Positions 1 to 64,000 of a stretch of 64,000 bases of DNA are shown here, one piece after another. Every line of letters starts with the position of its first letter. Positions within the stretch are counted from its first letter, which is position 1. Under the pieces are notes generated by a model that saw only the letters and a list, made by a program, of their open reading frames with translations, searched no databases and was not told the DNA's origin. The position numbers and the translations under genes were made by a program. The stretch lies in IMG/VR virus record IMGVR_UViG_3300013233_000093, positions 62,001-126,000 of that record, one strand, 5' to 3'.

Positions 1-52
1 AAATGAGGAACAATCGTTTGATTCTGGTTATGACCCGGACTATGAACTGTGA
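1..52 (+). CDS. 3' end of an upstream gene (…NEEQSFDSGYDPDYEL*), truncated by the window edge
   Basis: Open frame from position 2 ends at TGA 50-52, overlapping the GTG start of the next ORF (GTGA coupling). Confidence 0.5.
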   Translation, partial: NEEQSFDSGYDPDYEL

Positions 53-432
53 TCCCGCACGGATGGAGCAATCTATCCGGCATTGTCTTATCGGAGAGTT
101 CGGTATGGCATTTACAGGACATACTAGACGACAGTGAGTACGCACCGTTTGCAGAGTGGTTGTATCATGGGTTGTTCTCAGGGCTAGTGGGGTCAAGTGT
201 GGACGAGATGTATACGTACACCGCAGTAAACACACAGCCCGAAGAACTGGCAGAAATAATGGAGGACGAGAACATCTTATCGGTGATCTCTACCATCTCC
301 ACTAGGTTTGTCGCGTCTAGATCATTGCCGTGGACCACCACGGAGTTTGCACTTTATGGCCAGGTCACTGTACGCCTGCCAGGCAGCTTACTGCTAGAGT
401 GCGAATTACAACAAGCACACACGAGGTTTTAG
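49..432 (+). CDS. Hypothetical protein (127 aa)
   Basis: ORF track; translationally coupled to the previous stop; next ORF starts 2 nt after its stop. Confidence 0.6.
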   Translation: MIPHGWSNLSGIVLSESSVWHLQDILDDSEYAPFAEWLYHGLFSGLVGSSVDEMYTYTAVNTQPEELAEIMEDENILSVISTISTRFVASRSLPWTTTEFALYGQVTVRLPGSLLLECELQQAHTRF

Positions 433-434
433 TC

Positions 435-911
435 ATGATGCCACCGGCTGGTGTTGTAGTAGAGCACAGGGGTGTACGAGAGGCCGTGACGTACATAAAC
501 AGCGTTATCTCACATGTCTCTAATGACTTTGAGGTGGACGAAGATGGAAACCGTACAGAGACCGTATGGACGTACAGCGGAGAAAGCTTACTGGTGGATA
601 TGTATAACCAGTTTATCGATCTACGTAGAATACCGCAAGTAGAAGAACTTGCTGATTTCATATACAGTAAGTCAGCATTACTACAGTCTCTTGAGCACCA
701 TGAAAGGATTGTAAGCAACACGGGCATGACTGTTCCTATGCTACCAGAGTCGAATCAATACGATGCGATCTTCTGGTTCTCGCAGTTCTTTCTAAACACC
801 TTTAACCCACGCATGCCTATCCTGGATGTATTCAGAAGACATGGCTTACGCTTAACAGATGTATTACTGCATGGCAATCATTCTATTGCATGCAGTCTAA
901 AGAGGATATGA
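435..911 (+). CDS. Hypothetical protein
   Basis: ORF 330..911; ATG at 435 directly follows the preceding stop and is the likelier start. Confidence 0.6.
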   Translation: MMPPAGVVVEHRGVREAVTYINSVISHVSNDFEVDEDGNRTETVWTYSGESLLVDMYNQFIDLRRIPQVEELADFIYSKSALLQSLEHHERIVSNTGMTVPMLPESNQYDAIFWFSQFFLNTFNPRMPILDVFRRHGLRLTDVLLHGNHSIACSLKRI

Positions 912-915
912 TAAA

Positions 916-1335
916 ATGAGCACGAAAGATTTAGTACCCGGCGATACAGTAAACTTCGTAACCTATGCACCCATCGGCGGTAGAACGTCTATAAGTGGCA
1001 TTGTCCAAGGCGTTACGCTACCGGGTGGATTGCCACCTAATAACACAGCAGCAGCGGATCACGTTAATGTGTACCGTGAGTTACCTGAAGTAGTGACGTC
1101 TGTCACACGCGATGCGTTTGATTCGTACAGCTATCTGGTCGTGGCCACATCTGCGGGAGAGATCTTGCATATTGGCTTACCATGGATAGTGGAGGCGACC
1201 TTGCAGGTTAATGTGCAACGGACTGCCACCATCACAATACAGCCGCTGTTGGAACACACCGAAGAGGATCTTAGAAAGATCCTTACTTTAAACGGCATTA
1301 CTGAAGGCGTGCATATCGCCATTCAAGAAGGATGA
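916..1335 (+). CDS. Conserved jumbo-phage hypothetical protein (SH3-like, beta-rich N-terminus)
   Basis: AGAGGA SD; LVPGDTVNF start and IGLPWI motif resemble the small gene upstream of DNA polymerase in phiKZ-like phages (from memory). Confidence 0.65.
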   Translation: MSTKDLVPGDTVNFVTYAPIGGRTSISGIVQGVTLPGGLPPNNTAAADHVNVYRELPEVVTSVTRDAFDSYSYLVVATSAGEILHIGLPWIVEATLQVNVQRTATITIQPLLEHTEEDLRKILTLNGITEGVHIAIQEG

Positions 1336-1339
1336 TGAA

Positions 1340-2146
1340 ATGAGAAAGTTACGTTTTGAAGAGACCCGTCATCGGGAGATCGGCGCATACATGCCATACA
1401 CTGATGCAATCATCGTGTTTGGTCGCATCGGATGTACCCTGAAACTCACCGAGGATTTAGAATACGGTGAAAGTGAACTGACCATCATATCAGAGCACGG
1501 CTTAGCGTCTACCAGACGATTCAACCCAGAACGTTGTCCAGAGGGTTATGTACCATCGTCTAACTTCACGGATGATGGCAAGTTTATGTTATCGTTCTCA
1601 GACAGCGGTAATTCCATAAGCCTACATCGTGTAAAGGTATCACAACCAGAGACATTGCATTTTAGCGAGTGTCTGGCCAGATACTACATTAAGGATATGG
1701 GAGATCCATTGACTTGGGATATGTGCGAAGACTTCGCTAATATCGTATACGACGCAATCCATCGTAACACACAGGCATCGGATGTCGTGGATATGTTTTC
1801 CGTGCCAGTAGACAAGCGTCGTAACGTAGATGCTTATCGCATAGACTGTCGGGTAAACAATCGCACAGAACGCGTGCAGCATGTGTTGTTCTATGATAAC
1901 AAGTTTATCTGGAGCACCGATGCAAACAGCGAGATAACTCGTCGCTATGCCATCCATGATAACACTGTGGTTTCTACGATCATTCCGCCAGTGGGTAATC
2001 GCAGTTGTGCACGGATGAGCAGTGTTACATTACACGAAGGCGCTGTAAGTGAACTGATGTGGCGCAAGCCCATCTTTGAACTTACACGAGATATGATGTC
2101 TGCACGAGTCACCGCACATCACCTGCTTAATAAGGCGTTTGAGTAG
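1340..2146 (+). CDS. Hypothetical protein (268 aa)
   Basis: Long ORF with AAGGA SD, followed by a long hairpin. Confidence 0.75.
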   Translation: MRKLRFEETRHREIGAYMPYTDAIIVFGRIGCTLKLTEDLEYGESELTIISEHGLASTRRFNPERCPEGYVPSSNFTDDGKFMLSFSDSGNSISLHRVKVSQPETLHFSECLARYYIKDMGDPLTWDMCEDFANIVYDAIHRNTQASDVVDMFSVPVDKRRNVDAYRIDCRVNNRTERVQHVLFYDNKFIWSTDANSEITRRYAIHDNTVVSTIIPPVGNRSCARMSSVTLHEGAVSELMWRKPIFELTRDMMSARVTAHHLLNKAFE

Positions 2147-2149
2147 ACT

Positions 2150-2184
2150 GTCTATACAGTACCGCACTGCGGTACTGTATAGAC
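2150..2184. terminator. Perfect 17-bp inverted repeat followed by TTATGTC and a T-rich tract
   Basis: gtctatacagtaccgca-c-tgcggtactgtatagac. Confidence 0.75.
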
Positions 2185-2198
2185 TTATGTCTTCTTTT

Positions 2199-2318
2199 CT
2201 CTATTTCTGTGTTCGTCGTAATTATCGGTCTATATTACTTTAGTGATACTTAGGTAATAATACTTAGGTGCACTGTTATAACTAATAGATCTCTAATATG
2301 AGATCAAAGGATTTAAAG
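2199..2318 (+). repeat. Type-A cassette leader, copy 1 (TATATTAC early-promoter core at 2231-2238, two leader hairpins, SD)
   Basis: Near-identical to 36423-36542 and 59423-59537; TATATTAC matches the phiKZ early promoter motif. Confidence 0.9.
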
Positions 2319-2576
2319 ATGAAACTGATTAAAGAATTCTCGTTTGGCGATAAATTTTGCTATAACCACGAGACCGGCTCTGTCGAAGTCCTCGACTTCG
2401 ACAACGAGGTGCTGGCTGAGGTTAAGTTCCCAGCAGATCCATTGATAACCACCATCGAGGTGGTGTCCCCGGGCACGCGGATCATTAAGGGGGTCATTCA
2501 CAGCGATCCATACTGGCTGTGCGTACCAAACCCAGGCGAAAACGCCGGGGAGGGGATATACGAGCTACCGACATAG
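2319..2576 (+). CDS. Small early protein, MKL(I/V)K…IYE family (85 aa)
   Basis: AAAGGA SD before ATG 2319; same start context as the paralogous cassettes. Confidence 0.8.
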   Translation: MKLIKEFSFGDKFCYNHETGSVEVLDFDNEVLAEVKFPADPLITTIEVVSPGTRIIKGVIHSDPYWLCVPNPGENAGEGIYELPT

Positions 2577-2587
2577 CTCGTATATCC

Positions 2588-2620
2588 CCTCCCCCTTCGG
2601 GGGAGGTTTTCTTTTTTTTT
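2588..2620 (+). terminator. Intrinsic terminator of cassette 1
   Basis: cctccccc-ttc-gggggagg followed by a long T tract; near-identical in cassettes 2 and 3. Confidence 0.85.
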
Positions 2621-2664
2621 TCAGTCCATGAGGTATTGCATGTACTAGACAGGAGTGATAAGAA

Positions 2665-4854
2665 ATGAATGTAAATCCGTTTATAAGAGAAGCCAAAGAG
2701 TATGTACGCACGCTGGACATCGTCGGTGAATACGTAAAAAACCAAACCACGTACATCTCCACGGTTACAGGAGATGCACCAGAGAAAGTAGAGTCTTTCG
2801 TAAAGGAACACATCGAACCTAAGTCCCCCATGATGCGTGTGTTGAAAAAGATACCTGGAGGCGATCGCGTAAAGGCCACTCAAGATCTTACTTCGTTCTT
2901 AAGTGAGGCAGATCACACAGGACGTTTTGTAAGCCCCAGTCTCGTGATGTATGAAAACCCTAAAAAGGAAGTCAGCTTCATCTCAAAGTTTGCACAGCAA
3001 GGCATGGATGCTCGTGACATACTTAAGGATAAAATGAAAGACGCTCGTGCTAACAAGGATAAAGAAAAGACCACGTTCTATCATAATGCACAGTGGTCTA
3101 AAAAGATCCTGAATAACATCATCTCCGGTGCAGGATCGTCGCCTTATAATCCCATCTACAATGCCAGTACACACACCACGTTGACATCCACGTGTCGTTG
3201 TGCTACTTCTTATTCCAACGCCACATGTGAGAAGTTCCTGGCGGGTAATCGTCATTACTACAATGAAGAGATTACTTTGTCAGACATGGCGGGACTTATT
3301 CGTATTACTGATTTAGTAAAGCTGGAGGCAGCTATGACTAAATACAAGTTGGATTATCCCACTCCAGAGTTCTTATATGGACACATTGTAAGATCTGTAC
3401 GTAAGTATTGGCGTAGAGCGGATGACAATTACGCAACTGTAAAAGAGTTCATCTTTGCGATGTCTCCTATTCAGAGAGCGGCAGTGGCATTTGTGAGTGA
3501 CTTGGAAGCACTATACCAAGTAAACCCTAAGTTCGTAGCTACAATGTTTAACACCATGTCTACGCCCACGACACACGAAGTCAAAGATCCTGACAAGTAT
3601 GTAAAGGCAATGAACGAAGAGATGGTAAGTCACGTAGGCTTGGTAATGAAACGCGTAGTAAACCATCGTAGGATCTTTAAGTTCAAACAAGAAGATCCTA
3701 AAGGGTACGCGCAATACGCAGGTTTTGCCGAGCACATGTTTAAAGCCTTGGATTACTACGGAGACTTTATACGTGCCACGCTGGTGACCGACTCATTGCC
3801 ATCGGGTATATATGCGTATCTGTTTTCGTTGCGTGATGTAGTGGTGGTGTCTGATACCGATTCCACGATCTTCACTACGGACGACTGGGTACAGCGTTTA
3901 GGTGACGGTTCTTCCTTTAGTGACCTAGGCGTATCCGTAGGCGCCACAGCTACGTTCTTGTTCTCATCTCATTTAGCACATAACCTGGCGCTGTTATCCA
4001 GACACTTAGGTGTACAAGATGATAAACTCTTTATGCTTACTATGAAAGGTGAGTTTTATCAGCCTGTGTTGGGCGTGACCAGTATGACCAAGCATTACTT
4101 CTCTTACACAGGAGCTTGTGAAGGCGATGTCTACGAGAAGTACGCGTTTGACGTCAAGGGTGTAAATCTTAAGAACTCTACACATCCTAAGGAGCTAACT
4201 GAGGGCAATGCTGCGTATATTAGACTGCTGATGGATGCAGTAGTGGAAGAACGCAAACTGAGTATGCTGGAGATCATGGAACTACCCATGCTAGCCGCTA
4301 ATAAGGTACGCCAGTCGCTGCTTGCGGGAGAAACGAAATATCTAACAGGACGTGAGGTAAAGCCCGCCACCGCGTACAAGAATCCAGACTCGTCCGTCTT
4401 TATACAGAAGAAGCTCTGGGATACCGTGTACGGCAAGGAACTTGGTCTAGCCGATACACCTCCTTATCGTGTGGTAAAGGTACCGCTGGTATTTGGACCT
4501 AGTAAAGCTAAGTTCGAATCGTGGCTACTTACACTACCCGATGAAAAGCAAGAGTTGTTCCGCAAGGCGTTGTCGCAAGCAGGCAAGACCTCCCTTACTT
4601 CGATATACCCACCACATGCAGTGGTAAACGGAGTGGGTGTGCCAAAAGAGTTGGTGTCTGTAATGGATATTGGTAAGTATGAATGCGAACTCATGACGGG
4701 CTATCTATCCGTGCTAGAGACCATTGGCATATTCATACGCAATAACAAGAATACACGTCTGTTGTCACAGGAGTTAAACTGGCAGACGTTTGTGGATAAC
4801 GGCAGTAAGCAATGGAACTTCATGGATCCTAAATTACAACTAGAGGCGGTGTAA
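2665..4854 (+). CDS. Split family-B DNA polymerase, subunit carrying motifs B and C (phiKZ gp50-like)
   Basis: KKILNNIISG (motif B-like), VVSDTDSTIF (motif C), TKHY and KGV; no exonuclease or motif A in this ORF. Confidence 0.88.
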   Translation: MNVNPFIREAKEYVRTLDIVGEYVKNQTTYISTVTGDAPEKVESFVKEHIEPKSPMMRVLKKIPGGDRVKATQDLTSFLSEADHTGRFVSPSLVMYENPKKEVSFISKFAQQGMDARDILKDKMKDARANKDKEKTTFYHNAQWSKKILNNIISGAGSSPYNPIYNASTHTTLTSTCRCATSYSNATCEKFLAGNRHYYNEEITLSDMAGLIRITDLVKLEAAMTKYKLDYPTPEFLYGHIVRSVRKYWRRADDNYATVKEFIFAMSPIQRAAVAFVSDLEALYQVNPKFVATMFNTMSTPTTHEVKDPDKYVKAMNEEMVSHVGLVMKRVVNHRRIFKFKQEDPKGYAQYAGFAEHMFKALDYYGDFIRATLVTDSLPSGIYAYLFSLRDVVVVSDTDSTIFTTDDWVQRLGDGSSFSDLGVSVGATATFLFSSHLAHNLALLSRHLGVQDDKLFMLTMKGEFYQPVLGVTSMTKHYFSYTGACEGDVYEKYAFDVKGVNLKNSTHPKELTEGNAAYIRLLMDAVVEERKLSMLEIMELPMLAANKVRQSLLAGETKYLTGREVKPATAYKNPDSSVFIQKKLWDTVYGKELGLADTPPYRVVKVPLVFGPSKAKFESWLLTLPDEKQELFRKALSQAGKTSLTSIYPPHAVVNGVGVPKELVSVMDIGKYECELMTGYLSVLETIGIFIRNNKNTRLLSQELNWQTFVDNGSKQWNFMDPKLQLEAV

Positions 4855-4860
4855 CTAAAT

Positions 4861-4908
4861 CACATACAGATCAGCTCCGTAAGGAGCTGATCTTATGTCG
4901 TATATTAC
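4861..4908 (+). repeat. 48-bp hairpin-TATG element upstream of head paralogue, copy 1
   Basis: cacatacagatcagctccgtaaggagctgatcttatgtcgtatattac; also at 6559-6606 and 29434-29481. Confidence 0.9.
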
Positions 4909-4925
4909 ATTTAGAGGATAGTAAG

Positions 4926-6527
4926 ATGGATAGTCGTGTGGTGGGTGAGTTGGAGTATGCTGAGTTGGTGTTGGATGGGGTGCTTAGTGGTCGTGTTATT
5001 AAGATCTATGAGGAGTCTGATAGTATTGCCGGTATGCTTTGCCTAGACAAAGACCGTGTGAAGTGGGTGTCTGGCGATAGCATCGCTGCAGACACTGTAG
5101 CAGGCATGCAGTTTATAGGACGTGCTTTTAAGGCTGTGTGGCGGCTCATAGTCCGTGCAGTCATGGCGGTAGTAAGTGGTCTTAAAAGACTCTGGGAGTG
5201 GCTTACCGGAGGCAAGGGCAGTACTAACCCTGATACTCCTGGTGCTACTTATCAGGATACACCTACTCCAGTAGGAGGTAAGATAGGTAAGCAAATGGCT
5301 CGTGAGGATAAGGCCGTCGTAGAGACTGCACTCATCGTAGCAGAGCTAGAAGAGAAGGGCGTAGATATAGAAAAGGCAGTAAGCGAAGTCACTCCTGAGA
5401 TGTTAGAAGCAGCACATCGCGAGAATAATACTCGGGACGAAGCACGGATATCTAAAATAGAGAAGGACGCGGAGGACGCTGAGGAGTTCAACAAGCGTGA
5501 GCGCGAAAGGTTAGACGGCATCACATCAAGGTTTAACGCAACCGCCAAGCAAGAAGCCGCTAATAAAAAGGAAGCCGAACGCATCGCAGCAGCAGATAAG
5601 GAGGTGAGGGAACGCGCAGCAGCAAGGGACGATGCAAGGATTAACGTATTGCGTAAACAACGCAGCGGGTTCACTCGTATAAAGATCACCAATGCCATAC
5701 GCGCCGCATACGCAGAAGAAGTTGGAAAAATCGAGAATAACGCAATCTTAACTTCCGGCGGCATAGACAAAGATAAAATGCGAAGAGCTGTGTATAAGGC
5801 GGCGTCAGGAAGCCAAAACATAAGCCGTATAGATCTAGCTGACTTGCGTTTTAATATTAAAGAAGTCGCTACAAACGGGCCGTCTACCGAGCGGACAAAG
5901 AGGGATGTTGGAGATGCATATAAACGCCTTATTGCTAAAGTTGTACTGCGTACAACCGAGAACGTGTACGAGATTTTTAATATGCCGGAGGGCTACGCGA
6001 GCGCGTTAATCGACGGCATGGTTGATGGCGTGGATGAAGATGAACTGGGCGGTGCGTTAGTATCACCCGACACCGGCGGGGGTAGAGTATTTACACTGAC
6101 CATGGGACGTACGGGCAAGCACACACCGAAGTTTACACTAGCCGTCACCTCACCCAGTACTCCGCCTACGTTGGAACACCTCGACATACCAGGCTTTAGC
6201 GCGGTCAGTGAGGAAATGCAGGAATATCACGAACATGTTTCCAAAACGTCTAAGGCATTCGAGCCGGCGCAAAAGCAAATCCTCGCTAAAATAAAGAAAG
6301 CGCTTAGAGTGCTGGACGAAGAAGCTTCTGCGTACAAGGATCATCCAGACGTGGAAAACATCCACTCCGTTATAGAATCCATAGGAAACGAGTATGCAAA
6401 CGTAACCAAGGCATTAAAGTTTGTAACGCATATCCTGAACGGTTACCAAGATGCGTACACATCCAGAGCCACATTGGCTAGGGAAATCGTGGGATTAGTA
6501 ATAAATAGCCCATCCCGGGAGAAGTAA
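4926..6527 (+). CDS. Inner-head/inner-body paralogue family protein with conserved leader (533 aa)
   Basis: Propeptide ending TVAGMQ, then amphipathic FIGRAFKAVWRLIV…LWEWLTGG helix as in the phiKZ gp93-type family; paralogous to 6622 and 29497. Confidence 0.7.
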   Translation: MDSRVVGELEYAELVLDGVLSGRVIKIYEESDSIAGMLCLDKDRVKWVSGDSIAADTVAGMQFIGRAFKAVWRLIVRAVMAVVSGLKRLWEWLTGGKGSTNPDTPGATYQDTPTPVGGKIGKQMAREDKAVVETALIVAELEEKGVDIEKAVSEVTPEMLEAAHRENNTRDEARISKIEKDAEDAEEFNKRERERLDGITSRFNATAKQEAANKKEAERIAAADKEVRERAAARDDARINVLRKQRSGFTRIKITNAIRAAYAEEVGKIENNAILTSGGIDKDKMRRAVYKAASGSQNISRIDLADLRFNIKEVATNGPSTERTKRDVGDAYKRLIAKVVLRTTENVYEIFNMPEGYASALIDGMVDGVDEDELGGALVSPDTGGGRVFTLTMGRTGKHTPKFTLAVTSPSTPPTLEHLDIPGFSAVSEEMQEYHEHVSKTSKAFEPAQKQILAKIKKALRVLDEEASAYKDHPDVENIHSVIESIGNEYANVTKALKFVTHILNGYQDAYTSRATLAREIVGLVINSPSREK

Positions 6528-6558
6528 CGCGAATGTACGTGGCTTCGCTTAACTAAAT

Positions 6559-6606
6559 CACATACAGATCAGCTCCTTAAGGAGCTGATTTTATGTCGTA
6601 TATTAC
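6559..6606 (+). repeat. 48-bp hairpin-TATG element, copy 2
   Basis: Two mismatches relative to copy 1. Confidence 0.9.
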
Positions 6607-6621
6607 TTAGAGGACAACAAG

Positions 6622-8121
6622 ATGGATGTGTATGGTGAGTTGGAGTATGCTGAGTTGGTGTTGGATGGTGTGTTGAGTGGTAGGGTGAGTCAGATCTATG
6701 AGGAGTCTGATACTATTGCTGGTATGATGGGTATGTGTGGTGATAGAGTGGAGTGGGTGTCTGGCGACTCCATAGGCGCAGACACTGTAGCAGGCATGCA
6801 GTTTATAGGTAAGGCAATCGGGGCAGTTTGGAACTTGATCTGGAACGCCATTAGCGCAGTGCTGATAGCTATAGCTAAATTATTCATTTGGTTGTTTACA
6901 GGCGGCAGTCCTGGTAAATCGGGTATAGCGGGCACGATCTATGAAAAGAAGATCACGCCCGCAGGTGGCTGGTTTGGCAAGCGGCAGGTGAAAGAAGATT
7001 ACCATGCGTTACGCATGCGACGACTAGCCGAGCACTCAGTGGCCGTAAATAACCTTACAGCAAGTCTTATTGAACCGGGTAATGCGATAAAGAAGGAACT
7101 CGCTTCTGCGAATGAACTGATTAAACAGCTAGACAAGATTAAGAAAGATCAAGATGCTGACAATAAGACGCTTGACAAGATGACCGACGATATGAAAGCC
7201 TTGCTTAAAGCCCAGGCCGACGAAAAGAAAGATATAGTTTCAGGCAAGACGGTAGCTGTTAACACACCCGCGAAGTCTGATTTCTCAGCCACCATTAAGG
7301 TTACCGATGAGTTGCGCGAAGCGTTCAAGTCGGATTTCGAATACTTGGATAAACATGCAGTGGCCAATAAGGGCACTGTAAGACCAGAAGAAAACCGCAA
7401 GGTAATGCATGACCTCACAGGATTTTCAAAGAAGGCACTGACTGCCGCAGGGGCATTAAAGGACATTCCAAAAGACTTTGACCGCATTATAAAATCCATC
7501 GAGGCTAAGAAATTCGAGAGTGCCGGTAAAGATCAAAAGGCGTTGGTTGATAAGGTGTCTTCTGTGTCAACTGGCATTGCTAACGCAGTCGGACTTGACC
7601 TCGATAATGCAGGTGAGATAGCCCGGTACGCGGATAAACGTGGGGGTTTGTCAAGCACAGATCTAGGTGGCGGCAAGTTTGTGCGGGTGTCTAGCGAAGA
7701 AATAAAAGCCATTCCCGGTCTTTATACATTCAGCGTTAGTGTCATAGAACCCAAAGACATCATCAAAGTAAAACAGCTGATAATCGAAAAGGGCGACTTT
7801 GACGAAGATGTAATAAGCAAGCGTCATCAAGATATGGCGAAGGATTTAAAGATCCACGCAGATGGCTTTGAAGCAGTTAAAAAGCTCGTTAAGGAAACTA
7901 ACGATAAGCTGACCGCTTACACAAAGGGCATGGAAAAAGACGGAGACGTTCCGCTTAGCCCTCTTTTACGTGCAGTCGGTAATAACGTCAAGGAGTACGT
8001 TAACACATACCCTAAGTTATCCAAGGTACTTACTCAGATAACGACGGCAATGCAGCACGATGGAAACATTAAACTTGGTTTACTGTCCGCCATAGCGGCA
8101 GATGGTAAGAAGGATAAATAA
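6622..8121 (+). CDS. Inner-head paralogue family protein (499 aa)
   Basis: GELEYAELVLDGVLSGRV…DTVAGMQFIG leader shared with 4926 and 29497. Confidence 0.7.
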   Translation: MDVYGELEYAELVLDGVLSGRVSQIYEESDTIAGMMGMCGDRVEWVSGDSIGADTVAGMQFIGKAIGAVWNLIWNAISAVLIAIAKLFIWLFTGGSPGKSGIAGTIYEKKITPAGGWFGKRQVKEDYHALRMRRLAEHSVAVNNLTASLIEPGNAIKKELASANELIKQLDKIKKDQDADNKTLDKMTDDMKALLKAQADEKKDIVSGKTVAVNTPAKSDFSATIKVTDELREAFKSDFEYLDKHAVANKGTVRPEENRKVMHDLTGFSKKALTAAGALKDIPKDFDRIIKSIEAKKFESAGKDQKALVDKVSSVSTGIANAVGLDLDNAGEIARYADKRGGLSSTDLGGGKFVRVSSEEIKAIPGLYTFSVSVIEPKDIIKVKQLIIEKGDFDEDVISKRHQDMAKDLKIHADGFEAVKKLVKETNDKLTAYTKGMEKDGDVPLSPLLRAVGNNVKEYVNTYPKLSKVLTQITTAMQHDGNIKLGLLSAIAADGKKDK

Positions 8122-8123
8122 AG

Positions 8124-8157
8124 GCATAAGACAGGTCCGGCTGGACCTGTCTTATGC
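8124..8157. terminator. 15-bp GCATA…TATGC hairpin between convergent genes
   Basis: gcataagacaggtcc-ggct-ggacctgtcttatgc. Confidence 0.75.
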
Positions 8158-8164
8158 TGTACAT

Positions 8165-9253
8165 TCATTTTACAGATTCACCTAGTAACGTAATAATCTC
8201 TTCAGCTTCTTCCCGTAAGACATCGCTGGGTAGCTTATCTATCGTACGCAACATACGAATGCGTCTGCGGATCCTACGATACTGATTATACAACAAGTTA
8301 GGACTGGTAAAGAATACCGTCAGGAAGTAAAGGCTGATGTGCAATCGCAAATGCGCAATGAACAAGACCGTGTAATTAGCCACCGATTCTCGTATTTTCA
8401 TCTGTGGATGATTCACATACAGACTCACTCCAGGCACAGAACTTGGCAAGTTATTAAGCAGTCCCATGCCGCTGATGTCCTTTATAGATAAGTCGTCTAC
8501 AAGTTTACGCATCTTGACAAAGACTTCTTTGTTTCGATTTACACTCACGTACAAAGGACGTTGATTGATCGTCGGTATAGACACACCACCGTTCATTTCT
8601 ATTAACACGTTTTTGTACACACTGTCGATCTGGCTTAAGCTCATGCCGGGTAATACATACCTTCCTATAAACTCGTTAAGAGTCTCACGTTCAAGCTCTG
8701 GTTTCTTATTGTTACGCTTAGACCAGTAGTAATGCATTACTGCAAACGCAGTCACGGACAAACCAATCACAGAGTACCTATCATTAGATGTCTTTCCGTT
8801 ACCGTGAGGTATGTGCCATGGATTAAGTATGTATGGCTGTGTTACCACTGTGCACGGAGCCATGTCCATCCAGTTATCTTCATTGATGTCCAGCGAGTCC
8901 ATGTAACTGAAGCTGTCTAGGCGTAATAGATAATCGTAACTGTCGTCGTAAAAGACACCCTTCAATGGAGCCGCCAACATTATTGGCGTGGTGCCACCTA
9001 TTTGAGTAGCTAACGTATCTTCCAATGATCGTACGCGCTCATAAACTTCAGTGGCGTTATTAAGCGTGTACGTCTTAGGCAGCAGATGCACCAGTCGTAG
9101 TAAAGGATGATTCGAGCGAACCGGCTTACCGTACATAGCCGCATAAACACGCATGCCTTCCATGTCTTCGTATTGTAGATCTATTAGTCTGTCTAGGTTA
9201 AAATCGCTTTTGTGTACCGAGTCCACAGGTACAGTAGAGAATAGGTTTTGCAT
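8165..9253 (-). CDS. Conserved protein divergently transcribed from chimallin (phiKZ gp52-like position)
   Basis: ORF 8165..9391; ATG at 9253 (MQNLF) is the likelier start; VRSNHPLLRL motif; synteny. Confidence 0.65.
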   Translation of the reverse strand: MQNLFSTVPVDSVHKSDFNLDRLIDLQYEDMEGMRVYAAMYGKPVRSNHPLLRLVHLLPKTYTLNNATEVYERVRSLEDTLATQIGGTTPIMLAAPLKGVFYDDSYDYLLRLDSFSYMDSLDINEDNWMDMAPCTVVTQPYILNPWHIPHGNGKTSNDRYSVIGLSVTAFAVMHYYWSKRNNKKPELERETLNEFIGRYVLPGMSLSQIDSVYKNVLIEMNGGVSIPTINQRPLYVSVNRNKEVFVKMRKLVDDLSIKDISGMGLLNNLPSSVPGVSLYVNHPQMKIRESVANYTVLFIAHLRLHISLYFLTVFFTSPNLLYNQYRRIRRRIRMLRTIDKLPSDVLREEAEEIITLLGESVK

Positions 9254-9395
9254 GGTAAGTTCCAGGGGTAAGTTCGGCGTCATAGAATCGCATAAAAGTT
9301 TAGAACGTGTGCTATAGTTATGTATAACAACGAATGCGCAAGCGTTCGTCAGTACCAGCGTATATTTAACGGACGTAAAAATACGTTTCACCGTT

Positions 9396-9421
9396 TATTC
9401 AAAACTATATCACTATTATGA
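9396..9421 (+). promoter_or_regulatory. Type-B early promoter TATTCAAAACTATATCACTATTATGA upstream of chimallin
   Basis: Exact 26-mer repeated five times in the window, always upstream of a gene start; contains a TATAT(C/T)AC core. Confidence 0.8.
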
Positions 9422-9496
9422 TACACAGCTTGTGTGTCATACGAAGTGTTATACTCGAGTTAACACTTATCACTTACGAAGAAAGGAAGTAAAAAG

Positions 9497-11398
9497 ATGG
9501 CGATTGTAAACAACAAAAGCAAAACCGCAGCCCCTACCGCCCCTGCACAGCAAGCTCCTGCGGACCATGCCGCACCAACACAGCCAGCTCAGGCACCCGT
9601 TACCCCTGGTGATTTATTCGGATTCACAGTGCCAACCCAGTCAGGTGGATATAACGTAGAAGATCTAGCTAAGTTTGTCAAGGCGATTAAAGAAACTGCT
9701 GCAGCTGCGACTGCAAACAAAACCGGCAACTTTAAAATTGTCGTTGCCAACAGCAGCGAACTGCTATTACCCATCGTTTGTGTGGTCAACTTGACACCAC
9801 AACCCGTGGTATACGCGCTGCTGATCGAGGGTCTTATGTCCACCAAGCTTACTCCCCGTAAGCGGAGTGTCTTCAATCCCGCCGTAGGCGGTCAAGTCGA
9901 ATTGACAATCGACATGTTCTCGGGTCGTTGCTGGGACGAGACCGGCCAGAAAGCTGCGCGACGTGCCGTTGCTAACGACCTCAATGTGGCAGAAGGCGAT
10001 GTGAGTCTGCGCCATCACATGACCGTTCCCGGTTCAGTCGAATGGGCTACCGAGTCCATGGCACAGTTGTGCTTTGAACTTGCCATGTTCCCACTCTTCG
10101 ATAAGGCGCGTGACGAGTCACGCCGTTTGAACCATGCAGCGTTGACCAATTCAGCAGGCAGCTTGGTGATGACTGCGCGTTATACCCAGGGTTCTGGTAC
10201 TGAGTTAAACGTCGTTGGGGAGCGCATTGCGTGTGATGTGATTGTGTCCACCTCCTTAGAACGTAAGAAGGTTAACAACGCAACAACCAAAGCCACCGAT
10301 GCACATCGTGTAGCAGAATCTTTCGCAGTAGCGAATACCAAGATCTTGGCAGATTTCTTGCCACTGGCCAAAGATCCAATGCAGCATGGCATCGCGTCCC
10401 CGGGCGCACAGGCCAAGCCTGGGTTTGTTCCGCAGCTCATCATCACTGATTTCGATGGTGCAAGTGAGGGTGGCGCTTCTATGGATCTGCGTACACTGGT
10501 GATGGCGTTCTTGAACGTCATGCCATTGGCATCCAATTACGGTTGGGTTAACCTGTACGCAGGACACAATAACAAGAAGTCTTCCCTGGCACAACTGGGC
10601 CTGTTGCACGATCCTTGGGCAGAAAGCCGTGGTAAGGCAGAGTTGGGACTGATTGACATTGACCACACACCCTTCGGAAATCAAGCTGAAGGAAAGCTTA
10701 CAAACATGCAAGTAGCTCAAAGCTGGTGCACCAAGGGAGTTATGGTCGGTATTGATATTGACCAGGCACGTCCGAATGCATGGGTAGGTGACGTTGTCAC
10801 CATGATCGGTAACGGTAACGTGAAAGCAAACATTGCGTTTGCTAATGCGTGCGATGCCTTGACTCAAGGTGCCTACTCCCGCATTGCTTCACAAAGCAAC
10901 GGTGGCAAACTGCCGATGGCGTTCATGCAAGAGCAAACCGGGCTGTTGACCGCCACGTACACCGGCACTGACGGTGAACTGGCGGATAGTCGCCGTAGTA
11001 CACTGACCACGCTCATCGAATCCTTTGGTGGAGATCAAGCGGTAATCACACCTTTCATTAAAGGCCGGTTGCCTGGCGCTACAGAGTTTGATCATGAAGA
11101 CATGCGTAGAGCATGGATTGATGCCACCCCTGGGTTCGAAGTCAATGGCGTTGGCATGCGCACCTTTGCAACACCTGCGTTCTTGAGCAACCTGACACAG
11201 GCATTCATCGAAGCAGGTGTACGTATTGTTCCTGATGCGTCTTTCTGCTTCACTGAAGGCGGCACGGTTGGTGTCACTGGCAACTACGGTGAAGTGTTGA
11301 ATGTCAATGGCATGTATGCACAGAACCAAGCCAGCGGCGCAGGCTTTGGTAACCACTTTGGGGTAATGCCCACCTTTACACCAGCAGTCTACTACTAA
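9497..11398 (+). CDS. chmA: Chimallin, phage nuclear shell protein (phiKZ gp54-like)
   Basis: 633 aa; MAI… start with Ala/Pro/Gln-rich disordered N-tail, FVPQLIIT motif, Gly/aromatic C-tail; strong SD; directly upstream of the nvRNAP beta' N-terminal gene. Confidence 0.85.
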   Translation: MAIVNNKSKTAAPTAPAQQAPADHAAPTQPAQAPVTPGDLFGFTVPTQSGGYNVEDLAKFVKAIKETAAAATANKTGNFKIVVANSSELLLPIVCVVNLTPQPVVYALLIEGLMSTKLTPRKRSVFNPAVGGQVELTIDMFSGRCWDETGQKAARRAVANDLNVAEGDVSLRHHMTVPGSVEWATESMAQLCFELAMFPLFDKARDESRRLNHAALTNSAGSLVMTARYTQGSGTELNVVGERIACDVIVSTSLERKKVNNATTKATDAHRVAESFAVANTKILADFLPLAKDPMQHGIASPGAQAKPGFVPQLIITDFDGASEGGASMDLRTLVMAFLNVMPLASNYGWVNLYAGHNNKKSSLAQLGLLHDPWAESRGKAELGLIDIDHTPFGNQAEGKLTNMQVAQSWCTKGVMVGIDIDQARPNAWVGDVVTMIGNGNVKANIAFANACDALTQGAYSRIASQSNGGKLPMAFMQEQTGLLTATYTGTDGELADSRRSTLTTLIESFGGDQAVITPFIKGRLPGATEFDHEDMRRAWIDATPGFEVNGVGMRTFATPAFLSNLTQAFIEAGVRIVPDASFCFTEGGTVGVTGNYGEVLNVNGMYAQNQASGAGFGNHFGVMPTFTPAVYY

Positions 11399-11413
11399 GT
11401 AGATTGATTTGGC

Positions 11414-11444
11414 AGAAGCGGCCTTCGGGTCGCTTCTTTTATTT
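11414..11444 (+). terminator. Intrinsic terminator after chmA
   Basis: agaagcggcc-ttcg-ggtcgcttct followed by a T tract. Confidence 0.85.
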
Positions 11445-11461
11445 GTCTTTAGGGAGACGTA

Positions 11462-12913
11462 ATGGCTAAGGCATTAGAGTTAACCGATTACGACGAGATG
11501 TTTCATAGTCTCGATTTTAATCCAATATTGCTGAACGATCTAAAGTTAGACACAGCGGAAGACAGAAAATGGCTGAATTCTCTGTTGATCACGTCGTATA
11601 ATGACGATGACTCGCTATCGACTATTCCGAGCTGCCTTTGTGGGGCAACGAGTATCGGTCATGCCGTTGGGGAACGGTGTGGTGAATGTGGTCAGCTGGT
11701 GGCATCGCCTACCGACACAGCGATTGTGCCCAATGTTTGGTTTCGTGCACCAGAGGGCATTCAATCGTTAATCAGTCCACATCTTTGGTTAACTGTTGGA
11801 CAGGTAATGCGCAAGGGCAGGTTTAACGTCCTGCGATGGTTTTGTAATCCGTATGCTCCGGACCCTCTTGCTAAAAACAAAGTGGCATGGAGTCATATTA
11901 GAAAGCTTACCAACTCTGGGATTCCTCGGGGACTGAACAGCTTTGTGCAGAACTTTAACCAGCTTATACCCATCATTGTTTCGATGGTGCCTCATAAACC
12001 TGCGCGGGCAGAGATGGAGTTGTATCTGAACATGTTCCAAAACAGGTTCTTTCCTAGACACTTGTTTGTTCCTAACCGAATAGCAGTGATCATGGAGAAC
12101 ACCCCAACTGGGACGTATGTGGATAACAGCTTCATCGCGGCAGTGGACGCGGCTAAAACGATCTGCGCTAACGTGGGTACCGATGTATCCGTGAAACGCT
12201 TAGAGAGTAAGTTTACAATAGCCATTGATACATTGTCTCAGTATTACCACGACTTACTGGGTAAGCCGTTTACAGAGAAAGAAGGTTGGTTGCGTCATGT
12301 AATGCTAGGGGCTAGAATGCCCTTCTCTTACAGAACCGTGATCACCTCTAGATCTGAGGTACATGAATACGACACGATTAAGATTCCGTATACGGAGTTT
12401 GTTAACATGTTTAAGATTCACCTTATGGGGATCTTACGCAATCGTGGTTATAGCAAACGCAAGTCATGGGATTTCATTTCAGCGTACACAGTCCGTCGGT
12501 GTGATGAGATGTATTCTGCAATGCACGAGCTACTGGATCAATCTGGCGAGGGTATTTGGTCGTTACTGATTCGATATCCTACGTTGAATAGAGCTTCGGT
12601 TCAGGCATTCAGAATCGTTGGTTGGAGCGATGCCACTACTGAGATCTCCGTGTTGTCTATCGTGGGCAGTAATGCTGACTTTGATGGCGATCAGTTGTCG
12701 GGGCACATTGCATGCTCCAAGGTGCAGGCAGAGTACTTCAAGTGGTATCAACCTCATTATGCAATCTTTGCGTATAACGACCCCGGCAAGTTAACAGGGC
12801 AAATCAAACTCCCTGATAATACGGTCGGGGCAATCGCAGCATGGTTTGAAGACGAAGAAAATCAAATTATGGAAAAGGAGGGCGTTGAGTATGGTGAGTT
12901 ATGGAAGCGTTGA
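11462..12913 (+). CDS. rpoC: Non-virion RNA polymerase beta' subunit, N-terminal part (phiKZ gp55-like)
   Basis: Zn ribbon CLCG…CGECG, RxVIT, RYPTL and catalytic NADFDGD motif. Confidence 0.93.
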   Translation: MAKALELTDYDEMFHSLDFNPILLNDLKLDTAEDRKWLNSLLITSYNDDDSLSTIPSCLCGATSIGHAVGERCGECGQLVASPTDTAIVPNVWFRAPEGIQSLISPHLWLTVGQVMRKGRFNVLRWFCNPYAPDPLAKNKVAWSHIRKLTNSGIPRGLNSFVQNFNQLIPIIVSMVPHKPARAEMELYLNMFQNRFFPRHLFVPNRIAVIMENTPTGTYVDNSFIAAVDAAKTICANVGTDVSVKRLESKFTIAIDTLSQYYHDLLGKPFTEKEGWLRHVMLGARMPFSYRTVITSRSEVHEYDTIKIPYTEFVNMFKIHLMGILRNRGYSKRKSWDFISAYTVRRCDEMYSAMHELLDQSGEGIWSLLIRYPTLNRASVQAFRIVGWSDATTEISVLSIVGSNADFDGDQLSGHIACSKVQAEYFKWYQPHYAIFAYNDPGKLTGQIKLPDNTVGAIAAWFEDEENQIMEKEGVEYGELWKR

Positions 12914-13544
12914 TGACATAGCTTCGGCTGTCTACGCACGACCCACGCAGATGACAATGAATTCGATAAGCCAGTCGGTGAATCAGTTCATGCAGCGAAG
13001 TCAGTATATCCCACAGCAAGTGATGTCTGCAGTACAGGCGAACTACAATACATTTGTACAATCACAGGTGGGACGTACTGTAAACGCAATGCGTCACAAG
13101 CTTAACCACTATTGGGATCCAGACACAATCACACGCATTACAACCCTAGACGGCTTTCAGCAATCTGGAGATGGCATGTCGCGTTGGTTGATGACAGATC
13201 CCAGATTACGTGAAATGCGCAACAGTCAAGCCATCTCTGGATGGAAAGACACGTACGTGGATCCCACGCCTAACGCCGTTGGCGTCAAGCATCGGGATTA
13301 CAGGTTATTGAATTCAGGACAGATATTGCATCCTGAAGGAAAGAAACCGTTAATGCGCAGATATATTGAGCCATGGGGTGATCAAGTAGCGTTAACAACG
13401 CACGACAAGGTTGCGATTAAACTGAGTCTGGCTACGATAAACGACTACTTAGATGACGGCGAAGACGATCCAACGTCAGAGTGGAATTCAACCATTAATG
13501 TCCCTGACAATGGTGTTTTACCAAAGCGTTACGTGATGAAATAA
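12891..13544 (+). CDS. Conserved Chimalliviridae hypothetical protein
   Basis: AAGGAGG SD before ATG 12891; RWLMTDP and EDDPTS motifs; core-block synteny. Confidence 0.7.
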   Translation: MVSYGSVDDIASAVYARPTQMTMNSISQSVNQFMQRSQYIPQQVMSAVQANYNTFVQSQVGRTVNAMRHKLNHYWDPDTITRITTLDGFQQSGDGMSRWLMTDPRLREMRNSQAISGWKDTYVDPTPNAVGVKHRDYRLLNSGQILHPEGKKPLMRRYIEPWGDQVALTTHDKVAIKLSLATINDYLDDGEDDPTSEWNSTINVPDNGVLPKRYVMK

Positions 13545-13620
13545 GCACGTGTTTTATTGTATCCGCAGGTATGCTATGGCGTACCAGCGGGTAACTTTAT
13601 TTTTTACCGTAGGATGAACA

Positions 13621-14016
13621 ATGACACTACCGATACTTGGAAATGAAAACTGGGTGGAAGATCCTGAACGAATCATGTCACACTTATTTAAGCTGATGTT
13701 TATAGTGGAATACTCGTACAGTAATATCTTTAAGGACCGGGTTATATCTGTACCGTATTTGATTATGCGTTACGGGGGAGATCCTCTTGAGTTTAAAGCA
13801 CAAATGGTAGACGCACTCACCGATTTGTTTAGCAGATACTTTACAGAAGTGAACGTGGCCTTTACATTAATAGAGCCTCCGATTCCCACACCTAAGGACG
13901 AATATGATTTACAGATAACAGGCGTCATGAACGACATCAGGTACGGGTTGCAGGAATCCATTTCTAACGATTACAGCGAGGCGCAGAGTAGGTTTACAGC
14001 TGCGATGAATGAATAA
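13621..14016 (+). CDS. Conserved hypothetical protein (possibly structural)
   Basis: AGGA SD; LPILG…WVEDP start; core block. Confidence 0.7.
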   Translation: MTLPILGNENWVEDPERIMSHLFKLMFIVEYSYSNIFKDRVISVPYLIMRYGGDPLEFKAQMVDALTDLFSRYFTEVNVAFTLIEPPIPTPKDEYDLQITGVMNDIRYGLQESISNDYSEAQSRFTAAMNE

Positions 14017-14504
14017 TGAGCGACATAAAGGAAATGGCGGAGGTCTTCACATCACCGCCTGAGATCAACGTGCGTATCTTTGAACGATACGTAGAAGCCA
14101 TATTGGATAGAAGCGACGATCCTGAAATGGAAGCGCTGCGTAAAGAATGGGCAATAGATGTTTGCATCGACTTCAGATTAGCATGCAATGTGGTGAACGA
14201 CAAGGGAGAGGTCCTCTTTAGAGTACCGCCCATCAAAACACCCATCGCTGAATTGTTCGATAAGAACATTACAGGTTTGTTTGAACACATCGACAAGCTA
14301 AACAAGGTAGATCCTAGACTGGCGATGCCGATGATTAATGAGGAGGTGACGTCAGATCTTTACCGTGGTGTAATCACTGTGGAAGATGTAGATTGTTGGA
14401 AGTACATCATTTCCAAATACGGGAAGGATCAGCCCGCGGTACCTACCGGATCTAATCCAATAGAAGAAATGTCATTTACACAAGGTGATGACGATGACTG
14501 GTAA
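14016..14504 (+). CDS. Conserved hypothetical protein
   Basis: TAATG coupling to the previous gene; GEVLFRVPP motif; acidic C-terminus. Confidence 0.7.
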   Translation: MSDIKEMAEVFTSPPEINVRIFERYVEAILDRSDDPEMEALRKEWAIDVCIDFRLACNVVNDKGEVLFRVPPIKTPIAELFDKNITGLFEHIDKLNKVDPRLAMPMINEEVTSDLYRGVITVEDVDCWKYIISKYGKDQPAVPTGSNPIEEMSFTQGDDDDW

Positions 14505-15639
14505 AACCTGGGGAAGTCGTGATACGCTTAACATACTAAGCACATCTGACATACACTTCGCGCACCCACGTGTTCCAACCGCAACCGTGGTGGACTCGTT
14601 AAACCGGTTAATACCGGATAATGAAGAGACCGGCAAGTTAGATTTGATCGTTATCCCGGGCGACATGACAGAACGTGGAATCAGTCTTCATGAGTACGAC
14701 ACGATACTAATAGACCGTTGGATGATACGGCTACTTAGATTGTGTAAGAAATGGAGCATCGTTTTAAGGGTCTCCGAGGGCACCGGGTCGCACGATCGCA
14801 AACAGGCTGCCCGTATCATGCATCTTAATAAGATCTCTGGTATAGGCGCTGATGTGCAGTATTGGGAGACGCTAACCATAGAACACATTGATGTATACGA
14901 CATCGACGTGCTTTATGTACCGGATAACTACAAGGTGGATCCGGAAGATACATGGGTCGACGTGCAGGCCGCGTTGAAAGCCAAAGGACTGGAGAAGGTA
15001 GACTTTGCATTGATGCACGGTTTCTTTGAACATCAAGTACCTTCTATGTCCCACGGCACACCTCACAAGAACGATCGTTACCTTTCTATAGTACGTAAGT
15101 ACATCTTTAACGGACATCACCACACGCCAGTGGTGAAAGACCGAATAATTGTACAGGGATCCCCAGAGAGACTGGGGTTTGGACAAGAGGAACCGAAAGG
15201 ATGTTTCTTAGTGGAGTGCATGTCGCGCACTGATGCTGCGAATGATACCGTTAAGTTTGTGGAGAATAAACTGGCGGTCATCTTTAACACGTACATTGTA
15301 GACGACGATACTACTGAAGCGGCATTGGGGGTTATCTTAGACGCAGCAGGTAGCCTTGCAAAGGGTTCTAACGTTTGGATCAAGATATCCAGAGGCTCTA
15401 AACACATGCCCGCTGTGGAGGTCGCTGCTGCCCGTCACAAGGACATCCGTTGGAAAATCGAACCTGGAGTAACTAAGAAAAAGATAAGCAGAGAAGTAAT
15501 CAACATCACCCCCTCTAAAACCGTCCGTGAGATTACGGGCGAAACGGTGATGGAACTTGTGAAAGAGCGGCTTGTTATAGACGCAGTCAGTGAAGAAGAC
15601 GCAGCATATGCACTTAAACTACTAGGAGGACTTGCATGA
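14485..15639 (+). CDS. sbcD: SbcD/Mre11-like metallophosphoesterase nuclease
   Basis: SDIH, PGD, GTGSHD, MHG, GHHH and GSPERL motifs. Confidence 0.88.
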   Translation: MMTMTGKTWGSRDTLNILSTSDIHFAHPRVPTATVVDSLNRLIPDNEETGKLDLIVIPGDMTERGISLHEYDTILIDRWMIRLLRLCKKWSIVLRVSEGTGSHDRKQAARIMHLNKISGIGADVQYWETLTIEHIDVYDIDVLYVPDNYKVDPEDTWVDVQAALKAKGLEKVDFALMHGFFEHQVPSMSHGTPHKNDRYLSIVRKYIFNGHHHTPVVKDRIIVQGSPERLGFGQEEPKGCFLVECMSRTDAANDTVKFVENKLAVIFNTYIVDDDTTEAALGVILDAAGSLAKGSNVWIKISRGSKHMPAVEVAAARHKDIRWKIEPGVTKKKISREVINITPSKTVREITGETVMELVKERLVIDAVSEEDAAYALKLLGGLA

Positions 15640-16421
15640 TAGAGCGCGAACTTGGGGAGGAGATAGCGGTATCCATAGCCACTGCGGAGGCACTCTCCAA
15701 AGCAGTGCTTGTGGAGAAGCCAGAGGCACCCAATCTCTGGTTTAACGTACGTACATTGTACCGTAATCTATACGGTGCATTGCATGAGCCAGACAGGGTA
15801 TCTGTGAGCGGGATCTCGGAATTGCTTATGGAAGAGATGGGTTTGATTACTGCGCTACTGGACGGCGTGGTAAAGCTACAATGGTACACCACTTCGGATA
15901 AAAACATGGTGCGTCATTTCCCACTGGCTAAGGTAAAGGTGCCTAGGACAAAAAAGCAAATCGCTTACGCTGATGTGAAGCGCCGGGCTGTGCGAGCCAC
16001 AATGTCCTTAGGAGGCGTACGAAAGTTTGAACAGAAGATCACAGGTAACCACCCGAAGTCTATGATCATCACCCACCTTCCATTAGACTTGTTATCTGAG
16101 TACAGTTTCAGTGAGCTTTTGTTACTGGAATCACACACAGGTAACGTCAAGAAAGCCAGACAATGGAATACAAAGTTAACCAAGGGTAGAGAAAGAGATC
16201 GTATACCTTTTAATGTTTTAACATTGCAGGTATTTGGTGACAACAGTACGCAATTTTACGCCTTACCTCATAAGGTAAAACAGGCAGTGTTGGATATGTC
16301 GGTCAAGTATAAGTGGAATCCCACCACATCAATGGCCAAGATAAAAGACAACCTGAAGGGTGTAGAGGACCTTGAGGTCCGTGCGTTATTAAACAAACTA
16401 GCAAACATAAAGGTGAGGTAA
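15636..16421 (+). CDS. Conserved hypothetical protein (possible degenerate PIN/5'-nuclease-like fold)
   Basis: FNVRTLYRN, THLPLDLL and LLESHTG motifs typical of the gene after SbcD in this phage group; fold assignment is a guess. Confidence 0.65.
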   Translation: MIERELGEEIAVSIATAEALSKAVLVEKPEAPNLWFNVRTLYRNLYGALHEPDRVSVSGISELLMEEMGLITALLDGVVKLQWYTTSDKNMVRHFPLAKVKVPRTKKQIAYADVKRRAVRATMSLGGVRKFEQKITGNHPKSMIITHLPLDLLSEYSFSELLLLESHTGNVKKARQWNTKLTKGRERDRIPFNVLTLQVFGDNSTQFYALPHKVKQAVLDMSVKYKWNPTTSMAKIKDNLKGVEDLEVRALLNKLANIKVR

Positions 16422-16426
16422 CTATC

Positions 16427-17125
16427 ATGGCAGGTCAGCAATTCCCACAAGCAGATAAAAACGCAAGTGAAAACACAAAACTTCAGATCCAGGGCGAGCC
16501 TTGGGATGCAAGTAAGCCAGCTAAGCGCCCAGGCGGAATCTTTCGTATCCATAAAGGCGAGGCATGGTTTTCTATCTACGCTAACAACCCCAGCGAAGAT
16601 GATAAGGCAAAGCGCATCAACATCAAGTTTGGCATCCAGGACGCGTATAGCATCCTAGCCGCTATTCGTCGATGTATTGCAGATCCAGGTGCGGAACGCA
16701 TTACCTTCGAGGCATGGAACTATACCTTCATGAACCGTCAACGTTCGGATAAACCGTCTGAACAGGGCAAGATCACCATCGGACGTAACGGCGAAGGCTG
16801 TGTTATGCTTGTAGCACAGTTCCCACAACGCCCTGCATGTCAGTTTATCTTCGGTGGTACATACTGGACGCGTATCTTAAACTCCGCGGGCGCTCCTCTG
16901 GATAAGAAGACCGCGTCAGAAGTTGTGGCACAGGGTTGGTCAGATGCATTGTCTCACATCCTAGCCATTGTTGGCGTGGATACCTTTGTTGATTACGCTG
17001 CAGAGAAGCGTAAGAAAGAGGCAAGTCAGGGCGGTGGCCAAAGTAATAACGGTGGCGGTAACTACGGCGGAAACTCCAATACAGATTCCGGCACCACCAC
17101 AAACGCGGATGCTTTATTCGGATAA
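16427..17125 (+). CDS. chmC: Probable ChmC, nucleus-associated Whirly-fold nucleic-acid-binding protein
   Basis: 232 aa, beta-rich body with Gly/Asn-rich disordered C-tail (SQGGGQSNNGGGNYGGNSN); directly upstream of the gp68-like gene. Confidence 0.65.
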   Translation: MAGQQFPQADKNASENTKLQIQGEPWDASKPAKRPGGIFRIHKGEAWFSIYANNPSEDDKAKRINIKFGIQDAYSILAAIRRCIADPGAERITFEAWNYTFMNRQRSDKPSEQGKITIGRNGEGCVMLVAQFPQRPACQFIFGGTYWTRILNSAGAPLDKKTASEVVAQGWSDALSHILAIVGVDTFVDYAAEKRKKEASQGGGQSNNGGGNYGGNSNTDSGTTTNADALFG

Positions 17126-17141
17126 GTAACACAACGGTACA

Positions 17142-17176
17142 TAGACCATCACCTGCTATCAGCAGGTGATGGTCTA
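17142..17176. terminator. 16-bp perfect hairpin after chmC
   Basis: tagaccatcacctgct-atc-agcaggtgatggtcta, overlapping an upstream ACATA. Confidence 0.7.
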
Positions 17177-17218
17177 ATTTATCAGCCTTGTTACAACACT
17201 ATGTGGACTGAAGATTAT

Positions 17219-17237
17219 TTCAGGCATATATCATTAG
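17219..17237 (+). promoter_or_regulatory. Probable early promoter variant TTCAGGCATATATCAT upstream of the gp68-like gene
   Basis: TTCAGGCATATAT also occurs at 21837-21849, upstream of nvRNAP beta; same TTC-N5-TATAT spacing as type B. Confidence 0.55.
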
Positions 17238-17269
17238 TAAGATGAGCTTATTAACGCAAAGGGAGATGT

Positions 17270-18706
17270 ATGAAATTCGCAATAACAAACGACCATGGCG
17301 CGGGTAGAAAGATACTCATATCGCACAACGAGGTGGAGCTTGCTTGGCATAGCACTAAGTTGTTCGCTAAACTGATGATGCAGCCTGAGGAAATAGTGTT
17401 CGGCACGTTAAACCGATATCTTGCATCTTTACCGACTGGTAAACAGGATGCCATTTTCGGATCGTACGTAGCTGCGTATCAGATTATTGAAGATCCCAAG
17501 TTAGGCAGTACCAGAGAACAAGTGATCTCAGACTGGGCACGGGGTTTTTATAAGCTGGTGGACGTTAACCATATTAAAGCTTGGTTAGCCGACAACGGTG
17601 AAACGGTATACAACGAGCAGATTCAGAACTCGTATGTGCCAGACCAGGGTGCAAGGGAAACGACTTACTTGCGTCACGAGTACGACGAGCTTGTCGAGCT
17701 TATGTTGTTGGTTAAAATGACTATGCATGTGATGTCATCGTTTGCACAGTACCTGCATGAAGTGAACAGCAAGTTCCCCGAGTCCAGAGTGTTGGATTGC
17801 TTATCTGGATCTAAGGTCTGCGAGCATCCCGCTTACAAAAGACTCGAAGCGTACTGCACGTTCAAGGCAGAAGAACTCACAGCCAAACCATCCAACATCG
17901 CGTCCAGCGTGTTAGATTCGCTATGCAGTGTAGAAGTACCTAGGCATTTCTTAGCACGTACACTGGTACGAAGTCTGTCTATGGGTTCTAATCAAAACCC
18001 ACAACGTACATTGGTACAGGGTTTATATCGGTCGTTACACACTGAAAGTAAATCACTTGCTTCTGGCACAGTGGAAAAGCCACGCACCCGAGATGGCGAC
18101 GGTAATATGGAATGTGTGGCTGGGCGGTTCCGGACTACACAGGACATCCCAGATTACAATTACGTGACTGCTGGTGACTATCTAAAAGACATCACCGGTG
18201 TAGTAAAACACGTGTGTCCAGATGGTGATGTGGATAAGGCGAAGCACTATCATCACATGATCTCACAATCCAGTGATTACACGATAGCGCCGTATCAAAC
18301 GCCACTCACCGCACTTGTATTAAAGAGGGTAATTCACATGCAAGACGTGAATTACATAAACCTTGAGAGCATGTACTGTGCCATCGCTATAAGTGCGGCT
18401 TGGTATTCAGACAAAGGCTTTCAAGAGATTGCAAACCTAATGCTATCCCCGTATACAAAGTCAAACTCGGACGGCTATGCCGGCGGGTACGCATTTAATG
18501 GACTTACCAAGGAGAACACAGATATACTGGCTAAACTGTTCCCGTATTTAAAGCGGGACAAAAGAGGGAGAGCGATCTCTAATCCCTGTGTCGTCATGAC
18601 GACACAGATCATCGAGCAGATAAATGAATTGGACTACGCATCTGCTGAGTCTATTCCGTTAAACATCCGTAACGATCTTGTTACGGCATTGAAAATCACA
18701 CAGTAA
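17270..18706 (+). CDS. nvRNAP promoter-specificity subunit (phiKZ gp68-like)
   Basis: 478 aa; RETTYLRHEYDEL and LFPY motifs; lies between chmC and picA. Confidence 0.7.
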   Translation: MKFAITNDHGAGRKILISHNEVELAWHSTKLFAKLMMQPEEIVFGTLNRYLASLPTGKQDAIFGSYVAAYQIIEDPKLGSTREQVISDWARGFYKLVDVNHIKAWLADNGETVYNEQIQNSYVPDQGARETTYLRHEYDELVELMLLVKMTMHVMSSFAQYLHEVNSKFPESRVLDCLSGSKVCEHPAYKRLEAYCTFKAEELTAKPSNIASSVLDSLCSVEVPRHFLARTLVRSLSMGSNQNPQRTLVQGLYRSLHTESKSLASGTVEKPRTRDGDGNMECVAGRFRTTQDIPDYNYVTAGDYLKDITGVVKHVCPDGDVDKAKHYHHMISQSSDYTIAPYQTPLTALVLKRVIHMQDVNYINLESMYCAIAISAAWYSDKGFQEIANLMLSPYTKSNSDGYAGGYAFNGLTKENTDILAKLFPYLKRDKRGRAISNPCVVMTTQIIEQINELDYASAESIPLNIRNDLVTALKITQ

Positions 18707-18721
18707 CTGAGGATTAGAAAT

Positions 18722-20200
18722 ATGAACCGTCAACAACCACCGTTAAACATGGGCACTGTACAGCGCGCCAGCATCGAACTGGTAAGCTTTGTAATGGCCG
18801 AGGTACCCATGACACACAACGTACATTTTCGTCCGTACGAAACACGTGCGGATGCTGAGTCCATTCAGGCTTTAGACAGCGCCACCAAGGGCGGTACTGC
18901 CGTTTCACCACTGGCCTTGGCGGGCGTAGTGGGAAAGATCATCGCACCCGCCACACAGTCCAAAGGCGTCTTAACTGTACCAGGAGGTTGGCAGTCTAAG
19001 CGTATGTCTGTAACCGCCACGTTCATACTGCGCGATGCGTTCGGTAACCAGAAGCGTGAGACTCTACAGGCATACACAGACCATGTGGGGGTCGCCGGAC
19101 AGTCAGGTGCATTGGCTCCGAACATGCGTCTGTTCTTTGGAACGCATACCTCCGCAACGCCCGTGCGTCGCGGCGCACAGATGGTTTACGGGCAATCTGC
19201 CAGCAGCCATGTAATGGCGCCTGTGGCTTACGTGAACACCAATAAGACTCAATGCATTGCCAATCAACCAATGCGTCCTAAAGACGCAATGGCAAGCGCA
19301 GAGATCCGCATGATGGGTGGCATGCCTTCCAATCACATGGATGCACGCACCACCATGCTTGGCGGGTGTACTCCGTCAAGAGTGGTTAACGCGTCACCAG
19401 CACATTACCTGGAACGCACGATGAATACTTATCGCGCTGCGGTGTCCACCAACATGCAGGGTAACGAAGCAGGCGACTTGTATAACGTACAAACTGCGGC
19501 AGAGGCACCAACACTATCAGAAGATTTGGTAGAAGCATCGCCCTTGTTTGCAGCTATCAAGGCAGCAAGTCAATTTGACACGAACCACTCTGTAACCATT
19601 GCTGAATTCAGAGCGGCCTTTCCAAACCTTGATGCAGTAAAGCACATTAACTTGATTGGCAAATCAGGCGTGTCTGACCTGACACAGTACAACCAGCATC
19701 TCGGCGGGTCTAATGTAGCCACGTCCATTTCCACAATGATCTCACAAGCGTTACCTGCGCTCATGAAGTCACTCAATGTCGGTATCTTTGGGTTTGTGGT
19801 GGATAATCATGCTCGCTTAGGTGATCCTAATGCACGCGCAGGTGTGTTTAACGTGGTAACCACTAACTTCCAGCTTACGATGGCACTTACCGATGAGAGT
19901 CAGCGTAAGGTCGTGCTAGAAGAAAACCTACGCACGCTCATTGCACCGCAGATTGTGGCGTACGGCGTAAGTGACTTTGTCGTCTCTGGTACGATTAACC
20001 TTATGGGCAGTTGTAGCTTGGGGATTTCCATCAACGGCGGAAACCCCATCCCGTATTCTACACCAATGTACACCGCAGTGACGCCCGTGGTAGGTGCCAC
20101 CGGACTTGCATTAGAAACCGTGTCTAACGACATCACAGCCTTAATGGCAAACACCATCAAAACCCCAGCTGCGGTAGACAGCGCGTACCCAACCTTTTAG
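18722..20200 (+). CDS. picA: PicA/Imp1-like nuclear protein-import factor (phiKZ gp69-like)
   Basis: 492 aa; RPYET, GGWQSKR, YTDH and MRPKD motifs; synteny after the gp68-like gene. Confidence 0.7.
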   Translation: MNRQQPPLNMGTVQRASIELVSFVMAEVPMTHNVHFRPYETRADAESIQALDSATKGGTAVSPLALAGVVGKIIAPATQSKGVLTVPGGWQSKRMSVTATFILRDAFGNQKRETLQAYTDHVGVAGQSGALAPNMRLFFGTHTSATPVRRGAQMVYGQSASSHVMAPVAYVNTNKTQCIANQPMRPKDAMASAEIRMMGGMPSNHMDARTTMLGGCTPSRVVNASPAHYLERTMNTYRAAVSTNMQGNEAGDLYNVQTAAEAPTLSEDLVEASPLFAAIKAASQFDTNHSVTIAEFRAAFPNLDAVKHINLIGKSGVSDLTQYNQHLGGSNVATSISTMISQALPALMKSLNVGIFGFVVDNHARLGDPNARAGVFNVVTTNFQLTMALTDESQRKVVLEENLRTLIAPQIVAYGVSDFVVSGTINLMGSCSLGISINGGNPIPYSTPMYTAVTPVVGATGLALETVSNDITALMANTIKTPAAVDSAYPTF

Positions 20201-20210
20201 GAGATTGTAA

Positions 20211-21449
20211 ATGAGTAATTTGTTGAAGTTTTACAAGGCCGTGTTAGCAGACCTTGGCATGACTGTGGATAAGAAGGGCGACGTATACATCGACGTCACT
20301 GGTGAATCACAGCGAGTGAAGGTGAAGGTGGCGCGGGATGATAAACGCGTTACACTCCCACTGTCCTTACCGACAGAGGAGTACATGGCTGAGGAGGATA
20401 ATACAGTGCGCGCGTATTTCCATCCTGCCAGCGAGTGCTACACACGCGGGCAACCCGAGATCCTAAACGCGGTAATCCGTCTATCAATGGTCAACTTGTA
20501 TGTAGACGCACAACACCTGACCGACACGATCCTGCAAGTAGCAGGAGATAAGGATAAACACGCTAACTTATCTCAGGCAGTGATCTCGCTGATTAACGAT
20601 ATTCCAGACGTAACCAACAACACACTTAAGGTGTGGAAAACGTTCCGGAACAAGTTAACCGGCACAGCACGACCACGTCCATTGCTTCAAGCGGCTTTAC
20701 GTCGTAACGAAACAGTAGACGGCACCGAATATCCACGGGTGTGTCGTATCTCGCATACTGCGGTAGAGTCTGATCTCTTTGGAGATAAGATGTCTAACGT
20801 GGCACGAGAGGCCATTACATCTGTGTACAAACGTGTACTGGGTGACGAACGAGTGGTATTCTGTTCTTCATCGCAATACGCGCCGTACATGATGGCGTTC
20901 TTAAATGCATATCACGAACAGATGACTCAGATCTCGGCAGTGTATCGTGTTATGCGCAAGCATTGTTCGCCCTCTATTAAGTTCAAAGGTGCATGGCTGG
21001 CCGATCTTAATAAGGTTAAGAAGTGGTATAACACCGAGCTGTATGTGCAATTGGAAGGTAATGTTGGCATGGGTGGTGTAGATGAGTCGGAAGACGATAG
21101 CACAGCCTCTGTTACACGCGTGGGTAAACGGGATACTCCTGCGTCTAAACCGGTCAGTCGGTCACCCGCTCCACGGGCAACCCCAACACCGAAGAAGACC
21201 AAGATGTTCCAGCCACCTGCACAACAAATGCAGCAGCCCATTCCGCCGCGTCCAATGTACGCACCACAGCAACCGGTAATGCAGCCGCCTCCTCAGCCAA
21301 TGTACGCACCTGCACCGCAAATGCAAATGCAAGGCGTTCCAGGCATTCAACAAAGCATGCCAATGCAAGCCCCTGTTGACGCTTACGGGCGTCCGTTACA
21401 ACAGGCCGTTCAACCACCACAACCCGCACGTCGTTACCAGATGAAGTAA
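20211..21449 (+). CDS. Conserved protein (phiKZ gp70-like) with Pro/Gln/Met low-complexity C-tail
   Basis: AGGAG SD; LLKFYKAVL, LPT, FHPASE and LEGNVG motifs. Confidence 0.7.
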   Translation: MSNLLKFYKAVLADLGMTVDKKGDVYIDVTGESQRVKVKVARDDKRVTLPLSLPTEEYMAEEDNTVRAYFHPASECYTRGQPEILNAVIRLSMVNLYVDAQHLTDTILQVAGDKDKHANLSQAVISLINDIPDVTNNTLKVWKTFRNKLTGTARPRPLLQAALRRNETVDGTEYPRVCRISHTAVESDLFGDKMSNVAREAITSVYKRVLGDERVVFCSSSQYAPYMMAFLNAYHEQMTQISAVYRVMRKHCSPSIKFKGAWLADLNKVKKWYNTELYVQLEGNVGMGGVDESEDDSTASVTRVGKRDTPASKPVSRSPAPRATPTPKKTKMFQPPAQQMQQPIPPRPMYAPQQPVMQPPPQPMYAPAPQMQMQGVPGIQQSMPMQAPVDAYGRPLQQAVQPPQPARRYQMK

Positions 21450-21451
21450 CA

Positions 21452-21484
21452 GCATAGTCCCCACTCCAATTGGAGTGGGGTATG
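21452..21484. terminator. GCATA-palindrome-TATG element between convergent genes
   Basis: ccccactccaattggagtgggg is a perfect palindrome. Confidence 0.7.
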
Positions 21485-21823
21485 TTACATTTGTCTTTTT
21501 ATGGATAAATACCGTTTAACAATACCGTCCACATAAGAAGGATCAACCGTGTATATAACGCGCTCTTCACGTAATAGATCTTGTGGCGTGCTAAGTCCGT
21601 TTACCCTCATGGTAACCCAAGCTAAATGTGCAGGTACGTTAAACATCAACAGAAGCCCGTTTAAATCGCCTCTGTATTTATCCACATCCACAGCGGTGGG
21701 GCGTTCTACACCAGCAATAGCGTCTGCGATTAATAGCGTCATGTGATCTTCCATCAATTGCCGATACTCAGCTGTATAGTAAAACGCATCTCCCCAATCA
21801 CCGTATAGTCTACTCACTTTCAT
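21485..21823 (-). CDS. Small LysM/T4 gp53-like baseplate-wedge-type protein
   Basis: Likely start is ATG 21823 (MKVSRL); GDLNGLL…LAWVTMRVNGLSTP resembles the gp53-like motif. Confidence 0.55.
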   Translation of the reverse strand: MKVSRLYGDWGDAFYYTAEYRQLMEDHMTLLIADAIAGVERPTAVDVDKYRGDLNGLLLMFNVPAHLAWVTMRVNGLSTPQDLLREERVIYTVDPSYVDGIVKRYLSIKRQM

Positions 21824-21836
21824 GTTTGAAAAAACC

Positions 21837-21856
21837 TTCAGGCATATATGACTATT
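21837..21856 (+). promoter_or_regulatory. Probable early promoter variant upstream of nvRNAP beta
   Basis: TTCAGGCATATATGAC, shared with 17219. Confidence 0.5.
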
Positions 21857-21881
21857 ACCCAGTAGAAGAAAAGGAAAATGT

Positions 21882-23975
21882 ATGACGGATGTAAACATAC
21901 GACCAGAGTTCCAAGGCGTGCCAGCCACAAGAACCCCGTTCGGTAACTTTGATTCATCTGGTAGATCCCAGATGTCTTTCGCAATGGATGCACAGGCAGT
22001 CGTGCCTGTAAAGCCAGAAATCCCCAGATCGCTAACAGGCTTTGAGGACCAGTTAGCCACGTTCACCACCGCGATTATCTCACCGTGTAATTGCGTCGTC
22101 GTAGAGGTGATTACGAAATACACAGGCGGTGAAGGCGCGGGTGCCATCAAAAGCAATCCCTTAGCCACCCTCATATACCAAGCAGACGAGACAGGCGAGT
22201 ATGGAGTAATCCACCTTATTCAATACCAGAATCAACTGGAGAGAATGCACGAGGTGTTCAGTTATGAATACCAACTCACATCATTGGGGAAGGCAGCGTG
22301 TCGCAAAGGTGCACGGTTACGCATGGGGGATATCTTATCCAAGCCACCGACTATTACCGATGAGGGTATTTACACAAATACCCTTAACGCTAACATGATT
22401 TACCTTTCATCGCCACCGACCATTGAAGATGGTTATGACGTGTCCGATGAGTTTCTTGCAAAGTGCAGTCCATGGGCTACCGAAGCACATGTGGCGGAGC
22501 CGGGAGATAAGTACTTCCCTGTAAACCTTTACGGAGATGCGGATAATTACCAACCGTTTCCTGAGATCGGTCAGAAGATTCGGGAAGATGGCCTTGTGTT
22601 TGCCATGCGTCCATTTAATGAAACGTTTAACGGGTTGAACATGACGGTCAACGAGTTAATGATCCCTGACTTAGTGCACGACGTTTGTACGTTTGCCAGC
22701 CCACATGCCATAGACGCGACGGTGTTTGACGTCACTGTGGAAACTACGAGTGGCGAAGGCAACCACGTTTCCAACATACCTGCTGGTATGGAAACGCAAA
22801 TGCGGAAGTACAGCAACTCACTGTCTGCTTATCACGCACGAATAGCAGACTTCTATAACCGTGAACGGGCAAACACACGGAGGATGCAACAGCCGTTTAA
22901 CATCACACCAGAACTACAGACATTAGTCACGTATGCTTTAGGTGATCGTCCCAACACAGTACTGCGGGGAGGTGCTGGCGGCAACGCACGCCGCAACTCT
23001 GTGAATAAAACATATCGTGCTAAACCGTTAAGTGAGTACCGAGTAGAGATTCACTTAAAGTATCGGTATGCGGTAGAGAACGGTGGCAAGGTCACCAACA
23101 AAGGCGGTGGTAAGGGAGTGGTGTGTAATCGTAAACCTGCCAGTGAGATGCCCGTGGACGAGTTTGGTAACGTGGCAGACATCGTGGGCTACTATCGTGG
23201 TGTGGTCGGTCGATTGAATCCAAGTCAGTTGTACAGCCAGTTCGTGAATGCGTTTACCCGAGACGTAGAAGGTGACATTGTTAAAATGCTTCAGTCAGGT
23301 AGTCGGCAGGAAGCATGGGATCACTATTTGGGGTTTGTGAAAGCATTGACCCCAGAGGCTTTGGAGTTTATCATCGATACCCCAGATGAGCGCAACCAGA
23401 TCCTAGACGGCATACAACTATCAGGCCTTTATCACATTTACGACAGCGCAGCTGATTCTTTCAGCGAGGACATGTGGTTTCGTTGCATGGAGTTCCGTCC
23501 ACCTAATAAATCCAGGGTCAAGTACGTAGACCAGAATGGAAATCTTAGACATCCCATTGAACCTGCTTTGATAGGTGAAGTGGAGATCTGGGTACTGGAT
23601 AAGATCTCGCATAAACCAATGGCGGTGAGTGGTGTGACTCGTCAACACTACGGCTTAGCAGCTGCACCTGGTAAGTCAACTAAGTACCAGGTGCCGGGAA
23701 ACCAAAAGCCGGCCCGGGTGTTTGGGGAAACCGAAACCCGTCAAGGTTGCTGTGTTATGGGTGGTGCCGCCATGGCTGAGATCTTAAGGATGTCAACCGA
23801 TCCTGAAACGCATCGTGAAGTGTGCTCTAACGTCTACACTGCGGAGCATCCCGGAGCGGTGGAGGACGTCATCGATAGGGATAAACAACACGGACTAGGG
23901 AGACCTGTAGAGTTTGTAAGACACATCATGTCGGGCATTGGCCTGCAAATCGTGGACATTGAGGAGCAATCGTAA
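21882..23975 (+). CDS. rpoB: Non-virion RNA polymerase beta subunit, C-terminal part (phiKZ gp71-73-like, uninterrupted)
   Basis: SSGRSQM, TGFE, IEDG, GGKVTNKGGGKGVV, RLNPSQL and RVFGETE motifs. Confidence 0.92.
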   Translation: MTDVNIRPEFQGVPATRTPFGNFDSSGRSQMSFAMDAQAVVPVKPEIPRSLTGFEDQLATFTTAIISPCNCVVVEVITKYTGGEGAGAIKSNPLATLIYQADETGEYGVIHLIQYQNQLERMHEVFSYEYQLTSLGKAACRKGARLRMGDILSKPPTITDEGIYTNTLNANMIYLSSPPTIEDGYDVSDEFLAKCSPWATEAHVAEPGDKYFPVNLYGDADNYQPFPEIGQKIREDGLVFAMRPFNETFNGLNMTVNELMIPDLVHDVCTFASPHAIDATVFDVTVETTSGEGNHVSNIPAGMETQMRKYSNSLSAYHARIADFYNRERANTRRMQQPFNITPELQTLVTYALGDRPNTVLRGGAGGNARRNSVNKTYRAKPLSEYRVEIHLKYRYAVENGGKVTNKGGGKGVVCNRKPASEMPVDEFGNVADIVGYYRGVVGRLNPSQLYSQFVNAFTRDVEGDIVKMLQSGSRQEAWDHYLGFVKALTPEALEFIIDTPDERNQILDGIQLSGLYHIYDSAADSFSEDMWFRCMEFRPPNKSRVKYVDQNGNLRHPIEPALIGEVEIWVLDKISHKPMAVSGVTRQHYGLAAAPGKSTKYQVPGNQKPARVFGETETRQGCCVMGGAAMAEILRMSTDPETHREVCSNVYTAEHPGAVEDVIDRDKQHGLGRPVEFVRHIMSGIGLQIVDIEEQS

Positions 23976-23976
23976 T

Positions 23977-25950
23977 ATGGGCATGGCACTATCGACAAAA
24001 CCGTACGCGGTAAACGCAGACGACTTGCTAAAGATGACAACCGCTCAACTGAGTAAGCTTCCCGAACTGTATTGGGACGTAACGTTCCATAACGGCGAGG
24101 TACTGCATACCACTAAGCGTCGTACCATGTACAGTCATATGTACTGGAGATTACACGCACTGTATCCGGGTGCGATTGTCAGACCCACTCACCATGTGGG
24201 TAATGGTAAGATGCGCCAGGGGATGGAACTGGATTTGATGGAAGTCATCTTCTGGGACGTCTGGCGTGATCACGTTGCACATGCACACGTGGACAAGTAT
24301 GAACTTGTTTGGGACATGGCGAAAGAGCTATACAAGACGCATAACGGCGTGTATAACTTTTACGTCACCGACCTTGGCGACTATCTACTGACAGGGGACT
24401 TAGGAGACCTCGTCACAATGATGCACCATCCTGAAATCAAAGAAGCCAAACGGCTTGTTATGGAAGAAGGCATGGAAATGTCGGATGGATACGATCGCAT
24501 CATTGACGTGATGCGTGGAGACGATCCTGCATTACGACATAACGCAATTGGGATGTTGGCGAGAGCAGGACTGGTGAATCTGAGCCAGATTGTACAACTC
24601 GTCAGTATGCGCGGTCGGGTATACTCCACCAGTGGCCGTATCTACGACGAACCCATCTATGAAAGTTATGGCGGTGGGATTAAAACCCTAGCTGCGTCTG
24701 CCATGGAGACGCGTCAAGCTGCATTTGCTTTGTATATGAATACAGAGCCGTTGCAGCAGACCGAGTACCTTAACAGACGCATGCAACTGCATTGCGAGAT
24801 CATTGATCGCGTGGAAGGGCATGATTGTGGTACAACGCATTACGCAGACTGGCTCATGGGGGATCACGAGTTACACCAGTTCTCGGGCAAGTACCATTTC
24901 TACGACGGTGAGTTGCGCGTTATAAGAAAGACGGACACTCACCTGATCGGTAAACGTCTGAAGATCCGCACGTTTGCTCACTGTGAGAACCACGATCCCA
25001 CCACAGTCTGTGCTACATGTCTAGGCGAGACGTCTCTGATTATGCCAGAGAACACCAACTTAGGTCATTTCCTTACGGTGTACGCGCTGTCGTTAATGTC
25101 ACAACTGATCTTGTCAACAAAGCACGTGGTGGCTTCACAGGAATCGTTGTTCCTGGATTTGATTGATTCGGTGAATGATATTCTGAAGCTGAATCCTAAG
25201 AACAAGTCTGAGGTAATGGTTAAGGGCGCCGGTATTCAACGTTTTGTCATACGTATTAAGACAGACGAGTTCCATGGTAGAAACAGGGTAGTAAACTCCA
25301 ATGTCCCCGCACGCAATCAACTGGCTTCTAGACTGAGTAACATCAGTCAGTTAATGATTGCAGGTGCAGACGAAGACGGTAATCGCTTCGGAGATTGGGC
25401 GGTTATTGACACCTCATTAGGTGGTGATGGATCGTCCCTATCACTGGACGTGCTAGAGGTGGTGCAGGATAACGGGTGGAAAGAAGTGGATGAGTACATG
25501 GACGTCTTCCTGGATGACTTTAAGGGCAAGTCTATCTTTGTAACACCTAAGCGTAACGAGTCTGTAATCGATTACGTAAACCGTGCACGGCATTTCCTGT
25601 TTGCCTCTCAGAGCGAGAAGTCCACTACGGGAGATGTAATCACTAACCACCACACCGCAACAGAAGCAATGGCTGCACTTAAAGACTTGTTCGATAAGCG
25701 CATGCCTAAAGCGAACTTCACCACAGTGGAGATCTTCATCCGCGCGTCAATGACTGTAAACGGTCTGCAAGACGTACGACTGCCAGTGGGAGGCAGAACC
25801 TTTATCCCACTCGATGCCCGTCAGATCATCCAACGTCGTACTGTGTCAGCAGCATTGGCATACGAACGACAACGTGGTCCTTTACTGGAACCGTCTGCGG
25901 TACTGAATACCAACAGACAGAACCATCCAATGGATCGTATCTCGGGATAA
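23977..25950 (+). CDS. rpoC: Non-virion RNA polymerase beta' subunit, C-terminal part (phiKZ gp74-like)
   Basis: GAGGAG SD; QLVSMRG, EYLNRRMQL, DCGT, C…VCATCLG, SQLILSTKH and LAYE motifs. Confidence 0.9.
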   Translation: MGMALSTKPYAVNADDLLKMTTAQLSKLPELYWDVTFHNGEVLHTTKRRTMYSHMYWRLHALYPGAIVRPTHHVGNGKMRQGMELDLMEVIFWDVWRDHVAHAHVDKYELVWDMAKELYKTHNGVYNFYVTDLGDYLLTGDLGDLVTMMHHPEIKEAKRLVMEEGMEMSDGYDRIIDVMRGDDPALRHNAIGMLARAGLVNLSQIVQLVSMRGRVYSTSGRIYDEPIYESYGGGIKTLAASAMETRQAAFALYMNTEPLQQTEYLNRRMQLHCEIIDRVEGHDCGTTHYADWLMGDHELHQFSGKYHFYDGELRVIRKTDTHLIGKRLKIRTFAHCENHDPTTVCATCLGETSLIMPENTNLGHFLTVYALSLMSQLILSTKHVVASQESLFLDLIDSVNDILKLNPKNKSEVMVKGAGIQRFVIRIKTDEFHGRNRVVNSNVPARNQLASRLSNISQLMIAGADEDGNRFGDWAVIDTSLGGDGSSLSLDVLEVVQDNGWKEVDEYMDVFLDDFKGKSIFVTPKRNESVIDYVNRARHFLFASQSEKSTTGDVITNHHTATEAMAALKDLFDKRMPKANFTTVEIFIRASMTVNGLQDVRLPVGGRTFIPLDARQIIQRRTVSAALAYERQRGPLLEPSAVLNTNRQNHPMDRISG

Positions 25951-26001
25951 CCTAATAGACCACGCCAGTCTGGCGTGGTCATTTGCACTCTAGGAGCTAC
26001 A

Positions 26002-26739
26002 ATGAACAAAGCAGAAATATCGCATAACGATTACTCGCACCATCCGTATGACGGCAGTATGGATGTGGTGATTGCATCAGGTCGTATTGAAAACGTTTAC
26101 TGCCAGGTGTATCATAACACACATCCTCTTGCGCATGGCATTACTGCAAATGCATTACGTAAAACCATGGATCGCTTGTTACAGGCGGGCACTCCAACGG
26201 ATTACAATTATCCATTGGGTAGCGTAAGCGGGCCTAATGACGATGGTAATCGACGCTTTACATTCGAGACACCAGCAACCCCACATGAATATACTTGTGG
26301 ACCATTTCGCGTTATCCGTAATACCGGTCCGTGTAAAAAACCTAATCCATGCTTTAGCCATGCGAGTCACACCGCTCTGCATAAAACCGTAAACGGGGAA
26401 GAAAAACGGCTTTATCGTGCGTTGTATAACATGACCATCGTGCCGGAACAACTAACAATTGGACCTGTGCACGACAACTACGCTATTCTAGAAGACGGAA
26501 CGGGCAGATACATGGCAATGTGTGTAACTACTAAGTACGAAGACACATGCTTAGAGTTCACGTATATAAACAGTGACGAGATTCCTCGCCTTATGGCTAA
26601 AATTACATACCCTCGTGGCACGGTCTTCACAGAGCAGACGTTAGTGTCCATTGCATTTGGTGTGCTCGACATCTACGAGGAACAGATTCACGTACATCAG
26701 AACTGTCGTATTTTACCATTCGAACCAGACGTCTTGTAA
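26002..26739 (+). CDS. Hypothetical protein
   Basis: AGGAG SD before ATG 26002. Confidence 0.7.
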   Translation: MNKAEISHNDYSHHPYDGSMDVVIASGRIENVYCQVYHNTHPLAHGITANALRKTMDRLLQAGTPTDYNYPLGSVSGPNDDGNRRFTFETPATPHEYTCGPFRVIRNTGPCKKPNPCFSHASHTALHKTVNGEEKRLYRALYNMTIVPEQLTIGPVHDNYAILEDGTGRYMAMCVTTKYEDTCLEFTYINSDEIPRLMAKITYPRGTVFTEQTLVSIAFGVLDIYEEQIHVHQNCRILPFEPDVL

Positions 26740-26803
26740 CCTTTAACTAGGCTATATCTTTCTATCAATGATGGTATTTTTTGTACCATGTACGGAGAGT
26801 GAG

Positions 26804-28321
26804 ATGAAAGCTTTTGTGTTTAACATATACAGTCACTGTTTTACAGTAGCTGTTGAGGGAGAGAAGGCTAGACGTGCCGTCATGGCATACTACGATGGAT
26901 TAAAGCTGTACGATGAGGTATGGTCTCAGGTACATCGTAGAAAGATAACCACGCTTAAGGCTGTGTTTGCAGTGGGGTATCCAGACGGTAAAACGTTTGC
27001 GTTCCCCATTCAAGATCATGAGATGCTGATGGCTAAGCTGGCGTTGCACGGGTTCTGCGAAGAGTCTTACAGCGTACAGATACATCGTCCATCCGACGGT
27101 GTGGCGGTGGATACAAAGCTGAAGGAAGGCGTGGCTCCAAGGGAAGAACAAGTTCCGATCATTAAGTTTATGACGGATCCAGGTAAATCCCTTAGAGTAT
27201 TGCCGCTACGTACCGGCGGCGGTAAGACCATATCCACGTTACTTACAGTAAAGCAGTTGGGCAGACGTGCTGCGTTCACGATGGGTGCACAGCACATCAT
27301 CACATGGCTTCGATCTATCGAAGACTTCTTAGATATAAAGAAAGACGATATTTGCGTGGTGCGGGGATCGGCTGCTCTGGCTAAGCTTATAAAGTTATCC
27401 AAGGCAGGTGAAAACACGTACACGCATATCTTTATATCACAGACGACCATCCGTGACTTCATTAAGGCTAATATGGCCACTGGGTACACGGTAGAGGGCG
27501 TGGGGCCAAGAGAGCTGTATCAGGTACTTGGTGTGGGGATCGTCGCTACAGACGAAGCACACGAAGCCGTACACGCAGTCACGTTACACGCCATCCACAC
27601 GCATGTATCTCGAGTGATCTATCTGTCCGCTACTTTGACCACGGATGACGGATTTATCCAGAATCAGTACGATAAGATCTTTCCATTAGCAGACAGATAC
27701 ACAGGCGGTAAGAGTAACAATCACGTCGATGTGTATCCGGTATATTACCGATTACACGAGCCAAAGAAAGCCAAGTTCAAAGGGTTTCGCGGGTACAGTC
27801 ACATTGTCTATGAACAGTGGATTGGAAAAGACCCAAAACGTTTTGAGAACTACTACCAATTGATCAAACATCTGATCGATTTGACGTATGTAAAGAACTA
27901 CAAGGAGAAACAAGTATTACTCGTGTACGCAGCGCAAGTTTCATTCTGCGAGCGTTTAGCGGATCGCATTACACTGGACTACCCAGATCTTAACGTTTCG
28001 TCTTATACCGCCTCTAACGAAGAGTCGGTGTTATTTGATAACGACGTTATTGTTTCCACGGTAGGTTCGTGCGGCACAGGAAAGGACATTCCCAACATAA
28101 GCACAGTCGTGGCCACAGTGGCGATTATGTCTGTACAGAAAAACTTACAGATGCTCGGTCGTCCAAGACCCATGGTGAACTACCCGGGTCAAAACCCTAA
28201 GTATCTGTATCTAAACTGTCGGGACATTAAGAGCCATAGCGACTACGACAAACGCAAGCGTCAGATATTTCCGGGTAAGTGTAAGTCCATTCGTGGATAC
28301 GACACCGGCATATACGTTTAA
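26804..28321 (+). CDS. SF2 DEAD/DEAH-box helicase (UvsW-like; phiKZ gp75-like)
   Basis: PREEQ, TGGGKT (Walker A), DEAH, SAT, GTGKD and QMLGRPR motifs. Confidence 0.92.
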   Translation: MKAFVFNIYSHCFTVAVEGEKARRAVMAYYDGLKLYDEVWSQVHRRKITTLKAVFAVGYPDGKTFAFPIQDHEMLMAKLALHGFCEESYSVQIHRPSDGVAVDTKLKEGVAPREEQVPIIKFMTDPGKSLRVLPLRTGGGKTISTLLTVKQLGRRAAFTMGAQHIITWLRSIEDFLDIKKDDICVVRGSAALAKLIKLSKAGENTYTHIFISQTTIRDFIKANMATGYTVEGVGPRELYQVLGVGIVATDEAHEAVHAVTLHAIHTHVSRVIYLSATLTTDDGFIQNQYDKIFPLADRYTGGKSNNHVDVYPVYYRLHEPKKAKFKGFRGYSHIVYEQWIGKDPKRFENYYQLIKHLIDLTYVKNYKEKQVLLVYAAQVSFCERLADRITLDYPDLNVSSYTASNEESVLFDNDVIVSTVGSCGTGKDIPNISTVVATVAIMSVQKNLQMLGRPRPMVNYPGQNPKYLYLNCRDIKSHSDYDKRKRQIFPGKCKSIRGYDTGIYV

Positions 28322-28328
28322 CCTTTTC

Positions 28329-28358
28329 AGGGTGTCTATCTAGACACTCTTTTTTTTT
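28329..28358 (+). terminator. Intrinsic terminator
   Basis: agggtgtcta-tc-tagacactct followed by a T run. Confidence 0.7.
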
Positions 28359-28373
28359 CATGAGGATATAAAG

Positions 28374-29432
28374 ATGCAATCAGTAGTGGTCACCAAAGCC
28401 CTGGACGTGATACAGGCATGTGCAGAACACAACCAGTTTAACGAAGTCACAGGGCTGAAGAAAATGATCCGGCTTATTCCGGGGGCAGAGTTAAACGCAT
28501 ACGTGGCGTTGCGTATTCGGGATGCGATTAAACTGTTCAGTCCCAGCATCGATTTCTACGTATACTTCTACGGAGATATCAGTCTGCACGACTTGTGCGC
28601 GTATTCATTAGTGCCATCTGAAAATCGCTTTATAGGTAAAGACGCGATCCTGTCATTCGAGACTTCCCATCGTACGTTTAAAGACGTGGAGTTTAGTAAT
28701 TTTGCTGCGTATGCTTCTCTAGATGACGATGTCACCTCCAGAGCTCTGTCAGCGGCCGCTATGGGCTTTAACTACCCAGCAGAGACCTTACGCAAGTTCG
28801 CAGTGAACTCCATTGCTACGGGCGCTAAGGAGCTCCTTAATGAAGGCATCTTCACGCGTTACATTGGCATACACGAGCCACGTTTTAACGAAGTCACAAT
28901 GCTAGATAAAGAACGCACTGCCTCCGACCTAATTATACCCAGTAGCGAGCATAACTGGTATATCGACGGGGAGATCACACCGGATGTCTGTGCTGACACA
29001 TTACAATGGCTGGAGTCTGTAAGGTCGTCCGGTGATACGGAAGTGACCATTTGGTTTAACTCGCCACACAACACGCATATGAAAGACGGCATGTTGCTGG
29101 CATCTATCTTTGAGTCTGTGAACTTAAAGATCGTGGGCATAGCAGCTGGTGAATTAGCTGGTGGGTCTGTAATGGCATTTGCTGGTTGTAATAACGGTGA
29201 TCGTTTGACGCTTACTAATACGGAGTTTCTGTTGTCTCCGTACAAGATCGATCAATTGACCAGTCGGCAATCTGACTTGTTAAAACATATACAAGCCGGT
29301 AAGTTATGGTACGAACGTCTGGCTAAGTTTACATTAAACAAGAAAGACGCCTTACGTGACGTTTTAAATCAAGAACCAAGGATCTTAGGTTCTGACATCA
29401 TTAACTACGGCATTGCAGATGCAATGATTTAA
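28374..29432 (+). CDS. ClpP-like protein with two tandem domains; catalytic residues apparently lost
   Basis: C-half follows the ClpP pattern (YIDGEI, IWFNSP, G…A…AG, DR, YGIAD); N-half shows a weaker second copy. Confidence 0.65.
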   Translation: MQSVVVTKALDVIQACAEHNQFNEVTGLKKMIRLIPGAELNAYVALRIRDAIKLFSPSIDFYVYFYGDISLHDLCAYSLVPSENRFIGKDAILSFETSHRTFKDVEFSNFAAYASLDDDVTSRALSAAAMGFNYPAETLRKFAVNSIATGAKELLNEGIFTRYIGIHEPRFNEVTMLDKERTASDLIIPSSEHNWYIDGEITPDVCADTLQWLESVRSSGDTEVTIWFNSPHNTHMKDGMLLASIFESVNLKIVGIAAGELAGGSVMAFAGCNNGDRLTLTNTEFLLSPYKIDQLTSRQSDLLKHIQAGKLWYERLAKFTLNKKDALRDVLNQEPRILGSDIINYGIADAMI

Positions 29433-29433
29433 C

Positions 29434-29481
29434 CACATACAGATCAGCTCCTTAAGGAGCTGATCTTATGTCGTATATTAC
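29434..29481 (+). repeat. 48-bp hairpin-TATG element, copy 3
   Basis: One mismatch relative to copy 1 (4861). Confidence 0.9.
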
Positions 29482-29496
29482 CTAAAGGATAGTGAG

Positions 29497-31053
29497 ATGG
29501 ATAGTAGTATGGTGAGTGAGTTGGAGTATGCTGAGTTGGTGTTGGATGGGGTGCTTAGTGGTCGGGTTATTAAGATCTATGAGGAGTCTGATAGTATAGC
29601 TGGTATGCTTTGCCTAGACAAAGACCGTGTGGAGTGGGTGTCTGGCGACTCCATAGGCGCAGACACCGTAGCTGGCATGCAGTTTATAGGTAGAGCTTTT
29701 AAGGCTGTATGGCGTCTGATAGTCCGTGCAGTGATGGCGGTAGTAAACGGCCTTAAAAGACTCTGGGAGTGGCTTACCGGAGGTAAGGGCAGCACTAATC
29801 CGGATACTCCTGGTAGTGTGTATGAAGAGAAGCCCACTCCTGTGGGAGGAGTCATAGGCAAGGAAATGGCTAAGGAAGACAAGGCTAACGTAGAGACCGC
29901 GCTCGCCGTAGCAGAGCTAGACGAGAAGGGAGTGGATATAGAAAAAGCGGCGGAAGAAGCGGCAAGACAAGACGCCGCCAAAGTTGAACGTCGTAAGGCT
30001 GAAGCTGCCGAGGAGGCCAGACGTCGTAAGGACGGGGCGCGTGCAGCGCGCGATAAACAGGAGGCTGAATCAAAAAGGATCAATGATGAACGTATGGCCA
30101 GGGAAGAAGAAGAGGCCAAAATAGCACTGAAGCGTCATCGCAAGGAAGCACTGGCCGCAGAACTAAAAAGGAAGGAAGAACTGCTGCAACGAGCTAGGAA
30201 ACTCGACGGGCTATCGTTCACTATTGAAATACCTGACACGATGAGAGTATTTAAACAGTCTGATATTGCCAGCATAGAGCGAGACGCCATTATAACGGAA
30301 AATCGCGTCGATTATGAAACCATGCGGTCATACTTAGCTAAGTCTACTGAAGCAATCATTGCAATGGGCGATGCCGGGCTGAAGTATTTGACGTTAGGCG
30401 TAGCCTCGTTGTATCGGGCATATCCACAAGACGGCGAGTTTACCGATAAGACACGCGATAGTATAAACAGTGCCATATCGAATGTAACCGATGGCTACGT
30501 AAAACATGCAGCCAACACACTGCGCGTATTATTGCATGGTCATGAAAAGACATACCGCACCAGCCTTGTGGTTGGCGAACGCATGACCGGAAACATGGGC
30601 GGGGGCGATGCGTATCTGGTAACGGTTAGCGCAACGCCTGTAGATGGACAGCTGTCCGTGACATCATCCCTTGTGCCAGCTAAGACAAGACCTGCGCTTA
30701 AATATGTAATGTTTAATGGCACCGAGCTGTCAAATAAAAATATGGTGGACTCGCATTACGAGACGAGGGTGTACGTCAGAGACTTAAATCAGGCCAGCGA
30801 GGCACAAGCTGAAGCACTCGCGGATGCCATCCGCGAGTTTAACGGTTACGTAAAGAAGTTAGACGGCAAGCCGGGTGCTGAGGTTATCACGGACGTTATT
30901 AAAAATGTGATATCGCTAGGAACCGTGGGTGGTACTGCAATAGGCAATGTCGTAAAGCGCCTGTCGAAGTATCAAGCAGCGACCGCAAACGAAGCTGTGT
31001 TCCGCAAAGACTTGTTTATAAACATATTAGACAACGAACCCATGCCCAAATAA
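29497..31053 (+). CDS. Inner-head paralogue family protein (518 aa)
   Basis: First ~150 aa highly similar to 4926; TVAGMQ followed by an amphipathic helix. Confidence 0.7.
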   Translation: MDSSMVSELEYAELVLDGVLSGRVIKIYEESDSIAGMLCLDKDRVEWVSGDSIGADTVAGMQFIGRAFKAVWRLIVRAVMAVVNGLKRLWEWLTGGKGSTNPDTPGSVYEEKPTPVGGVIGKEMAKEDKANVETALAVAELDEKGVDIEKAAEEAARQDAAKVERRKAEAAEEARRRKDGARAARDKQEAESKRINDERMAREEEEAKIALKRHRKEALAAELKRKEELLQRARKLDGLSFTIEIPDTMRVFKQSDIASIERDAIITENRVDYETMRSYLAKSTEAIIAMGDAGLKYLTLGVASLYRAYPQDGEFTDKTRDSINSAISNVTDGYVKHAANTLRVLLHGHEKTYRTSLVVGERMTGNMGGGDAYLVTVSATPVDGQLSVTSSLVPAKTRPALKYVMFNGTELSNKNMVDSHYETRVYVRDLNQASEAQAEALADAIREFNGYVKKLDGKPGAEVITDVIKNVISLGTVGGTAIGNVVKRLSKYQAATANEAVFRKDLFINILDNEPMPK

Positions 31054-31055
31054 CA

Positions 31056-31097
31056 GCATAAGCCATCACCGACTAACGTCGGTGATGGCATCTATGC
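31056..31097. terminator. GCATA-hairpin-TATGC element between convergent genes
   Basis: gccatcaccgac-taac-gtcggtgatggc. Confidence 0.7.
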
Positions 31098-31568
31098 ATC
31101 TTCTAAGTCATCTGGATCGGTGACCAACTGACGTAACTCATTCACGTACTTCTCATAGCACAAGTCATGCAGTACGAAGTAATCAGCCGGATGCATCTCC
31201 ATTATATCCCTCATGGACATATTAAGATACGTTGGCATATTAGCTCCGATGATCTGCTTGGCGATCTGCTTGGCTACCGAGTGTTTCGGTATCTGTGAGA
31301 AGGCATGGTGTGTCACGCCTGGTATTGGGTTCTTAGGGGAGAACCCTTCATGGACACCCATGAGTATATCTAACGTGTTAGAAGCGCTTACACGCGCTCC
31401 TATGCCGTCCATATACACAGGTTGAGATAAGATGTTATCCACGATCGCTTCCGACTGTTCCTTAGTCGGACGATAACTGGGGCTAAGCTGAGGTATGGTG
31501 CGCTTCTCTAGCGTTTTGCTCTTACTCCCTGGGACGTCTTTCTCGACATATGTTGTTCCCGCCTCCAT
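31092..31568 (-). CDS. T4 gp51-like assembly factor; probably the -1 frameshift extension of the upstream ORF
   Basis: YLNMSMRDIMEMHPADY motif; no clear SD at its ATG; its frame opens just before the slippery site at 31580-31586. Confidence 0.6.
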   Translation of the reverse strand: MEAGTTYVEKDVPGSKSKTLEKRTIPQLSPSYRPTKEQSEAIVDNILSQPVYMDGIGARVSASNTLDILMGVHEGFSPKNPIPGVTHHAFSQIPKHSVAKQIAKQIIGANMPTYLNMSMRDIMEMHPADYFVLHDLCYEKYVNELRQLVTDPDDLEDA

Positions 31569-33127
31569 ACCATTAAGTCTAAAAAATAGTCAACCACGTT
31601 CACGGGAATGATGCCACGCGCCTTGTCGATTCCTTCAGCCTGTGACTCGCCGCACTTAGGACATTCGTAGTTGGTAAAGCCCGTAAAGCTAAACTGCACG
31701 TCCTCGCGATAGTTGTTGATAAGCCCAGTGATCTGAGACTCCATCTCTTCATCAGCACTGAACTGTTCAAGGTACTCGCCAATGGTGTCCACGTCACTTA
31801 CTGTAATCACTTCGTCGTCATCAGGAGACAGTTTAAACTGCACTGATTCAATCCAACAAGCATGTCGTGACAACGTAAGCGCTTTCTGGTATTGCACCAT
31901 GTACTCGTTACGCTTGGTCTCGCGTTCTTCACCGTCCAGGTCTTCACCCATGTTAAGTGAAACATTGACCATGTTCACCACACCGTTTACCCAATGATTG
32001 CCACGAGACTCGTAGACATCCACGTGAGGGATCTTAAGGTACAGTGAGTAATCCACATCACCACCGCTGACAATCACTTTACGCTCTGAACGATTCACAG
32101 ATTCTTGATACGCCAGAATCTCTTCACCGGTATGGACTTCCATCATGAAGTTACGGTTATCCAGTGTAAGGGAGTTACCGTCAATGAAATGCATGCGCCG
32201 GAAGTAGATAAGGCCAGAGACGTCAAACTCACGACCATCCAAACTGGCTTTAAGTTGTTCTTCAGTGCTGTACGTACAAGTAGTGCCTTCATTCTTACAG
32301 CGTTGGATACTCGGATAGCCGCCTGGGTAGATGGATTCCAAACACGCAGTAAAGATAGAGTGAATGTCAGTAGCCAGTAACAAAGACTTAAGTGTCTGCA
32401 GATCTCCCTGCATCCAGCCTTTGATGTTAGTAGACATAGCGTGACTTAAGCAGAAGTCAAGCAGGTCCATAGTGAGCTTCACGTCACCACCCGAGATCAG
32501 ATACCCAGCAGTGTCGTAACCGATGTCCATACGACGCGAGATCAAGATGTTACTGATAGTCAGCATCTCAGTCAGCTTAAAGTTACCAAAGGTGATGGTA
32601 ATGCCTGAGTGTACGCACTGTACCTCGCCCGGACCACCCATGCCAAGACTGGTCTGCAACGCAGTCACTGCCGCAGCGCCTTTAAGATGCGCCTTACCTT
32701 TAGTCGATACGTTTAGACGCTTGATGCCCACGGCACCTTTACTGCAATCCAAACGCTGCTGCCATTCTGCATCTTCGCGATCAAACACAGAGTTGTATTC
32801 GTCGTGACCCCAATGACCGCGCATGGGACGTAACAGGCCTTGACTGTACGCTTCTAACTCAGATTCAAAGGTATCTTGAGTGGCTTCATTCCATGAAGAC
32901 TTCGCATACTCCATGAGTTGTTCTTCGTACTCTTCGCGAGATGCACGAGACATGGGCACGTCTTTTACACGATAACGAACCTTTGCCACTGCATCGGCAG
33001 GAAACGCTGAGTATGTATCACGGATCTTGGTCGTCTTTGGTTTTGTTTCAATGGTCGGGGCGGTGTCCACCTCGACCTTAACAGCCGCAACTGTTTCGTC
33101 TGACGGCACACTTGATTCGCTACTCAT
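31508..33127 (-). CDS. T4 gp26-like baseplate/tail assembly chaperone with C-terminal Zn ribbon
   Basis: YPGGYP…C…C and NYECPKCG motifs; ends near a YF(L/F) slippery site. Confidence 0.6.
   Translation of the reverse strand: MSSESSVPSDETVAAVKVEVDTAPTIETKPKTTKIRDTYSAFPADAVAKVRYRVKDVPMSRASREEYEEQLMEYAKSSWNEATQDTFESELEAYSQGLLRPMRGHWGHDEYNSVFDREDAEWQQRLDCSKGAVGIKRLNVSTKGKAHLKGAAAVTALQTSLGMGGPGEVQCVHSGITITFGNFKLTEMLTISNILISRRMDIGYDTAGYLISGGDVKLTMDLLDFCLSHAMSTNIKGWMQGDLQTLKSLLLATDIHSIFTACLESIYPGGYPSIQRCKNEGTTCTYSTEEQLKASLDGREFDVSGLIYFRRMHFIDGNSLTLDNRNFMMEVHTGEEILAYQESVNRSERKVIVSGGDVDYSLYLKIPHVDVYESRGNHWVNGVVNMVNVSLNMGEDLDGEERETKRNEYMVQYQKALTLSRHACWIESVQFKLSPDDDEVITVSDVDTIGEYLEQFSADEEMESQITGLINNYREDVQFSFTGFTNYECPKCGESQAEGIDKARGIIPVNVVDYFLDLMVWRREQHMSRKTSQGVRAKR
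31580..31586 (-). promoter_or_regulatory. Candidate -1 programmed frameshift heptamer U_UUU_UUA
   Basis: In frame (TAT TTT TTA, codons 514-516); the -1 frame reads FFRLNG-MEAGTT… into ORF 31092..31568. Confidence 0.65.
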
Positions 33128-33617
33128 TTACAATCTCCTCGTCCGATAATAATTCCACGTCGTCATCGACAACCGGTGTTTCAGCATCACCTGCCTTGCT
33201 TTCTACACGGTCAATCACTACTGCCAGTTCACCCAAGGCACCTACTGCATCGTGCATGACCATTTCGTGCACGTCGGAAATAACGGTGTGCAAGTTTAAG
33301 AACGTGCTCACTTCATGATCCCGTACAGGACCGCGTTTGGCAGGCAACTCTAATTCCGCAATGGCGGTCAGACGTTGGCGTCCGTCAGACAACGCCAGCG
33401 CACCGCTGTGCACCAGCGACTTCTCAGCATCGGTCAACTCACCGGACAATGGCATCGTGGTGTACATGCGGAAACCATTGGCGGTTTCTGTGATCAAGTT
33501 TTCGATGGTACGGATCAGTTGGTTCAGGTCACGCCAAAGCATTCTTTTGTGTTGCTCCTTAGGTTTAATGATCTTTTTCTTACGTTTACAAGTGCGTTTA
33601 TTTTTTAACTTTTTCAT
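33120..33617 (-). CDS. Hypothetical protein (basic N-terminus, helical)
   Basis: AGGA SD; overlaps the next start by 8 nt. Confidence 0.7.
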   Translation of the reverse strand: MKKLKNKRTCKRKKKIIKPKEQHKRMLWRDLNQLIRTIENLITETANGFRMYTTMPLSGELTDAEKSLVHSGALALSDGRQRLTAIAELELPAKRGPVRDHEVSTFLNLHTVISDVHEMVMHDAVGALGELAVVIDRVESKAGDAETPVVDDDVELLSDEEIVNE

Positions 33618-33707
33618 GACGTATCCTACTGTTGTGTATGTGTAGTATTCCTTAAATAATAATAAATAATGCTTTGATGCTATGTATATTCACAAATAGA
33701 GATTATC

Positions 33708-34529
33708 ATGAACGAACTACCAGAGGTATTGTCGTATTCTACATGGGTATTACCCGTCCCAGTTGTAGAAACCATTGTTAAGATCGAAGCCCTATTCGGG
33801 TTCCTAGATTACACAGGACATCTGACCGAACTGGAAGACACTATGTCTTCATCGGATCTTCCTACGTCTGCATTGTCGCACGACATTAGAGACGCGTATG
33901 CAAAGCACATCCACCTGGTCGCCAAACAGTTTGGTGTGTATCTGACCGATGCCGTGTCGTTAGCAAAGGCGCTGTCCATAGTCACGGCGTTACACGACTT
34001 AGGAAACCCAGAGGTTACAATGGGGTTAGAGGTAGAGATAGATGATCACGATGTCGTGTTCACACTGATGAACTATCTCATTGCTGTATCTGATCTGACT
34101 ACTTCTGATCTGATTGATGCGTTTGAGGAGATCGAGCCTGCATTGGTGGAACGCATAAAAGAATCCACAGATGAAGAGGCGGAAGTAGACGAGATGCATG
34201 ACGTTGCGGTAAACCGATATCGTAAGTACATGTCCACCGTCACCCGCGGTCATGGTTTCGAGTCCATCAAGAACCTTAAAACGTTTCCGTACACTTTAGA
34301 GTACGCCTTGCTAGGACTGAATAAGTCCTACGTAAACACACTATCTCCTGAAGAGTTGACTACTGAGTTGGCAGGACTTATCTTAGGTTCAACACTTAAG
34401 CCGAAAGACTTGATTGTGGATAGCTCTGATTTACTAATGGATTATCTAGGCGTGGTAAAATACGTAACAGTGCAATCCAATCTACGTGCCATCCTAACGC
34501 CGTATACGGAGGAAATATTAAGTGAATAA
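33708..34529 (+). CDS. Conserved hypothetical protein (phiKZ gp79-like position)
   Basis: Acidic helical ORF coupled to the vRNAP gene. Confidence 0.7.
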   Translation: MNELPEVLSYSTWVLPVPVVETIVKIEALFGFLDYTGHLTELEDTMSSSDLPTSALSHDIRDAYAKHIHLVAKQFGVYLTDAVSLAKALSIVTALHDLGNPEVTMGLEVEIDDHDVVFTLMNYLIAVSDLTTSDLIDAFEEIEPALVERIKESTDEEAEVDEMHDVAVNRYRKYMSTVTRGHGFESIKNLKTFPYTLEYALLGLNKSYVNTLSPEELTTELAGLILGSTLKPKDLIVDSSDLLMDYLGVVKYVTVQSNLRAILTPYTEEILSE

Positions 34530-35892
34530 ATACGAGATGTTTGTCGCAGCGTACAAGTCCAAACTCGTCTATAACCGGACATGGCTGCTGCGTGCGTTTA
34601 CAGTGCCGCATCCCACCGATAACGAGGACTTAAAGGATTTCCTATCACTGAGCATAGAAGATCGCGTAAAGGCCTCTACGGGCAGTCACGGCAGCGACGA
34701 TGCATTCTACTTCTCAGACATATACTTGCGTGCCCGCTACGACGAGTTCAAGCCCGGGTATATGTACACCGATCAATCCGGCACGGTAATGTCTTTGACG
34801 CCGTCTATGGAGTTTACGGCAGTCACGGGACTGACTGCAAACGAACCTGTATACACAGTCACAGAACCGGTCAATGTAAAGGCAGATGACATATTGATGG
34901 TCAAGGAGGACACAAAGTCATATTACAGTACGTTAGTCACCAATCTACTGTTGTTTGAATTTGCCTTCGGTGATAAGTTCCCGTACTGGAATAAAGCGTT
35001 TGACTCTCGGTCACTGGACTCTGCTATCGCAGCAGCGCTAAAGGACGGAACTATCGATGTGCCGGAACGACTTAAACATTCGGTAGGCGTGGGAATGTTG
35101 TACATATTCACCGTGGTGGCTGTGCCGTCGGCTTCGCCTAAGTCTGCGACATCCAACCCCGAGTCACGGGTGCTGCGTGCTAAGCTACTCGAGAAGTATA
35201 AGGACGAGTTAGACAATCCGGTGATCCAGTCTAAGATCGAGGCGGAACTCATTAAGTTGGACAGGGAGTGGCTTAAAGGTGATGATTCGGAAGGCTTTCA
35301 AACTAAGAAAATGTTTAACGTTACCCGTAAACGCATGTTCGGGATCTTTGGTGGTGAACCGACTTTGGAAAACCCGGGTAAATATGATTTGGCCGTGCCG
35401 TCGCTTGAAGAAGGGGTGGAGATCAAAGATCTACCTATGGCGGTAAACTCCCTGCGCATGGGTTCGTATAACCGTGGTGCAGCGACTGCACTGGGTGGTA
35501 CTGATGCTAAGTTCGGTGGTAGGATGTACCAGAACACGTCATTGATAGAAGAAGATTGTGGATCAGTTATCGGATTGCCCACGGTAGTGACGTCCTTTAA
35601 TAAGTCTAAACTAACGGGCAGGTACGTGGTCGTTAAAGGCAAAACAAAGAAGATTGGAGATACTTCTAAACTTGTAGGCAACCACGTTATGTTACGCGCA
35701 CCCGCACGCTGTCGCGCAGCTGACGGCAACTACTGTCCCACATGCATGGGCGATTCCGTGGTGGATTCTAAGATCGGTCCAGGGCCACAGGCGTTTTCTG
35801 TAGGTAATAACTTCCTGCAAATCTCACTGTCTCTGTTTCACGGCAGAGCCATGGAGTCTGCTCGATATAAGTACAAAGAGGCGATCCAGTGA
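34522..35892 (+). CDS. rpoC: Virion RNA polymerase beta' subunit, middle part (phiKZ gp80-like)
   Basis: SLEEG, RMGSYNRGAATALGG (bridge helix), EEDCGS and LRAPARC…CPTCMG motifs. Confidence 0.88.
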   Translation: MNKYEMFVAAYKSKLVYNRTWLLRAFTVPHPTDNEDLKDFLSLSIEDRVKASTGSHGSDDAFYFSDIYLRARYDEFKPGYMYTDQSGTVMSLTPSMEFTAVTGLTANEPVYTVTEPVNVKADDILMVKEDTKSYYSTLVTNLLLFEFAFGDKFPYWNKAFDSRSLDSAIAAALKDGTIDVPERLKHSVGVGMLYIFTVVAVPSASPKSATSNPESRVLRAKLLEKYKDELDNPVIQSKIEAELIKLDREWLKGDDSEGFQTKKMFNVTRKRMFGIFGGEPTLENPGKYDLAVPSLEEGVEIKDLPMAVNSLRMGSYNRGAATALGGTDAKFGGRMYQNTSLIEEDCGSVIGLPTVVTSFNKSKLTGRYVVVKGKTKKIGDTSKLVGNHVMLRAPARCRAADGNYCPTCMGDSVVDSKIGPGPQAFSVGNNFLQISLSLFHGRAMESARYKYKEAIQ

Positions 35893-36386
35893 TCATTTCT
35901 GACTACATGCATTTAAGCTTCAATGGTACACTAGAGGGCATATGGGAGCCACAAGACCCAGCTGGAGAGGATGTCGTCGAGGTGTACGAAGGTGATGAAG
36001 AAGCAAGCAGTATCTACTTAGAACCTTCCATGCCACGGATCTCACTCGGACCAACCGTAGAACTCTGCTTTCTGGCGATCTACCCTAATGTGTCAAAGTA
36101 CTTCGAAGAGCATGATTACCCGTATTTGCAGTTTCACGTATACAGGCCAGTCATAACAGGAAAGACGGTTGTGGTTACGCATGAGGAGTTAACTGCTAGA
36201 AGGTTGGTGCACGACGCCCATGTTACAAAGGAGTGCGTTATAACCACACCCACTAAGATGGTGCATGACAGAGTAGTTAAGGTAATGAATACAAACAAAA
36301 GCAAAGATCTTTATTACCGTCCCTTTAACGACACGCAGTATCCTCGTAAGTATCTTGGACCTAAGAGCATAGAAGTGGTGGATTAA
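35889..36386 (+). CDS. Hypothetical protein (possible ADP-ribosyltransferase-like fold)
   Basis: HLSF…P…P, PRISLG and DAHVTKE pattern; GTGA coupling. Confidence 0.55.
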   Translation: MIISDYMHLSFNGTLEGIWEPQDPAGEDVVEVYEGDEEASSIYLEPSMPRISLGPTVELCFLAIYPNVSKYFEEHDYPYLQFHVYRPVITGKTVVVTHEELTARRLVHDAHVTKECVITTPTKMVHDRVVKVMNTNKSKDLYYRPFNDTQYPRKYLGPKSIEVVD

Positions 36387-36388
36387 CT

Positions 36389-36422
36389 ATATAGACTATC
36401 CCGTAGTGGGATAGTCTATATG
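36389..36422. terminator. 14-bp hairpin ending in TATG
   Basis: atatagactatccc-gtagt-gggatagtctatat. Confidence 0.7.
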
Positions 36423-36542
36423 CTCTATTTCTGTGTTCGTCGTAATTATCGGTCTATATTACTTTAGTGATACTTAGGTAATAATACTTAGGTACGTTGT
36501 TCTAAACTATTAGATCTCTTATTAGAGATCAAAGGATTTAAA
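36423..36542 (+). repeat. Type-A cassette leader, copy 2 (TATATTAC at 36455-36462)
   Basis: First ~70 nt identical to copy 1. Confidence 0.9.
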
Positions 36543-36782
36543 ATGAAATTAGTAAAAGAGTTCGAAAATGTCACACATGTGATTTTCAGTGGTACCGATC
36601 TCTTTGTCATGATGTGCGACGGCGAGGAAGACACCAGTGGTAATCTTCCACTTCCCACTGGTGTCTGCGAGCGGTTCACACTGTCAAGCCATGGCATGAC
36701 AGTCGAGTTTTCAGGCTCTAAATACGAATACATCGCCGAAACCGACGAGGAGTCGGGATGGGTAGGGATCTACGAGAAGTAG
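36543..36782 (+). CDS. Small early protein, MKL(I/V)K…IYE family (79 aa)
   Basis: MKLVKEF…WVGIYEK; AAAGGA SD. Confidence 0.8.
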   Translation: MKLVKEFENVTHVIFSGTDLFVMMCDGEEDTSGNLPLPTGVCERFTLSSHGMTVEFSGSKYEYIAETDEESGWVGIYEK

Positions 36783-36788
36783 ATCCCG

Positions 36789-36821
36789 CCTCCCCTTCGG
36801 GGGAGGTTTTCTTTTTTCTTT
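36789..36821 (+). terminator. Intrinsic terminator of cassette 2
   Basis: cctcccc-ttcg-ggggagg followed by a T tract. Confidence 0.85.
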
Positions 36822-36837
36822 ATTAGGACTCGATAGA

Positions 36838-36895
36838 TATTCAAAACTATATCACTATTATGATGGACAACGTGTTGTTGTCTTTAGACTAGAAG
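36838..36895 (+). promoter_or_regulatory. Type-B early promoter plus leader hairpin (gacaac-gtgtt-gttgtc)
   Basis: Exact 26-mer plus a leader shared with 56545 and 62768. Confidence 0.8.
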
Positions 36896-36905
36896 AGAAT
36901 AAATT

Positions 36906-37673
36906 ATGTCATACGTAGATAAACCGCTGGGAGAGGCATTACACATCTTTTCAGAACCGGGCGTTAAACCGTCATACCACTTCGCATGCAATAAAATGGA
37001 TTCACAGGGTGCTAAAAACTCGGTGGCTTTTGCACCGGCAGAGCTGTACGCAGCATCGTTACGCGCCCGGGCGTGTGTATCAACAGACGACACCGTGATA
37101 CCGATTAGAATTTACACTACTAGGTCACTTGGCGCTAGAGAATGTGTCATCCGGAGATCTAATGCCGCTGTTATGCCATCGCACGTCGATAACTTGGTAG
37201 AGTGGCTAATCGATAACCCTACCGAGTATACAGAGTTAGAATGCATGCACCACGGACAGGCGTGTAAAAATATACCCCGTAATAACCGACCTTTGAACGA
37301 GGTACCGTTAAAGCTTGCGCAGTGGTACAAAGAACAACAGGATGCCTTTAATGCCTTTGCACTACTCAACGCATCTTCTGTTTTTGGATTTACAGACGAG
37401 GCAGGCGTAGATAGATATATCCCACACACCGTAACCGTAACCACAGACACAGTCCCGTTAAATATACTTGTAATGCATGACTCTTTTGGCGATGGATATC
37501 TACGCGTTACAATAAAAAACACAGATGCCGGAGACGTAATCAGAGCGGAATTAATAGACGTGGATCTTATCCATATCACAATGAAAACAAAACACGGTCT
37601 AGTTGTGCAGAAGTGGAGACCTTCTCACGCTTTACGCGCCATGGCGTTTATGCATTCAACTTCACACAAATAG
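36906..37673 (+). CDS. Hypothetical early protein
   Basis: 255-aa ORF directly behind a type-B promoter. Confidence 0.7.
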   Translation: MSYVDKPLGEALHIFSEPGVKPSYHFACNKMDSQGAKNSVAFAPAELYAASLRARACVSTDDTVIPIRIYTTRSLGARECVIRRSNAAVMPSHVDNLVEWLIDNPTEYTELECMHHGQACKNIPRNNRPLNEVPLKLAQWYKEQQDAFNAFALLNASSVFGFTDEAGVDRYIPHTVTVTTDTVPLNILVMHDSFGDGYLRVTIKNTDAGDVIRAELIDVDLIHITMKTKHGLVVQKWRPSHALRAMAFMHSTSHK

Positions 37674-37725
37674 GAGAAAGCACATTTTACGGTGTTACGC
37701 CATTTAATGAACGAAGAGGAATAGT

Positions 37726-37760
37726 GCATAGACTACCTGCTCCTAGGAGCAGGTAGTCTA
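37726..37760. terminator. GCATA plus 32-bp perfect palindrome between convergent genes
   Basis: tagactacctgctcct|aggagcaggtagtcta. Confidence 0.75.
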
Positions 37761-37777
37761 CTAAGCTGTTTTTATTT

Positions 37778-38392
37778 TTAGCCTTCGATGCCAAAGGACT
37801 TGCGCAGGCGATCGGCGATGATGTCGCGATGTTGAGCCATCAACATATCGGGTACCACAGACCATTCGATTGTGCGGGCACGCTTACCGCGAGTTTCAGG
37901 GACAGAACAATCGAGTGCGATGTTGAGGATGTATTCCATCTCACGACGTGCGACTGCTTTAGGCCACATAGCAGGATCGTCGGCCAAACGGAACAAACCT
38001 TCGATGCGCAACGCACCGGTCTTGTCATCGTTCATGCTGTCCATGAGGTGTTTGTAAGATGCCAATGCCTTGCCTTCGTCTTCCTGGATCAACGCAGACT
38101 TGATCACGTTATGCAAATGCTGCATGGCAGTGATGAGGTTGGCTTTGCTCATGGGTTTGTTCAGAGCAGTCTTCTCGCAGAAGTCAGCGACCGTGGCTTT
38201 AAAGGCAGCGATAGGATCGCGTGACACTTCTTTGGCAGGTGTGGCAACCACTGCAGGTGCAGCCTCAACTACGGGCGCGGGCGCCGCTGCTGCTGGTTTG
38301 GCAGGCTGTGTATCGGCAACCGCCGCAGGTGCAGTTTGTTTGACGGCGTTGTTTGATCCGCCTTGGGCATTGAACTTTTTGTTTTTGGACAT
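37778..38392 (-). CDS. Hypothetical protein with Ala/Pro-rich N-terminus
   Basis: AAGG SD before ATG 38392 (MSKNKK); codon usage resembles highly expressed genes. Confidence 0.7.
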   Translation of the reverse strand: MSKNKKFNAQGGSNNAVKQTAPAAVADTQPAKPAAAAPAPVVEAAPAVVATPAKEVSRDPIAAFKATVADFCEKTALNKPMSKANLITAMQHLHNVIKSALIQEDEGKALASYKHLMDSMNDDKTGALRIEGLFRLADDPAMWPKAVARREMEYILNIALDCSVPETRGKRARTIEWSVVPDMLMAQHRDIIADRLRKSFGIEG

Positions 38393-38460
38393 GTGAAGTA
38401 CCTTACATAAGTTTGGTTGGTTTAGGTGTGGTGCCGCAAAGCACCACTTCATATAATCAG

Positions 38461-40113
38461 TTATCGTTGTGCACGATACGCTGACAGTAAATCACCCATG
38501 GTGGGTAACTGGTAAAGCTGTGTGCCAAGTAATATGGCATTGTTACGAGTGGCGGTCATATCGATGCCGACTTGTCGTTGCGTCATTTGATCCATCCCTT
38601 GGATGCCGCACACCTCTCGCATCTTAGTGGCCACCGATGCATTAGATATAACGCCCACGGTAGGATACCCACTTTTGATATCCACGTCGTAACAGTTCTT
38701 AAAGATGCGCGTTCCTACTCCTTCGATATCAAGATAGATATCAGCACCCTTTCGATTGATAAGCTTACTGGACACCGTGGCGATCCATTTCTTCATGGAC
38801 GGTGTAAGACGATCCAGCTTCTCGTCGGTCATATTAGGAGCCGTGGTGCAGATCACAAACCCGTCTTTAAGTCTTGCAAAGTGTAGCTCGTCTGCCAGTA
38901 TGCTTGGTCCAGAGAACAGCTTCTGTATATCTGAGATCCCAGATGTCGTTAACAGAGAGTAAGAAAGATCGCCGGTAGCCTCGTTAATCAACTCCATGCC
39001 AAAGCAATCGAAGACGTTGTAAATGCCATACTCGATCTTATAATCCTTCTGCATGGATTTATGCCATTCGATGTCAGGCAGGGAATCGTCTGCTCCGATC
39101 TTCAACTTACCCCGACCTGTTTCTATTTGACAGATGGTGTCAAACTTAAAGTTAGGTGCGTTAGACTCGGACACACGATGGTGCTTATAGAAACTCATCA
39201 TGTCCACAAACTGAAAGGAAGCCATCGTGTAGATTTTGTGCCACAAGTCAGCAAAATGCTTAGAGGTCACTTTACCGCCCGCAGTCTCTTTACGCTGAGG
39301 ATCTTCAATCCATTTGAAGTACTTGTATTTCTTAGGCACAGATGGGTCGGAGAACACCACCGCAGGATCTACACCACACCGATCCATCTCTTCCATCATT
39401 TTGGGCACATCGAATCCAGTCCCCCAAATGCCAACGAGGTCTGGTTTCAGTTTGTGCAGTGAACCAATTAGCGTGCGGATGACGCCCATGGAGTTATCGC
39501 ACACCTTTACATATAACTTACAGCCACGTTCTTTAATGTCCTTTTTAAACTCACGTTTGTAAAGAGCGTACAGTTTTTCGACATCGTCCGGATCATCCCC
39601 AAACCATTTCTTATTCAGGGCAAGTATGTGTTTGTCTTTATACGTCACTGCACCAGAGATGATCTCGCCGTCAGAACTGTACACGTTTGTCTCGAAATCG
39701 AGATAGGCCGCATTAGCCGCTGGCTTGTATGTGGGAAACTTAGTACGATATGCTTCGCGGATAGCCACGGTGGGTGTTAAGTCCAGTCCGTATATATAAG
39801 GACTTTTCTTTAGTTCTCCTAACCATGTCTTGCCATGGCGTCCAAGTGCCTTGCCGACCTTCATAGGCTTCATGGCTTGTGTGCTAGAGAACTTACGCAG
39901 ATGTTCCAGACCCTCGAACTCTTTTTTCTGTTTATGGGTCTTCTGCATAGCGACGTTGCTTACATAATAGTCCAAGGCAAAGTTTTCGATTAAGCGAAGG
40001 TTTGTACGCTCTACACCGTCGGCGTCCATGACGCGCTCGTTAACCAATACAGCGTCGTCATTACTCCCGTCATTTGCCTTTGCGTAACTGGCAATCATGC
40101 ATGCTTTCTTCAT
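38461..40113 (-). CDS. Split family-B DNA polymerase, 3'-5' exonuclease plus motif A subunit (phiKZ gp82-like)
   Basis: ExoI YLDFET, ExoII WGTGFDVP, ExoIII YNVFDC and polymerase motif A DVDIKSGYP. Confidence 0.88.
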   Translation of the reverse strand: MKKACMIASYAKANDGSNDDAVLVNERVMDADGVERTNLRLIENFALDYYVSNVAMQKTHKQKKEFEGLEHLRKFSSTQAMKPMKVGKALGRHGKTWLGELKKSPYIYGLDLTPTVAIREAYRTKFPTYKPAANAAYLDFETNVYSSDGEIISGAVTYKDKHILALNKKWFGDDPDDVEKLYALYKREFKKDIKERGCKLYVKVCDNSMGVIRTLIGSLHKLKPDLVGIWGTGFDVPKMMEEMDRCGVDPAVVFSDPSVPKKYKYFKWIEDPQRKETAGGKVTSKHFADLWHKIYTMASFQFVDMMSFYKHHRVSESNAPNFKFDTICQIETGRGKLKIGADDSLPDIEWHKSMQKDYKIEYGIYNVFDCFGMELINEATGDLSYSLLTTSGISDIQKLFSGPSILADELHFARLKDGFVICTTAPNMTDEKLDRLTPSMKKWIATVSSKLINRKGADIYLDIEGVGTRIFKNCYDVDIKSGYPTVGVISNASVATKMREVCGIQGMDQMTQRQVGIDMTATRNNAILLGTQLYQLPTMGDLLSAYRAQR

Positions 40114-40224
40114 TGATTTCTTCCATTCTGTTAATGCTCACACCATACCCGCGACATTAAGAATCTAGTGACCTTGAATTCTATGAGCTCATAGATAAAT
40201 AAACTGTATGATAAAGGGGTAGGA

Positions 40225-41496
40225 ATGAACACCGTAGTCGCAGGTATGGAGAGGCTGAAGTACCAAAGTGGGTCTAAGCTGGCAGAAGAATTAGACGATT
40301 GTTTTGGGGCAATGCGCAGACAGAAACGCGTGGAACTTGATCACTTAAAAGATACTAAGATCGAAGACGTAATCAAGAAACACACTGGAATGAAAATCCG
40401 CTTTAGCGTGTCCAGTGAAGACGAGATTTACAGCTACCCCCCGTTCTTGGATAGGAACCACCCACTCTTACATCACTGGGGTAGAAACATCAGTACCAAC
40501 AGCGAGGCAGAAGAGGCACTGGGGACTAATCCAGTCATCGTAGGCAAGGTCGATTTCGAAAAGGGACGGGTCTCTGGTGTCTATAGCGAAATAGAATATC
40601 GCATTTTCTTACCAGGTGATTTTCTGTCACAGGGATCTCCACTGACCGCTGCACAAGTAACCGCGATTGTGCTACATGAACTGGGGCACGGCTTCCATGC
40701 GTTTGCATTGATGGGGTATACACTCACCACCAGCTTTGTTATTCAGCAAGCGGTGGCCGGACTGCTAAACGAGAAATCCACAGACCGTAAGTACGAAATC
40801 ATGATGGGAATGGAGAAACAGCCTGGGTTTAGAATCTCGGATAAAGACGCGTTGATGACATGTAAGACCAAGGAAGAAATCATCGCGGTGGTCATTACAG
40901 ACAGTGTCTTGGAAAATAAGAGTGAGTTTGGCGCCCCTGTGACTGATAGCCGCAGTCTGGAAATCATGGCCGATAAATACGTGTCGGTGCATGGCCGTGG
41001 TCGTGATCTAGCCACGGCCATCGATACGCTTGTAAACCGTGGCTTTAATTACGATAACGTATATAAGCCTATTCACTGGGTAATCAACCTTTATATCGCA
41101 CAGCGAGGCATTCTACTTACAACCCTAGTGATTTTATTCGTGGACGTAGCCTTCGTCATGTACTTTCTTCTGATAGCGCTGGTGCTTCGGGGACGGTGGA
41201 CGTCGGTCGGTGATTCAACCAAAGAACGATACGGAAACATCAAGAACGACATTGTCTTTTCACTGCGTAACGAAAAGGATAAAGACAGACGCGCTATGCT
41301 ATTAGCGGATTTGGACGCCGTGGACGAGCTGGAAAAGAAGACAAACGATAACCGCTTTTGGATAGGCGTTATGATGGATAATATTTTCCCGGCACTGCGT
41401 GGACGGACTAAGAGCAAGGACGTTCAGCGATCCGTCGAACGACTGATGCAAAACTCACTCTTTGAATCCAAAGAACGATTAGACCAACTGGTATAG
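40225..41496 (+). CDS. Virion/head protein with HExxH zinc-metallopeptidase motif and hydrophobic segment
   Basis: VLHELGH…EIMADKY (gluzincin-like); hydrophobic stretch GILLTTLVILFVDVAFVMYFLLIALVL; N-terminal AGME. Confidence 0.65.
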   Translation: MNTVVAGMERLKYQSGSKLAEELDDCFGAMRRQKRVELDHLKDTKIEDVIKKHTGMKIRFSVSSEDEIYSYPPFLDRNHPLLHHWGRNISTNSEAEEALGTNPVIVGKVDFEKGRVSGVYSEIEYRIFLPGDFLSQGSPLTAAQVTAIVLHELGHGFHAFALMGYTLTTSFVIQQAVAGLLNEKSTDRKYEIMMGMEKQPGFRISDKDALMTCKTKEEIIAVVITDSVLENKSEFGAPVTDSRSLEIMADKYVSVHGRGRDLATAIDTLVNRGFNYDNVYKPIHWVINLYIAQRGILLTTLVILFVDVAFVMYFLLIALVLRGRWTSVGDSTKERYGNIKNDIVFSLRNEKDKDRRAMLLADLDAVDELEKKTNDNRFWIGVMMDNIFPALRGRTKSKDVQRSVERLMQNSLFESKERLDQLV

Positions 41497-41505
41497 GAGA
41501 TACCC

Positions 41506-42318
41506 ATGCACAAGAGATTAGAAGAAATTGTTTTTGAGTACATCGACTCCGAAATGTCGTTTGGTTTAGAGCAAGAACAAGTCAGTAGAGATTTCCTAAT
41601 GGCATTGCTGGTGGCAAATCGCCTTACGGGCAGAAAGCCGCTGGTTATCCACAGCATGCTTAAACGTCAATGGTCGGACGTATTGTCACACCAAGCAGAA
41701 GAGATTTGTGACCTACTTTACGCCCGTCCTATCCGCTTTAATAAAGCACGCGTAATGACGTTCGTACACAGACACGTTATGTTAAAGGGTTTGGACGTAC
41801 GATGTTCTTACGGAGACGAGGGTTTAATCAGTAAGATGGTGCGTAATTTACATTGCGATGAAGGGGTTGACTTAATCGCAGATCACCCGGATGTTATTCC
41901 TGAGTTAGACAAGCAGTGCACAAAGCTCGAACAGTCGGATACAAGTGAGTTTAACGCAGCCATTGAACTCGCCGGAACCGATCCGCGCCAGTTGCACCTG
42001 TTTTACGGGTCATACCACCAAGCGGTTATAAACTCACCTGTTATGGCGGATCGCACAAAGGTGGCGCATCATGTATTTAACACCATCAATACAGAACTGC
42101 GCGCAGTGTGTAAAGAGAACGCCCGTATTTGCATGTTCATGTACGTGGACCACAATCAATTAGACATCGACTTAAGCGAGCATTCGATGTCCGAGTATGT
42201 ACACGGCATTACAGTAACCAGCCCATCTGTCGCACTAAGCGTCTTAGGGCACTGGACTGCCATGAGTAACCGTATTAAAGCTTTGGGAGATGAGAAATAT
42301 GCAATTACCGGACATTGA
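41506..42318 (+). CDS. Hypothetical protein, probably virion structural
   Basis: AGGAG SD; lies within the head-gene cluster. Confidence 0.6.
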   Translation: MHKRLEEIVFEYIDSEMSFGLEQEQVSRDFLMALLVANRLTGRKPLVIHSMLKRQWSDVLSHQAEEICDLLYARPIRFNKARVMTFVHRHVMLKGLDVRCSYGDEGLISKMVRNLHCDEGVDLIADHPDVIPELDKQCTKLEQSDTSEFNAAIELAGTDPRQLHLFYGSYHQAVINSPVMADRTKVAHHVFNTINTELRAVCKENARICMFMYVDHNQLDIDLSEHSMSEYVHGITVTSPSVALSVLGHWTAMSNRIKALGDEKYAITGH

Positions 42319-43555
42319 TCTAGACCAAGTAGAAGATCTTGAGATGGGCGATATCGACCTGCCTGAGATGGACGGGTTAAACGTAGCCCGGGTATTACTT
42401 GAGTCGATGACTTCCGTATCAGCCAATGGCATATCCAGAGACGTCGTCACGGGCATGCAATCGCTCGTACCGGGGCTGTTATCGGATTACCCCATCATGG
42501 GGTTTACAGAACAGCCAAGTACCATTAACCTTGTCCCAGGCATGCAGGCATTTCTAGCCAACGTAGCAGGACTTATATGGAAAGCCATTAAGGCCATTTG
42601 GAATATTCAACTGGCCGTCTTAAAGTGGATATGGAAGACAATCACTGCTGGTTTTTCTGGCAAGTCGCGTGACGCGGCTAGGCGTGTTAAAGCGGCTGTG
42701 GAAGACGTTAAGTCCGGCAAGAAGGTGTTTGACATTGAGGAGTACTATTCCAAGGGTACGCGCCTAAGTGAGTTCATCGAGGATGAGCACAAGTCACTGA
42801 TTGACCTAAATGACGCTTACCGTACATGGGGTATTTACGCAGCAATGAACGTCGCACTGGGCGAGGAACTCAAGTCCACGGACAGAGAGATCAAATCGCT
42901 TAGTGAAAAGACCGTGGCTAAGTCGGTCAATGCGTTCGTAGACAGATTCAAGGACGCCGCAGGCAAGGTAGTAAAAGAACATTCCATGTCTAAGGAGCTT
43001 GATCACTTTTACCCAGAGCTGGATAATGCGTATGATAGATACGAACTCATCGCTAAGAAAGAGTTTGTCGGTACCAGTTCTTCTAGCGACAACCCAGGTC
43101 CTGAGAACGGCGACGTTTTTTCCAGCAACAGTGCAACGTGGCGCGCTACACGCATCATTAAAACACGCAGGGAGGTTGCGTTAGGACTGCACAAATCCAA
43201 ACGTCGTTCCACAACAGGGGCACGCCCTAATAAAGATGCGATCATAGAAATCTTAGAATCGGATTTCTTTACTAAAGCGGTCGATCGTTCGATTACGAAA
43301 ACCATCGGTGCTAGCGTTCAAGCCACCGGCGCGTTTTTAAAGATGAACCCGTCGACTCCATCCACGGCGTCGTACAATGATAATGGAACTGCTGCAGCAG
43401 TTAAAGAGTTAACCGATGCGATGAATTCTGTTACAAAAGCGTATAACGTCATGTCCGGTAACTCTAAAGCGTTGTTCGACACCGCAAGGTTACTGAATAA
43501 CGCCAGAACAAAGATGAATATTGCATTCCATACGGCGTGCAAAGCACCCGCTTAA
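42290..43555 (+). CDS. Inner-head protein (paralogue superfamily)
   Basis: Acidic propeptide, GISR, FTEQPS…VPGMQA, then amphipathic LIWKAIKAIW…LKWIWK helix. Confidence 0.7.
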   Translation: MRNMQLPDIDLDQVEDLEMGDIDLPEMDGLNVARVLLESMTSVSANGISRDVVTGMQSLVPGLLSDYPIMGFTEQPSTINLVPGMQAFLANVAGLIWKAIKAIWNIQLAVLKWIWKTITAGFSGKSRDAARRVKAAVEDVKSGKKVFDIEEYYSKGTRLSEFIEDEHKSLIDLNDAYRTWGIYAAMNVALGEELKSTDREIKSLSEKTVAKSVNAFVDRFKDAAGKVVKEHSMSKELDHFYPELDNAYDRYELIAKKEFVGTSSSSDNPGPENGDVFSSNSATWRATRIIKTRREVALGLHKSKRRSTTGARPNKDAIIEILESDFFTKAVDRSITKTIGASVQATGAFLKMNPSTPSTASYNDNGTAAAVKELTDAMNSVTKAYNVMSGNSKALFDTARLLNNARTKMNIAFHTACKAPA

Positions 43556-43557
43556 CA

Positions 43558-43595
43558 GCATAAGTAGAGCAGGGCAAATGCCCTGCTCTATGCCG
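43558..43595. terminator. GCATA-hairpin-TATGCCG element between convergent genes
   Basis: tagagcagggca-aa-tgccctgctcta. Confidence 0.75.
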
Positions 43596-46448
43596 TCACA
43601 TCTGTTCTGTATAAAAGGATATTTCCACATCGTCGGCTAACGACAACTTACCGTTACTCATTACCACCATTAAGGTTTTAATGGAGTAGGTGGCACCTTG
43701 TTGCCGTAGGGCAGCGTTTGCCCACCCGGCAATCGGGTTATCCACTGTAACATCTAACGCATGCTCGCCTCCTAAGGCCATCAACTTACGTGTAAGGACG
43801 CCCATAGCAATGGTGTCTGTGTTCACCGCTTCTTGTAACGCAGCCTTAGCGGCACGCACAATTCCGTCACGGATCTCACTGGAACCGTAACCGACGTCGT
43901 CCAGCATGTAGTTAAGTCTAAACGACAGTGCAGTATCCACTTCCACAATCGCATTACCGTCCACCTTGGCCATCGTTTTACCGATGGTGTAAATGGGTTG
44001 TAACAGCAACTGTGTGCGTTCCATAAGACCGGTTTTAAGTTCAGCGATGTCGTTAAGGTAGCCTTGTATGTAAACAGGTACCTCATCGCGATACTCGATA
44101 AACGGAGTGTCTGTAACGTACTTATATCGAGCATCTAACATAAGAGGACTGATCTCCCATATCACACGCTCGTGCTCTTCAAGCATAGGCACACCGTTTG
44201 CATCCATCACGACATCACCAGCACGATGCAGATATACCGGATTGTCATTCTCGTCGTAGACGCGTTCGCCTGTGTTATGGAGTACATCAAACACAGGACG
44301 GTTTGTATCCGCATCGATAGACCAGACCAGATTACCGTTACTATCGCGGCGATAGATGGTTTTATCGTAACGACGCTGTACGTCTTCGTGGTACGTCAAT
44401 GGCACAGCAGGAACCACCACAGCTTTAGAACGAGCAGCAAGATCGGTCAGTCGTTCGCCCAATACAAGCTCCAGTCGTTCATGTGCTACGCCAATCGGGT
44501 TACTGAGTTCACGGGTATCCAACAACCCATCGAATGTAGATTCTAAACCAGCCGTGACCGCACCGTCGTTTAATACGTAGTACAAGTCAAAGGTGGAGAT
44601 AATCGGAATACGGCAGGTCTCGACTTTATTGGTTACGCCAAACATGTTAACGACTTCCACACGGTCTTCGTTAGACACATCCAAAGAACTTTGCAGCTCA
44701 AACACTAAGTCAAATACACCACCGTCCCTATTGACTTCTGTAGCCAATGTGTGGTACACATGCCCGTAAAGATCCGTAAAACTAAGTTGGCCTGTAAAGC
44801 CTTCTATGTCGTCAGGGCCTTCCGCCCGTACAGCAATACGATAGACATCGTCTGTAAACGATACACTCACTTCAAACGTAGACACGCGAAAGTCTACCGC
44901 TTTGTTTGTATATTCCCAAGTACGACTTCTGTTTTCACAGGCGTTAAAGTTATACACACGGGTTACAAAGAGCCCCTCTGCGGTGTCCATGACGTAGTGA
45001 TATGGCGTGTACAGATAGTTACCTGCATTAAACTTATCTGCCTTCGCCAGTGCAGGAAGATCGTTTAGCGCCAATACCTCATGGCGAGATAACAGACGTA
45101 CTGTACCAGACTCTTCCACAAACATGGCCTTATCTGTCAGCGTGCCGCCTGTACTGGTAATCCGCAATACCGCAGGATCCAGTAACTTATCTCTAGAGTC
45201 TACGTTAACATAACCACTCCGTACTCCAATAGGAGAAGTAACGCGATCGTCCGTAGGAGCAGGTAGCTCTCGGGTACAGAGAAACATGCGATCCGTGATG
45301 GTGTCTTTGGCTTTCAGTAGCTTATAGCCATAGTCCTGTACTTTAAACCTAAGTTCTTCGTACGTGATTCTGGCACGCTCATCGTTAGCCCTATAGATCA
45401 CCCGGTCACGTAACTCGTCTACGGTAAGCGACGGACGCCCACCTGACACAGGAGTGTCTGAAAACAGCATCAGGTCGGTGGCCTGTGCTAAAGGCAGTAC
45501 GTACTTATTGGACGGGTTGTTTAAGTCTCTCCACGTCGCAACGAAGTCATCTGGTTTATAATCCCCAAAGTTAAAGTCTAGTTCACCGCGGGTGGTATAG
45601 AGATCCACACGGATCTCGTCTCCTATGGTATTCGCTGTGATGTAGATGCTGGGCAGTGTAAATTTAACGTGCGTCTCTAGCACTTTAGCCGTGACGGTGG
45701 GGCGACTCGCGTCATACGTCTGCTCACTGTGCGTTACACGGATCTCGCTCCACGCACCGCCTGCTCTCCGATGATACATCCTTGTATGGTAATACTCGCC
45801 GTCTAATGGCCGCGTCACGTTAAAGCCGGTACTGGGAGACACCGGTTCTGTAAACGAAGTAAGCAGTGTTTGTTGTATGGGAATCACCACTACCAATTGG
45901 ACGCCGTCTCCGTTGTTTACAGTCCAGTTGTCCAACATGTTTGTATTGGTGTTCATTAACGGGGTTTCGTAAGACATGTCGTACACGACCTGCACCGATC
46001 CGTTATTAGACACAAGAAAGTCGATAGGTCTGTGAGTAGCCCAGGTTACACCACCGACTGCAAATGTAGTATGTGACGGAATCGTAAGTTTACGCACACC
46101 CGTGTTTTCGTCTATCGCCAGATCTTGCACGGTCTTAATCGGAATCACCATGGTGATCTGACTTACAGACGGGGATGCAAAACGATCTAAGTAATCTGCG
46201 TCTGACATGTGGTGATAGAGATCACCGTAATCTCTGGCTAGAATCGGATGGGCTTTCCTGGCTTCGGTTTCAGACAGTAGCGCGCTTGCGGTAAACATCA
46301 CCGCATTGCTTTCGAGTAAGAACATAAACGCATTGCCTGGATCAGGAATGTCGACGTTACCCAACATGTTTAATGCCTGGTCTAGCGCAAGCGTTGGGTT
46401 AGCGTAGTAGAGCGACATATCCGCTACAGCTTTACTTCTTTGGTACAT
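43596..46448 (-). CDS. Baseplate wedge protein (T4 gp6/baseplate-J-like; phiKZ gp87-like)
   Basis: 950 aa; DLYHHMSD…F, YTTRG and SGGRPSLTVDELRDRV…IT motifs. Confidence 0.7.
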   Translation of the reverse strand: MYQRSKAVADMSLYYANPTLALDQALNMLGNVDIPDPGNAFMFLLESNAVMFTASALLSETEARKAHPILARDYGDLYHHMSDADYLDRFASPSVSQITMVIPIKTVQDLAIDENTGVRKLTIPSHTTFAVGGVTWATHRPIDFLVSNNGSVQVVYDMSYETPLMNTNTNMLDNWTVNNGDGVQLVVVIPIQQTLLTSFTEPVSPSTGFNVTRPLDGEYYHTRMYHRRAGGAWSEIRVTHSEQTYDASRPTVTAKVLETHVKFTLPSIYITANTIGDEIRVDLYTTRGELDFNFGDYKPDDFVATWRDLNNPSNKYVLPLAQATDLMLFSDTPVSGGRPSLTVDELRDRVIYRANDERARITYEELRFKVQDYGYKLLKAKDTITDRMFLCTRELPAPTDDRVTSPIGVRSGYVNVDSRDKLLDPAVLRITSTGGTLTDKAMFVEESGTVRLLSRHEVLALNDLPALAKADKFNAGNYLYTPYHYVMDTAEGLFVTRVYNFNACENRSRTWEYTNKAVDFRVSTFEVSVSFTDDVYRIAVRAEGPDDIEGFTGQLSFTDLYGHVYHTLATEVNRDGGVFDLVFELQSSLDVSNEDRVEVVNMFGVTNKVETCRIPIISTFDLYYVLNDGAVTAGLESTFDGLLDTRELSNPIGVAHERLELVLGERLTDLAARSKAVVVPAVPLTYHEDVQRRYDKTIYRRDSNGNLVWSIDADTNRPVFDVLHNTGERVYDENDNPVYLHRAGDVVMDANGVPMLEEHERVIWEISPLMLDARYKYVTDTPFIEYRDEVPVYIQGYLNDIAELKTGLMERTQLLLQPIYTIGKTMAKVDGNAIVEVDTALSFRLNYMLDDVGYGSSEIRDGIVRAAKAALQEAVNTDTIAMGVLTRKLMALGGEHALDVTVDNPIAGWANAALRQQGATYSIKTLMVVMSNGKLSLADDVEISFYTEQM

Positions 46449-47514
46449 TATGTCTTCCTTCCTCAGGTGGCGGGGTGATGTTCAGCTTACCGTACATCTT
46501 GTAATAATCAGACAGTTCTACATACCACTCCAACTCATGCGTAGGTGAGATGTGCGGGTAGCCTTTATAGTTAAACATACGGACTTCTTCACGCAGCAGT
46601 TTGATCATGTGCCTCGGGCGTTGTCGGTCACGCATCGCAGGATTAAAGATGTTCATTACTTGATTGAAGTTAATGATGTCACGCGGATCGTTTACACGCG
46701 TACCATAACACTTCCACCGCACGTTGATGTTTTCAGTACCTTCCGTTTGTGCTTGCTCTGCGCTGTAGTTAAAAGCACTCCCGTCGTTTATGCCGTTAGG
46801 CCATGCAATGGTGGTGATCAACTTACGCACATAAGTCTTAGTGCGATCCAGGATAATCCGATAGACCTTTGTATTGTAATCAATGCGGTTCTGTATAATG
46901 TACTTTGGGTAAGGTGCTATCGTGCCGTATTTTACCAGCGTGGGATAGATGATCCATGCAGTAATAAGACTGGTGACGGGGTCACCGTCGATGTTCTGGA
47001 ATGTGGTGTTTAAGTCCCATTCGCCATAATGCATGTCGTAACCATCCGACCAGCCGATGACTTCACGACGTAATCCTTCCTTAGTGCTAAACGCATCCGT
47101 GCTTGTGTCATTCCACCCGGTGTTGGACAGCATTGTATTTGTCAATATAGGAATAAATGGCATACGGTCATCTACGATCGGAGAGCGTGGCAACTGCGTT
47201 CCACCGTCCAATAAAAACAACTCTCGATCTCGTTGTTCTATGTTAGGAGATAACAGACATCGAATGGAATTCGCCATGTCTTCACGATTGCCATACCCCA
47301 TAAAGGAGAGGCGTCTGCTGGCCAGAACATTATCGTATGTCAGATTAAGGTTAGGCCGGGTGAAAAAGGTAAGTCCTTGTTGGTCGTAATGCCCGGGTGT
47401 TAAATTGCCCACACCTCTATGGTTTATGCCGTTCATGACGTTAAAGACGCCAGATCGACCCGTCCCCATGCCGCTTTGGACATGGAGCTTGTCTACTATG
47501 TCTGCCATACTCAT
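46432..47514 (-). CDS. Virion structural protein (phiKZ gp88-like; baseplate/tube-initiator type)
   Basis: GINHR, GLTFFTRPNLNL, FIPILTN, IDYNTKVYRIILD and YPHI…ELEW motifs. Confidence 0.7.
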   Translation of the reverse strand: MSMADIVDKLHVQSGMGTGRSGVFNVMNGINHRGVGNLTPGHYDQQGLTFFTRPNLNLTYDNVLASRRLSFMGYGNREDMANSIRCLLSPNIEQRDRELFLLDGGTQLPRSPIVDDRMPFIPILTNTMLSNTGWNDTSTDAFSTKEGLRREVIGWSDGYDMHYGEWDLNTTFQNIDGDPVTSLITAWIIYPTLVKYGTIAPYPKYIIQNRIDYNTKVYRIILDRTKTYVRKLITTIAWPNGINDGSAFNYSAEQAQTEGTENINVRWKCYGTRVNDPRDIINFNQVMNIFNPAMRDRQRPRHMIKLLREEVRMFNYKGYPHISPTHELEWYVELSDYYKMYGKLNITPPPEEGRHNVPKK

Positions 47515-47541
47515 TTTAGTAATCTCTTAAAGGTTTTTATA

Positions 47542-48615
47542 ATGTCCGAGAAAAAGGAACCAAGTCTGCTTAATCATATAAACGTCGTGCTAAGCAAGAT
47601 CGACGAGCTAGGCACGGACTCGTTATCCGAGGCCAGCAGCAGCACAAGACTTACACCAATGGTGCTTGTCGATCAGGCACTGACTCTGTCCGATGATAAG
47701 GTATTGACCAATGCATTGCAAACGTGCACAGGTATTTACACTGCACATTATCTACAGGCAGTGCAAGTCGCCAACGTAAAAGAGGTGCAGACACTGCACC
47801 TACTGGATCAGTTTGCCACCAACAGAGGCACTGCAAAGAGCGGTGTACTCATGGACGGCGCGTTTGACAAAATGTTATTGCCCATCGGCATGCAGTCTTA
47901 CGATAAGTCGGATAAGTTGCTGTCTTACGATAACGTCTATCCGGGTATGCAGGCCAAGGAAAGTCCCCTAGACGATCACGTCAACTTAGCGGTGGGTCGG
48001 GTAATCAACATTAAGTTGGGCGCCGGTGATACTAAGGTTGATATCCAATGCACCGTACAGATCAACCCAAGGGTCATTCCCTCATCGGTTCTGCCTAGCG
48101 TATTAGCCAATACCGTAAAAGATAAATCGTACATCGGTCGTTGGCATCAATGGCGCGCAGGTGAAATCGAATCGTTTATGGATTATGCGCTTGGCTTAGA
48201 CATCATCGAGCAAGAACGCACGGCAATGATGAATGATCCGTCAGGGTTATATATCGAATTGCGTAATCGCAAGAAAGAAGGTTGGTATCGCACACTGTTG
48301 TCTGGGCGTAAGTCTATGAACACAGCTTCTACCATGGCCGTCATTGCCAAGTCCACACAGGAAGAACTCGAACTTGCTCTCGGCGGTAAGCTCAAGAACG
48401 AGTCTATCATCCGCACGTACTTCGTAGAAACACATTCCATGCTGTTGATGGTGTTGGACATGCGTAAAGAACGGGTGTACTTGTGGCAACGAGGCATAGC
48501 GGGATCAGCCCGGTATACGTTTAGAGACCTCGAAAAGGTCTCTAAGAACTCAAACGGTATGGACATTGAGTCCGTAATGAAAGCGTACGCCCTCGGCGAC
48601 AGCGCACGATTCTAG
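47542..48615 (+). CDS. Head/inner-body protein (phiKZ gp89-like)
   Basis: SLSE…RLTP…VD, HYLQAV, NLAVGR and RWHQWRAGEI motifs; two GMQ sites. Confidence 0.72.
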   Translation: MSEKKEPSLLNHINVVLSKIDELGTDSLSEASSSTRLTPMVLVDQALTLSDDKVLTNALQTCTGIYTAHYLQAVQVANVKEVQTLHLLDQFATNRGTAKSGVLMDGAFDKMLLPIGMQSYDKSDKLLSYDNVYPGMQAKESPLDDHVNLAVGRVINIKLGAGDTKVDIQCTVQINPRVIPSSVLPSVLANTVKDKSYIGRWHQWRAGEIESFMDYALGLDIIEQERTAMMNDPSGLYIELRNRKKEGWYRTLLSGRKSMNTASTMAVIAKSTQEELELALGGKLKNESIIRTYFVETHSMLLMVLDMRKERVYLWQRGIAGSARYTFRDLEKVSKNSNGMDIESVMKAYALGDSARF

Positions 48616-48622
48616 GAGCAGT

Positions 48623-49531
48623 ATGATGGCTGGTGGAATTTTATCTGGGTTGACGGCGTTCGTGGACGGCCTTATCCCTTCGTTTAAGAAAAACCGATTG
48701 CCTGAAAAGCTGGACACCACGTTTAAAGGCATGTCTACTGTAGTAGCGATCTACAACATGGATGGCAGAGACCGTACATTGCAAATGACACTCGAGGACA
48801 ATTACCCTACAATGATTCGTGGCATCGAGCGCCGGTGCAATGAATATCGTGGTAACTTTGTAGACTTCGTTTATCGTACTGCGGTGGATCGCATTAACGA
48901 TCGTGCGGATCTCCTGGCAGTCTGCGATGAGGCATTCGGCCCTAAGATCTCTAAAAACGATCTCACGTATCGTCAGACGCAGTTATTGCAATACACCACA
49001 GGACTGGGGTTCTTTGTGTTGTACGCGCGTAAACTGATGATGCAGGCGTATAACGACCTCATCGACGATCCTTCCATTGTATCGCCCATCGATCACGAAG
49101 ACGAAGAGTTCTTAGAGAACGTAGTCAATCAACGTAACTTTGCAATCATCGTGTCTGCCATGCAGCTGTCCGCTAAAGACATCGGCAGAGCCACAGTGAA
49201 TCTAAGCAACTTGATTTACGACGAGTCTACTTACGAGTACGTCAAGCGTGATAACAAAGGCGGTCTGGATCCATTGAAGATTGGCCTGTTACCAATCATA
49301 GGCGATTTGGCGTACGCGATCGGTTCTTCCGTGTCTGAATATTTCGTGAACCAGATCGAACGGGATAAGGCAGAGGCTGAAAAGTTGAAAATCCAGGTGT
49401 TGTTGATGCGCCGTAAACTTGACGGCGTTGTGGATAAAGATTCCATTGAGAAGCTTAAGAAATCCATCGCGTATTACAACGATCGGATTAACAAGCTGGC
49501 AATGGAAGAAGAAGACATTCTAGATAACTAA
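48623..49531 (+). CDS. Head/inner-body protein (phiKZ gp90-like)
   Basis: LIPSFKK, YARKL and DPLKIG motifs; C-terminal coiled coil; synteny. Confidence 0.68.
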   Translation: MMAGGILSGLTAFVDGLIPSFKKNRLPEKLDTTFKGMSTVVAIYNMDGRDRTLQMTLEDNYPTMIRGIERRCNEYRGNFVDFVYRTAVDRINDRADLLAVCDEAFGPKISKNDLTYRQTQLLQYTTGLGFFVLYARKLMMQAYNDLIDDPSIVSPIDHEDEEFLENVVNQRNFAIIVSAMQLSAKDIGRATVNLSNLIYDESTYEYVKRDNKGGLDPLKIGLLPIIGDLAYAIGSSVSEYFVNQIERDKAEAEKLKIQVLLMRRKLDGVVDKDSIEKLKKSIAYYNDRINKLAMEEEDILDN

Positions 49532-49551
49532 CTGTGGTGTAGGAGTGGCGT

Positions 49552-50028
49552 ATGTTTGTAGTCGGGGAAGGGGATTGGGATGCGTTGTGTAATCTTATCG
49601 CGCGTAAGGAAGTGCTTGGTGATACAAGTCTGTCTGTAGACGATGTGTTGGAAGGCATGGGCATCTTACAGCGATCTGAGTTATGGCGTTGTAACGATAA
49701 CATGACGATGGAGGCGTACGACCTGTCGTTAGACTATCTACACAAGTTAAAAGATCCGAAACGAACGGCGTATCCGTTCTTCTACATATCAGATGAACCC
49801 ACTGTGCTCAGTGAAGATGCGTGCCAAAAAGCCGCAACGCATTTCGATCATGAGATCATCGAGCATTTTGGTGCGGGTAATTTACAACAAGTCATAAGCT
49901 TGTTTAAAATACCGTTTACCTACGAGGCGCTGGTAGACGGCCTTATCCTGATTTATGTTATGGGTCTATTAAGCGGACGTATTCCTCAGGACGCGGGCGG
50001 GTACATCGACATGCTAAAAATAGCTTAA
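49552..50028 (+). CDS. Hypothetical protein
   Basis: AGGAG SD; head cluster. Confidence 0.6.
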   Translation: MFVVGEGDWDALCNLIARKEVLGDTSLSVDDVLEGMGILQRSELWRCNDNMTMEAYDLSLDYLHKLKDPKRTAYPFFYISDEPTVLSEDACQKAATHFDHEIIEHFGAGNLQQVISLFKIPFTYEALVDGLILIYVMGLLSGRIPQDAGGYIDMLKIA

Positions 50029-50125
50029 ACGTAATTTTACGCACATCCATTTAGGGTGTGCTTAGTAACGCGCTCCCTAGCGCAAAGTGTGATCACACTT
50101 AAACTTTTACTTAAGGAAATTTCCT

Positions 50126-51439
50126 ATGAACATGATCGCTCAAGATCTTGGTGCTGTAGCTTTTACCGAGTCAGACGAGGTTATCGCTGGTTTGCAATCC
50201 ATGGACTCCGAAGTTGAAATGGCAGAAGCCAATGCTTTGGAAGTTCAACATTCACGCATCGAAGCCGATATCGCTGCGGCGTCCAACGTCTGTGCCGGTC
50301 TGCAATCCTTGCATGACAGCGCTGCACGTGCAAGTGCACAAGGTGGATTAGACGGTAATGGCGGTGACGTACTGCTGGTCGCCGCAGAAGCATTGCTGGC
50401 TACCATCGGTGTCCAAAGCTCCACTGGCCTGCCTGGTATGCAAGCGTATAACAGCAACAGCAAAGGCGCTACTGTCGCGGGCATGCAGTCCTTCGGCGAA
50501 TGGATCAGCGGCATCTGGAATTCCATTGTGAAGGCTGTCAGTAAAGCCACGCAAGCAGTAGCCGCATGGTTTAAGAAATGGCTTGGCACAGTAGAAAGGC
50601 TCGAAAAGGCTGGAAAGAAATTGCGCTTGAATGCACATAACCGCGAAGACACTAAAGGTATTTTAGCTGAACCAACCTTCGAGGTGAGCAATTACTGGCT
50701 GCTAACTGAGAATGGCACGTCCGACGAGGTCAAGCCCGACGATTTCGCCGGTATGGTTGCAGAGGTAGAGGAATACTACGGCAGTGGATTGGTGGATGAT
50801 TTTGTTAAATCTATCGAGGAAACCATGGACGGCATTAAGAGCGATCCGGATAAAAGCGGCAGCCTGACCAGTAAAGACCTCGCGTACGTCAATAAGTTCA
50901 AAAAGATGTACAAAATCAAATCAACCACGGTGGATAGCGATGAGGGAGTTGAAGTGTCCACATCTCAGACGGCATTTAAAGGCGCCGAAGTCTTTGGCAA
51001 CGGTTTCTTCTACGCAATCGATGACAGTGAATCAAAAGGCTTTGACTTTACTGGTAGATTTCATGCTCCGGTTAAAAAGCAATTCGGCGGGGAAAGCAAA
51101 AAAGAAATCGACGCTTACGGTATTTCTGAAATAATATCAGTAGCCACTACAGTTGTAGATGCGTGCTCTTATATCAAAAGAAACGATCCTTTTAAAGATT
51201 TCGACGATGCAAACAAAGTCGTATTGAAAGCCGCCGAGGAAGCTGTCAAGGAAATTGAAAATGCGGAAAGATCTGCCGAAGGTGGTGAGTTTAAATCAAT
51301 TGCTTCTGATGTTACGGCAATGGTGGTTAGCGCCACCACAATGTTGCGCATGGTGAACCGTGACTACATCAAGCATGTCGTAAATGTTGCACAGAACCAG
51401 CACAGCTTCGCTGTCAAGTGTTACAAAAACATCAAATAA
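50126..51439 (+). CDS. Major internal head protein (phiKZ gp93-like family)
   Basis: Long acidic propeptide with five G-x-Q sites, GGLD motif, then amphipathic WISGIWNSIVKA…WFKKW helix. Confidence 0.78.
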   Translation: MNMIAQDLGAVAFTESDEVIAGLQSMDSEVEMAEANALEVQHSRIEADIAAASNVCAGLQSLHDSAARASAQGGLDGNGGDVLLVAAEALLATIGVQSSTGLPGMQAYNSNSKGATVAGMQSFGEWISGIWNSIVKAVSKATQAVAAWFKKWLGTVERLEKAGKKLRLNAHNREDTKGILAEPTFEVSNYWLLTENGTSDEVKPDDFAGMVAEVEEYYGSGLVDDFVKSIEETMDGIKSDPDKSGSLTSKDLAYVNKFKKMYKIKSTTVDSDEGVEVSTSQTAFKGAEVFGNGFFYAIDDSESKGFDFTGRFHAPVKKQFGGESKKEIDAYGISEIISVATTVVDACSYIKRNDPFKDFDDANKVVLKAAEEAVKEIENAERSAEGGEFKSIASDVTAMVVSATTMLRMVNRDYIKHVVNVAQNQHSFAVKCYKNIK

Positions 51440-51467
51440 GACTAAGGTCATATTTGAGCTACTACTG

Positions 51468-51506
51468 AATGGACAGCTGCTAACGCAGCTGTCTGTTTAT
51501 GCCGTC
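51468..51506. terminator. Hairpin followed by TATGCCG
   Basis: aatggacagctgc-taac-gcagctgtctgtt-tatgccg. Confidence 0.65.
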
Positions 51507-51546
51507 TACTATGTTTTGTATACAACTAAAGTATTAGGATTTTACC

Positions 51547-53097
51547 ATGCCCTTTGTAACGTTGATAGTGCCACAGCACGAAATAACCGTGGGGAGACCC
51601 ATCGCCAATGAGATCATGGAAGACGTTAGGACTGCAATGGGACTTTCATCTGACATGGAGATACAGTTAGCAGATAAGCTTGAAGGTAAACCGCGTCCAG
51701 GCACCACACTCACAGACTCAAACAACGAAGTGGAAAACAGCGCCGCTGTAAAGGCGAATATAATCAGAGCCACTGTAAAAGAGACGTACACAGAAGACGG
51801 CATTATGACTTCTGTGGTGTATCGCCCTGGTCATAAAGCATTGTTTATAGACAGCGCAATAGGCCTTTATATCAAGCCTGTCTATGGCACTACGATGTTG
51901 GAGTTCGACATTACGATAAACTTTCGTAATAGAAGCGATCTGATGGCCTTACGCAGACGTTTACGATTATCTGGTGGATTGCCACAGGCACACGTTAAAC
52001 ACGCCGTACGGTACAACTACGGGCTTCCTGACACGGTAGCGTTATTCCTACATACCACGTGGACACTCAGAGAGAACATGGGCGGGTACGGAGAGACGTT
52101 ACAAGAGTATCTAGATAACCATTTCATCCAGGGACGTATTACAAGATCGTCTATGGACGGCAAGACCAATCGCCTTGCGATAGATGAAATACAAACAGGC
52201 ATCTTTGGTTTATATGGAGATGAAGTCTATTACAATGAAGTGGAGGCCAGTGATAACGTCTTTCAAATGACGTTAACGTATAAAGTACAGTACGAGCAAA
52301 TACTGGGACTGACAATGCAGTATCCGAAAGTCATCCATAACCAGCCTATACCGGCGTACTACGACGAGTGGTGGCAACCTAAGGAAGTCGTGAGTTCCAT
52401 GCCCAGTATGCCAGTTGGCTATCCGTTACCCAAGACCATGCCGCTGATACTAGGACAGACTCCAGAGGGTGGTGGTATACGCATAGATCCCACAGATGAA
52501 TGGTTTCCCACGAACGTCCCGTACAACACACGCTCCATACTGTTCACGCCTTTGTACATTGAACCCGGGAACGAAAATGCGTTGTTTCATATAGACGATT
52601 TTACAGACGCGGAGTTACCGCCCATTGTTAAGTTTTATCTAGAGACGTTTCCAACCCAGATAACAGAACTGGGATCTGGATTACCGTACTACATCCAGGC
52701 GTTTAGAGTGAATGAAATCGAAGAAGAGATTACACTATCCATATCGGACACAGGACATGTCACATCCGTGATACCAATGGATGTTCGAAGACGTAACTAT
52801 CTCCGTGTCAGCATGATGGTGGATTTATCCAGCATTTCTATGGAGCACTCGCTTTACTTATGTAAAAACCCAAACATAGCAGAAGGTGTGTTTAACTTAA
52901 ACTACGGTGAGGTATTCTTAAACACAGATGGATGGCTGACCACCACTCCGGATAAAAGTCAGATCTTACCCACAGAGTTTAAGAAGTCAGTACAGCGTAT
53001 GCCGACCACACACTCCAGATACAAAGAGTCTTCTCGTTATAGAGAACATGCAGTCCAATACGGCAGTGTAACCGTCCACGCCCAACTACCGAGGTAA
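51547..53097 (+). CDS. Virion structural protein (neck/tail-terminator region)
   Basis: TVGRP, LFID…YIKPVY, YPKVIHNQ and RRNYLR motifs; synteny with the phiKZ gp98-101 block. Confidence 0.65.
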   Translation: MPFVTLIVPQHEITVGRPIANEIMEDVRTAMGLSSDMEIQLADKLEGKPRPGTTLTDSNNEVENSAAVKANIIRATVKETYTEDGIMTSVVYRPGHKALFIDSAIGLYIKPVYGTTMLEFDITINFRNRSDLMALRRRLRLSGGLPQAHVKHAVRYNYGLPDTVALFLHTTWTLRENMGGYGETLQEYLDNHFIQGRITRSSMDGKTNRLAIDEIQTGIFGLYGDEVYYNEVEASDNVFQMTLTYKVQYEQILGLTMQYPKVIHNQPIPAYYDEWWQPKEVVSSMPSMPVGYPLPKTMPLILGQTPEGGGIRIDPTDEWFPTNVPYNTRSILFTPLYIEPGNENALFHIDDFTDAELPPIVKFYLETFPTQITELGSGLPYYIQAFRVNEIEEEITLSISDTGHVTSVIPMDVRRRNYLRVSMMVDLSSISMEHSLYLCKNPNIAEGVFNLNYGEVFLNTDGWLTTTPDKSQILPTEFKKSVQRMPTTHSRYKESSRYREHAVQYGSVTVHAQLPR

Positions 53098-53104
53098 ATT
53101 AAGA

Positions 53105-54334
53105 ATGGCCATCAGACGACCTGGTGCAGCGGCGTCTACGGACGCACCTGCCACAATAAAAGAACGAGACATTGTAAGTGCAGCGCATTACAGTGACGCA
53201 GATAACACGACACGATTGTTAAACGACCTGGAGGGAGATCACTTTGTCACCAAAGCCTGGTATGGACAGCTACTTGTCACCGGGACAGAACCCAGATCGC
53301 TAGACACCACAATCGACGCCACCTTACAGCAGTATGAAAAGGTGATGGAGTTACGACTTGTCATTCAAGATGCCGTATCGTTCTCATCTGACTTACAGAC
53401 GGGATCCTACGAGACCACAGGAGAAGCGTACATCTTCCCAGGTACCGTCACACCCATCGTCGGAGACATGTTTGTCGCATCACTGTCTCCAGCACAGGAA
53501 GCGGTCTTCACAGTCACATCTGTAAACTCACTGTCTGTGTATAAGAGACCCGCATACCAGATCGAGTATAAGGTCTGGGGTGTAAACGATGACATAGCCA
53601 CAGCGAACCTGGAGACAAAATCAGTAGCGCATTACTACTTCTCTAAGGAACGTTTCGTTCGTGGCGATTCCCCAATCGTCACGTATACAGAAGCCAATCG
53701 TGCTGTAAATTACACCGCCACGATCGAGCGCTTAGTGCGGGACATGTACGATCGTTTTTACGATCACGAGAACCGCGTGTTTGTCTATACCCAAGATGAT
53801 CTGTCCATTTACGATCCGACTGCATGTGAGTTCTTTAATGCGATCGTTCCAAAGGCTTTGCGAGCAGGTCGACCTAGAGTGGTAAGCTATGCGGATGGGT
53901 CCCATCCTGCGTATATAAAACGTCCTTCTTTATGGCGTGCACTTATACAACGCAGCTCATACAACATGCATCGTTTTCCAAGAGCGTACTTGCCGGTGAG
54001 AACGGGTGAACTGGCTAAGGCGGAGATTTGGTACAGCATCTCCATGACACAGCTTGATTACATTATGCTGCCCGACACCACCACTCTGGATGGCGCTACC
54101 GCAGATAAGCCGTACGTCGTCAGTAACGAGTGCTATGAAGGCACTGGAGTTACCGATAAGTTCGAGGACGCCATCTTATCAATGATAAGCAATCAGCCTA
54201 TCGACGCACAGGTAATCCTAGATGCCATTAATGCATTGGATGTCACAGACGCAGAGTTACCCGAGCATCGCCGTTTTTACAAGACTATATTACTATTATG
54301 CATGTTAGTCTTTAACTTGCATGAAATCCAATAG
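53105..54334 (+). CDS. Virion structural protein (neck/head-closure-like)
   Basis: LEG…YGQ, QQY, PIVGDMF and YDP motifs. Confidence 0.65.
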   Translation: MAIRRPGAAASTDAPATIKERDIVSAAHYSDADNTTRLLNDLEGDHFVTKAWYGQLLVTGTEPRSLDTTIDATLQQYEKVMELRLVIQDAVSFSSDLQTGSYETTGEAYIFPGTVTPIVGDMFVASLSPAQEAVFTVTSVNSLSVYKRPAYQIEYKVWGVNDDIATANLETKSVAHYYFSKERFVRGDSPIVTYTEANRAVNYTATIERLVRDMYDRFYDHENRVFVYTQDDLSIYDPTACEFFNAIVPKALRAGRPRVVSYADGSHPAYIKRPSLWRALIQRSSYNMHRFPRAYLPVRTGELAKAEIWYSISMTQLDYIMLPDTTTLDGATADKPYVVSNECYEGTGVTDKFEDAILSMISNQPIDAQVILDAINALDVTDAELPEHRRFYKTILLLCMLVFNLHEIQ

Positions 54335-55127
54335 GAGTAGTAACTTGAACAAGCAAGAATTAGCGAAACACATCTTTAGACACACTTACCGTTGTGAATG
54401 CACCACTCTGGCGTACGAGTCTATTACAGACGTCGTCCGTATCCAGCGCAAGACCATGAACACCACCGTATTTGATCCTTACGGACAGCGCATCGTCATT
54501 ACAGAAGACCCGTCTGAAATAGAGGCTTCGGTAGCAGCGACATTTAGCCGTGTTTCTAATTACTCTGGCGATGAGGCGGCGGATGCGTTAGCGGCAAAAT
54601 CGCTAATGACATACGACCTGACTATCAACCAGATGATCGAGATGAACGTGGACAACGGTTACGACGTAACATTGCTGGATCTGTCGTCTGCAGAAGAGTT
54701 GATTGGTGTGGTCGCAGACTACATTAACATCGTCCAGGAAGACGTAACCTTATCCGCCCATGGTGCTGGTGTGCCGGATAAAGACATCCGTGCGCTTAAC
54801 GAGTTCTACACCAAGGTACTGCCCTTAAGAAACATGATTGGCAGTGCACGGGGCAGCAGTGATATGTGGGACGCACTGTCTGGCATCTTTGCTACAATCG
54901 GGTTTACCTTAAACGAGTCGAACAATGAGTTGGAATCACTGGCATCCCGCTGGGCAGAACCGGTTCCCACATTCGAAGAAGCACGTTTACTGGTACACGA
55001 AGAAGCAGTTAAACCCTCCATCCGCCCGACGTCACAACGAGGCTGGGGCGGCAACGGCCTGAACACGGGTAAAACACACGACGAGACGATTCGTAGAAGT
55101 GATTCGAATCCGTACGACTTCGGATGA
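54321..55127 (+). CDS. Conserved hypothetical protein in the structural cluster
   Basis: Overlaps both neighbours; LTINQMIE motif. Confidence 0.65.
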   Translation: MKSNRSSNLNKQELAKHIFRHTYRCECTTLAYESITDVVRIQRKTMNTTVFDPYGQRIVITEDPSEIEASVAATFSRVSNYSGDEAADALAAKSLMTYDLTINQMIEMNVDNGYDVTLLDLSSAEELIGVVADYINIVQEDVTLSAHGAGVPDKDIRALNEFYTKVLPLRNMIGSARGSSDMWDALSGIFATIGFTLNESNNELESLASRWAEPVPTFEEARLLVHEEAVKPSIRPTSQRGWGGNGLNTGKTHDETIRRSDSNPYDFG

Positions 55128-56479
55128 GTGTTCTTAACTCCGCTACGTACGAGGAGATGTTGGAGCTGGTAAAGCGTCCTTCGTATCCAGTGCGTTGGAA
55201 GTATTCCTGTGTGGTGATAACCGACGGCGTGCGTAACGATGTAATCAACTTAAACATCTATCAAGTAAAGAACGATTTCGTAAACGAGTATTACGGATAC
55301 CACTTCTTAACGGTAACGGTAGATGCGGTGGTGCATCGTCGTATGTTGAATAACCTGACTTCTCTGCAGGTGGAACTCACACAGACTCAGGATGAAACGG
55401 CAAGTGTGCCGCAGACAGGTAAGGTAAAGAGCCAACTGTTTAACGCCAAGTTGACAGACCCAACCAATCCTGAGTTGATGTCTATACAGAAGGGCGGGTC
55501 AAGAGACGATCAGCAATCCCAGTTACTGGGACACGCGGAAATCACGTTACAGCTCATCGAACCCTTCATGTCGGACTATCGCGTGATGGAGATAGGTGGT
55601 GTGGTGCGTGACGAGACCGTACAGGACGTCCTAACGGTCTTACTCGGTAGAGGCTTGCCTAAGGTAGCCTCTGCAGATCTCCTCTCTGATCCGTCTTATA
55701 TGGGCTTACGTGGTGTGCATGTGGTAAAGCCAGATAATACGATCGTGCATAAGCAGCTTATCCTAGAGACAGGCACACGCCTGATAGACTTGCCTAGGTT
55801 GTTGCAAGACACTGTAGGTGTGTATACTTCTGGTTTAGGATGGCATGTGCACCGTGGCAGGTGTTATGTGTTTCCTAAGTTGCGATACGACTTGTTTCAG
55901 GAAGACACACGCACACTGACGATTCTTAATGTGCCGGAAGCAGAGATCCCCACCATGGAGAAAACCTTCTTGGTGCGGTCAGGACAGTTGTTTGTTTTCT
56001 CTACAGGAGAAACAGGCCATGCTGATTTGTCTGAGGAAGCCATTGCTAATGTCGGTAACGGACTTAGATTTATTAAGTCCACGGACCTGGTAAACGGGTA
56101 CCATGTAAACACCGAGAACAAAACCAGCTTTACGCGCACCGACTATGTACGAGAGTACTTAATAGACGAACGTGCGCAAGGAGACAATAACGTAAAGTCC
56201 GCTAAGCCGTTCTTCACCGACAACCCGTTTAACGAGTTATCTGAGATGACGGAAGGGCTGGGTTCTAGGCTCCGTGTAAACTGGGATCATGCAGAACCCA
56301 ATCTGCTATACCCGGGCATGCAGGTGCGGTACATGTACGTACATAACGATGAAGTAATCCAGATGTACGGAAGTCTAATCGGACTGCATACGTTCGCAGC
56401 ACCCACTACGGATCGTGTATTGGATAATCAATATACGACATCCTGTTCACTAACCATTCACGTTAAACGTAAGGCATAA
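55124..56479 (+). CDS. Baseplate hub-like virion protein (phiKZ gp101-like)
   Basis: PDN, LQ…GVYTSGLG, YVFP, GNGLRF and LLYPGM motifs. Confidence 0.65.
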   Translation: MSVLNSATYEEMLELVKRPSYPVRWKYSCVVITDGVRNDVINLNIYQVKNDFVNEYYGYHFLTVTVDAVVHRRMLNNLTSLQVELTQTQDETASVPQTGKVKSQLFNAKLTDPTNPELMSIQKGGSRDDQQSQLLGHAEITLQLIEPFMSDYRVMEIGGVVRDETVQDVLTVLLGRGLPKVASADLLSDPSYMGLRGVHVVKPDNTIVHKQLILETGTRLIDLPRLLQDTVGVYTSGLGWHVHRGRCYVFPKLRYDLFQEDTRTLTILNVPEAEIPTMEKTFLVRSGQLFVFSTGETGHADLSEEAIANVGNGLRFIKSTDLVNGYHVNTENKTSFTRTDYVREYLIDERAQGDNNVKSAKPFFTDNPFNELSEMTEGLGSRLRVNWDHAEPNLLYPGMQVRYMYVHNDEVIQMYGSLIGLHTFAAPTTDRVLDNQYTTSCSLTIHVKRKA

Positions 56480-56529
56480 GCGCACATCACACATGGCAGT
56501 GGCCATGTGTGATGTGTCTTTTCTTTTTT
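56474..56529 (+). terminator. GCATA-hairpin with T tract
   Basis: cacatcacacatggc-agtg-gccatgtgtgatgtg followed by tcttttctttttt. Confidence 0.75.
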
Positions 56530-56544
56530 GCTGTGTTGACTAAA

Positions 56545-56603
56545 TATTCAAAACTATATCACTATTATGATGGATAACGTGTTGTTGTCTTTAGACTAGA
56601 GGT
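56545..56603 (+). promoter_or_regulatory. Type-B early promoter plus leader hairpin
   Basis: Exact 26-mer at 56545-56570. Confidence 0.8.
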
Positions 56604-56610
56604 TTATGCG

Positions 56611-56886
56611 ATGAAATTAGTAACGACGTATCCCCATGCAGATAATTTTTGGCTTAATAACGCGGAACGTGTACTGCAACTACGAACGCCGGGCATGTCG
56701 GAAACACACCTGCTTATGTTTACAGCAGAATACATTGAACGGGCGTGCGGAACTGCACATGCATTGGGACACCTAGACCCAATAAAGGCGGTGTTGTACG
56801 TACCGGGCGCAGAGTCGCCGTGCAACTGTGTCCTTGCAGTAGCCACCGACAAAGGCGTGTTTATTTACGAGAAGCTGTCCGACTAA
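56611..56886 (+). CDS. Small early protein, MKLV…GVFIYE family (91 aa)
   Basis: GAGG SD; same termini as the type-A cassette proteins. Confidence 0.75.
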   Translation: MKLVTTYPHADNFWLNNAERVLQLRTPGMSETHLLMFTAEYIERACGTAHALGHLDPIKAVLYVPGAESPCNCVLAVATDKGVFIYEKLSD

Positions 56887-57001
56887 CACCACGGAGTTAC
56901 CGATAAATGAGATTTATAGCTACGAAAAAGGCATTATTCTTCACCAAAGAAAAGCCAGGCGCCCTGACAATTAAAAGGATTGAGGGGATGGGGTATGCCG
57001 T

Positions 57002-57238
57002 GTGTGTAATGGAGAGGTTTGCGGTTGCCCAACCACCGAGCTTACGTTTAAGCTTGGGATGTTAGACCCGTCAACAACCATTGTTTTTCTAGAGCCGTGT
57101 GATGAACACCTGGCACAAGAATTACACGTTACATATGCCAATTACAATAGTGACGTAATCACGATTCATCATGCCACATGGCACCGTGGCTACAGTCAGT
57201 CCCACCACAACTTTAACCCAACCACCGAGAGAGAATAG
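57002..57238 (+). CDS. Hypothetical protein (possibly 3' part of a frameshifted gene starting at 56907)
   Basis: GTG start inside a (GT)4 run; an upstream 52-codon ORF from ATG 56907 overlaps it. Confidence 0.35.
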   Translation: MCNGEVCGCPTTELTFKLGMLDPSTTIVFLEPCDEHLAQELHVTYANYNSDVITIHHATWHRGYSQSHHNFNPTTERE

Positions 57239-57242
57239 AACT

Positions 57243-57659
57243 ATGAGTACAAGTAGCATTATTGAGATCACCGACGGGTCTTACCAATCAGAGCTGAGTG
57301 CCATCCCTGAAAGCTGGCGTACATACCGACAGTGCTTTAGTGCTGTAGTAAAAGACGGACTGGCGCTAGAACATGTGCCGGTGAAACATCGAACAGAAGC
57401 AATGTGCGCCGCGGCGTGTGCCGAAAACGGTAATGCGGTTCGTTATATACCCCCTTCCCTGAGTGACCCAACCGCGGTTATCGTGGCAGGATTAAGCAAT
57501 TTTGGATACGCGTTACACCATGTCCCAGAGGAGCAACGCACTATAGAAATGTGTTTCGCTGCAGTATGTCAAGACCGTGAAGCATGGACGTGGGTTCCGG
57601 ATGCCGTGCGTCCGCTCTTACACGAATGGTTGGGCACTAGCACACCTAAAGAACAATAG
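57243..57659 (+). CDS. DUF4116-like repeat protein
   Basis: Repeats AV..(D/N)G.AL.(H/Y)VP...RT..MC.AA. Confidence 0.7.
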   Translation: MSTSSIIEITDGSYQSELSAIPESWRTYRQCFSAVVKDGLALEHVPVKHRTEAMCAAACAENGNAVRYIPPSLSDPTAVIVAGLSNFGYALHHVPEEQRTIEMCFAAVCQDREAWTWVPDAVRPLLHEWLGTSTPKEQ

Positions 57660-57746
57660 GTTAGTCAACGCCACATAACCTATTTAAGGATTACTCCTCT
57701 GCTTAACGGCAGAGGGATACTCCTTTTTTTCTTTTTTGCATTTACA

Positions 57747-57780
57747 GCATACAGTTTGGGGATATCCCCAGACTGTATAT
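57747..57780. terminator. GCATA-hairpin at the dnaB 3' end
   Basis: atacagtttgggg-atat-ccccagactgtat. Confidence 0.6.
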
Positions 57781-57786
57781 AGCGTA

Positions 57787-59358
57787 CTACCAATCAACAC
57801 CTGATTCAGTTACAGCTTCGTCTCCAAATGCATCTCCTAGTTCTTCATCGCCTTCCGCTGTGTTACTGAGGTAATCGCTGATGTTGTATATCACACCAGG
57901 AGCAGACTTCTCTACGTCATCCACCAGACCACCTACCTTCTGTAACTCATAAGCAAAGGTACGTAACTTAATATCGGTGACGTCGCCTGTACGATGCTTG
58001 CCACGAGAGAACACCAAGAACGATCTACCGTCCCGCTTATGAATGTGCATCACCCATTCTAAATCTAACTTAGTCTGTAGAGATTTGGTGTTACGGTAAT
58101 AACCCAATTCAGCCACTTGTAACGGTAAGTTAGTCACACCCTCTCTAGCCAAGTCTTGTGCCTGTGTAGACAGTTGATGTGCAGTCGCCACAGTAATGCC
58201 GCGGGGATAGCAATGGTTACGCACCACTTCAAATGCGTTATTGATCGCTTCGTCTAACCGATCCTTAGCGCCGTTCTTAACGATCAGCTCTAGGTAATCG
58301 ATAATAAGAAGATGGATCTCGTATCCCTTAGACTCGTACTCGTTAATTATGTCCAGTAGATCGGTCACCTTAAACTGGTTGGCGTCGTAGTTAAGCATGT
58401 CGAATGTATATCCGTTCACACCCAGTCGCTTAGTGACGTACTCCGCCGCCTTCTTAGAGTCCACGGTTTTAATGTCGACTGTCTCGCCTGTCTCTTGCTC
58501 CACAAGTGCTTTGTAGATCTCAGGTAAATCTTGATCTAACTTGTTCTCAAAGCTTACGCGCAAGATCAACGGCTTCTTAGCCTTATCCCACATAAACGGT
58601 TTATTATACAAAGGTACTGTACGCGCTAAGAAGTTTAACATGCCGGTTTTGAAGTGATGCGATAACGCACCGAAGTTAATCATTTCCCCCCGACGTAACC
58701 CACCGATGCCACAGCCACGGTTCAGCCCCACACAGCCAGTGGTCAACACACCCTCAGGAGAGTTGTTCTCCCTGGCACGATCAAAGGTGATTTCCATAGA
58801 CGACAGATCGGATGTAGATAGCCTGCCTACAAACCCAGGCTTCTCGCCGTCTTCTGTCTCACCTGTATATCCGATTATGTCTTCTTGCAGATCTTGTAAT
58901 ACTTCTTTGTAATCGACAAGCTCGTCTGAATAGTTAATGGCACGATTGGCTTTAGAGATGAGCTTTCTGGCTTGGTCTTTGCGTAACTGGTAGATCAAGT
59001 TAGAGATGGTAGACTGGATGCGCTTCGCGATACGTTCATCGTCTGAGTCGGACATCAGTGCCATCTCAAGCTCTTTTACCAAAGCACCTTCGTCGGGCAT
59101 GTCTACACGCACGCGCATCATGAGATCGGCTTTATCGAACTCTAACGTACCGTGCACACGACACATCCAGTTAAGCATGCTTAGTATGTTACGTCCCGCT
59201 ATTTCCCTATTCGTTTCACCTAGCGCGTTCTCGGGTAACTTGATGTTATTCGTCACGTCGACAATCACATCCCTGGCATTGTCCCAGTTATCCTTAGACT
59301 TAGACGCTAAGTACATTACCGTGACACAGCTCATCATTGTAGCGTAAGGGTTTTCCAT
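57787..59358 (-). CDS. dnaB: Replicative DnaB-like helicase (phiKZ gp118-like)
   Basis: GGLRRGE, variant Walker A GALSHHFKT, SFEN, IDYL, TAHQLS and RGKHR motifs. Confidence 0.9.
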   Translation of the reverse strand: MENPYATMMSCVTVMYLASKSKDNWDNARDVIVDVTNNIKLPENALGETNREIAGRNILSMLNWMCRVHGTLEFDKADLMMRVRVDMPDEGALVKELEMALMSDSDDERIAKRIQSTISNLIYQLRKDQARKLISKANRAINYSDELVDYKEVLQDLQEDIIGYTGETEDGEKPGFVGRLSTSDLSSMEITFDRARENNSPEGVLTTGCVGLNRGCGIGGLRRGEMINFGALSHHFKTGMLNFLARTVPLYNKPFMWDKAKKPLILRVSFENKLDQDLPEIYKALVEQETGETVDIKTVDSKKAAEYVTKRLGVNGYTFDMLNYDANQFKVTDLLDIINEYESKGYEIHLLIIDYLELIVKNGAKDRLDEAINNAFEVVRNHCYPRGITVATAHQLSTQAQDLAREGVTNLPLQVAELGYYRNTKSLQTKLDLEWVMHIHKRDGRSFLVFSRGKHRTGDVTDIKLRTFAYELQKVGGLVDDVEKSAPGVIYNISDYLSNTAEGDEELGDAFGDEAVTESGVDW

Positions 59359-59422
59359 TCGTATCGATCTCTGGTAAGTTTAGTTATCTTCTACAATATC
59401 GGTGCTGTAGTAAACTTTTACA

Positions 59423-59537
59423 TATTTCTGTGTTCGCCGTAAATATCGGTATATATTACTTTAGTGATACTTAGGTAATAATACTTAGGTACACTGTTCT
59501 AACTTAATAGATCTCTAAGAGATCAAAGGATTTAAAG
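59423..59537 (+). repeat. Type-A cassette leader, copy 3 (TATATTAC at 59452-59459)
   Basis: Few mismatches relative to copies 1 and 2. Confidence 0.9.
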
Positions 59538-59807
59538 ATGAAATTAGTAAAAATGATCGAAGCATGTACTTCTGTCCTGCATGTAGAATTTGATACCGTG
59601 TTTGACGTGATCCGTATTGAACGGAATGGTGTTCCGTGTGGTGTCTTCGAATTGGGGTTTACCCCCAACGTTAACGGCGTCGGTAACCGGCTTAACCTCG
59701 CCGACGGGGTTAAAACACAATACATCGCCAACCCCCACGGCGATGCTTCCGTCCTTGTCATGGACACCCCAACCGGGGTATTCATCTACGAGATCCCCTG
59801 CGAATAG
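59538..59807 (+). CDS. Small early protein, MKL(I/V)K…IYE family (89 aa)
   Basis: MKLVKMIE…TGVFIYEIPCE. Confidence 0.8.
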   Translation: MKLVKMIEACTSVLHVEFDTVFDVIRIERNGVPCGVFELGFTPNVNGVGNRLNLADGVKTQYIANPHGDASVLVMDTPTGVFIYEIPCE

Positions 59808-59817
59808 GGGATCTCGG

Positions 59818-59854
59818 CCTCCCCTTATCGGGGGAGGTTTTCTTTTTTCTTTTT
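59818..59854 (+). terminator. Intrinsic terminator of cassette 3
   Basis: cctcccc-ttatcg-ggggagg followed by a T tract. Confidence 0.85.
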
Positions 59855-59887
59855 CGATGTTATGACCTACATTAAGGATAAGAGATT

Positions 59888-60334
59888 ATGAACGTCGTTT
59901 ATTTAAACAAAGACATTGTGCGACTGATGGACATCGAAGGAGTCAGTCCCGATCATCCCGGTGTATTGGATTGTATTAAGAACAGATTGGCATACAGTGA
60001 CCGATCCACCGTACTGGGTGAAACGAATGCGTTAGTCAATTCACCCGCTTGGAAGCAATCGGGATTACCACCGGCAAAAGAGTTATCCGAACTGCATAAC
60101 GAAATGTGCATCGGCGTATCGGATTTATCAATACTCCCTTCTATGCTGGAAGTACACGGCACGGCAGACCTTATTGTATTGACGGAGCCACTAAATGGTC
60201 TTACCCGGCTGCATGTACCATTTGCACTTCGCGTGTTCAAACACATGGGTAAATACCTATCAGGAAGTGAACTGTTTGACATGACTGTATTTAAAGAGTA
60301 TCTCAGTAACAAAATGGTCACCGCGGTACGGTAA
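59888..60334 (+). CDS. Conserved hypothetical protein upstream of the major capsid gene
   Basis: AAGGA SD; preceded by TATG; synteny (phiKZ gp119-like position). Confidence 0.65.
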   Translation: MNVVYLNKDIVRLMDIEGVSPDHPGVLDCIKNRLAYSDRSTVLGETNALVNSPAWKQSGLPPAKELSELHNEMCIGVSDLSILPSMLEVHGTADLIVLTEPLNGLTRLHVPFALRVFKHMGKYLSGSELFDMTVFKEYLSNKMVTAVR

Positions 60335-60499
60335 TATTATGTTACAGACATGCATTATAGTGCATGACTTACAATTTTAGCCATTCGTCCATATCCCTAT
60401 TGGCGTGTGGCACCGCATTAGGTGCGGATCGTTTCGCTAGCGCTAGCGACTTTTAGTTCGGCCACGACGATAGCCGAACGTAACTTAAAGGTAATAATA

Positions 60500-62683
60500 A
60501 TGTCAAGACTTGACTCTACAATCAGTTACGATGCAGCAGCAGACTGCATTTTAACCATCGACCAGACCCTGCGCGCCAAGGAAGATATCTATGGCGAAGA
60601 TTTGGCTGCATCCGTAGCTGGCATGCAGTCCCTGGGTAACGCTGACTTCGCTGACGTGAAAGCCACTCATGACGCCACCACCGACATTTTGAACGTCGCT
60701 GGTTTGCAACAGTTGCTTGTTGATGAGTACGGTGCTGATAATAAAGAAGCCATCCGTATCGGTATGGAAGCAGCCAGCATTCAAATGATGGTTTCTGGCG
60801 GCATGGAAATGGCCACCAACACCCCTGACGATTTGCCTAACCTTGAAAAGGGTACCGTGGTACTGGCAGCAAGCGATGTGGTTCCTGGTTTGCAAGCATT
60901 CCAAAACCAAGATCTTGGTGAATACCGCGCTACTGCCATTGTGATGGCAGGTTTGACAGCTGCTTCTGGTAAAGCCGATGAGCTGTTCTATCCAACCAAA
61001 GTTGTGGAAGCCGGTGCACAGGGACGTAGCGTTTCAGTTCGTATCCCTTACGTGTACAAACGTACCCTGAAATCCACCGACGGTTCCCCAATGGAAATCG
61101 CCATGACCCCTCTGATGGGCGCCATGGAAGATCACACCATTTTGGAAGCAGACATCCTGAAACTTCTGCCTAATGCAGACAACACCGCTAACTCAGCTTA
61201 CTTGGTTGATCCAGCAGTGGTTCCAAATGAAACCATCGTTGTAGATGGCATTGACGTCAACACACGTCCCATCGTTTTCGGTAAGAAGACCGATCTGATT
61301 TCTTTGTCTGGACACACCGGATTGCTTGGTTCTGCAGCACAGTCTGAAACCGACACCATGTCTACCTTGGTAAACTTGGGTCACGTCTGGGCTAAGATCA
61401 GTACCAGTACCACAGACGCAGCAGGCGCCACTGTGGTAAAATCCAGCATTGTTAAGTTCCGCGTAGACGGCACACCTGGCTCTACCTTTACTCGTCCTAG
61501 CGAAGGCAAAGACACCGACCTGTCCATGCTGTACACCGAATCATTGATGCTGGGTGGCGAAGTCACTGGTATCGACGGCGTTACAATTACAACTGCAGGT
61601 CTTGGTATCGACGGCTTGATCGCTGCCGGCGGCAAAGCTTGGACCATTCAGTTGCCTGTCCGTATTTCAGGTTCTTGCAACTTTGAAACCTCCAACATCA
61701 TCGTTGACGGCACCGCTATTGATCTTGGTAAAGTGTTCATCGGTGATACCGAAGTGGCACAGTCCAGTGCTGAATACACCGCACTGAAAGCAGCTATGAC
61801 TTTGGAATTGATCGGCTATCGTCCGTTGGCTACTCGTACCAACAGCACTTTGCGTCAAACCGGTACTCTGATCGACATGGGCACTGCGCGTAACTACTTC
61901 TTTGAAGTGCGTCCTGGTTCTCCTGTTGCTACCCGTAAACCTTCTGGTCCTTACGTCGGTGGTGGTGCAAACTTGGATTACATGAAGAAAGCGCTGCGTA
62001 CACGCACCTCTAACTCCACTGTGACCAACATCCTTGCACAAGAACAAGCGATCATCTACGCAGCAGCCAACAGCGCTCCTGTCGGTGGATCCACCACCAT
62101 CGGTGGAATGTATGTGCGTCCTACCTATTTGGTAGACAACATTGACGCTGCACTGAACGTCGTCTTCCAAAACTCCATCGCCATTGTCGAGAACTTGCGT
62201 TCTGTGATGTACAATGCAATGGGCGTGATGGCTGACACCATGGCCATCAGTTCTGGTTACATCACTGCACTGGGCGAGTTCCCACAGGGCGAGCAAGAGT
62301 ATGACATCATCGCCATCTGCGATCCTCGTCTGGCTCCTTTGTTCATGCGCTCCGGTGACGAACGTACTCTGGGTGCAAACAACAACTTGATCGTCGCATC
62401 GCATTTGGACAAGCGCATGCGCGGTAAAGTATTGTTTTCATTCTCACGTCGTAAACGTGCAGGCGATTCCCAGATTGATCCATTGAGCTGGGGTGCTCGT
62501 TACGTTAAGCCACCTATCGTGCATACCGCGAAAGGCATTGTGCGTAACGATGCGATCTTAGATGAGATCCATGTATTGCCACAAGAGCATCACATCAACG
62601 TGTTGCCTATCCTGGGACGTATCAACGTCACCAACTTAGAGACTGTGTACAAACACATCTCTAAAACTACTGCACCTGCTTAA
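60500..62683 (+). CDS. Major capsid protein precursor (phiKZ gp120-like)
   Basis: ~727 aa; ELFYPT…V, TRP, LIGY…TNSTLRQTG, DP…LF.R.GD.RTLG and LPILGRI motifs; propeptide with G-x-Q sites; strongly biased codon usage. Confidence 0.92.
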   Translation: MSRLDSTISYDAAADCILTIDQTLRAKEDIYGEDLAASVAGMQSLGNADFADVKATHDATTDILNVAGLQQLLVDEYGADNKEAIRIGMEAASIQMMVSGGMEMATNTPDDLPNLEKGTVVLAASDVVPGLQAFQNQDLGEYRATAIVMAGLTAASGKADELFYPTKVVEAGAQGRSVSVRIPYVYKRTLKSTDGSPMEIAMTPLMGAMEDHTILEADILKLLPNADNTANSAYLVDPAVVPNETIVVDGIDVNTRPIVFGKKTDLISLSGHTGLLGSAAQSETDTMSTLVNLGHVWAKISTSTTDAAGATVVKSSIVKFRVDGTPGSTFTRPSEGKDTDLSMLYTESLMLGGEVTGIDGVTITTAGLGIDGLIAAGGKAWTIQLPVRISGSCNFETSNIIVDGTAIDLGKVFIGDTEVAQSSAEYTALKAAMTLELIGYRPLATRTNSTLRQTGTLIDMGTARNYFFEVRPGSPVATRKPSGPYVGGGANLDYMKKALRTRTSNSTVTNILAQEQAIIYAAANSAPVGGSTTIGGMYVRPTYLVDNIDAALNVVFQNSIAIVENLRSVMYNAMGVMADTMAISSGYITALGEFPQGEQEYDIIAICDPRLAPLFMRSGDERTLGANNNLIVASHLDKRMRGKVLFSFSRRKRAGDSQIDPLSWGARYVKPPIVHTAKGIVRNDAILDEIHVLPQEHHINVLPILGRINVTNLETVYKHISKTTAPA

Positions 62684-62698
62684 GGTATATTAGTGACT

Positions 62699-62752
62699 TA
62701 CACCCACAGGCTTTACGGCCTGTGGGTGTATGCCGTCTTTTCTTTTCTTTTC
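62699..62752 (+). terminator. Terminator after the major capsid gene (hairpin, TATGCCG, T tract)
   Basis: tacacccacaggc-tttacg-gcctgtgggtgta. Confidence 0.8.
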
Positions 62753-62767
62753 CCTGTGTTGACCGTT

Positions 62768-62815
62768 TATTCAAAACTATATCACTATTATGATAGATAA
62801 CGTGTTGTTGTCTTT
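62768..62815 (+). promoter_or_regulatory. Type-B early promoter plus leader hairpin
   Basis: Exact 26-mer at 62768-62793. Confidence 0.8.
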
Positions 62816-62840
62816 ACTTTAACCAAAGAGAAATAGAATT

Positions 62841-63413
62841 ATGAGTAATTCCACCCAGTCACCTTCCGTCGGTAACCACGTAACCGATATTAAGACAATT
62901 AAGATTCGACTGTCCAACGAGGGCGTGATCGAAAACACATGGTCAGATGTGATGAACCGCAAGGTAAGTCTGCCCGAGCCGTCTGATGCACGCCCGTTCT
63001 TAGGAGATAAGCGGGTGTTCGCCCCGCCCGTGTCGTATAGCGACGAACACCGCGTTACATCACAAGCCATCGCCATCATCGATGACTCGGATCAACTGTC
63101 CACAATTTCCAGCGACCCGGTGCATAATAGTGGGACTTTGATCTACGCGCTAGTTCCGTGGTGGATGGCAGGTCATCGGATCACAGACGACCAAGGTCTT
63201 GTCACCTATACAGCAGCAGACGTAATCAATACACTCACCCTACCACGCCTTGGGGAAATTGTAAAACGTTTTGGCGTGGATGTAATTGTAGTCGGGAAGT
63301 ATACATTCCTAACGCAGTCGGACTACGTTCACGACGGCAGTACGATTTGTCGCACAATCGGTGAAGACGGTAACCCTCATGGCGTGTTCTACGTGGCAAC
63401 GCGCGACCTTTAA
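62841..63413 (+). CDS. Hypothetical early protein
   Basis: 190-aa ORF behind a type-B promoter. Confidence 0.7.
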   Translation: MSNSTQSPSVGNHVTDIKTIKIRLSNEGVIENTWSDVMNRKVSLPEPSDARPFLGDKRVFAPPVSYSDEHRVTSQAIAIIDDSDQLSTISSDPVHNSGTLIYALVPWWMAGHRITDDQGLVTYTAADVINTLTLPRLGEIVKRFGVDVIVVGKYTFLTQSDYVHDGSTICRTIGEDGNPHGVFYVATRDL

Positions 63414-63435
63414 TTAGAAGAGGCGTTTAATTAAC

Positions 63436-63478
63436 AGCCATCTCCCTCTAGAGGGAGATGGCTTACCATGTCTTTTTT
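63436..63478 (+). terminator. 28-bp palindrome followed by a T tract
   Basis: agccatctccctct|agagggagatggct. Confidence 0.7.
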
Positions 63479-63490
63479 ATTTTCACCGTT

Positions 63491-63516
63491 TATTCAAAAC
63501 TATATCACTATTATGA
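63491..63516 (+). promoter_or_regulatory. Type-B early promoter
   Basis: Exact 26-mer. Confidence 0.8.
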
Positions 63517-63542
63517 ATGATTAATCAATTGGGATTCTTTTA

Positions 63543-64000
63543 ATGATAAACAGAACTGCGAAATACACCTATGGTGAGATGGACGGTACTGACTATAAGA
63601 GAGAGTTGAGAAACACCACAGACCATGCACTGCGCGTTGTAGATGCAAGTGGGCGTACTCAGATACTATCTCCTATAGCCAGGACTCAGTTCGGTAAAAG
63701 TGACGGTTACTTTACCGTGAAGGAAAAACTGTTAGGCAGGGATGCCGGTTCTTATTTAGACATCCCTAAGTTAGACCCGCCTACTGGCGCGGAAACGTGG
63801 ATTGAGATCAAAACGGCGGTGGACGCCTGTACGGTCCTGCAGTCCACTAATGGCATGTATATCGAAGAAGTGGGTTTACATGTATCCACGGTAGACAGTC
63901 GTTCTAGAACCACACATCCGCGCTTTAGTGCGAATCCGTTTAAACAACTAAAGGACAAGCGCGGTGCAGGACTCTCGTTAGAGCTGCTGGATCCGAACTG
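63543..64000 (+). CDS. 5' part of a conserved early protein running off the window (phiKZ gp122-like position)
   Basis: Open from ATG 63543 (MINRTAKYTYG…RNTTDHALRVVDASG…HPRFS) to the window end; absent from the track because it has no stop. Confidence 0.6.
   Translation, partial: MINRTAKYTYGEMDGTDYKRELRNTTDHALRVVDASGRTQILSPIARTQFGKSDGYFTVKEKLLGRDAGSYLDIPKLDPPTGAETWIEIKTAVDACTVLQSTNGMYIEEVGLHVSTVDSRSRTTHPRFSANPFKQLKDKRGAGLSLELLDPN

What the first reader, a model, noticed from the sequence alone, without database searches (positions are those of the whole stretch)
50126..50500. Head-maturation motif appears switched from Glu to Gln (G-[ML]-Q) across head proteins
Seen: propeptide regions repeatedly carry G-x-Q. 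Examples: 50126 (AGLQS twice, IGVQS, PGMQA, AGMQS), major capsid (AGMQS, AGLQQ, PGLQA), 4926/6622/29497 (VAGMQF), 42290 (TGMQS, PGMQA), 47542 (IGMQS, PGMQA). A few G-M-E forms remain (40225 AGME; capsid IGME, GGME). Known: phiKZ gp175 and T4 gp21-type prohead proteases cleave after Glu (S/A/G-x-E in phiKZ), with the last site just before the mature domain, which is where these Q motifs lie. Inference: this phage has a Gln-preferring prohead protease and its substrates co-evolved. The protease gene is outside the window.
Basis: partly seen in the sequence, partly recalled or inferred. Interest (0 to 1): 0.72.

Follow-up and report, generated by a model that had tools for sequence, protein, structure and literature searches.

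The report
Gln-cutting prohead protease with co-evolved substrates
In this uncultured phiKZ-like giant phage, the head-maturation cleavage sites that end in glutamate in all characterised relatives end in glutamine instead, in the protease's own tail and in its substrates, so the enzyme and about a dozen targets appear to have changed specificity together.

Summary
The window lies in a 222.9-kb phiKZ-like phage from a microbial mat.

- **Enrichment.** G-M-Q occurs 17 times against 3.7 expected (0 of 1000 shuffles). All 17 are in head or virion-type proteins, nearly all in N-terminal propeptides, in the context V-x-G-[ML]-Q|[SAF].
- **Protease.** The Peptidase_S80 (gp175-type) gene lies 46 kb upstream of the window. 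Its two C-terminal self-cleavage motifs end in Glu in about 95% of 154 homologues. Here both are VGMQ|S.
- **Capsid site.** Capsid PGLQ|A aligns exactly with the verified phiKZ E163 and SPN3US E130 maturation sites.
- **Replication.** A second uncultured phage (G001) shows the same switch. The nearest relative (G002) uses A-M-E. Twelve of 14 orthologous P1 positions read Q (G001: M at one) against E in G002.
- **Background.** Such columns make up 0.64% of core-protein columns where G002 has Glu.
- **Other lineages.** Two more S80 lineages have Gln or Leu at both self-cleavage sites.
- **Pocket candidate.** Gly186 is invariant in 146 Glu-type enzymes, Ala here and Asp in G001. It is the only residue that separates the types.

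No biochemical proof exists. This is a new variant of a known kind.

The parts
50126..51439 (+). Internal head protein (phiKZ_IP family), 437 aa. The propeptide of about 121 aa is followed by an amphipathic helix.
   Evidence: PF12699 E 4e-22; phrog_2497 internal head protein
50189..50197 (+). G-L-Q24|S predicted cleavage motif. It has no aligned counterpart in the orthologues.
50297..50305 (+). G-L-Q60|S predicted cleavage motif. Orthologues: G001 IGMQ|S, G002 TAME|S.
50408..50416 (+). G-V-Q97|S, a weaker candidate motif with no conserved counterpart.
50435..50443 (+). G-M-Q106|A predicted cleavage motif. Orthologues: G001 PGMQ|S, G002 ASME|D.
50480..50488 (+). G-M-Q121|S, the predicted final maturation site of the internal head protein. 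Orthologues: G001 AGMQ|G, G002 HAME|S.
60500..62683 (+). Major capsid protein (PhiKZ_MCP). The likely start is ATG 60500 (727 aa); the GTG at 60422 opens the longest ORF.
   Evidence: PF25620 E 5e-118; phrog_3231; start inferred from the orthologue alignment and the database gene call P0152
60620..60628 (+). Capsid G-M-Q43|S (Q69 counted from the GTG start). Aligned residues: G001 AGMQ|A; Glu-type VAME|S, LGLE|S, VGFE|S, LSME|S.
60701..60709 (+). Capsid G-L-Q70|Q. Orthologues: G001 CGLQ|S, G002 AGME|A.
60887..60895 (+). Capsid G-L-Q132|A (Q158 counted from GTG), the predicted maturation site. It aligns with phiKZ-type GLE163|N and SPN3US-type ATE130|Y.
   Evidence: PMC11297242; PMC10052503
60761..60808 (+). 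Capsid propeptide motifs IGME90|A and GGME103|M, retained Glu forms. E90 is Glu in all three related genomes.
42290..43555 (+). Head protein (421 aa) with G-M-Q57|S (42452-42460) and G-M-Q86|A (42539-42547), followed by an amphipathic helix. Orthologues: G001 VGLQ|G and HGMQ|G; G002 IAME|S and YAME|N.
47542..48615 (+). Head protein (phrog_3239; orthologue of KTN4_116, 'putative structural head protein') with G-M-Q118|S (47887-47895) and G-M-Q137|A (47944-47952). G001 has EGTQ|G at the first site.
4926..6527 (+). Internal-head-protein-like paralogue with VAGMQ62|FIG (5103-5111) and an upstream IAGML|C.
6622..8121 (+). Internal-head-protein-like paralogue with VAGMQ60|FIG (6793-6801) and an upstream IAGMM|G.
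29497..31053 (+). Internal-head-protein-like paralogue with VAGMQ62|FIG (29674-29682) and an upstream IAGML|C.
40225..41496 (+). Head protein with a conserved HExxH motif. Its N-terminal site is VAGME9|R (40243-40251), the one orthologous site that keeps Glu here. Orthologues: G001 VGLQ|A, G002 FAME|A.
56315..56323 (+). G-M-Q400 inside ORF 55124-56479. It is conserved as GMQ in G001 and also in Glu-type G002, so it is a structural element and not a cleavage site.

Best explanation
The phage's prohead serine protease has changed its P1 preference from Glu to Gln. The enzyme is a 260-aa member of MEROPS/Pfam S80, the phiKZ gp175 / SPN3US gp245 type, encoded at G000 15341-16123, 46 kb upstream of the window.

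Its predicted recognition motif is [V/I/A]-x-G-[M/L]-Q, with cleavage before S, A, G or F. During prohead maturation it is predicted to do four things:
- remove its own disordered C-terminal tail at VGMQ199|S and VGMQ229|S;
- remove the capsid propeptide at PGLQ132|A (Q158 counted from the GTG start);
- trim the portal candidate at YGMQ186|S and VGTQ243|S;
- cut the propeptides of internal head proteins into small pieces. ORF 50126 has three sites with aligned orthologous counterparts and two candidates without one.

The substrates changed in step with the enzyme. At orthologous P1 positions this phage and a second uncultured phage (G001) carry Gln where every Glu-type relative carries Glu.

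Shown here: the motif enrichment, the homology-anchored E-to-Q replacement, the intact catalytic triad and the fold. Inferred: that cleavage really occurs after Gln, and that Gly186->Ala (Asp in G001), in the loop after catalytic Asp180, contributes to the altered S1 pocket.
For: - **Enzyme identity.** PF20034 E 3.9e-49 and phrog_3014. H79, S154 and D180 are invariant across 112 homologues; they correspond by position to SPN3US gp245 H77/S153/D178 (PMC5694885). The AF2 model has pLDDT above 90 for residues 21-190 and a disordered tail from about 199 to 260. The best PDB fold match is T4 gp21, 5JBL, probability 1.0.
- **Self-cleavage sites.** At site 1, P1 is Glu in 146 of 154 aligned S80 proteins. 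At site 2 it is Glu in 148 of 154. This phage has Gln at both. The positions (199 and 229) match the SPN3US AQE-203 autocleavage site and its ATE-234 motif (PMC5694885).
- **Capsid.** PGLQ|A aligns column for column with phiKZ-type GLE163|N and SPN3US-type ATE130|Y, both verified experimentally (PMC11297242, PMC10052503).
- **Replication in G001.** This 204-kb genome has 39% capsid identity to ours. GMQ occurs 15 times against 3.7 expected, and Gln sits at the same orthologous sites.
- **Control in G002.** In the nearest relative, the same unbiased tripeptide scan returns AME (27 against 8.9) and MES (24 against 8.9).
- **Orthologous sites.** Twelve of 14 orthologous sites read Q here (G001: Q at 11, M at one) against E in G002. 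Among 1398 core-protein columns where G002 has Glu, only 9 (0.64%) are Gln in both other genomes, and 5 of those 9 are the motif sites.
- **Pocket candidate.** Gly186 is Gly in 146 of 146 Glu-type enzymes, including G002. It is Ala here and Asp in G001.
Against: - No proteomic or biochemical data exist for this uncultured phage.
- One orthologous site keeps Glu here (VAGME9|R in ORF 40225), and two G-M-E motifs remain in the capsid propeptide. Met or Leu sit at some equivalent positions: GLM|S in the G001 protease, and IAGMM|G and IAGML|C in the paralogues. The pocket may therefore be broadly neutral rather than strictly Gln-specific.
- The two other non-Glu lineages (P0079, P0019) keep Gly186, so that residue cannot be the general determinant.
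- Propeptide alignments are of low identity. They are anchored mainly by the motif and by the flanking conserved segments.
- Structure-based docking gave no verdict.
Confidence: 0.8

Rival explanations
1. The protease has a relaxed specificity. It accepts Glu and Gln (and Met or Leu) about equally at P1, and the excess of Gln reflects drift or another selective pressure on the propeptides rather than a true preference.
For: Glu is retained at VAGME9|R in ORF 40225 and in capsid IGME and GGME. Met is at P1 of the second G001 self-cleavage site, and GMM and GML motifs occur in the paralogues. A promiscuous intermediate is logically required to move a dozen sites.
Against: Twelve of 14 orthologous sites are Gln in this genome and 11 of them are also Gln in the 38-40% identical G001, against a background of 0.64%. 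G[ML]E is not enriched here (22 against 27.9), and GME is below expectation in G001 (4 against 8.5). Drift under an indifferent enzyme would leave a mixture of E and Q.
Confidence: 0.13
2. The protease is still Glu-specific. The G-M-Q elements are uncleaved docking or targeting motifs, and maturation uses the remaining Glu motifs, for example capsid GGME103|M.
For: G-M-E motifs exist 29-42 residues upstream of the expected capsid maturation site. An A-L-E is present in the propeptide of ORF 50126.
Against: The protease tail after residue 199 has no [SAG]-x-E motif at all, while both conserved self-cleavage positions are Gln. The verified phiKZ and SPN3US capsid sites align with Gln. The final site before the conserved amphipathic helix of the internal head proteins is Gln here and Glu in G002.
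Confidence: 0.04
3. A different enzyme, for example the HExxH head protein at window 40225-41496, cleaves the G-M-Q sites.
For: A conserved HExxH motif sits in a head-module protein.
Against: That protein and its HExxH motif are equally conserved in the Glu-type phages phiKZ/KTN4, Yong XC31 and G002, so it does not track the switch. The S80 protease's own self-cleavage motifs do track it.
Confidence: 0.02
4. The pattern is a chance or compositional artefact, inflated by paralogue copies.
For: Five of the 17 GMQ lie in near-identical paralogue N-termini.
Against: Thirteen independent occurrences remain against 3.7 expected. No shuffle reached the observed count. An independent genome replicates the pattern. 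Glu-type controls are negative.
Confidence: 0.01

Closest known systems
phiKZ gp175 / 201phi2-1 / SPN3US gp245 prohead proteases (MEROPS S80, Pfam PF20034)
   Same: Same family (E 4e-49) and the same His-Ser-Asp triad. The same 260-aa layout, with a disordered C-terminal tail carrying two self-cleavage motifs at equivalent positions. The same substrate set: capsid, portal and internal head or ejection proteins. The same small residue at P3 and Ser-rich P1'.
   Different: P1 is Gln instead of Glu at the homologous sites. P3 is restricted to Gly and P2 to Met or Leu. The otherwise invariant Gly186 is Ala.
T4 gp21 (MEROPS S77, PDB 5JBL)
   Same: Best structural match to the predicted protease fold. 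Also a prohead protease that processes capsid and core proteins and then itself.
   Different: T4 cleaves after Glu in L/I-x-E. There is no sequence-level match (PF03420 absent; no PDB HMM hit).
Herpesvirus assemblin (MEROPS S21)
   Same: Distantly related fold (weak Foldseek hits) and the same role in capsid maturation, with self-release.
   Different: It has a Ser-His-His triad and Ala|Ser specificity, and it belongs to eukaryotic viruses.
Picornavirus 3C and coronavirus main proteases
   Same: A functional analogy only: viral maturation proteases that require Gln at P1 with a small P1' residue.
   Different: They have an unrelated chymotrypsin-like fold and a Cys nucleophile. No homology is claimed.

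Membership tests
Peptidase S80 (phiKZ gp175 family) | Significant match to the family profile | tested here: met
   PF20034 at 167 bits against a cut-off of 23.4, E 3.9e-49; phrog_3014 head maturation protease, E 7e-51
Peptidase S80 (phiKZ gp175 family) | Catalytic His-Ser-Asp triad | tested here: met
   H79, S154 and D180 are invariant in 112-154 aligned homologues and match SPN3US H77/S153/D178 by position (PMC5694885)
Peptidase S80 (phiKZ gp175 family) | gp21/assemblin-like fold | tested here: met
   AF2 model with pLDDT above 90 over residues 21-190; the top three Foldseek hits are T4 gp21 5JBL chains, probability 1.0
Peptidase S80 (phiKZ gp175 family) | C-terminal tail removed by self-cleavage at family motif sites | tested here: inconclusive
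   Both conserved motif positions are present in a disordered tail. Cleavage itself cannot be observed with these tools.
Peptidase S80 (phiKZ gp175 family) | Cleavage C-terminal to Glu ([S/A/G]-x-E), as in all characterised members | tested here: not met
   Gln occupies P1 at both self-cleavage positions and at the capsid position aligned with the verified phiKZ E163 and SPN3US E130 sites. This is a sequence inference, and it is the variant feature.
phiKZ_IP internal head proteins (PF12699), for ORF 50126-51439 | Family profile match, plus an N-terminal propeptide with several protease motifs ahead of the mature domain | tested here: met
   PF12699 at 79 bits against a cut-off of 27. Five G-x-Q motifs lie in residues 22-121, and three align to A/S-M-E in G002.
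PhiKZ_MCP (PF25620), for ORF 60500-62683 | Family profile match, with a long N-terminal propeptide ending at the protease site | tested here: met
   PF25620 E 5e-118 covering residues 147-744 of the GTG-start ORF. The site aligns with verified sites.

The most novel reading that the evidence does not exclude
P1 specificity in S80 prohead proteases is evolutionarily labile. It has left Glu at least three times (Gln here and in G001, Gln in P0079, Leu in P0019). Inside one small clade it either arose twice or reverted, because the best 52-protein tree pairs this Gln-type phage with Glu-type G002.

The driver could be escape from host immune sensors that are tripped by Glu-specific phage proteases. 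CBASS CD-NTase activation loops are cleaved by T4 gp21 and become blind to it when their Glu residues are changed to Gln (PMC12991175). That would make this a natural case of a whole protease-substrate network being recoded to evade a tripwire.
Probability: 0.15. Interest if true: 0.85.

Novelty: new variant of a known kind. Interest (0 to 1): 0.64.

Why it matters
All characterised prohead proteases of the T4 and phiKZ lineages cut after Glu, and annotators use that rule to predict mature virion proteins.

A natural Glu-to-Gln switch that carried about a dozen orthologous sites in at least six protein families with it is a clean natural experiment in protease-substrate co-evolution. It offers a testable specificity determinant (Gly186) in a protease family with no solved structure. 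It also warns that motif-based prediction of mature giant-phage proteins must be calibrated for each lineage.

Bacterial CBASS sensors are now reported to detect phage protease activity through Glu-containing loops (PMC12991175). A recoded specificity is therefore also a candidate counter-defence strategy.

Tried and rejected
**Searches that found nothing useful**
- Megablast of the locus against known phages found nothing.
- PF03420 (T4-type S77) is absent from the genome.
- Word-based protein searches with the protease, the capsid protein and a three-member profile returned no new close clade member.
- The search for related loci with the window's own protease found no relative.
- A profile search of PDB sequences gave only noise, so no residue-level map to T4 gp21 was possible.
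- The Thomas & Black 2013 gp175 mutagenesis paper is not held.

**Structure-based attempts**
- Complex prediction of the protease domain with its own tail peptide returned no verdict (score 0.02). It counts neither for nor against.
- Model coordinates are not exposed, so the S1 pocket could not be inspected directly.

**Pocket candidates rejected**
- Candidate residues N42, H106, P132, F153 and P185 from the first comparison failed the stricter test in which both Gln-type enzymes must differ from Glu-type G002 and G002 must carry the Glu-type majority residue; G002 departs from that majority itself at 42 and 106.
- Positions 102 and 171 were rejected because the G001 residue at 102 and the shared Arg at 171 are common in Glu-type enzymes.

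**Limits of what was tested**
- A formal head versus non-head enrichment test with an independent virion gene list was not done. Only the location of hits in proteins with head or virion homology was recorded.
- Monophyly of the two Gln-type phages is not supported by the best tree, but it is not rejected either (AU p 0.053).

Full report
**What the window is.** The window is bases 62001-126000 of a 222,906-bp virus record with direct terminal repeats. About 42% of sampled words from window 50126-53097 were recovered from a microbial-mat metagenome run. The phage is phiKZ-like. Its capsid protein matches PhiKZ_MCP (PF25620, E 5e-118) but is at most 30% identical to any deposited phage. Gene order around the finding mirrors the phiKZ head module. 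ORF 50126-51439 is a phiKZ_IP internal head protein (PF12699).

**Checking the observation.**
- On 247 heuristically called ORFs of the whole genome, GMQ occurs 17 times against 3.7 expected. It is the third most enriched of 8000 tripeptides.
- No within-protein shuffle out of 1000 reached the observed count. G[ML]Q[SAGF] gave 20 against 3.4. G[ML]E is not enriched.
- Five GMQ are copies in near-identical paralogue N-termini, which leaves 13 independent occurrences.
- Positions that were not used for selection also show structure: Val at P5, Ala/Pro/Val at P4, Ser/Ala at P1' and Leu/Ile/Phe at P2'.
- All 17 GMQ lie in the protease, capsid protein, portal candidate, internal head protein, internal-head-protein-like paralogues, or orthologues of phiKZ structural proteins.
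- One of them (LYPGMQV, window 56315-56323) is equally conserved in a Glu-type relative, so it is not a site.

**Finding the protease.** The gene is at G000 15341-16123, 46 kb upstream of the window.
- It matches Peptidase_S80 with E 3.9e-49 and phrog_3014.
- His79, Ser154 and Asp180 are invariant among homologues. They correspond to SPN3US gp245 H77/S153/D178 (PMC5694885).
- An AlphaFold2 model is confident for residues 21-190 and disordered from about 199 to 260. Its best PDB matches are T4 gp21 chains.
- An exhaustive HMMER search gave 657 relatives. I aligned the best 150 plus four named phages.
- The family has two conserved motifs in the C-terminal tail, P-[SAG]-[LM]-E|S and G-[ML]-E|S. 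Glu is at P1 in 146 and 148 of 154 sequences respectively.
- SPN3US gp245 is known to cut itself at AQE-203 and has a further motif at ATE-234 (PMC5694885). This phage has VGMQ199|S and VGMQ229|S at those positions.

**Anchoring on verified substrate sites.** The phiKZ capsid protein is cut between Glu163 and Asn164 (PMC11297242). SPN3US gp75 is cut at ATE-130 (PMC10052503). In a seven-sequence alignment these Glu residues share a column with Gln of PGLQ|A here, Gln of AGTQ|A in G001, and Glu in three other relatives. An upstream capsid site behaves the same way.

**Replication and control.** The protease search exposed three other proteases with non-Glu P1. One of them, P0004, sits on a 204-kb DTR contig, G001, which I retrieved in full. 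G001 has 39% capsid identity to this phage and again shows GMQ at 15 against 3.7 expected, clustered in head-protein N-termini. The closest protease relative, P0003, is Glu-type and lies on G002, 197.5 kb. The same unbiased scan there returns AME (27 against 8.9) and MES. Cultured Glu-type phages show no GMQ excess.

**Site-by-site co-evolution.** Reciprocal-best orthologues were aligned.
- At 12 of 14 orthologous motif positions, this phage has Gln, G001 has Gln (Met once) and G002 has Glu. The positions are protease x2, capsid x3, portal candidate x2, ORF 42290 x2 and internal head protein x3.
- The exceptions are ORF 40225 (E here, Q in G001, E in G002) and a capsid Glu kept by all three.
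- In 22,439 gap-free columns of 52 core proteins, only 9 of 1398 columns with Glu in G002 are Gln in both other genomes. Five of those nine are the motif sites.
- The portal assignment rests on orthology to KTN4_164 and on 'portal' annotations among weaker hits. Its predicted sites (Q186, Q243) resemble SPN3US portal sites at 161 and 254 (PMC10052503).

**Evolutionary history.** The protease tree places this phage, G001 and G002 in one clade (SH-aLRT 95). P0079 (Gln) and P0019 (Leu) fall elsewhere, so there were at least three departures from Glu. A 52-protein tree favours (this phage, G002) with G001 outside (90.5/85). The AU test does not reject the alternatives (p 0.053 and 0.133). One switch followed by a reversion, two parallel switches, or a single switch all remain possible.

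**Mechanism.** Glu-to-Gln needs one G-to-C change per codon. Moving a dozen sites implies a tolerant intermediate enzyme. The retained Glu site and the Met or Leu at some equivalent positions suggest that some tolerance persists.

Only one protease position is invariant in Glu-type enzymes, including G002, and changed in both Gln-type enzymes: Gly186, which is Ala here and Asp in G001. It lies six residues after catalytic Asp180, in a confidently modelled loop. From memory, the equivalent loop of herpesvirus proteases forms the oxyanion hole next to P1. This link is an inference and was not tested. P0079 and P0019 keep Gly186, so other routes to a changed specificity exist.

**Comparison with the known.** The enzyme is a member of S80 by profile, triad and fold. 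It departs in the one functional trait shared by all characterised members, Glu at P1. Four literature searches found only Glu-specific cases. A 2026 preprint shows that CBASS sensors are activated when T4 gp21 cuts Glu-containing loops, and that Glu-to-Gln loop variants escape detection (PMC12991175). That offers a speculative selective reason for the switch.

**Verdict.** Biochemical confirmation is outstanding. I rate it a new variant of a known kind.

Noticed in passing
window 40225-41496: This head-module protein (phrog_2767, orthologue of KTN4_111) carries an HExxH motif that is conserved in G001, G002, Yong XC31 and phiKZ-type KTN4. It may be a zinc-metalloprotease-like head protein. 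Pfam gives no hit.
   Followed up: partly
window 4926-6527, 6622-8121, 29497-31053; also G000 36765-38366(-), 199554-201002(-), 201043-202251(-), 208793-210022(-): A dispersed paralogue family. Three members compared have N-terminal ~110 residues about 90% identical, while the family alignment diverges downstream. The shared cleavage-site-plus-amphipathic-helix module matches the internal head protein family (hhalign probability 87%). Five members also carry IAGMM|G or IAGML|C upstream of VAGMQ|F.
   Followed up: partly
P0079 (L010:640-1422) and P0019 (L011:10001-10783): Two further, unrelated S80 protease lineages have non-Glu residues at both self-cleavage positions: TMQ|S and SMQ|S in P0079, GLL|S and GML|S in P0019. 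Their contigs are too short to test substrates.
   Followed up: partly
window 60422-60500 and 47419-47542: The longest ORFs overcall two starts. Orthologue alignments and the database gene call place the capsid start at ATG 60500 (727 aa) and the head-protein start at ATG 47542 (357 aa).
   Followed up: yes
G002 (L033-L042), whole genome: The Glu-type sister phage uses a narrow A-M-E|S motif (AME 27 against 8.9 expected), so P3 differs between the sister lineages as well (Ala against Gly).
   Followed up: partly
window 46432-47514 (-), 53105-54334 (+), 57787-59358 (-): Context genes: a tail tube protein (PF23971), a head-tail joining protein (PF24214/PF24215) and a divergent DnaB-like helicase (PF20307). 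None carries the motif.
   Followed up: no
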